Program-made: the position numbers and the translations under genes | Assembly: GCA_035390665.1 (NCBI GenBank) | Contig: DAOOUC010000011.1 | Span: 1 to 16,113 of the forward strand | From: an archaeon | Lineage (GTDB): Archaea; Iainarchaeota; Iainarchaeia; Iainarchaeales; CSSED10-239 | DNA: 16,113 bases | Direction of reading: 5' to 3' | The notes under the pieces: model-generated | What the model was told of the DNA's origin: nothing | Seen by the model: only the letters and a program-made list of their open reading frames with translations | Databases searched by the model: none | In this document: positions 1 to 16,113 of the stretch, piece by piece | Numbering within the stretch: the first letter of the stretch is position 1 | How the letters are laid out: each line of letters begins with the position of its first letter

Positions 1-1
1 C

Positions 2-1780
2 ATGTTAACAACAGGTGCAGGGGTAGCAACTGCTCGTGCAATAAAAAGAGAAATGCCAGGTGCATATGACACCGTAGATGAATTTATTAATCCAGCAATA
101 ACAAACACCACGGTAATTGGGCCACCAGGAGGGCCACCACTTGCAGGTAAGGATTTAATTAATTTTAATTCTCAATTAACTAATCAACACACATATATAT
201 CAAGATATGTAGGAACAAAACCACATAGTGCTGGTCAATTTGTATTTAATCCAGCAAATACTGCAGACGATGCATTTTTAAAAACAATTTTACCAAAAAT
301 ATCAGATAGTTCTGGTAATTTAGATTTGGTTAAATTTAATGCATTAGATCCAAAAGACTTATCTGACTTTAAAGCAGTCATCGATAGAGGAAGTTATCTT
401 GGAAAAAAAGGATTAATACAGCCAGATAAAGCCAAATTTTTAAGTAGGTTAGATACACACATTGCATCTAAAACTCCAAGTTCTTCTACAGTTGTAAAAG
501 AAATGACCGAAGATGTCTTGAATCAATCATTAAAAAGTGCAAAAGCTCAAGATAAAGCATTGAAAGCAAGAGCCGAAGCTGTACAAAGCAGACTAGATAA
601 AAAAACAAAAATAAAAAAACCATCTTTAAAAGCAAAAAAAGAAATATCTAAGCTTACAGATGAATTAGATGAAGTAAAGAAACTACAGAATGCAACTACA
701 GAGCGTTTAAAAACTTTTGAATCAGTTAAAGCAAACGGATCAAAAGGGGGAATTTATACAATAGATGATGCAGCAGCAAAAACCTTAAGTCAAGCAGATA
801 ACACAATTGCAACAATTGCAAAACCAACATCGAGATTAACAAAGTTTGGAGTTGGCGCAGGGAGATTTGCATCAGATTTACTTGTTATGTATTTCTCTAA
901 TAAATTAGCAAACGAGGCAGTAGATGTTTTAACAGAAGAAGGTCAATTAAATAATATGGTTTATGTAGATGACACAGTACCAATTAAAGAATTTAAAAAA
1001 CAAACCTGGTATAGAGTACAAATCTACAAATCAGAAAATAATTCATATAGTCAAGTATATACTTTAGAAGAACCAAATATAACTACAGAAAACATTATTT
1101 ACTATAGAACAAATACCGAAGTTGTAAAATTAATAACAACAGAACACCAAGAAGAAATGTATCAAACAAATAACCCTCAAACAAGTGATCCATATACTCC
1201 ACGCACAACCGGAAGTATAGGATTAAATACAGAGGATATAGCAACGATTGCAGAACTTCAAGCAAAAATGTTTCAAGAGAAAGAAAATCAATTAAAAGGA
1301 TACAATGATTGTTCTTTTTCTACAGTTGGTTCTGTTTGTAATAATCTAGATCCTCTTAAACCAAATTATTGTTCTGCATTTGCACAAAGAGTTGCAACAG
1401 AAGTTTATGGCATAACTTATAATCGCGGAAACGCATGTGATAGTGCAACAGTAAATTTTGGAACCAGAAATAAAGTAATTTGGCAAAGTGGAAGAGATTC
1501 AGATGAAGATTTTGAAAATTATTTAATACCCGGTGCAGCTTTAACATTAAGGAACTATGGAGGATCATTAAATTGCGATCCTTCTCATGTTGTTTTGTAT
1601 GTAGGAAAACAGAATGGATCGACACAATATATAATACATCAATGGGGAAATAAATCTCATCTTGAACCATTATTCCAATCACAAGGTGGAAGATTTAATT
1701 TATCTAAAAATGTTTATCAAATTGTAATTCCTGAAAACGGTTATACACTTTATGATCAATTTGTTACAAAGACAGCATAA
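2..1780 (+). CDS. 5'-partial protein with a Lys-rich coiled-coil segment and a C-terminal NlpC/P60-type cysteine peptidase domain
   Basis: 592-aa ORF in the track. The frame is open to the window edge, so the ATG at 2 is probably internal. TAA stop at 1778-1780. Codon and A-richness pattern matches the neighbouring genes. The C-terminal Cys/His/His motif set is described in the domain feature. Confidence 0.85.
   Translation: MLTTGAGVATARAIKREMPGAYDTVDEFINPAITNTTVIGPPGGPPLAGKDLINFNSQLTNQHTYISRYVGTKPHSAGQFVFNPANTADDAFLKTILPKISDSSGNLDLVKFNALDPKDLSDFKAVIDRGSYLGKKGLIQPDKAKFLSRLDTHIASKTPSSSTVVKEMTEDVLNQSLKSAKAQDKALKARAEAVQSRLDKKTKIKKPSLKAKKEISKLTDELDEVKKLQNATTERLKTFESVKANGSKGGIYTIDDAAAKTLSQADNTIATIAKPTSRLTKFGVGAGRFASDLLVMYFSNKLANEAVDVLTEEGQLNNMVYVDDTVPIKEFKKQTWYRVQIYKSENNSYSQVYTLEEPNITTENIIYYRTNTEVVKLITTEHQEEMYQTNNPQTSDPYTPRTTGSIGLNTEDIATIAELQAKMFQEKENQLKGYNDCSFSTVGSVCNNLDPLKPNYCSAFAQRVATEVYGITYNRGNACDSATVNFGTRNKVIWQSGRDSDEDFENYLIPGAALTLRNYGGSLNCDPSHVVLYVGKQNGSTQYIIHQWGNKSHLEPLFQSQGGRFNLSKNVYQIVIPENGYTLYDQFVTKTA
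494..736 (+). other. Lys/Glu/Ala-rich predicted coiled-coil segment of gene 1 (aa ~165-245)
   Basis: Sequence VKEMTEDVLNQSLKSAKAQDKALKARAEAVQSRLDKKTKIKKPSLKAKKEISKLTDELDEVKKLQNATTERLKTFESVKA is heptad-like, highly charged, and free of Pro/Gly except for one Pro. Confidence 0.5.
1304..1756 (+). other. NlpC/P60-like (papain-fold) peptidase domain of gene 1; candidate triad Cys457 (1370-1372), His529 (1586-1588), His546 (1637-1639)
   Basis: NYCSAFAQRVATEVYGITYNRGNA resembles the NlpC/P60 catalytic-Cys helix (DCSGfv...GI.LPR). LIPGAALTL resembles pGDlvff. SHVVLYVGKQNGSTQYIIHQ resembles gHVgiYiG..g..iHa. The order Cys-His-His is as in the family (Pfam NLPC_P60, PF00877). Recognised by eye only. 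Confidence 0.65.
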
Positions 1781-1815
1781 TCCTTTATATCTCTTTCTTT
1801 CTTTATTTATTTAAA
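1781..1815 (+). promoter_or_regulatory. 35-bp pyrimidine-rich spacer with a TATA-like TTTATAT (1784-1790), then (CTTT)x3 (1793-1804) and (ATTT)x2 (1805-1812). There is no Shine-Dalgarno before the gene 2 ATG
   Basis: The spacer contains no G at all. The TATA-like element is centred ~29 bp upstream of ATG 1816, which fits the spacing of an archaeal leaderless mRNA. The T-runs could equally be an oligo-T terminator for gene 1. TATA-like strings are common in AT-rich DNA. Confidence 0.3.
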
Positions 1816-1911
1816 ATGAAATTAAATAACAAGGGATTTACTTTATTTACTGCGTTAATTTCTTTAATATTAGTATCTATATCTTTAGCTCTTGTATTTA
1901 ACATGATTGCG
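1816..1911 (+). other. Class III (prepilin-type) signal peptide plus N-terminal hydrophobic pilin helix of gene 2
   Basis: KGFT fits both the bacterial G|FTL(I/L)E motif (except Thr instead of Glu at +5) and the archaeal [KR][GA]|[ALIFQMVED][ILMVTAS] class III pattern. Confidence 0.6.
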
Positions 1912-3525
1912 ACAGAAGAAACCTATTTAGATTTAATTCAAGATCAAGCATCTATGTCTGATTTAATAACAATGGGAGATTTAGCAAAAGCCGATGCATT
2001 TAATACTTTTTTAATTTCTTTAAGATCTAAATGGGAAGAAACTAAATCAGATCCAAACAATCCATTTAGAATACAAAGAAAGCACATAGACATGAATTGG
2101 ACAGAATTTACAGATGATTTTGTAAAAGATACTTTTTTTGAAAGAAATTTTGCAGGTTATTTTGCTCAATCTTTACTTTATAATCTAGAATATAAAGCAA
2201 ATCCCCCTGGTTATGCAATAACAATAAAAAAAGATGTTGGTTCGGTTAATGCACAAGGGGTTTACCAAGAAAATGAAAATTTTAATGAAATTATAGAACA
2301 AATATTTAGAGATGGCGGACAGAAAGTAAATATAGTAGATTGTAATCAAGATGGTGATGATTGTGTTGGTTCTTTCTATTTAACTTTAGATACAACAAAA
2401 TTATCTGACGAAAATTATGAGATGTTACCAATAATAACTGTTTTAAGATATAAAACAAACCAAGTTATTCAAAGACCAATATTAAACAGACAAGTATATA
2501 AAATATATATGCCATGGCGTGGATTTCAGGCATTTAGAGTGGTAAGAAGAATTGCATTGGGTGATGCAGAAAAAGAGGATTTTCCAGCAACATCAGAGCA
2601 GTACACTGGTTTATTTAACCCAAAACTTCACAACACTTTAGAGCAAGCAAGACTTGGTTATTGTGATCCAGGAACTTGTTCTCCTCGCCCAAACTTTTTT
2701 CAAACACCAACAAAAAAAGGATTTGATAATAAATGTAATCAAGTTCCTACAACTTCATTTTCAGGAGGTGTACCGTCAATTCTTACAGGAATATCTCTTT
2801 CTGGAAATTATGATTCAAAAGATGTAAGCAACATGAAAGAACAATTTAATACATTTTATGAAGCAGTTTTAAATCATCAATTACAATCACTTTCTGGTGC
2901 AGCATATCCAAATACCGGATTAATAATGGAAGGGAACACACACGGAGACCTTAATTTTATGGAAATAAAAGCAGAAGCGGAAGGTAAGGAAAAAACTAAA
3001 AAAATAATAGAGCAAGAAACTGTTTCAGGGATAAACATAGGTGATTATCCATCAACTACTTTTTCAGCATTACAAGATATTTCAGGAATTGCAGGTGGTA
3101 TTGGAATATATTTAAATGATAATAAATCTAGTTATATTTGGGATGAATATAATACCTGGTATTTACAACACAATAACAAAAGTGTAGGTGCAAATTCAAG
3201 TGCCGCAAGTATTAATTTTACTTGTGTTGAATTAAGAGAAACTGTATTATCTTTTAAGTTTATAGAAACGGATCCAAGATATTATGTAAGAGAAAACTAC
3301 ACAAATAATGGAATAACAACTCCTGTTTCAATAAATGTAGAATTAAGAGATACATATGCGCCTTTTTTCTTCCCTAGTTCCACAAATTTATGGAATACAC
3401 TTACAGCTGATGGAAAAGGGTATATTTCTGGCACACCTCCAGATCTTGAAGGAGATTTTGAAAATAAATGGACTTGTTATACAAAAGCCGATGGAGATGG
3501 TGCAAAGTGTGGTGTAGTGGAATAA
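1816..3525 (+). CDS. Large type IV pilin-like (prepilin-type signal) secreted protein, a possible pilus tip or minor-pilin adhesin
   Basis: 569-aa ORF from ATG 1816 to TAA 3523-3525. The N-terminus MKLNNKG|FTLFTALISLILVSISLALVFNMIA has a short basic n-region, K-G at -2/-1, F-T-L at +1..+3, then a ~25-aa hydrophobic helix, which is the prepilin peptidase substrate pattern. Paired cysteines occur throughout, including a C-terminal C-x10-C loop. Confidence 0.85.
   Translation: MKLNNKGFTLFTALISLILVSISLALVFNMIATEETYLDLIQDQASMSDLITMGDLAKADAFNTFLISLRSKWEETKSDPNNPFRIQRKHIDMNWTEFTDDFVKDTFFERNFAGYFAQSLLYNLEYKANPPGYAITIKKDVGSVNAQGVYQENENFNEIIEQIFRDGGQKVNIVDCNQDGDDCVGSFYLTLDTTKLSDENYEMLPIITVLRYKTNQVIQRPILNRQVYKIYMPWRGFQAFRVVRRIALGDAEKEDFPATSEQYTGLFNPKLHNTLEQARLGYCDPGTCSPRPNFFQTPTKKGFDNKCNQVPTTSFSGGVPSILTGISLSGNYDSKDVSNMKEQFNTFYEAVLNHQLQSLSGAAYPNTGLIMEGNTHGDLNFMEIKAEAEGKEKTKKIIEQETVSGINIGDYPSTTFSALQDISGIAGGIGIYLNDNKSSYIWDEYNTWYLQHNNKSVGANSSAASINFTCVELRETVLSFKFIETDPRYYVRENYTNNGITTPVSINVELRDTYAPFFFPSSTNLWNTLTADGKGYISGTPPDLEGDFENKWTCYTKADGDGAKCGVVE
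3475..3510 (+). other. C-terminal Cys-x10-Cys loop of gene 2 (CYTKADGDGAKC), similar to the pilin D-region disulfide loop
   Basis: Cys554 (3475-3477) and Cys565 (3508-3510) lie 4 residues from the C-terminus. Bacterial type IVa pilins carry a disulfide-bonded loop in this position. Confidence 0.4.
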
Positions 3526-3552
3526 ATAACTTATATCAGTTAATTAATATTA

Positions 3553-3607
3553 GTTTATAAACCTTTTTAGTCATTAAATAATATATAAAAAAGGTATGTT
3601 TATAAAC
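3553..3607. promoter_or_regulatory. Two copies of the perfect 10-bp palindrome GTTTATAAAC (3553-3562, 3598-3607) inside a larger imperfect inverted repeat. Candidate promoter (TATA/BRE-like) and/or operator upstream of the giant gene
   Basis: Left arm GTTTATAAACCTTTTT (3553-3568). The reverse complement of the right arm (3588-3607) is GTTTATAAAC-ATAC-CTTTTT, so the arms match apart from a 4-nt insertion. It lies in the only sizeable spacer in the window (133 bp). Further TATA-like runs are at 3620-3638, and a weak SD AAGGT at 3646-3650. Confidence 0.4.
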
Positions 3608-3658
3608 AATTATATTATCTATAATATAATATATAAAAACGAAAAAAGGTCTTAAAAA

Positions 3659-6600
3659 ATGGGTTTAAAAGAATTCTACTACAGCCTAGAAGATAAATAT
3701 TTTGAAATGCTTGATAATTTGGAGGAAAAAGGAATAAATCTTTATAAAATAATTGATCCTCTTGAGAAAAACGGAATATCTACTTTCCCTATTTTTTCGT
3801 TAATTGTTCTTGCATTAATTGCATTAATAATATTCTTATTAGTATCTAATTTTACATCAATTGGCTCAAATGAAGTAAGAATTGCTTTTTTTGATGAGAC
3901 TCAAAACCCAATACAAGACACAGATATTAAAATAAAATTAAATGGTGTTTCTGATACAGTAACTACCGACAATTCAGGTGTTGTCTATCTAAGTGATTTA
4001 GATAAAACTAAATTATATGAATTAGAATTAGATGATGCTTCTTATAAATTAATTGATAGAGATTATTATGATTTAAATCCAACAACAAAATATCATTTAA
4101 TTAATATTGAAAAAATAGAATATCAAAGTACAAAAACAATTTCTTTCAAAAAACAATCTGGGGAGTTATTATTAGAAGAATTAGATGTAATTTTTGAATG
4201 TACAAATGGGAATTATACAAGTGAAAATACAATAACAGAGGGATTAATTACCTTAAGTGATATACCAAAAGATTGTGGAAGATTAACAGTAACTATCTTA
4301 GGAAGAAACGACTATACTCCTAATATCCCAGAAGAAGGAACAGTAGGAGAAGTAAGATTTAGTGAAAGTATAAGTTATGGTACTCTTTCTATAACAGTAA
4401 AAGATAAAGATTCTTTGTTTAATTTAGCAAATGTAAATGTTTCTATTTATGATAAGGCAACAGATATGTTGATTGATAGTGATACAACAAATCAAAATGG
4501 AATAATGATTTCAGAAAGCGTAATAGTAAACAAGCAATATTATGTTTTAGTTTCTGATCCAAATTCAATATATTCTACAATTACAAAATCAGATTATCAA
4601 AATAATTTAATTTCTTTTATTCAGATAAAACAAGGAATGAATACTTTAGATTTAAAATTAAAAAAAGATATTATTGGTTTTATTGAAGTAAGAGTAAAAG
4701 ATAAAGTAACAGGTGCTCTTTTAGAAGGAGTTAATGTAAAATTATCAAGACTTGGAAACATAATGGATACTAGAGCAACAGAAGTTAATGGACAAGTAAA
4801 ATTCCCTATTAAAGAAAATGTTTCTTATATTTTAACTTTAGATAAGCCAGGCTATTTATTACAATCTCAAACTGCAAGTATTTCTTCAAATATTATAGAT
4901 ATTAGTTTAAGATCAATGACTGAAACAGGAAATTATCCTGCACATATAAATGTTGTTGATGGTGAAAGAAAAGGAATAGAATATGCCACAGTAAAAATAT
5001 GGGATGTTCTAAATAACGAAGTTGTAAAAGTTGTTACAACAGATATTTCAGGTAAAGTAGTAGTAAATAATTTAAATCCAGAAGGCACATATTTTGTAGA
5101 AGCAATTTCAGGTAAATTTACAGGAAAATCAAATAATTTCACAGTTAAAGAAAGAGAAATTGAAGAAGTTTATGCAATTGTAGAAATAGGTCAAGGGACA
5201 TATAATTTAGTAATAATGGATGATAGTCAAAATCCAATTTCTGCACCAATAAAAGTTTATGATGTAAAAAATAATAAAGAAATGGAAGAGAAAAGAACAA
5301 CATCAAATGAGAGCGGTCTTGCAATCATAAGCATTAGAGCAGATAAAACTGTATTTTTTAGTATTGAAACAGATCAAGGAAATGTAATAACAAAACAATA
5401 TAATGTTCCTGCAGAGAATACCTTTAATGAAACAATAATTATCCCTGCAAAAATTTCAAGTTCTTCAAACATAGAATTTATTGGTTTTTATAATAGTTCA
5501 GGAGAGATTGTGTCAAGTATTATTCCAGGACAAACTCAAACAGCTAGATTTTTATTAAATGTAGATAAAAAATATTCTAAAGTTGTTGCTCATTTAAGAA
5601 CAGGAGAAGGAGACACTTGTGGTACTAGAACCTATTCTGCAAATGAAGATTTTATTTATATTAAACAAGTAAGTTTTGCTGGAAGCAAAATGATTGGCTC
5701 TTTAGATTATACACCTTGCTTTGGAGAAACAAAAGATTTAGCATCAATTGTTACAAAAAACACAAAGTGGGTAAATTTAGTATTAGATAACCCAGTTGTT
5801 GGTTCTTATTTAATAGATGCAGAAATTGTAGTGTTAGATAGTGCTACAACAAATCAATCAATCTATTATAGAGCAGAATATCAACAAGGAACAACAGTAT
5901 TAAGAAACCCATTAGATGCAACAATCGGAACAAGTACAAGTTCTTCAACAAAGCAAGCACTATATGCTTATGCTAAAAATTTGCCAATCTTTGTAGGAGA
6001 TACAAGTAACTGTGATGGTAGTATTTGTTATTCTTTTGCATTTAGAGAAAAAAACACATCTCAAGATAAAAGAGTAATAGATAAATTTTCAGCAAAAGAT
6101 GGGACAGATTATAAATTTAAATTTAGATTTGGAGTTTTAAGACCAGTAAGTGATGCAACAATTAAAATTTCAACAACAGGTCAAACAATTAAATTAAATA
6201 GCTATACTATTAGTCCAGCAGGAAGCTTACCAATAGTAGATACAGAGTTTTCAGATATTGACATAGGAAGTATTTCAGCTAACGACATAGTAACAGGCGA
6301 AGTTGATTTATCTGTAATAAACGATATTAGTGATGAATTAGTAATTGAGATTAGCTCAAATGGAGACGCAGTCTTTGAAAAGAAAATATTATTTGATTTA
6401 AAACCTTCAAAGAATTTTACTGTAGAATTCTTACCAAAGATGGTTGTGCCATATATTCCAAACAATGCAATAATTGGGGTAATGGATGATACAAATAAAT
6501 CAGTAATGGATGCAAGTGTATTTGTTAAGATTAACTCAAAACCAATCATTGATGGAAAAACAAACAGAGAAGGTCTATTTACATTTATATTACCTGCAAC

Positions 6601-9600
6601 AAATATAAATGATGTTATAGAAATAAATGTAAGAAAACAAGGATATAGAACAAATACAATTAAGTATGTTGTTACTGAGAATATTATAACTACAATTCCA
6701 GAATCTATAGAACTAAATATAGATATTTCTCAAAATTATTCTACATCTACAAATATAATTTTAATTAATAATACAGTTTTACCATTATCAATAACATCAA
6801 TAAAAACAAATGTTAATTCAGAATATGTAAAATTAACAAGTGCATCTCAAGGTATGATATTTGAACCAAATTCACAGGTTGCATTAGATTTAACTGCAAG
6901 ATTAACCGAAGCAGGAATAGATTTAATGACACAAAAAACAATTAAAGGAACATTGTTGATTACTGTAAATGAATCAAATTTTGAAAAGAACTGGCAAATA
7001 TCTATTCCAATAACAATAAGAATTACTTTTGGTCAAGCAATTGATAATACCAATTGTTTAATTATTGATCCAGAAGAAACAGAAATAAGAATGACAGATA
7101 CAGAATATGCTTATAATTTAAATATTACAAATGATTGTCAAGTAGGAGAGGTTCCAGTTTCTTTAAATAAAATATTTATAGAATCAAATTATAAAGACAC
7201 CAAAAAACTTGGAGACTTTTATGTAGTTATTGGTGCTCAAGAGAAGAAATTAGCATTAGAAGAAAAAATACAAGTATTAAATAGTTTAGATGCTGGAAAG
7301 AAAGCAACTATAAAACTAATATATAAGATGAATAATAATACAAAAGGTGGAATATCTACCCCAGTAATAAGATTGACATCTAATAGAGCAAACATAAATG
7401 GAGTAGATACAATTGTTTCAGAACATTTGCCAAAGATAATTATAAACAATTATATCAATTGTATTGAAACACCAACAACTCAAATTATTGTGCCATATTG
7501 TGCACCAGTTTCATTATACAATAATATGTTTGGAATGGGCCCATATACAAATTTCTCACAAAATTTTGATCCAACAATGTACAATCAACAATCAACAACT
7601 ATTCCTGGTCAATCATATTGGCAATCAACAGCATATGCCCCAAGCTATGCGATGAGTGATTTCTATAATAATCAAAACTTCCCATATAACAATTTTACAG
7701 AAGGAATGCAAGGGTATCCAATGTCTGGAATGACAAACGGGCAAACAGGTTGTCAAGCAGCACAAATACAAGTTAAAAATAGTTGTTATGATGAAGTAGA
7801 ATTAAAGTTTGATTCATTAGCTGGTGTAATTATTAGTTCAGGTCAAGAGATGGCATTAAAGAAAGGAGAAAGTAAGACATTAACTGTTCAAGGTGGACAA
7901 GTATTAGGTGAATATAAAATTGCAATGTCTGCAAAACCAACAGATGATGCAATAGAAGAATATACTTTCGTAAAAGATTTGCCTGTAATAGTAAATAGAC
8001 CATTAGAGATATTACCTGAAAATTGTATAATTGTACCTAAAACAAAGTTTGATTTTACATACACTACAGATATACAAAAATTAATGGTAATAAATAGTTG
8101 TTATGATGCAGGGTTTGCATTAACATCATTAAGAATATTAAATCCAGATGTATTAATGATTGGAGATGTTCAATACTTCTCAATAGGAGATGTAAATGCA
8201 ACATTAAGACCAAAGAAAACCTACAGATATGAAGAAGGAAAAAGAATTGAAATAATGACTGTTGGAGTAAGAAGAAATCCAGAGATTGGAAGAAAGATGT
8301 TAAATAATGATAATGACACAACAGCAAAAACAATATCAAATCTAAGAAAAAATTACTTTGATATTGGCAATTCAATTAATTTAACAGCAATACTTGGAAT
8401 AAGTTATTCTACTCCAAGATTACAAGGTGGAGAGAAAGAAGAAGAATTAACATTTACAGATAATTTACAATGGTTAGGTTATGTTGATGAAAACAAAACA
8501 GAAGAAACAAATACAAATACAGACACAGGCACCGGAACAACAGGGACAGGAACAACACCAGGAACTACAAATGCAGATGTAAGTACAAGAATAAACATTG
8601 ACTTTACAACAGGGAATTCAAATCAAATACCTGCAGGTCCAGCAATAGAGTTTACTGAATTTGCATTAAATGATAATTCTGGTGCAATTGGAATATTAGT
8701 AAAAATTAAAGATTCATATTTAGATGATAAAAGTGATTTCTTTAATAATGAAACAGACGCAAGAGTTTGTTTTAATGGAGTAATTTCAGACTTTAAGAAA
8801 GCAAGTCCAAGTATTTTTGAGAAATTAACTGAAAAGTCATATATAGATAAAAACGAAAAAGGAAGAATACAAAACGGAGAAGTAATTTCAGAAATACATT
8901 TCTTTGAAAAAGGAACAATCTTTAAAGTTTGTTTAAGTAGACCATTAACTCCATTAAATACAGCAGATGGTAAATTTGATAGAGCAGTATATAGAGAAGA
9001 AACAGATGTTTCAAAAGAAAAAATATTTACAATAATGAATCCAAAATGGTGGATATTTAAAGATTCATCAGTATATAAAGTAAAGTTTGCATTAAGTGCA
9101 AATCTTGGAACCTTTGGTTACATTGAGAAAACAAATGTTCCAGAATATTTAAAAGACAGTCCAAGATTACAAGATGGAGAATGTCTTGATCCTAAAGGAT
9201 TTGAGAAATTAGGTTTTACAGGATCTAATTATGACAACTATGGATTCAATAGATTATTGTTTACATGGAATCCAGCAGAAATTAAACACAACACTTGTGA
9301 TTATGGATACATTTATTGTGATCAAGATCAATTAAGAATTGCATTTTCACAAAAAATGGATTATTTAGCAAATAATAAATTTATAGAATTAGATGGAATA
9401 AAATTCTTAAAGTCTGATTCTGTTGCAAAGATTGCAAAGAATGAATTATTATTAGATAAGAATCCATTAAATAAAGAATTAATTGAAAATGCAGTAAGTA
9501 GTAATGCAATTGATTCAGCAGAAGAAACAAAATTAAAAATAACAAAATTAAGAGCAATAATAAACACAGTTCCGGAGGCATTAAGAAAATACACAATTAT

Positions 9601-11350
9601 AGAAATTGCAATACCTGTTGGGGCTATAGAAGGATTAGAGCCAATTGATTTAAATGCAGAAAAAGTAGAAGCATTTACAACAAAGATGGCAGGATCTACA
9701 AAGATTACTTTCGAGAATACAAATACAATTAAAAGATATCAATTTAATGTAAATACCTTCTTAAATACAACAAGTAATTTATCAACAGAAATTGATGGAT
9801 TATCTGATGCAGAAAATAAACTATTAAGTGAATATTTAAGAAGATTTATTAATTCAATGAACGTTTATTATGGAGACACATTAACTCCAGTAATAATTAA
9901 TGCAAAAACATATGGCAGTTTAGAAAGCGGAGCAACAAAAGATATATTGTCTAAACCACAATTTTTAAACAATGCTTGGGAATTAAATTTAAAATCAAGT
10001 TCAGAAATAAAACAAATTAGTTCTCCAGCAACATATAAGATAACTTTAGATATAAATAATTCTTCAAGTAAGAAAGCAAATTATGATGTTACAGCAATAA
10101 ATGCGGGAGTAGATGCATACAGTACAAATAACAATTATAAGCAAAATATCTTCTTTACAAACCCAGTAAATGCATACTACTATAACTATGGCGGAATACC
10201 ATTCAAAACAGAAGAAAGAGGAGAAAGAAAACAAACAGAATTAATAAATAGTTTTAACAATTGGGCAAAAGTACAAGACGGAATTGTATTAAAAGCAAAT
10301 ACAGCAAATAATGCAATTTCAAATGTTTTATTTAAAGACATAAGACCAATACAAATTGTTTCTACAGTTGCAAATGATTATCGTGTAGAATACTTAGCTC
10401 AAGAGAAATATAATAATTTAGTTGAAAACATGGAATGGAGATTAAGTGCCGAAGAACAAAAATTAATAAAACAAACAATACAAAGAACAGGTTCTTCAAC
10501 AAATGGATATCAATTATTAAATTATAATAGTAGACCAACAACATTTAGAAATACAATATTTGTATTTAATAATTCAGCAGATAAATCAAAATTAGAACAT
10601 CAATTAAGAATATATTCAAGAAATGAATTATTATTCAATGTAACTCCAATATCATTACAAATGACAAATGTTTCAGACAATAAAGCATATGGTTATGCTA
10701 TACCAAAGAACCTAACAACAGTTACAGGTTATGTTGGTAAATTAGATGCTGACACAGCAACAGTAAATGGAATGATTAAGAGTATACAAAAAGAAAAGAT
10801 GTGTTTTAATTTTAATAATGGCACATTTAATTTGTGGATTAATCCCGCAGATAAATCAATTGTAGAAGTTGTAGAAGTAGAGACCCAACCAACAACATCT
10901 CAACAAACAGCACAAGTACCTCAACAAACAACACAAACAGAATCAACTACAACTCAGACTATTGCAAATTTAACAATTACTGGTGGAAGTTTTAGTGTGG
11001 ATACTTCAGTAACAAGTCAAACAACAGTAAATGTTATTGGAGATAATTTAACAATGGATTTAGCTAATAAAAAATTAAATGGGGTTGTAAAATTTGAAAG
11101 TGGTAACCAAAATGCAACAGTAAATATTACAAGTGGTACAGCCGTAATTTCAGGCAATAATGTAACCTTAACAATAAATGGGACTGCAAGCGCAGGCCTA
11201 ATGGGCACAATAAGAGTTACAACACAAGGTACTCTTAATACAACAGGAAATCAAAATTTAGATGGAACATATACAATTGTTGCAAATCAATCAGTAAATG
11301 TAAATGGTCCACAATTAGCATTAGTAAATATTAATTTTAATAAGCAATAA
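3659..11350 (+). CDS. Giant (2563 aa) N-terminally membrane-anchored surface or adhesin-like protein
   Basis: Uninterrupted ORF in the track, ending in TAA at 11348-11350. The start is supported by the conserved MGLK..YY N-terminus shared with gene 4. It has a single TM helix, tandem beta-sandwich repeats, many Cys pairs and N-x-S/T sequons, and Thr-rich linkers. Confidence 0.95.
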   Translation: MGLKEFYYSLEDKYFEMLDNLEEKGINLYKIIDPLEKNGISTFPIFSLIVLALIALIIFLLVSNFTSIGSNEVRIAFFDETQNPIQDTDIKIKLNGVSDTVTTDNSGVVYLSDLDKTKLYELELDDASYKLIDRDYYDLNPTTKYHLINIEKIEYQSTKTISFKKQSGELLLEELDVIFECTNGNYTSENTITEGLITLSDIPKDCGRLTVTILGRNDYTPNIPEEGTVGEVRFSESISYGTLSITVKDKDSLFNLANVNVSIYDKATDMLIDSDTTNQNGIMISESVIVNKQYYVLVSDPNSIYSTITKSDYQNNLISFIQIKQGMNTLDLKLKKDIIGFIEVRVKDKVTGALLEGVNVKLSRLGNIMDTRATEVNGQVKFPIKENVSYILTLDKPGYLLQSQTASISSNIIDISLRSMTETGNYPAHINVVDGERKGIEYATVKIWDVLNNEVVKVVTTDISGKVVVNNLNPEGTYFVEAISGKFTGKSNNFTVKEREIEEVYAIVEIGQGTYNLVIMDDSQNPISAPIKVYDVKNNKEMEEKRTTSNESGLAIISIRADKTVFFSIETDQGNVITKQYNVPAENTFNETIIIPAKISSSSNIEFIGFYNSSGEIVSSIIPGQTQTARFLLNVDKKYSKVVAHLRTGEGDTCGTRTYSANEDFIYIKQVSFAGSKMIGSLDYTPCFGETKDLASIVTKNTKWVNLVLDNPVVGSYLIDAEIVVLDSATTNQSIYYRAEYQQGTTVLRNPLDATIGTSTSSSTKQALYAYAKNLPIFVGDTSNCDGSICYSFAFREKNTSQDKRVIDKFSAKDGTDYKFKFRFGVLRPVSDATIKISTTGQTIKLNSYTISPAGSLPIVDTEFSDIDIGSISANDIVTGEVDLSVINDISDELVIEISSNGDAVFEKKILFDLKPSKNFTVEFLPKMVVPYIPNNAIIGVMDDTNKSVMDASVFVKINSKPIIDGKTNREGLFTFILPATNINDVIEINVRKQGYRTNTIKYVVTENIITTIPESIELNIDISQNYSTSTNIILINNTVLPLSITSIKTNVNSEYVKLTSASQGMIFEPNSQVALDLTARLTEAGIDLMTQKTIKGTLLITVNESNFEKNWQISIPITIRITFGQAIDNTNCLIIDPEETEIRMTDTEYAYNLNITNDCQVGEVPVSLNKIFIESNYKDTKKLGDFYVVIGAQEKKLALEEKIQVLNSLDAGKKATIKLIYKMNNNTKGGISTPVIRLTSNRANINGVDTIVSEHLPKIIINNYINCIETPTTQIIVPYCAPVSLYNNMFGMGPYTNFSQNFDPTMYNQQSTTIPGQSYWQSTAYAPSYAMSDFYNNQNFPYNNFTEGMQGYPMSGMTNGQTGCQAAQIQVKNSCYDEVELKFDSLAGVIISSGQEMALKKGESKTLTVQGGQVLGEYKIAMSAKPTDDAIEEYTFVKDLPVIVNRPLEILPENCIIVPKTKFDFTYTTDIQKLMVINSCYDAGFALTSLRILNPDVLMIGDVQYFSIGDVNATLRPKKTYRYEEGKRIEIMTVGVRRNPEIGRKMLNNDNDTTAKTISNLRKNYFDIGNSINLTAILGISYSTPRLQGGEKEEELTFTDNLQWLGYVDENKTEETNTNTDTGTGTTGTGTTPGTTNADVSTRINIDFTTGNSNQIPAGPAIEFTEFALNDNSGAIGILVKIKDSYLDDKSDFFNNETDARVCFNGVISDFKKASPSIFEKLTEKSYIDKNEKGRIQNGEVISEIHFFEKGTIFKVCLSRPLTPLNTADGKFDRAVYREETDVSKEKIFTIMNPKWWIFKDSSVYKVKFALSANLGTFGYIEKTNVPEYLKDSPRLQDGECLDPKGFEKLGFTGSNYDNYGFNRLLFTWNPAEIKHNTCDYGYIYCDQDQLRIAFSQKMDYLANNKFIELDGIKFLKSDSVAKIAKNELLLDKNPLNKELIENAVSSNAIDSAEETKLKITKLRAIINTVPEALRKYTIIEIAIPVGAIEGLEPIDLNAEKVEAFTTKMAGSTKITFENTNTIKRYQFNVNTFLNTTSNLSTEIDGLSDAENKLLSEYLRRFINSMNVYYGDTLTPVIINAKTYGSLESGATKDILSKPQFLNNAWELNLKSSSEIKQISSPATYKITLDINNSSSKKANYDVTAINAGVDAYSTNNNYKQNIFFTNPVNAYYYNYGGIPFKTEERGERKQTELINSFNNWAKVQDGIVLKANTANNAISNVLFKDIRPIQIVSTVANDYRVEYLAQEKYNNLVENMEWRLSAEEQKLIKQTIQRTGSSTNGYQLLNYNSRPTTFRNTIFVFNNSADKSKLEHQLRIYSRNELLFNVTPISLQMTNVSDNKAYGYAIPKNLTTVTGYVGKLDADTATVNGMIKSIQKEKMCFNFNNGTFNLWINPADKSIVEVVEVETQPTTSQQTAQVPQQTTQTESTTTQTIANLTITGGSFSVDTSVTSQTTVNVIGDNLTMDLANKKLNGVVKFESGNQNATVNITSGTAVISGNNVTLTINGTASAGLMGTIRVTTQGTLNTTGNQNLDGTYTIVANQSVNVNGPQLALVNINFNKQ
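3782..3847 (+). other. Signal-anchor transmembrane helix of gene 3 (aa ~42-63, TFPIFSLIVLALIALIIFLLVS)
   Basis: It is the only long uncharged hydrophobic stretch in the protein. It is preceded by a charged ~40-aa segment. Confidence 0.8.
3872..5383 (+). repeat. Six tandem carboxypeptidase-regulatory-like / PEGA-like beta-sandwich repeats (protein-level repeats, aa ~72-575)
   Basis: A recurring pattern of ~60-65 aa, for example IEVRVKDKVTGALLEGVNVKLSRLGNIMDTRATEVNGQVKFPIKENVSYILTLDKPGYL and AHINVVDGERKGIEYATVKIWDVLNNEVVKVVTTDISGKVVVNNLNPEGTYFVEAISGKF. This is the v.V.D..g.pi.gA.V.l........TD..G...f..l..g.Y.v.v...GY signature of CarboxypepD_reg (PF13620). A seventh copy sits at aa ~920-1000. 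Confidence 0.7.
6686..8458 (+). other. Series of Ig-like modules with an ASH/PapD-like 'h-x-h-x-N-x-C' strand motif and an upstream partner Cys (aa ~1010-1600)
   Basis: NIILINNTVLPLSITSI; NCLIIDPEETEIRMTDTEYAYNLNITNDCQVGEVPVSLN; CQAAQIQVKNSCYDEVELKF; NCIIVPKTKFDFTYTTDIQKLMVINSCYDAGFALTS. Confidence 0.45.
7511..7756 (+). other. Lys/Arg-free Q/N/Y/M/G/P-rich low-complexity insert (aa ~1285-1366), bracketed by Cys1281 and Cys1365
   Basis: LYNNMFGMGPYTNFSQNFDPTMYNQQSTTIPGQSYWQSTAYAPSYAMSDFYNNQNFPYNNFTEGMQGYPMSGMTNGQTG has no K or R in ~79 residues of an otherwise Lys-rich protein. Confidence 0.8.
8501..8578 (+). other. Thr/Gly/Asn-rich linker (TEETNTNTDTGTGTTGTGTTPGTTNAD)
   Basis: Low-complexity ACA/GGA codon run that separates the Ig-like stalk from the unassigned distal region. 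Confidence 0.8.
10883..10963 (+). other. Thr/Gln-rich linker (QPTTSQQTAQVPQQTTQTESTTTQTIA)
   Basis: Low-complexity stretch immediately before the C-terminal Asn/Thr-rich domain. Confidence 0.8.
10964..11347 (+). other. C-terminal Asn/Thr/Gly/Val-rich beta-solenoid-like domain, dense in N-x-S/T sequons, with no C-terminal anchor
   Basis: NLTITGGSFSVDTSVTSQTTVNVIGDNLTMDL...NATVNITSGTAVISGNNVTLTINGTASAGLMGTIRVTTQGTLNTTGNQNLDGTYTIVANQSVNVNGPQLALVNINF shows short periodic (T/S)VN(V/I)xG strands. Confidence 0.45.
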
Positions 11351-11384
11351 AAGAGTAAAAAAATAAAACAATATAATAATTAAA

Positions 11385-11389
11385 AGGTG
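11385..11389 (+). promoter_or_regulatory. Shine-Dalgarno AGGTG for gene 4, 5 nt upstream of ATG 11395
   Basis: ttaaaAGGTGtaaaaATG. The 44-bp spacer after gene 3 has no T-run or hairpin, which suggests co-transcription of genes 3 and 4. Confidence 0.6.
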
Positions 11390-11394
11390 TAAAA

Positions 11395-14300
11395 ATGGGA
11401 CTAAAAAATATATATTATTTCTTTGAAAATAAATGGTATGATTTTGTAGAAAAAACAGGGTTGTACAAAGTAACAGATAAGATAGACAAAGTAATGCCTT
11501 CTTTTTTGCTATTTATTTTAATTATTATAATGCTTATTGCAGGGATATTTTTGATGATACCTTCAATTCAGGGAAAAGGAGAAGCAACAATAAGTTTCTC
11601 TGTTCTTGATGATGAAGGAAATTCTGTGCCTCTTGCACCAATAATGGTATCTACAGAAACAGATAATTTTAGACTTACAACAGATGATTACGGTACAACT
11701 GAACCAATTTCTTTAAAGAAAGATTCAGAGATATATGTTTCTATTGATTATTCTGGTTCTAATTATGAAAAGTATTCAAATAATTTTGTAATTTCAGACA
11801 ATCAAGAAATTGTAATCTATTTAGATAATGCAGAATCTGAAACTCAAAAAGTAAATTATAATTTTTCTTTAGTTGATTCTTTAACAAGTGCAAATATTCC
11901 AAATGATGGTTCTATTGTTTTTAGTTGTAGAAATTTAGGGCCAATTGCTCCAGGAACAGTAACAGTTATTGGAGGAGTTGTAGAAGTACAAGCAGATAGT
12001 GCCTGTCAGTTAGTTGCTCAATCAATTTCAATACAAGGTTATGAAACAAAATATGGAGTAAGTATTTCTCCACAAACAAGTATGATTGATTTAACAAAAT
12101 TAAGTATTGGTTTTGAAGAACAACAAACATATTCTCTATATATTTCAGTAAATAATGAAGCAGGAAATCCATTGTCTTCAATGCAAGCAAAACTATATCA
12201 AAATAATGTTGAGATAATTGGCGGAAATTGTTTAACTGCAAATGGAGTTTGTACAATTACAGGATTAGAGTCTGGAAGTTATACTCTTAAAGTTACAGAC
12301 ACTAGAACAAATGCAGAATATGGTCAAGCACAATCTTCTGTATATATTTCAAGTAATACAAATCAACCAATCACAATGACTAGAAATATTGCAGGATATA
12401 TACTAGTAAAAGTTAAAAAAAGTAATAATCAAGCAATTTCTGGTGCAACCGTAACTTTAAAATACATAGATAATGATAATGTAGATATTGCAAGCTATAC
12501 AACAGATTCAGATGGCCAAGCATATTTGGCAGTTTATGATCTTACAAAAAGATATAGGGTTGTTGTAGATAAAGAAGATTATTTGATTGCTTCCCAAAGT
12601 AATATTGTTGCAGTAGCAAACTATCCAACTAATCCAACAGTTACAATAACTTTACAACAAATTACTCCAACAACAGCAGCTCAATTAAAGTTAAGAGTAA
12701 TTAATAGTGAAACAGGAAAAGGTTTTCCAAATGCACAAGTTGTGTTATATAGTTCTGATACAGGATTTTTAACAGACTATAAACCAAAAATGACAAATAG
12801 TGATGGTAATGTTACTTTTGTTGTAAGTTCTGGAAACTATTATGCTAAAGCATTTAAGGGTTCATCAATAGGATTAAGTGAAGAATTTGAATTTAATGTT
12901 AGAGATGCAACAACAGCTGAAGCAAAAATAATACCAATGGAAATAACAAAAGGAAATTTATTAGTAACAGTTGTGGATAAGGACGGAGAGGCAGTTCCAC
13001 ATGCAAACATATTATTATTTGATAGATATAATTCTAGAACACCAATTTGGGGTGGAGATTTAGCAAACATAGATGGAACTTATGAAATAACTGAAATTGT
13101 TTCTGATCAAGACGTTTATGTTGTTGTTTCTGATATTATTTCAAATCTTGGTTCAACACAGTCTGAATTTGTGTATATTAAACCAAATGAAACAAACGAA
13201 TTAAAAGTAACTTTATATAATAAAATTAATGCTTCTCAAAAACCAAAGATTGAATTTTTAGGTTTCTTTAATGATTCAGGAAGTAGATTAAATGGATACA
13301 TAAGAAGTGGAGCAGAATACAAAGCAAAATTTTTATTATTAATTCCTTCAGAAAGGTGGGATTCTGATTTAGAAGAATTTGAAGAAGTTGGAGCAATATT
13401 AAGAACAGGTTCTTCAAACACCCCATATATGGAAAACGATAGTATTTATATTAAAGATATAGTTTTACCAAACTCAGAAATACAAAAATTTACACAATAT
13501 AGTTCAGAAGATGGTTATGATGGAAAAGACGATGTAGACACAAGAACAGAAGGAGATGCAAAATGGGCAAAGGTTATCTTTAATCCAATCAATAACAGAG
13601 ACTATGCAACAGCATATACAATAATGGCAGATTTAAAAGTTAAAGATGATGCAGCATATGGAGAAAAAGTAGATATTCATTATTTAGGTTTTGGATATAA
13701 TGAAGATGAAGAATATGAAAGTGATCCAGTAGATAATACAAATAATGATGATGTAGAATACATGACCTACAAAACAGAAAGTTTCAATATTGGAGAAGAA
13801 CAAGCGTGTTCTGATGATTTCTGTTTTACATTAAATATCACAAACTTAGATGAAGACTTAAGAGAAGACGTAGTAGATAACTATAATGCAAAACCACAAC
13901 AGAATTATAAATTAAGATTTGGTTTAATTAATAACAATAAAGACAGAATATATACAAATAATTCAAGATTTGAAATAAAGAATGCAGATAAAGGACTTAT
14001 CTTTAAAGATATAAACTTTACACAACCAAATTCATCACACACAAATATTAATGTAATCCCAGATACTTACGAATATAAAATAACAACACAACAATTTAAT
14101 CCACACAGTACAATAAGTGGAGAAATACAATTTGTTCCAAGTCTAAAAGGAGACAGACAAATATTATTACAATATGTTTCTGATCAAAGAATTGTATTTA
14201 CAAGATTAATTAACATACATGTTTTATCAGATAAAACATTTAAAGTAGAAATAACCCCTGAAGTTATTCCATCAGGTAAAAACTTTAATTTAGAATTAGA

Positions 14301-16113
14301 AATTAAAGATGAACAAACAGGAATTGAAGTTGATAAACAAGTTACTGTTAGTGTAAAAGATAGATTCAAAAAAGATTTAATTTCTAATGTTTTAGTTGGC
14401 GCTTTAGGTAAAGTTTCAATTACAAACATACCTGGTCAAGAAACAGGAAATAAAGTTTATGTTTATGTTCAAGCTCCAGAGTATGAGACACATATTTCTG
14501 AAATTGAAGTTACAGAGAATATATTTAAAGTAACTCCAACTAAAATTGGTGTTTCATTAAACATCAATACAAAAACAGAAGAGACTGCAAAATTCACTAT
14601 TGAAAATTTAAGTGAAAATTCTTTAGTAATTGAGTCAATTAGATTTGTTGGAGATGAAACAAAATTAGAATCACTAGATATTGCAAGAATAAATACAGCA
14701 TTATCTGGATATTATGATATTGAAATTCCAGGAATTGTAAAAGATGAAACAACTTATAATAATAAGAAAGAAATTGATGCAAAATTCTTTACAAGCCCAA
14801 GAGCTCAAACACTTAAAGAAGTAAAGAATTTGTCTTCTAATCTTGTTATTAAATTAAGAGACAAATATAATAAGCAATATTCTTGGGAAATGGAACTTCC
14901 AGTAACAATAACTGTTGGTTTTGAAGGATTAATGGATAATTCCAATTGTATTACTCTTTCAGAAGGAATGTGGGAAACAACAGTTGTTGATAAATATGTA
15001 GATACACAATTTACTTTGAAAAACAACTGTGGGGTAAATAGTAGACCTGTTCCATTAAACGGAGGCTTGTCTGCAAAGGTAGAATTTGAAGGCAATCCAT
15101 TAGGTGTATTTACTGTAGATGTTGGTACAAGAAAAGTAGAATTATCACACGGATATTTTAAATCAATTTATGATACTGTAGATTCAGAAAAAGTATATAG
15201 TGTTAATTTAAGATACACTCCTGTTGGAAGATATACAGGAGATATAAAAGGAAAAATAATATTTAGATCTCTAAATACAACAAACCAAGGAAGTCAAGAA
15301 CTATTAACCGAATATAAGTTTACACTACACGTAGTAAGCTTAAGTGACTGTTATGTTCTTTCAAAGAAAGTATTAACAGCAAAAGAAACTGGAGAAGCAG
15401 ATTCATTTACTATAGAAAATAAAAATTGTGGATCTCAAACAGTCTATAGACTTTCATGTGATGAATGTAATGGTCTTGTATTAAATCCAAAAGAAAACAT
15501 AACTGTTCCAGCAACAGGAAGTAGTGAAGAAATAAAAGTAATGTCAATGGGTGCAATGCCAGGAGTATATTTATTAAATGTTTACTCTAAAGTTGGTGGA
15601 GCAAGAGGACACGAGAGAAATGTTGGAAAAGTTAGAGTAGAAGTAAGACCTAACACTCAATGTCTTGACCTTGACAGATACGAATATGATCTTTATAGAT
15701 ATCAATACTCAGAAAACACAGGACAAGAAGTAAAAGCAAAAAGCTTTGATACAGGAAATATAATCAACCGTTGTTATGGTCAAACAGTAAAAGTACAAGG
15801 AGAAGTCAAAGACTCTGCAAAATGGCAAGTTGCCCTATTTAACGGAGTAAGAGACGGATTATTTACTGGTGCAACATCTGGTTTAATAAACGCAATGATT
15901 CCAGACAAAAATGCAGAATGTAATACTGGAATTTTAGGAATAGGGAAGAAAGCATGTCCTGAAGGTTTTGATTGTAAATCAGGAAAATGTGTTGCAAAAG
16001 AAGTAACTCCTCCTGTAAATAATGAACAAAATCAAAAAAACTTAGAAAAAGTATGTAATCCTGCTTGTGCTGATACTCATGAATGTGTAAATGGTGCATG
16101 TCAATTAAAAGTT
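11395..16113 (+). CDS. Second giant N-terminally anchored surface protein, a paralogue of gene 3 (3'-partial, at least 1573 aa)
   Basis: Not in the supplied track. I translated frame 1 codon by codon from ATG 11395 to 16113 and found 1573 sense codons with no stop. The start is MGLKNIYYFFENKWYDFVEKTGLYKVTDKIDKVMPSFLLFILIIIMLIAGIFLMIPS. The SD is at 11385-11389. Every track ORF in this interval is a short minus-strand shadow. It shares many collinear motifs with gene 3. Confidence 0.9.
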   Translation, partial: MGLKNIYYFFENKWYDFVEKTGLYKVTDKIDKVMPSFLLFILIIIMLIAGIFLMIPSIQGKGEATISFSVLDDEGNSVPLAPIMVSTETDNFRLTTDDYGTTEPISLKKDSEIYVSIDYSGSNYEKYSNNFVISDNQEIVIYLDNAESETQKVNYNFSLVDSLTSANIPNDGSIVFSCRNLGPIAPGTVTVIGGVVEVQADSACQLVAQSISIQGYETKYGVSISPQTSMIDLTKLSIGFEEQQTYSLYISVNNEAGNPLSSMQAKLYQNNVEIIGGNCLTANGVCTITGLESGSYTLKVTDTRTNAEYGQAQSSVYISSNTNQPITMTRNIAGYILVKVKKSNNQAISGATVTLKYIDNDNVDIASYTTDSDGQAYLAVYDLTKRYRVVVDKEDYLIASQSNIVAVANYPTNPTVTITLQQITPTTAAQLKLRVINSETGKGFPNAQVVLYSSDTGFLTDYKPKMTNSDGNVTFVVSSGNYYAKAFKGSSIGLSEEFEFNVRDATTAEAKIIPMEITKGNLLVTVVDKDGEAVPHANILLFDRYNSRTPIWGGDLANIDGTYEITEIVSDQDVYVVVSDIISNLGSTQSEFVYIKPNETNELKVTLYNKINASQKPKIEFLGFFNDSGSRLNGYIRSGAEYKAKFLLLIPSERWDSDLEEFEEVGAILRTGSSNTPYMENDSIYIKDIVLPNSEIQKFTQYSSEDGYDGKDDVDTRTEGDAKWAKVIFNPINNRDYATAYTIMADLKVKDDAAYGEKVDIHYLGFGYNEDEEYESDPVDNTNNDDVEYMTYKTESFNIGEEQACSDDFCFTLNITNLDEDLREDVVDNYNAKPQQNYKLRFGLINNNKDRIYTNNSRFEIKNADKGLIFKDINFTQPNSSHTNINVIPDTYEYKITTQQFNPHSTISGEIQFVPSLKGDRQILLQYVSDQRIVFTRLINIHVLSDKTFKVEITPEVIPSGKNFNLELEIKDEQTGIEVDKQVTVSVKDRFKKDLISNVLVGALGKVSITNIPGQETGNKVYVYVQAPEYETHISEIEVTENIFKVTPTKIGVSLNINTKTEETAKFTIENLSENSLVIESIRFVGDETKLESLDIARINTALSGYYDIEIPGIVKDETTYNNKKEIDAKFFTSPRAQTLKEVKNLSSNLVIKLRDKYNKQYSWEMELPVTITVGFEGLMDNSNCITLSEGMWETTVVDKYVDTQFTLKNNCGVNSRPVPLNGGLSAKVEFEGNPLGVFTVDVGTRKVELSHGYFKSIYDTVDSEKVYSVNLRYTPVGRYTGDIKGKIIFRSLNTTNQGSQELLTEYKFTLHVVSLSDCYVLSKKVLTAKETGEADSFTIENKNCGSQTVYRLSCDECNGLVLNPKENITVPATGSSEEIKVMSMGAMPGVYLLNVYSKVGGARGHERNVGKVRVEVRPNTQCLDLDRYEYDLYRYQYSENTGQEVKAKSFDTGNIINRCYGQTVKVQGEVKDSAKWQVALFNGVRDGLFTGATSGLINAMIPDKNAECNTGILGIGKKACPEGFDCKSGKCVAKEVTPPVNNEQNQKNLEKVCNPACADTHECVNGACQLKV
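11500..11565 (+). other. Signal-anchor transmembrane helix of gene 4 (SFLLFILIIIMLIAGIFLMIPS)
   Basis: Hydrophobic stretch at the same relative position as in gene 3. Confidence 0.8.
11581..13218 (+). repeat. Six tandem carboxypeptidase-regulatory-like beta-sandwich repeats of gene 4
   Basis: For example GYILVKVKKSNNQAISGATVTLKYIDNDNVDIASYTTDSDGQAYLAVYDLTKRYRVVVDKEDYL and GNLLVTVVDKDGEAVPHANILLFDRYNSRTPIWGGDLANIDGTYEITEIVSDQDVYVVVSD. The second repeat carries a Cys pair, as does the second repeat of gene 3. Confidence 0.7.
14521..15660 (+). other. ASH/PapD-like Ig modules of gene 4 with the same N-x-C strand motif
   Basis: TAKFTIENLSENSLVIESIRF; NCITLSEGMWETTVVDKYVDTQFTLKNNCGVNSRPVPLN; DCYVLSKKVLTAKETGEADSFTIENKNCGSQTVYRLS. 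Confidence 0.45.
15919..16113 (+). other. Cys-rich mini-modules (two copies of A-C-x5-C-x2-G-x-C) separated by a Pro/Asn/Gln linker, at the window edge
   Basis: ACPEGFDCKSGKC (15952-15990) and ACADTHECVNGAC (16063-16101), each preceded by one further Cys (15919, 16054). Confidence 0.55.

Follow-up and report, generated by a model that had tools for sequence, protein, structure and literature searches.

The stretch of DNA analyzed here (the window) comprised the first 16,113 bases of the 20,452 base contig C11 and was filled by four open reading frames on the same strand, at positions 2-1780, 1816-3525, 3659-11350 and 11395-16113. The assembly has a size of 848 kb in 21 contigs with 28% G+C, is 86% complete and contains an archaeal small-subunit rRNA, and the close relatives of gene 3 are entered in public sources as 'Candidatus Diapherotrites archaeon' or 'Candidatus ainarchaeum sp.', which places the organism among DPANN archaea of the Iainarchaeota type. 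The reading frames belong to an array which has, on one strand, the order giant A, pilin-like gene, B (gene 3 type), C (gene 4 type) and D. Gene 1 (2-1780, forward strand) is the 3′ part of giant A, the first array member, and residues 143-587 of its product match residues 2659-3109 of the 3116 residue giant A of the related genome G003, where that gene lies directly upstream of the pilin-like gene. The 5′ part was located on contig C13 as a 2076 residue reading frame which is open at its 3′ end, at the contig edge; approximately 430 residues are missing between the two pieces. Giant A proteins in relatives have 2.7-3.4 thousand residues. Assignment of the gene 1 C-terminus as NlpC/P60 was not confirmed, as neither a Pfam match nor a sequence or profile match in the PDB was obtained. 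This region contains a conserved Cys...His pattern only, and a 3086 residue protein of the family (P0176) carries a precomputed PF00877 label.

The second reading frame (1816-3525, forward strand) encodes a pilin-like protein, P, of 569 residues with a class III (prepilin-type) signal sequence (KG/FTLFTAL). Orthologues of 485-605 residues were found at the same position in G002, G003, G009, G012, G015, G030, G035 and G036, and the pilin-like gene is always placed between A and B. Gene 3 (3659-11350, forward strand) encodes a giant of 2563 residues which was assigned to the B lineage from its reading frame, synteny and tree position. It is followed after a spacer of 44 nt by gene 4 on the same strand (11395-16113), a giant of the C lineage of which the first 1573 residues lie inside the window. 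Gene 4 is not complete at 16113, the edge of the window; its reading frame crosses an assembly gap of 100 N and ends at contig position 16860. Beyond the window the same contig carries gene 5 (16894-19818), which encodes 975 residues with a signal peptide of its own, and, at the contig end, gene 6, for which no relatives were found in the fetched loci of related genomes. The D member of this genome is a 2511 residue protein on contig C3, and a whole-genome search located the N-terminal module (N-module) in more distant members of the family as well. The five leader-bearing giants and gene 5 account for approximately 38 kb, or 4.5% of the 848 kb genome.

The products of genes 3 and 4 have a common layout. 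Each begins with a conserved leader followed by a signal anchor, a single strong hydrophobic helix (3659-3871 in gene 3 and 11395-11580 in gene 4, both forward strand). The leader is predicted to be cytoplasmic, has approximately 40 residues with the consensus MGLKxxYYxLEDKYFxxLDxLEEKGIxLYxxxDPLEKxGIPTFP, and a profile made from it matched only giants in this genome, five in number. Next come six beta-sandwich domains of the prealbumin or CarboxypepD_reg-like type (3872-5458 in gene 3 and 11584-13215 in gene 4, forward strand). The Pfam family CarboxypepD_reg (PF13620, gathering threshold 32.3 bits) was matched above threshold by gene 4 (63.2 bits) and by the segment of residues 330-620 of gene 3 (47.2 bits); full-length gene 3 gave no Pfam match at E<0.1, the CarboxypepD_reg matches being obtained from segments only. 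Pfam families matched by the stalk domains are CarboxypepD_reg, SpaA, SdrD_B and Big_1.

Downstream of these domains lies a family-specific middle module (residues 600-1300 of gene 3, 5456-7558, forward strand), which is predicted to contain about five further all-beta sandwich domains and which AlphaFold2 modeled as a chain of all-beta sandwiches with a mean pLDDT of 86. Its counterpart in gene 4 (13237-15315, forward strand) is collinear with residues 600-1256 of gene 3. Foldseek searches with the middle module returned strings of Ig-like domains (PrgB, alpha-2-macroglobulin and complement C3-type proteins) and large chains of the ciliary central apparatus; with a TM-score of approximately 0.2 these are generic matches from which no specific function follows. 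Further downstream lie Cys-stapled Ig-like modules at residues 1366-1489 of gene 3 (7754-8125, forward strand) and residues 1334-1468 of gene 4 (15394-15798, forward strand), which are homologous to each other. Across the family the pair C785/C790 (gene 3 numbering) is invariant and the pair C1133/C1160 nearly invariant, as are further pairs to one or the other degree, and such conserved cysteine pairs fit an extracellular, oxidised protein. Alignments of orthologues were almost gap-free over the first 1500-1600 residues even at 20%-30% identity.

The initial annotation had proposed that genes 3 and 4 are collinear, anciently diverged tandem paralogues on the strength of a series of matching motifs. 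All eight listed motif pairs were found at the coordinates given for them, and the offset between the two proteins rises smoothly along the series from 0 to +53 residues. BLASTP joined residues 332-1256 of gene 3 and 326-1307 of gene 4 in a single alignment of approximately 1000 columns with 23% identity (E 1e-31), and the whole-genome search aligned residues 1-1255. A dot plot (25 residue windows, BLOSUM62) contained one diagonal, which extends far past the N-terminus, from residue 1 to approximately 1150. The diagonal band makes up 3.1% of the matrix and held 68 of the 103 high-scoring windows, while shuffled gene 4 sequences gave 14-29 such windows in the whole matrix. Taken together, the dot plot and the BLASTP alignment indicate a similarity far beyond chance and beyond what low-complexity beta-strand sequence would give. 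Homology continues past the listed anchors into the Cys-stapled modules (residues 1366-1489 of gene 3 against 1334-1468 of gene 4, hhalign probability 96.7%, E 4.6e-10); a Q/N/Y-rich insert which precedes these modules in gene 3 had no counterpart in the profile alignment of the two proteins. As judged by alignment, genes 3 and 4 are thus shown to be collinear homologues from residue 1 to approximately 1470-1490. The two sequences have also diverged in nucleotides at the conserved N-terminus, as had been noticed, the leaders being only 44% identical in DNA.

Two details of the repeat region had to be amended. Six repeats had been counted in each protein. With a repeat profile built from the family, five of these CarboxypepD_reg-like sandwiches were recognized within residues 1-600 of either protein, repeat 2 being too divergent to score, and a seventh copy was detected at the equivalent place of the middle module. 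A cysteine pair had been reported specifically in repeat 2 of both proteins. The pair is real (C181/C206 in gene 3 and C178/C204 in gene 4) and most sequences in the family alignment retain it, one or both cysteines being absent from three rows, but it is not exclusive to that repeat, as gene 4 has a further pair, C279/C286, in repeat 3.

Beta-sandwich domains of this kind are found in many unrelated surface proteins, and the two proteins could have been built independently by domain shuffling from a common pool of Ig-like and CarboxypepD_reg-like domains. We regard such convergence as highly improbable. It is contradicted by the single collinear alignment through non-repetitive, family-specific sequence, by the common features which lie outside the repeats (the leader, C785/C790, C1133/C1160 and the motifs of the middle module) and by the dot plot, in which off-diagonal matches as strong as the diagonal were not seen. 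The restriction of the middle module to 322 proteins in the whole protein library searched (below) also speaks against it.

The age of the duplication was examined in congeners, in other members of the family and in members of further families of the order. In G022, G030, G033, G035, G036, G038 and G040 the N-module genes form same-strand arrays of three or four with a spacing of 7-10 kb, and B lies next to C in at least nine genomes of the family. Gene 3 matched the B genes of three other families (G036, G035 and G030) with 292-445 bits and gene 4 matched the C genes of the same families with 350-464 bits. A maximum likelihood tree of 32 N-modules (1326 columns, quick search with SH-aLRT support only, several rows deviating in composition) supported groups A (100), B (97) and C+D (98), with gene 3 inside B and gene 4 inside C+D; the N-module tree gave no resolution of the branching of C against D. 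When the tree was midpoint-rooted, for drawing only, its branching followed the succession of the genes along the array (A, B, C, D), a pattern which would be expected from serial tandem duplication. As the orthologues of gene 3 and those of gene 4 are distinct in other families as well, the duplication occurred before the sampled families of the order diverged.

Two adjacent copies which are only 23% identical, with distal regions that evolve fast, might also be the product of a recent duplication within the genus followed by very fast divergence under positive selection. This appears extremely unlikely, as the positional orthologues in other families score 292-464 bits against 121 bits for the neighboring gene, the tree parts B from C+D with support of 97-98, and B and C have stayed adjacent in the genomes of the family mentioned above. 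The closest orthologues are 65%-74% identical in protein and synonymous sites are therefore saturated. The paralogy proposed by the initial annotation was thus borne out, with the correction that the two genes are not a mere twin pair and belong to an array with four or more members. Taken as a whole, the explanation which we favor, and which we hold to be probable, is that a family of giant surface proteins arose by old tandem duplications and that gene 3 represents its member B and gene 4 its member C.

The family was present in 37 of 41 relatives. In a phylum-wide sample of 151 genomes the middle module (residues 600-1300 of gene 3) was detected in 127, and 52 of the 55 genomes of high quality had it, usually with three to five copies each. 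One order accounted for nearly all matches, and a single weak match came from the other orders of the class. Only 322 matches were obtained from 1.84 billion proteins in a library of representatives, and among the full-length matches listed nearly all had the module from approximately residue 600 in proteins of approximately 2300-2700 residues. A further protein search with the family alignment added few members. Every one of the family proteins is named 'hypothetical protein' in its source, and no description of the giant family was found in the literature. The giant family is therefore an undescribed, order-wide one, although the theme of surface fibres is itself already known.

Beyond the stalk the two proteins part company. 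The distal head of gene 3 (residues 1641-2400, 8579-10858, forward strand) has 760 residues, which were predicted to form a compact alpha/beta fold (pLDDT 80.5, pTM 0.68), and Foldseek searches of the PDB and of BFVD (predicted viral structures) returned no significant match for it, the best E being 0.08 in each. It is followed by a Thr/Gln-rich linker and a variable tail (10859-11347, forward strand) which were found in the closest orthologues only. In gene 4 the tail is opened by a Gly-rich piece, LFNGVRDGLFTGATSGLINAMIP, which is similar in the orthologues of G002 and G009 and which, together with the start of the fast-evolving tail, occupies 15832-16113 (forward strand). This tail consists of 24 residue Cys-rich tandem repeats here, of Pro/Ala/Thr/Glu repeats in G002 and of unrelated sequence in G012. 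Among orthologues the N-module is nearly without indels and moderately conserved, and strong variation is limited to the distal parts, which differ in sequence and in length; approximately 170 residues near positions 1660-1828 of gene 3, for example, are missing in two congeners.

The origin of gene 5 became apparent from relatives with an unsplit C gene. Its product corresponds to the C-terminal third of unsplit C and D proteins and matches residues 1608-2426 of the 2444 residue C protein of G036, residues 2532-3186 of the 3214 residue unsplit protein of G035, and residues 1718-2495 of the D protein of its own genome. The split form, with a gene 4 type protein of 1700-1870 residues and a gene 5 type protein of 964-977 residues, was found in G002, G012, G015 and the present genome, which represent two genera of the family. 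The gene is unsplit in every other lineage, which makes fission in the family ancestor the parsimonious reading. Unsplit C and D members have a Gly-rich hydrophobic internal segment at the position of the split; in gene 5 a comparable Gly-rich stretch directly follows the signal peptide. These comparisons between relatives show that the C gene was split in this family, gene 4 representing the anchored stalk and gene 5 the detached C-terminal module. The tail of gene 4 became highly variable after the split.

Gene 5 also appears to have a counterpart in gene 3. BLASTP alone gave no significant match between gene 3 and gene 5 (best E 0.021). Comparison of profile against profile aligned residues 1834-2400 of gene 3 collinearly with residues 279-948 of gene 5 (probability 85%, E 6.5e-6, from shallow alignments of nine and 11 sequences), and controls with reversed sequence gave E 0.5. 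Landmarks common to the head and gene 5 are C...G.TG, CD...YCD..Q and a terminal C.N...WNP, all of which occur in the family-wide consensus as well. The head of gene 3 is therefore probably a remote homologue of the gene 5 module, at a profile probability of 85% from shallow alignments, and if so gene 3 corresponds to genes 4 and 5 along its whole length. The earlier proposal that a whole, already multi-domain gene was copied long ago holds on the evidence of the homology into gene 5, the positional orthologues of each copy and the tree, and the copied unit would reach beyond the window. Pfam scans of residues 1300-2400 of gene 3 and of gene 5 gave no matches, and no recognized adhesive domain was seen at the end distal to the anchor.

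From this architecture a role on the cell surface may be proposed. The conserved cytoplasmic leader and the one signal-anchor helix would hold the N-terminus in the cell's own membrane. The stalk, which would be made up of a dozen or more non-identical beta-sandwich domains in fixed number with conserved disulfides, would present a globular head at a great distance from the cell. The paralogues would have the stalk plan in common and differ in their heads and tails, a combination which suggests fibres that act in parallel in contact or adhesion and divide the binding of partner cells or particles among them. We infer from the domain layout that the products of genes 3 and 4 are most likely fibres of this type, and divided specificities would fit with the different heads. 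Contact with other cells is thought to be a necessity for DPANN archaea, whose genomes are very small, and the proposed fibres fit the symbiotic life which is assumed for these archaea. To our knowledge no contact machinery is known in Iainarchaeota. The present genome of approximately 0.85 Mb devotes approximately 4.5% of its length to the five leader-bearing giants and gene 5, and nearly all genomes sampled from the order have retained the array, which points to a core, lineage-defining function.

The main competing interpretation, which we consider unlikely, is that the four or five paralogues are subunits of an envelope assembly of fixed length, such as an S-layer-like canopy or a heteromeric sheath or stalk, in which the N-modules of A-D would lie in register. 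Several observations fit this well. The number of domains and the length of the N-module are almost invariant across the paralogues and the order, with the middle module starting at approximately residue 600 in nearly all full-length matches listed and orthologues aligning almost without gaps; all copies lie together on one strand in nearly every genome, and the leader is common to all copies and occurs in no other protein of the genome. Classical adhesins carry variable numbers of near-identical repeats, and a fixed number of diverged stalk domains, like the common leader, would suit subunits of an assembled structure no less than simple adhesins. However, no lattice-forming or known S-layer domain was present among the Pfam matches, and the distal parts vary strongly among close relatives, which is typical of exposed binding tips and not of lattice contacts. 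A bolder reading, which we judge less probable still, would unite giants A-D and the pilin-like protein in one hetero-oligomeric organelle of fixed length, specific to the order, in which the leader would direct the giants to a common export or assembly site and the Gly-rich segment of C and D would be destined for the membrane of a partner; its members would then bridge cell to cell and would not be adhesins. We retain contact or adhesion fibres as the preferred interpretation. An old paralogy with the same stalk and different heads provides a domain map, conserved disulfides, an unclassified head of 760 residues and a natural gene fission between stalk and head, all of which are direct handles for expression, binding and imaging work.

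Bacterial fibrillar adhesins are very long surface proteins which are anchored to the cell at one end and have a beta-sandwich stalk and, at the far end, a non-stalk module (Monzon, Lafita and Bateman 2021, PMC8286594). The products of genes 3 and 4 resemble them in their tandem beta-sandwich stalk, whose Pfam matches are to models of a broadly similar kind, their distal module and the anchor at the other end. They differ in being archaeal, in using an N-terminal signal-anchor with a conserved leader in place of a sortase or outer-membrane anchor, in having stalk domains which are diverged and fixed in number, and in having no recognized adhesive domain. In ecological role a parallel among DPANN archaea is provided by the SPEARE proteins of Nanohaloarchaeota, which contain serine-protease, laminin-G/adhesion and type III restriction-enzyme domains and are mostly anchored near the C-terminus (Hamm et al. 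2019, PMC6642349). Like the SPEARE proteins, the giants described here are mostly extracytoplasmic, membrane-anchored DPANN proteins for which a role in host contact is proposed and which are present in several copies, together a few per cent of the genome. In contrast to SPEARE proteins their anchor is N-terminal and there is no homology between the two; none of the SPEARE domains (serine protease, laminin-G or restriction endonuclease) was found in Pfam scans of genes 3-5. The Giant1-5 proteins of Apilactobacillus kunkeei are extracellular proteins of thousands of residues with an N-terminal beta-solenoid, encoded by consecutive genes on the same strand which take up 6% of a 1.5 Mb genome and occur in two genera and a few species (PMC12863079). 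Both systems consist of consecutive same-strand giant genes which occupy several per cent of a small genome and are partly related by duplication. No sequence relationship to Giant1-5 and none of the domains that define it were found, and the array described here differs from it in having been kept across a whole archaeal order, with copies that diverged long ago.

Synteny with the genome of the relative G002 points to one same-strand cluster of ~60 kb that joins the end of contig C13, contig C11 and the end of contig C3, the last in reverse orientation. The order in it would be giant A, the pilin-like gene, B, C and gene 5, followed by secreted giants, then D and a further two giants. Genes 3 and 4 (giants B and C) are separated by a spacer of 44 nt (window 11351-11394). 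A short distance 5' of the ATG this spacer contains AAAAGGTG, whose resemblance to a ribosome-binding site would fit co-transcription of both genes.

At the start of the gene 3 head region a block of ~170 residues (window 8636-9142, aa ~1660-1828) was missing in the orthologues of the relatives G002 and G003 and found in that of G009, indicating a lineage-variable domain. The closest gene 3 orthologue, L007 (G004:C18:163-7377, 68% identity), was reported with one in-frame TAA.

A Cys-rich tandem repeat makes up the tail of gene 4 (window 15919-16113 and contig C11 16214-16536, L041 1-323), with a unit of 72 nt, or 24 residues, CTPAC(A/S)DTHECVNGACQLKVAANV. After the 100-N assembly gap which lies inside the repeat there are 4.5 copies with 96% identity; because of the gap, the true copy number may differ from the assembled one. 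The Pfam BmKX model (short scorpion toxin) matched the repeat with an E value of 3.3e-9, a match most likely owed to the Cys pattern alone.

Just past the window end a 33 nt spacer (contig C11 16861-16893) separates gene 4 from gene 5, the detached C-terminal module of the C lineage. The two genes share a reading frame in this genome, with two stop codons in between; since the gene 4-type and gene 5-type genes of the relatives G002 and G012 are in differing frames, the common frame appears to be a coincidence. The point at which genes 4 and 5 parted in the C lineage corresponds in position to a long Gly-rich hydrophobic stretch in the D giant of this genome (contig C3 107903-115435, minus strand), where ~80 residues ending near aa 1570 (…AIIGGALAAGTS…AAIGPWGWAAIGVIAIGGW…) lie mid-protein and the remainder of the giant is extracellular. 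Its counterpart in gene 5 spans aa 30-85, and in both proteins the stretch could re-enter the membrane or serve as a glycine zipper.

Giant A (gene 1) has a C-terminal domain (window 1340-1777) that is missing from more distant A orthologues. A Cys (YCSxF) and a His (PSHVVLYVGK) within it are invariant across four congeners. These two residues recall the papain-like NlpC/P60 or CHAP amidases, a resemblance that no hit in Pfam or in sequence and profile searches of the PDB supported.

Follow-up and report, generated by a model that had tools for sequence, protein, structure and literature searches.

Genes 1 to 4 follow one another on the forward strand of the window (the whole 16,113-nt stretch of DNA that was analyzed), and genes 3 and 4 encode giant surface proteins that begin with a related leader of about 40 aa in front of a transmembrane (TM) helix. 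The features are listed below.

2..1780, + strand: gene 1, the C-terminal 592 aa of an upstream giant at operon position G0, which clusters with the giants (L001 k0+740)
1816..3525, + strand: gene 2, a 569-aa pilin-like protein with a class III-type N-terminus, MKLNNKGFTLFTALISL
3646..3650, + strand: Shine-Dalgarno-like AAGGT of gene 3, 8 nt before the ATG, read from the sequence
3659..11350, + strand: gene 3, a 2563-aa giant surface protein at operon position G1
3659..3787, + strand: leader of gene 3, residues 1-43, AF2 pLDDT about 90
3665-3727, + strand: leader helix 1 of gene 3, residues 3-23 (AF2)
Between helices 1 and 2 of gene 3: turn EKGIN (AF2)
3743-3769, + strand: leader helix 2 of gene 3, residues 29-37 (AF2)
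3779-3787, + strand: boundary motif S-T-F of gene 3, residues 41-43
3788..3853, + strand: single TM helix of gene 3, residues 44-65 (helix 42-65 in AF2), a probable uncleaved signal anchor
11384..11389, + strand: Shine-Dalgarno-like AAGGTG of gene 4, 5 nt before the ATG, read from the sequence
11395..16113, + strand: gene 4, a giant surface protein at operon position G2, cut off by the window end
11395..11505, + strand: leader of gene 4, residues 1-37, delimited by AF2, alignment, and near-invariance in 23 orthologues
Within the gene 4 leader: helix 1, residues 3-21; helix 2, residues 24-31; P-S-F, residues 35-37
11506..11568, + strand: TM helix of gene 4, residues 38-58 (helix 36-58 in AF2)

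The sequence-only reading had located the conserved segments in codons 1-63 of the gene 3 open reading frame (bases 3659-3847) and codons 1-57 of that of gene 4 (bases 11395-11565), and its coordinates and quoted leader sequences were exact for both genes. The annotated start of gene 3 is supported by the AAGGT element, and the leader is therefore considered the true N-terminus. The proposal that both giants share a ~40-aa leader that is better conserved than their ectodomains was borne out: 16/32 aligned residues were identical in the leader alone versus 23% identity between the ectodomains, and the leader alignment score was reached by 0/20,000 shuffles. Comparison of the N-terminal ~95 aa of the two proteins gave a BLASTP E value of 1e-6. 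The leader of gene 4 is a shorter variant with ~6 residues fewer between its helices, and the boundary motif, S-T-F in gene 3, is P-S-F in most of the leader family. Full copies of the gene 4 protein are 1682-1778 aa long, and the domains CarboxypepD_reg, SpaA, and Big_1 were detected in it.

The AF2 models of both window genes, built on shallow alignments of 18-22 sequences, showed a helix, a short helix, the TM helix, and then a beta-sandwich, with pLDDT of 80-95. Both leader helices are amphipathic; helix 1 is Tyr-rich with the pattern phi-K-x-phi-Y-Y-x-L-E-D-K-Y-Y-x-x-L-D, and the short helix 2 lies within I-P-V-Y-K-I-I-D-P-I-D-K. The TM helix spans 23-24 residues in genes 3 and 4, and P-[ST]-F is almost invariant at the membrane boundary. 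The predicted module consists of helix 1, helix 2, P-[ST]-F, and the 23-24-residue TM anchor, probably oriented N-in and C-out. Beta-sandwich adhesin-type domains start 5-10 residues past the TM helix, the first beta-strand of gene 3 beginning at residue 73 and the beta-sandwich of gene 4 at residue 63 (AF2). When the leader, TM helix, and first domain were searched together with Foldseek, matches were obtained to the beta-sandwich only, and the fold that follows the TM helix matched pilin and transthyretin-like domains; CnaB is also among the extracellular-type folds. Pfam domains found in the ectodomains were CarboxypepD_reg, Big_1, SpaA, and cadherin, accompanied by Cys-rich modules and, in gene 3, by 40 N-X-S/T sequons.

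The leader is the most conserved feature of the giants, and it has no Pfam or NCBIfam model. Among the 23 orthologues of gene 4, the mean column identity was 0.79 in the leader, 0.61 in the TM helix, and 0.47 in the rest of the protein, and the leader value was matched by 0/159 other 37-aa stretches. Retention in orthologues, on which the proposal of a functional leader had been made to depend, was thus found for gene 4. Synonymous changes were frequent at the conserved leader codons (13/28, 11/29, and 10/39); it is thus the protein that is under selection, not an RNA or DNA element, and conservation at the RNA or DNA level was ruled out. In the numbering of the leader profile, Y7, E11, Y15, Y28, D32, D35, P39, S40, and F41 are near-invariant family-wide. 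P-S-F is conserved at 100/94/92% across the family, and the charged positions reach 99% (E11), 84% (D19), 93% (D32), 96% (D35), and 83% (K4), the invariant E/D/K and the prolines being conserved as strongly as the hydrophobic face. The leader is also rich in interfacial Tyr and Trp. As had been stated from the sequence, it is not a canonical Sec or Tat signal, and no RR occurs in either leader or in the family consensus.

The profile search that had been suggested for the leader was carried out with 47 positions against 1.84 billion proteins and yielded 760 representatives of protein clusters at E <= 1e-3 and 375 at E <= 1e-10. Family matches placed the leader at or near the N-terminus and, in the 760 clusters, nearly always immediately before the sole hydrophobic helix of the protein. 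A word-index search returned one fragment for residues 1-153 of gene 3 and nine short fragments for the leader alignment; in the latter search, TM-helix words probably swamped the candidate list. In the related loci, which were retrieved with the pattern YK[IV][IV]DPID and are skewed to one leader subtype, 82/90 complete carriers were at least 1,000 aa long (median, 2,367 aa), and paralogues of 780-1,100 aa within the same loci had ordinary Sec signal peptides, in keeping with the suggested restriction of the motif to giants. Outside the leader, the 124 carriers that reach 700 aa all fell into a single homology network; this rules out a mobile module on unrelated cargo, and the leader is not a portable signal. 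By sequence comparison, the carriers constitute one superfamily of giant single-pass proteins of about 1,200-3,250 aa from Iainarchaeota/Diapherotrites-like DPANN archaea, whose genomes come from anaerobic-digester and groundwater samples. Scans of the leaders against Pfam and NCBIfam (E <= 10) gave only sub-threshold noise, the leader profile had no match among PDB sequences, and no description of the motif or of giant-gene operons was found in literature searches.

The giant genes sit in operons of three to four giants with a pilin-like gene. All giants of the conserved operons carry the leader in position-specific subtypes, and full-length homologues of the G0 giant have a diverged one. Leaders from the same operon position in different genomes were more alike than leaders from different positions within one genome, and this comparison ruled out concerted evolution of the leaders within a genome. 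In 32 loci, a pilin-like gene of the gene 2 type is the immediate upstream neighbor of the first giant with a leader; its motif is KGF(T/S/N)LF(T/S)AL, with the K-G to F junction present in gene 2, and gene 2 gave weak sub-threshold matches to ComGF/ComGE pilin N-termini. A 160-aa membrane protein is encoded between G1 and G2, and further small membrane proteins are encoded downstream; among the neighbors of the giants, the small membrane proteins c5, c10, c12, and c15 had no family match. As for co-occurrence with a specific secretion or sorting gene, which the sequence-only reading had suggested examining, no secretion ATPase, SRP/Sec component, or peptidase was consistently adjacent to the giants in the loci examined. 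Prepilin peptidase and PilB/PilC-type genes were not found within +/-10 kb of at least 120 loci.

Exactly one strongly hydrophobic segment was present in 109/114 family giants and a C-terminal one in 0/114, which excludes an anchor or a sortase signal at the C-terminus. Over the family, the uncharged run has a median of 29 residues and is longer than the h-region of a signal peptide, and the single N-terminal TM helix together with the extracytoplasmic-type C-terminal part corresponds to a type II signal anchor. Less favorable to this assignment, the positive-inside bias is weak, with a net charge of -1.3 over the leader, +0.3 over the final 15 residues ahead of the TM helix, and -1.5 beyond it, and gene 4 orthologues have P-x-x-x-G right after the TM helix, which might represent the c-region of a signal peptidase site. 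In natural variants, the leader is preceded by 40-150 charged residues or by a signal peptide and a TM helix: P0096 has a 150-aa Lys/Glu-rich extension, P0136 and P0070 have 95 aa and 50 aa, P0104 has a Sec signal peptide and a TM helix, and P0125 has three TM helices, and some of the long N-terminal extensions could be mis-called starts. In all five, the leader stays attached to the last TM helix, a position that fits a cytoplasmic juxtamembrane domain and not an n-region extension. On account of the AF2 architecture and the natural variants, the leader is most likely juxtamembrane and cytoplasmic, on an uncleaved type II anchor.

Several known signals bear some likeness to the leader. The ESPR (extended signal peptide region) of Gram-negative autotransporters and two-partner-secretion proteins is a conserved N-terminal motif before a hydrophobic export segment and occurs preferentially on very large surface proteins. 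The leader resembles the ESPR (PF13018) in being a conserved motif ahead of a hydrophobic segment on such proteins, but full proteins and isolated leaders gave no match to it in Pfam (E <= 10), and the carriers described here are archaeal. Moreover, the hydrophobic segment of the ESPR is a short h-region, whereas the leader precedes a full TM anchor and is juxtamembrane even when not N-terminal, and cleavage of the leader segment as in the ESPR signal peptide is not likely. The KxYKxGKxW signal peptide (TIGR03715) is a long Tyr/Lys-rich N-terminal leader on large glycosylated Gram-positive adhesins, and the likeness lies in the long leader, its Tyr/Lys-rich motif, and the large size of the adhesins. 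It differs in that neither leader matched it in NCBIfam (E <= 10), the archaeal leader is acidic, not basic, and predicted to be helical, and the loci have no accessory Sec genes nearby. In Gram-positive bacteria, a subset of the surface proteins is trafficked by a special route that YSIRK signal peptides confer (PMC5962339). YSIRK/GXXS (PF04650 and TIGR01168) likewise has a conserved motif within the N-terminal export region, but no Pfam or NCBIfam match was obtained, motif, length, and predicted structure all differ, and the giants have no C-terminal LPXTG-type anchor (0/114). The analogy of the leader with ESPR and YSIRK, drawn by the sequence-only reading, is thus not upheld by the family models, the full-length TM helix, or the variants. 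PGF-CTERM/PEP-CTERM and related signals of archaeosortases and exosortases likewise join a short Pro-x-Phe-type motif to a TM helix with a charged flank; however, they sit at the C-terminus and have their motif on the outer face, whereas the leader module is N-terminal with the motif predicted on the inner face.

The leader is best explained as a cytoplasmic juxtamembrane N-terminal domain of the giant superfamily that would bind a conserved partner or the leaders of other giants, an explanation to which we give about an even chance. Binding of a partner is probable because every giant of the three- to four-giant operons keeps the leader while the ectodomains diverge, and because the invariant E/D/K residues match the hydrophobic face in conservation. 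With the signal anchor uncleaved, the leader would stay on the mature protein inside the cell, where it may bind a conserved cytoplasmic or membrane partner or the leaders of other giants. The contact would act at a step that every giant goes through, which could be co-translational delivery and insertion of the very long chains or, alternatively, a stage at which the giants are assembled and held in a single surface complex. Docking to a cytoplasmic partner had been one of the alternatives suggested earlier and is the one favored here; more broadly, we infer that the leader acts in docking, in assembly, or in targeting.

Although the genomes of DPANN archaea are tiny, those described here devote 30-40 kb to operons of giant surface proteins, through which the cells plausibly meet their hosts or substrates. 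With its 47 positions, the leader profile can serve as a short signature to recognize the giants in metagenomic data; the leader also indicates a type II anchored topology, and it points to a cytoplasmic step shared by the giants, be it targeting, insertion, or assembly. Should the leader turn out to be a recognition signal, the special N-terminal leaders of very large bacterial adhesins would have their first counterpart in archaea.

Other functions of the leader were weighed against docking. The two amphipathic helices, the interfacial Tyr and Trp, the constant abutment on the TM helix, and the occurrence only on very large ectodomains would also be expected of a passive in-plane membrane foot, in which the helices lie on the cytoplasmic leaflet and, with no specific partner, strengthen a single-helix anchor for an ectodomain of 2,000-3,000 aa. 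This is unlikely, since E11, D19, D32, D35, K4, and the prolines are as conserved as the hydrophobic face, a level of conservation that generic lipid binding would not call for, and a net negative leader is unfavorable on an anionic leaflet. An extended cleavable Sec signal peptide was also considered, with the leader as an n-region extension that tunes when or where very large substrates are exported and that signal peptidase I removes along with the hydrophobic segment. It would account for the presence of the leader on giant exported proteins alone, the smaller paralogues having plain signal peptides, for the location of the leader at or near the N-terminus, and for the Pro and small residues that immediately follow the hydrophobic run in gene 4 orthologues. 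We regard it as very unlikely: the hydrophobic helix of 23-24 residues and the uncharged run with a median of 29 are too long, cleavage would leave the giants without any membrane anchor, hydrophilic extensions of 95-150 aa or an upstream signal peptide and TM helix are incompatible with an n-region, and no ESPR, YSIRK, or KxYKxGKxW model was matched.

A class III-like or new processed sorting signal, in which a membrane protease, prepilin-peptidase-like or other, cuts between P-S and F on the cytoplasmic face and the hydrophobic helix, then free and N-terminal, lets the giants assemble with the pilin-like protein into a fiber or surface complex, is suggested by the invariant short motif before the hydrophobic domain. 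Prepilin peptidases cut N-terminal to the H-domain (PMC6098224), which is where P-S-F is conserved; Phe is the first hydrophobic position (+1) in both the leader and the pilin-like gene, and that gene is co-encoded directly upstream of the giants. Such processing is nevertheless quite unlikely in view of the differences from class III signals (PibD/EppA/FlaK). Positions -2/-1 are Pro-Ser (100%/94%) instead of [KR]-[GA], the leader, with ~40 structured residues, by far exceeds the known class III leaders in length, the giants as "pilins" would measure 2,000-3,000 aa, none of the loci had a gene for an assembly ATPase, a platform protein (PilB/PilC-type), or a peptidase, and a discarded propeptide rarely needs two conserved amphipathic helices. 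It is just as improbable as the extended signal peptide that the leader, P-[ST]-F, and the TM helix form a new N-terminal sorting or processing signal for archaeal giants, with a dedicated membrane enzyme recognizing it and perhaps cutting between P-S and F, and with three to four giants assembling with the pilin-like subunit into a single very large surface apparatus or attachment apparatus of DPANN cells. Candidate enzymes for such a cut would be a prepilin-peptidase-like protease or an unclassified archaeosortase-family protein encoded immediately upstream in some genomes; in 7 related loci, the giant operon is immediately preceded by a gene of the archaeosortase family.

The ~40-aa leader directly preceding the single transmembrane (TM) helix of the giant proteins g3 and g4 was better conserved than the ectodomains, as the sequence-only reading had held; the sequences and coordinates quoted there were exact. 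The window has a G+C content of 28% and four genes, all in the same direction, with AAGGT(G) ahead of the start codons of both g3 and g4:

Genes of the window
2-1780, + strand: g1, 5' end cut off
1816-3525, + strand: g2, 569 aa
3659-11350, + strand: g3, 2563 aa
11395 to window end, + strand: g4, 1573 aa present

The sequence is that of an ENA digester contig and recurs without difference at the beginning of a 47-kb JGI contig. Its homologues bear the labels "archaeon", "Candidatus Diapherotrites", "Candidatus Iainarchaeum" or "Micrarchaeota", and it is from these labels that the source is taken to be a DPANN archaeon related to Iainarchaeota. Among 23 g4 orthologues with overall identity down to 40%, the leader was nearly invariant (MGLKKLYYNLEDKYYSFVERTGLYKITDKIDKVMPSF), with a mean column identity of 0.79 (TM helix, 0.61; remainder, 0.47), and its mean identity was matched by 0 of 159 other 37-aa windows. 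The g3 and g4 leaders alone shared 16 of 32 aligned residues, a score equalled in 0 of 20,000 shuffles, and the first ~95 aa gave a BLASTP E of 1e-6; the ectodomains were 23% identical across ~1,000 aa. Between relatives, one-third to one-half of the conserved leader codons showed synonymous differences, and the constraint therefore acts on the peptide.

A profile search had been proposed in the sequence-only reading for the source genome or metagenome; run with a 47-position leader profile on 1.84 billion representative proteins, it returned 760 representatives at E <= 1e-3, 375 of them with E <= 1e-10. The match nearly always started within residues 1-20 among the best 150 matches. Newly found matches were mostly at least 1,000 aa long (89/141; longest 3,251 aa), and many of the short ones stop mid-domain. 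The consensus of the top matches was (M)G-[LI]-K-x-phi-Y-[YF]-x-L-E-D-K-[YW]-Y-x-phi-L-D-K-[IL]-[DN]-x-K, continuing as [IV]-P-[VI]-Y-K-[IV]-[IV]-D-P-I-D-K-[VI]-x-P-S-F and then the hydrophobic helix. Conservation peaked at Y7 (100%), E11 (99%) and Y15 (97%) in the first half and at Y28 (97%), D32 (93%), D35 (96%), P39 (100%), S40 (94%) and F41 (92%) in the second, percentages that are upper bounds because the sequences were selected by the profile itself. By eye, [DE]-K-(G)-[IV]-P-x-[YF] seems to occur twice in the second half, as in EKGINLY and EKNGISTF of g3 or KGIPVY and KGIPSF of many relatives. The leader is covered by no Pfam or NCBIfam model, no PDB sequence resembled it and the literature search found no paper describing it.

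Loci were collected from GTDB (75) and metagenomes (45), plus loci of orthologues, and a first set of about 80 yielded 126 leader matches. The supposed restriction of the leader to giants was borne out in the related loci, 82 of 90 3'-complete carriers being at least 1,000 aa long (median, 2,367 aa). Short carriers adjoin fragments of split giants, in a few giants the leader is visibly degenerate, and homologues without the leader are mostly 780-1,100 aa with ordinary N-terminal Sec signal peptides. In one related contig (L004, coverage 1.8x), two ORFs make up the g3 homologue, one of 94 aa with the leader (1024-1308) and one of 844 aa (1461-3992), a division that is probably an assembly or frameshift artefact; such splits explain most "short" leader-bearing database proteins. 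With the leader region left out, a single homology network linked every carrier of 700 aa or more (124/124), so the leader is not a portable tag but an N-terminus inherited within one diverse superfamily.

Two recurrent locus types were found. In type A, that of the window, the order is giant G0, pilin-like protein (g2 family), G1 (g3), G2 (g4), G3 and small membrane proteins, sometimes with a 160-aa multi-TM protein between G1 and G2; in type B, a helicase is followed by a leader-bearing giant of ~1,750 aa, a protein of ~565 aa that has a Sec signal peptide and ends in a TM-KKxKK tail, and a paralogue of ~880 aa, also with a Sec signal peptide. Gene g1 (2-1780), rather than being a small gene in its own right, encodes the C-terminal 592 aa of G0, whose full-length proteins reach 2,400-3,100 aa in related loci and bear a leader that has diverged further (...F..Y..LE..Y..F..WL..KGIP......L..KGIP[AS]F). 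Its homologue on the JGI contig is likewise cut, at 740 aa. The start of g2, MKLNNKGFTLFTALISLILVSISL, is a class III (type IV pilin-like) N-terminus, KGF[TSN]LF[TS]AL in the family, which is ~500-600 aa, Cys-rich and placed between G0 and G1 in 32 loci; g2 matched no Pfam or NCBIfam family above threshold. The ~160-aa multi-TM protein of AR10-like genomes (L010 9292-9777; L007 8954-9436) had no family match and is absent from the window, where the g3-g4 gap is 44 nt. Downstream of the last giant, several loci have small membrane proteins (c10, c12 and c15). Leader subtypes were specific to operon position, with identities across genomes of 0.52 (G1-G1) and 0.55 (G2-G2) compared to 0.44 for G1-G2 within one genome. 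Same-position leaders being more alike than same-genome leaders, the paralogues are therefore old and each keeps its own version.

AlphaFold2 with family alignments predicted the same architecture for g3 and g4:

Predicted segments of the N-terminal region (residues; pLDDT ~90 for g3 and ~80-93 for g4)
Helix 1: g3 3-23; g4 3-21
Helix 2: g3 29-37; g4 24-31
TM helix: g3 42-65; g4 36-58
Beta-sandwich start: g3 73; g4 63

Helices 1 and 2 are both amphipathic, and the beta-sandwich resembles transthyretin-like, CnaB and Gram-positive pilin domains; CarboxypepD_reg, SpaA and Big_1 Pfam domains were detected in g4. Exactly one strongly hydrophobic segment, directly after the leader, was present in 109 of the 114 carriers that reach 1,000 aa; none of the 114 had a C-terminal one. 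The uncharged run from P-S-F (S-T-F in g3) onward had a median of 29 residues, and charge (+0.3 before the TM helix, -1.5 after, leader net -1.3) showed a weak bias in the N-in direction. Natural variants place ahead of the leader a 150-aa Lys/Glu-rich repeat region (P0096), 95 acidic residues (P0136), 40-50 residues (P0070 and P0047), a Sec-type signal peptide and one TM helix (P0104) or three TM helices (P0125); in all, the leader still abuts the last TM helix, with the ectodomain beyond it. Fold prediction, single anchor, charge and variants together thus indicate a cytoplasmic juxtamembrane domain on a type II (N-in, C-out) signal anchor.

Whether this domain is retained on an uncleaved anchor and makes a specific contact is put at about even odds, the topology being surer than the role. 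Such a contact is suggested because every giant of an operon retains the leader while ectodomains diverge, and because invariant acidic, basic and proline positions are constrained as much as the hydrophobic face. The partner would be a conserved cytoplasmic or membrane protein or the leaders of other giants, and the contact would help either to deliver and insert very long chains or to assemble the giants into one surface complex and keep them there. The amphipathic helices would fit a passive in-plane membrane foot, a reading made unlikely by those invariant charged and proline positions. Slightly less probable is processing by a membrane protease, prepilin-peptidase-like or other, that would cut at P-S|F, after which the giant would form a fibre-like assembly with the neighbouring pilin-like protein: the placement of the invariant motif recalls class III signal peptides, but the leader has P-S, not [KR]-[GA], at -2 and -1.

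A cleavable extended signal peptide is the least probable of these readings. In idea, the leader is like the special N-terminal leaders of large bacterial adhesins (ESPR, YSIRK/GXXS and KxYKxGKxW); the ESPR/YSIRK analogy drawn earlier failed at family level, with no HMM match (nor one for KxYKxGKxW) and a full-length TM anchor. The single anchor, charge and natural variants do not fit a cleavable signal peptide with an extended n-region, and cleavage after the hydrophobic helix, beyond which g4 orthologues carry P-x-x-x-G, appears unlikely. The leader is no Tat signal, having no twin arginine. The leader is best classed with the conserved N-terminal export or anchor modules of giant surface proteins, a kind of which we know no earlier archaeal example.

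A check for co-occurring secretion or sorting genes found no secretion ATPase, SRP/Sec component or peptidase consistently beside the giants. The sole recognisable sorting-type gene at giant loci encodes an exosortase/archaeosortase-family protein (165-230 aa; 33-45 bits on the TIGR04178 signature, cut-off 23), with no named subtype above its own cut-off. It lies directly upstream of G0 in seven loci:

Exosortase/archaeosortase-family genes (TIGR04178 signature)
L106: 73-642
L107: 1459-1953
L110: 606-1151
L112: 134-826
L118: 752-1270
L120: 832-1389
L122: 95-742

Known substrates of this family bear C-terminal signals, and none was present on the giants or on any protein of those seven operons; the link is therefore a lead only. 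In the type B ~565-aa protein (L075 15421-17124; 15 further type B loci), the C-terminus consists of [IL]-P-[LFG]-[IL], then a TM helix, then KKxKK, a tripartite tail that could be the real substrate signal of an archaeosortase-family enzyme.

The C-terminal module conserved in G1-type giants, ...(I/L)x(D/S)(V/I)..L(V/I)....CV/F......F(W)WNP(K)...., is their second recognisable landmark, the leader being the first. Residues 1288-1364 of g3 are rich in N/Q/Y/M, and the protein also has linkers rich in Thr/Gly and in Thr/Gln.

Further regions of g3 and g4 (window coordinates)
7520-7750, 8498-8575 and 10880-10960, + strand: low-complexity/special regions of g3
10772-10858, + strand: G1-type C-terminal module of g3 (residues 2372-2400), MIKSIQKEKMCFNFNNGTFNLWINPADKS
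15916-16104, + strand: Cys-rich EGF-like segment of g4 at the window end, CPEGFDCKSGKC...CNPACADTHECVNGAC

Follow-up and report, generated by a model that had tools for sequence, protein, structure and literature searches.

The window analysed here, 16,113 nucleotides in length, is a complete contig (ENA ERZ761563 NODE_2394_length_16113). Judging from its relatives, the source is an archaeon of the Iainarchaeota/Diapherotrites (DPANN), and related loci were found in genomes of Ca. Forterrea multitransposorum, Ca. Iainarchaeum and Ca. Diapherotrites. The window carries four genes, all on the plus strand, of which the last, gene 4, is the subject of this report. The features were as follows:

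2..1780, plus strand: gene 1 (cluster position A), another giant protein, of which the other contig end leaves the C-terminal 592 aa; relatives have 2689-2953 aa
1816..3525, plus strand: gene 2 (position B), 569 aa, with a type IV pilin-like (class III) signal MKLNNKG/FTLFTALISL
3659..11350, plus strand: gene 3 (position C), 2563 aa, a single-chain paralogue with a gene-4-like N-terminal module, transmembrane helix and stalk
11385..11389, plus strand: AGGTG, a Shine-Dalgarno-like motif read from the sequence and separated by 5 nt from the ATG at 11395
11395..16113, plus strand: gene 4 (position D), first 1573 of 1682 codons, from the stopless frame, an identical protein (P0001) and 22 orthologues
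11395..11499, plus strand: cytoplasmic N-terminal module of gene 4, aa 1-35, MGLKNIYYFFENKWYDFVEKTGLYKVTDKIDKVMP, the most conserved part of the protein
11500..11568, plus strand: single transmembrane helix, aa ~36-58, from hydrophobicity and an AF2 helix at 36-58
11575..15879, plus strand: extracellular stalk, aa ~61-1495, about 15 consecutive beta-sandwich domains with paired cysteines, from AF2 and Foldseek
12406..12654, plus strand: CarboxypepD_reg/prealbumin-like domain, aa 338-420, the stretch recognised by Pfam
15880..16113 within the window, plus strand: C-terminal tail (aa 1496-1682), hypervariable and rich in cysteine, its last 109 aa lying beyond the window

An earlier note on this DNA had read frame 1 as open from the ATG at 11395 to the last base, preceded by the AGGTG motif, and both observations were confirmed. 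By translation and by script, the 4719 nt (1573 codons) contained zero in-frame TAA, TAG or TGA, where about 143 stops would be expected from the base composition of the window (probability of none, ~8e-66); the closest in-frame stop 5' of the start lies at 11377. AGGT(G) was also found 5-9 nt 5' of genes 3 and 5 in this genome. The supplied ORF track contains past 11350 only three minus-strand ORFs of 81-96 aa (11966-12256, 14184-14429 and 14805-15095). The note had blamed this on the lack of a stop inside the window, which was borne out: the ORF lister omits by design any ORF running off an end, and gene 4 is absent from the track because the contig ends inside it. Since the window is the whole contig, gene 4 was cut by the assembly and not by the choice of window. 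A search of the window against Rfam gave no RNA family.

The true end of gene 4 was recovered by extending the contig through an overlapping contig of another assembly (L001), which shares 12,944 bases with the window at 6 mismatches and encodes the identical protein P0001 of 1682 aa at positions 8226-13274. The stop is a TAA at window-equivalent positions 16441-16443. Gene 4 is therefore a real gene of 5,049 nt: window positions 11395-16113 hold its first 94%, and the contig breaks off before its 3' end. Its absence from the ORF track is an ordinary truncation artefact, which fell on an uncharacterised family. The protein is longer than 1573 aa, as had been anticipated, but the accompanying forecast of more than 2500 aa proved false; the 22 orthologues (38-73% identity) have 1516-1953 aa. 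In evolutionary terms that forecast was still reasonable: the C-terminal ~700-890 aa of single-chain relatives with 2496-2676 aa is present here, as a separate downstream gene. The case is a clean example for genome scanning of a real 5-kb gene that becomes invisible once contig-end ORFs are dropped, and it also shows that a length forecast made from a paralogue can fail.

Gene 4 belongs to a co-oriented, tightly packed cluster with intergenic gaps of 30-133 nt, in the order giant A, pilin-like B, giant C (gene 3), D (gene 4), E (gene 5) and giant F. This order is conserved across the phylum, in at least eight loci, and is identical in L001, L002, L003, L012, L013, L014 and L019; L017 has two extra genes between D and E, and L005 begins at gene D and covers the D-E part only. 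Gene 4 thus lies 3' of a gene-3-type giant and 5' of a gene of ~975 codons. Gene 2 keeps its N-terminus and its position in all orthologous loci, and its family gave weak matches confined to the N-terminus (ComGF, E = 0.008; N_methyl, E = 0.16). Homologues of the gene 1 fragment were sought, and only the fragment itself came back. The C-terminus of gene 1 was considered by eye as an NlpC/P60 or CHAP peptidase on account of a Cys...His motif, which Pfam and PDB sequence searches did not support; this Cys...His domain is missing from the Forterrea-type orthologues, and the idea was dropped. NCBIfam searches with all four window proteins gave noise-level matches only, and Pfam searches with gene 5, with gene 6 and with the two optional L003 genes yielded no meaningful match (DUF1057 below cutoff, and scattered, noise-like single-member hits).

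The 35-residue N-terminal module is almost invariant and was the most sharply conserved region of the gene 4 protein. Mean column conservation was 0.83 at aa 1-50 versus 0.47-0.72 elsewhere in the core, and 17 positions were invariant within the first 36 residues. AF2 modelled the module as two short helices (2-21 and 24-31). Residues 1-58 conform to the pattern MG(L/I)K..YY.LEDKYY..(L/V)(D/E)K....(I/L)YK(I/V).D.IDK..PSF followed by a transmembrane helix, and aa ~36-58 was the sole segment with a Kyte-Doolittle 19-residue hydrophobicity of at least 1.6 (peak 3.37). A profile built on the module and helix (A2) matched 683 cluster representatives (E <= 1e-3), and the match nearly always fell at the N-terminus or close to it. 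Among the 144 newly listed representatives, 81 were at least 1000 aa long, and all 11 for which the source gives an organism were labelled Diapherotrites, ainarchaeum or plain 'archaeon'. By this module we define an unnamed superfamily of giant membrane-anchored proteins of Iainarchaeota.

The homology of the N-terminus to that of gene 3, which had been noticed by eye, was upheld for the first 100 residues (34% identity over 85 residues, E = 4e-11). The suggested pairwise alignment with gene 3 carried it well beyond the N-terminus: homology was collinear over ~1000 aa (gene 4 aa 326-1307 versus gene 3 aa 332-1256, 23% identity, E = 1e-29). The ~1450-aa stalk was found to be collinear across paralogues, the F-type protein matching at E = 4e-29. 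Both AF2 models of gene 4 were all-beta (aa 1-625, pLDDT 83.9; aa 610-1500, pLDDT 81.0), and with both of them Foldseek retrieved from the PDB only arrays of Ig-like, CnaB, MG and ASH domains, as generic fold matches with low TM-scores. Pfam recognised PF13620 CarboxypepD_reg in three stretches, best at aa 338-420 (E = 2.9e-17, 63.2 bits versus a gathering cutoff of 32.3), together with PF17802 SpaA (E = 7.1e-9), PF02369 Big_1 exactly at cutoff, and faint matches to bMG3 and MG4. The name of PF13620 denotes a fold and not a carboxypeptidase function. No enzyme fold was found in the gene 4 protein by Pfam or by Foldseek on the AF2 models, and a sequence search of the PDB gave no match. The cysteines of gene 4 are conserved in pairs, which fits an extracellular location.

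A conserved segment lies at aa 1470-1495, and after aa 1500 column conservation dropped to 0.16-0.27. The tails of the orthologues are unalignable, with 26-457 aa and 0-18 Cys (14 Cys in gene 4), and because length and Cys content vary so widely the D tail is unlikely to be a conserved docking site.

In both outgroup loci, L021 and L024, a single-chain protein lies 3' of the gene-3 orthologue, the same slot as gene 4; the gene-3 orthologues there, which precede the gene-4-type protein, have 2673-2726 aa (E ~1e-112). Gene 4 matches the N-terminal ~1450 aa, and gene 5 the C-terminal ~700-890 aa, of such single-chain outgroup orthologues of ~2500-2700 aa. Against P0024, gene 4 aa 3-1498 aligned with aa 7-1453 (E = 1e-130) and gene 5 aa 176-959 with aa 1764-2489 (E = 3e-52), or, in a longer alignment, gene 5 aa 55-959 with aa 1603-2489 (E = 1e-50). 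The 2676-aa protein of L021 gave a like pattern (E = 2e-99 for gene 4 and 6e-61 for gene 5), as did P0025. The C-terminal head of ~700-890 aa, with its conserved Cys-Ile end motif, is not on the gene 4 chain: gene 4 ends at aa 1682 after the variable tail and the head is encoded by the next gene, so gene 4 is a split-form member of the superfamily. Genes 4 and 5 together are a split version of the single-chain architecture of ~2500-2700 aa.

Gene 5 (position E) encodes a 975-aa protein with a signal peptide of its own and a Gly-rich N-terminus, has a separate ribosome-binding site, and belongs to a family conserved at 966-1001 aa. At all 8 gene 4/gene 5 junctions examined, gene 4 ended in TAA, gene 5 was preceded by its own AGGT(G) (AGGTG), and at least two in-frame stops lay ahead of gene 5 or close behind its start; each of the three relative frames occurred among the junctions. 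Joining of the two genes by read-through or frameshift is ruled out, since the frames differ among loci and there are several in-frame stops. The E head module had no Pfam relative, and a profile of the gene 5 family had no match in the PDB; the head might be an enzyme. We also considered whether the C-terminus of gene 3 is homologous along its whole length to the gene 5 family, and the likeness was found at motif level only (hhalign probability 6%; BLASTP E = 0.024).

A cluster of this kind has been noted before. Probst and Banfield (2018) mentioned in passing, with a single sentence and a figure legend, that one 42-kb region of Ca. Forterrea holds five membrane-anchored proteins of large size (>1,800 aa), with a probable role in cell-cell interaction. 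DPANN genomes are tiny, yet about 5% is spent on the giant-protein cluster (PMC5905446). The locus L012, from the closed Ca. Forterrea genome (CP045477.1, 240297-264781), has the same gene order as here and a gene-4 orthologue that is ~41% identical. It is the same cluster, and a role in cell-cell interaction is inferred both there and here. The lineage of the window differs from Ca. Forterrea at the genus level, the closest relatives of gene 4 being 60-73% identical, and the N-terminal module, the domain anatomy and the D/E split are not described in the searched text of that paper (PMC5905446).

The SPEARE proteins of Nanohaloarchaeota (Hamm et al. 2019) are described as proteins of 8,880-9,409 aa that begin with a Sec signal peptide and contain an ATPase domain of VirB4/TraG-like type, a further ATPase of this type being encoded downstream; they are proposed to mediate host contact (PMC10266531). 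They resemble the gene 4 proteins in being very large, membrane-bound, extracellular DPANN proteins composed mostly of Ig-like (in SPEARE, Ig-like/fibronectin-like) domains. Gene 4 differs from them in having 1682 aa rather than more than 5,000, no match to an ATPase or other enzyme, and a different N-terminal module; no ATPase gene was seen in the gene 4 neighbourhoods examined, and no sign of sequence homology with SPEARE was found.

The best fold matches of the stalk included the B. anthracis TIE protein (6fwv), PitA (7vcr), BcpA (3kpt), SdrD, PrgB (8beg) and the neck of the Aureispira grappling-hook protein GhpA (9flp). Bacterial fibrillar adhesins and the pilins of Gram-positive species use long strings of beta-sandwiches (CnaB/Ig-like) that project a binding tip, and the gene 4 stalk is similar to them in fold only (7-16% identity, low TM-scores). 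It has no LPxTG sortase signal, its transmembrane anchor is N-terminal, its domains are divergent instead of near-identical tandem repeats, and the organism is archaeal. Fold matches were also obtained to the MG-domain strings of the Alpha-2-macroglobulin/complement group (4u48, 5a42 and 6tav). A regular-expression search found no thioester C[GLA]EQ motif in genes 3, 4 and 5, and Pfam detected no thioester or receptor-binding domain in gene 4, so the beta-sandwich building block alone is in common.

From this architecture and context, we consider that gene 4 encodes the membrane-anchored split stalk of a surface apparatus for cell contact, with a probability of roughly 0.6. The protein would insert as a type II (N-in, C-out) membrane protein with its long stalk projecting from the cell. 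The conserved cytoplasmic module may act as a targeting or docking signal common to these very large exported proteins, the separately exported E head may re-associate with the stalk or with other cluster products, and the variable tail could add specificity to the contact. The whole assembly would then be a surface apparatus contacting other cells, for example a host; whether Diapherotrites have a host is debated, and they were first suggested to be free-living (PMC5905446). A more far-reaching version, which we offer only tentatively, regards the A-F cluster as one multi-subunit contact or host-grappling machine particular to Iainarchaeota, in which the stalks would be recruited through the shared docking/targeting module, the pilin-like subunit would be involved, and the split-off head would leave the cell on its own, to be swapped or re-attached at the tip. 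The module would there correspond, in archaea, to the extended signal regions that giant adhesins have in bacteria.

Several other explanations were weighed against the contact apparatus. The cluster products, the gene 4 protein included, could instead form an S-layer-like canopy or scaffold whose stalk spaces a protein layer from the membrane. A membrane-anchored protein with many Ig-like domains would suit such a role, no other S-layer candidate was seen within ~25 kb in each genome, and from genus to genus each paralogue keeps its one-to-one orthologue and its place in the order, as non-redundant subunits of one structure should; such a conserved set fits a structural envelope complex as well as an adhesin. 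However, archaeal S-layer glycoproteins are usually anchored at the C-terminus, by PGF-CTERM or a transmembrane helix, or rely on a separate stalk subunit, whereas gene 4 is anchored at its N-terminus and has neither a PGF motif nor a C-terminal helix. Solved S-layer proteins were also absent from the top 50 Foldseek matches of either model, and a hypervariable tail suits a recognition surface better than a lattice; these counterpoints are indirect. We regard the S-layer-like role as unlikely, though it deserves to be kept in mind.

The conserved N-terminal ~1495 aa and the tail behind them, which cannot be aligned and changes from one close relative to the next, also recall polymorphic toxins such as CdiA or Rhs, in which a stalk delivers a variable toxic tip. 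In those systems the variable toxin tail is accompanied by a small immunity gene, whereas here the downstream gene is the conserved homologue of the single-chain C-terminus; moreover, Pfam detected no toxin domain, and some tails have no more than 26 aa or are made up of low-complexity repeats, which makes effector delivery very improbable. That the open frame arose by chance, is non-coding or stems from a chimeric assembly was suggested by nothing but its absence from the ORF track. The probability of so long a stop-free frame refutes this, and the identical protein in an independent assembly, the orthologues with conserved synteny and the confident AF2 models likewise stand against it, so that we practically discount it.

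The separation of stalk and head into two separately exported gene products predicts a non-covalent interaction between them. The N-terminal module is a sharp marker of hundreds of giant proteins, and with it and the domain map of one superfamily member now at hand, there are testable handles on the question that this cluster bears on, namely how DPANN archaea contact other cells.

The earlier note had claimed an open frame from ATG 11395 to position 16113, and its 1573 codons were translated without interruption; a script check found no in-frame TAA, TAG or TGA in that interval. With the base composition of the window (29% G+C), about 143 stops were expected in this frame, and the probability of finding none is about 8e-66. 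The nearest in-frame stop 5' of the ATG is at position 11377, and the claimed AGGTG is at 11385-11389, 5 bases upstream of the start. Past 11350 the ORF track contains only three short minus-strand ORFs; gene 4 is invisible there because the lister by design leaves out ORFs running off an end. The window is the entire contig NODE_2394_length_16113 of ENA ERZ761563, so the truncation originates from the assembly. The open frame is thereby confirmed, and the note's reading of it is borne out in part. Gene 4 is an ordinary case of edge truncation, within a DPANN surface-protein cluster.

Through database search, we found a protein of 1682 aa (P0001) that is identical to gene 4 along the full 1573 residues. 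Its gene lies on a contig of 16,863 bases from another assembly (L001, ENA ERZ27257456), where gene 4 ends with TAA at window-equivalent position 16443, adding 109 residues absent from the window. The predicted length above 2500 aa was thus wrong, since the identical protein has 1682 aa and the 22 orthologues have 1516-1953 aa. L001 differs from window positions 3170-16113 by 6 mismatches in 12,944 overlapping bases, all inside gene 3 and five of them synonymous. These mismatches are grouped in two tight patches (window 7798-7840 and 9554-9574), resembling small recombination tracts between population variants.

In the longer related loci the genes lie on one strand, and their order is identical in every one:

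A, giant protein of 2689-2953 aa; window gene 1 is its C-terminus
B, pilin-like protein of 555-586 aa; window gene 2 (1816-3525)
C, giant protein of 2308-2563 aa; window gene 3 (3659-11350)
D, protein of 1604-1868 aa; window gene 4 (plus strand, from 11395)
E, protein of 963-1010 aa with signal peptide; gene 5, beyond the window
F, giant protein of about 2470 aa with related N-terminal module; beyond the window

Intergenic gaps in this cluster are 30-133 nt, with an AGGT(G) ahead of each of genes 3, 4 and 5; the tight one-strand arrangement fits co-transcription. Gene 2 (569 aa) begins with a type IV pilin-like (class III) signal, MKLNNKG/FTLFTALISLILVSISLALVF, which is kept together with the gene position in all orthologous clusters; its family matches (ComGF, N_methyl) were weak and limited to the N-terminus. 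The last 150 aa of gene 1 (window about 1328-1777) contain a Cys...His pattern, YCSAFAQRV ... PSHVVLYVG, which looks peptidase-like by eye. This domain had no match in Pfam or PDB sequence searches; it is present in the window and in the related locus L003 and missing from Forterrea-type orthologues.

The predicted homology between the N-termini of gene 4 and gene 3 was borne out in the first 100 residues (34% identity across 85 residues, E = 4e-11). Further on, gene 4 aa 326-1307 are collinear with gene 3 aa 332-1256 (23% identity, E = 1e-29). Gene 3 also carries low-complexity linkers at aa about 1640-1660 and about 2395-2425, Thr/Gly-rich and Gln/Thr-rich (TNTNTDTGTGTTGTGTTPGTT; TQPTTSQQTAQVPQQTTQTESTTTQT), possibly O-glycosylation sites, and then a C-terminal extension of about 140 aa.

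The gene 4 protein has a single strongly hydrophobic segment, a membrane anchor at aa about 36-58, and is most conserved in the 35 residues ahead of it. Column conservation averages 0.83 at aa 1-50 versus 0.47-0.72 in the remaining core, with 17 invariant positions in the first 36 residues. Confident AlphaFold2 models built with family alignments (aa 1-625, pLDDT 83.9; aa 610-1500, pLDDT 81.0) gave short helices at 2-21 and 24-31, the transmembrane helix at 36-58, and after it only beta-sandwich domains, roughly 15 in total. Foldseek against PDB matched solely strings of such domains: the Bacillus anthracis TIE adhesin, Gram-positive pilins, SdrD, the Ig-like domains of PrgB, the neck of the Aureispira grappling-hook protein, and also alpha-2-macroglobulins and hydin-type ciliary proteins, every match with low TM-score and 7-16% identity. 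Pfam recognised a single stretch (aa 338-420, as CarboxypepD_reg, SpaA or Big_1), and thioester, LPxTG and PGF motifs are all absent. Cysteines are conserved pairwise, as would be expected for an extracellular protein. Beyond aa about 1495 the family conservation drops to 0.16-0.27; the orthologue tails (26-457 aa) are unalignable and contain 0-18 cysteines, the gene 4 tail having 14 in small CxxGxxCxxGxC-like units.

The N-terminal module is a signature of the family and has no Pfam model. In a search of 1.84 billion cluster representatives, a 60-position profile of module and helix matched 683 proteins at E <= 1e-3, of which 176 reached E <= 1e-10; nearly all matches lay at or close to the N-terminus. 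Among 144 newly listed proteins, 81 have at least 1000 aa and 39 at least 2000 aa, and most of the shorter proteins look like pieces truncated at the end of a contig. Twenty were looked up: all eleven with a stated organism are labelled Diapherotrites, ainarchaeum or plain "archaeon", and the usual annotation is "carboxypeptidase regulatory-like domain-containing protein".

Gene 4 (1682 aa) and gene 5 (975 aa) together reach the length of single-chain relatives that carry stalk and C-terminal head on one chain, so both were compared with these. Gene 4 aligned to aa 7-1453 of the 2496-aa protein P0024 (E = 1e-130), and gene 5 (L001 13305-16232) is collinear with its aa 1603-2489 (25% identity, E = 1e-50). 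In the 2676-aa protein of locus L021 gene 4 matches aa 1-1442 (E = 2e-99) and gene 5 matches aa 1971-2650 (E = 6e-61); P0025 and the 2621-aa protein of locus L024 showed the same pattern. At both L021 and L024 a gene 3 orthologue (E about 1e-112) comes immediately before the single-chain protein, just as gene 3 comes before gene 4 here. The likeness of the gene 3 C-terminal part to the head is at motif level only.

Close relatives of gene 5 all have 966-1001 aa, and most orthologues end with a Cys-Ile motif (family alignment A5; consensus ...SCIxN). Many single-chain giants of 2300-2700 aa also carry it at or near the C-terminus (...CIG, ...CIQ; P0037, P0048, P0059 and others), and it might serve as a signal for processing or attachment. 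After its signal peptide, gene 5 has a mildly hydrophobic Gly/Ala/Thr-rich stretch of about 40 aa (IVGNAISGVMGTVATQLTGALGAITGNPILTGVIGGAASAFM), with its equivalent near aa 1600 of P0024; the remainder belongs to no known family.

A sequencing error or read-through site as the cause of the split is ruled out, because each of the eight gene 4/gene 5 junctions has a TAA stop, two or more in-frame stops and an AGGTG of its own ahead of the gene 5 ATG, and the relative frame varies among the loci. Since single chains are seen in both outgroups and in paralogues C and F, fission in the ancestor of the split-form clade would be the simplest history in this unrooted comparison. At one locus (L017, 14911-19742) the orthologues of gene 4 and gene 5 are separated by two additional genes (280 and 1326 aa); therefore the adjacency of D and E is not obligatory.

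A scan of one genome per species with two conserved family peptides gave 19 related loci. The named sources (Candidatus Forterrea multitransposorum, with closed genome CP045477.1, Ca. Iainarchaeum, Ca. ainarchaeum and Ca. Diapherotrites) belong to the DPANN phylum Iainarchaeota. One family member lies on CAYJAI010000057.1 (L018), binned as "uncultured Christensenella sp.", probably a mis-binning, and the JGI names "NapD chaperone / YqgV" of two orthologues (P0016, P0017) look spurious. The closest known thing to this cluster is the same cluster in the Ca. Forterrea genome (L012), mentioned without analysis (PMC5905446); the family was therefore noticed before and not dissected. The literature covered, which was incomplete, contained no description of the N-terminal signature or the D/E split. 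Gene 4 joins a known, uncharacterised family.

The gene 4 protein is probably inserted with a cytoplasmic N-terminus and a long beta-sandwich stalk pointing outward. The gene 5 head would leave the cell by means of its own signal peptide and rejoin the stalk or other cluster products; the assembly may mediate contact with other cells, the variable tail adding specificity. The main rival is an S-layer-type structural scaffold of the envelope; the constant one-to-one set of paralogues agrees with it as well as with a contact apparatus. A polymorphic toxin is unlikely, because the product of the downstream gene is large and conserved, and no toxin domain was found. A functional analogue is provided by the nanohaloarchaeal SPEARE proteins (PMC10266531); they have 8,880-9,409 aa and a VirB4/TraG-like ATPase, whereas the gene 4 protein has neither.

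The invariant cytoplasmic module suggests that these very large exported proteins share a targeting or docking step. Bacterial giant adhesins have extended signal regions, and the module may be likened to these in role, not in sequence.
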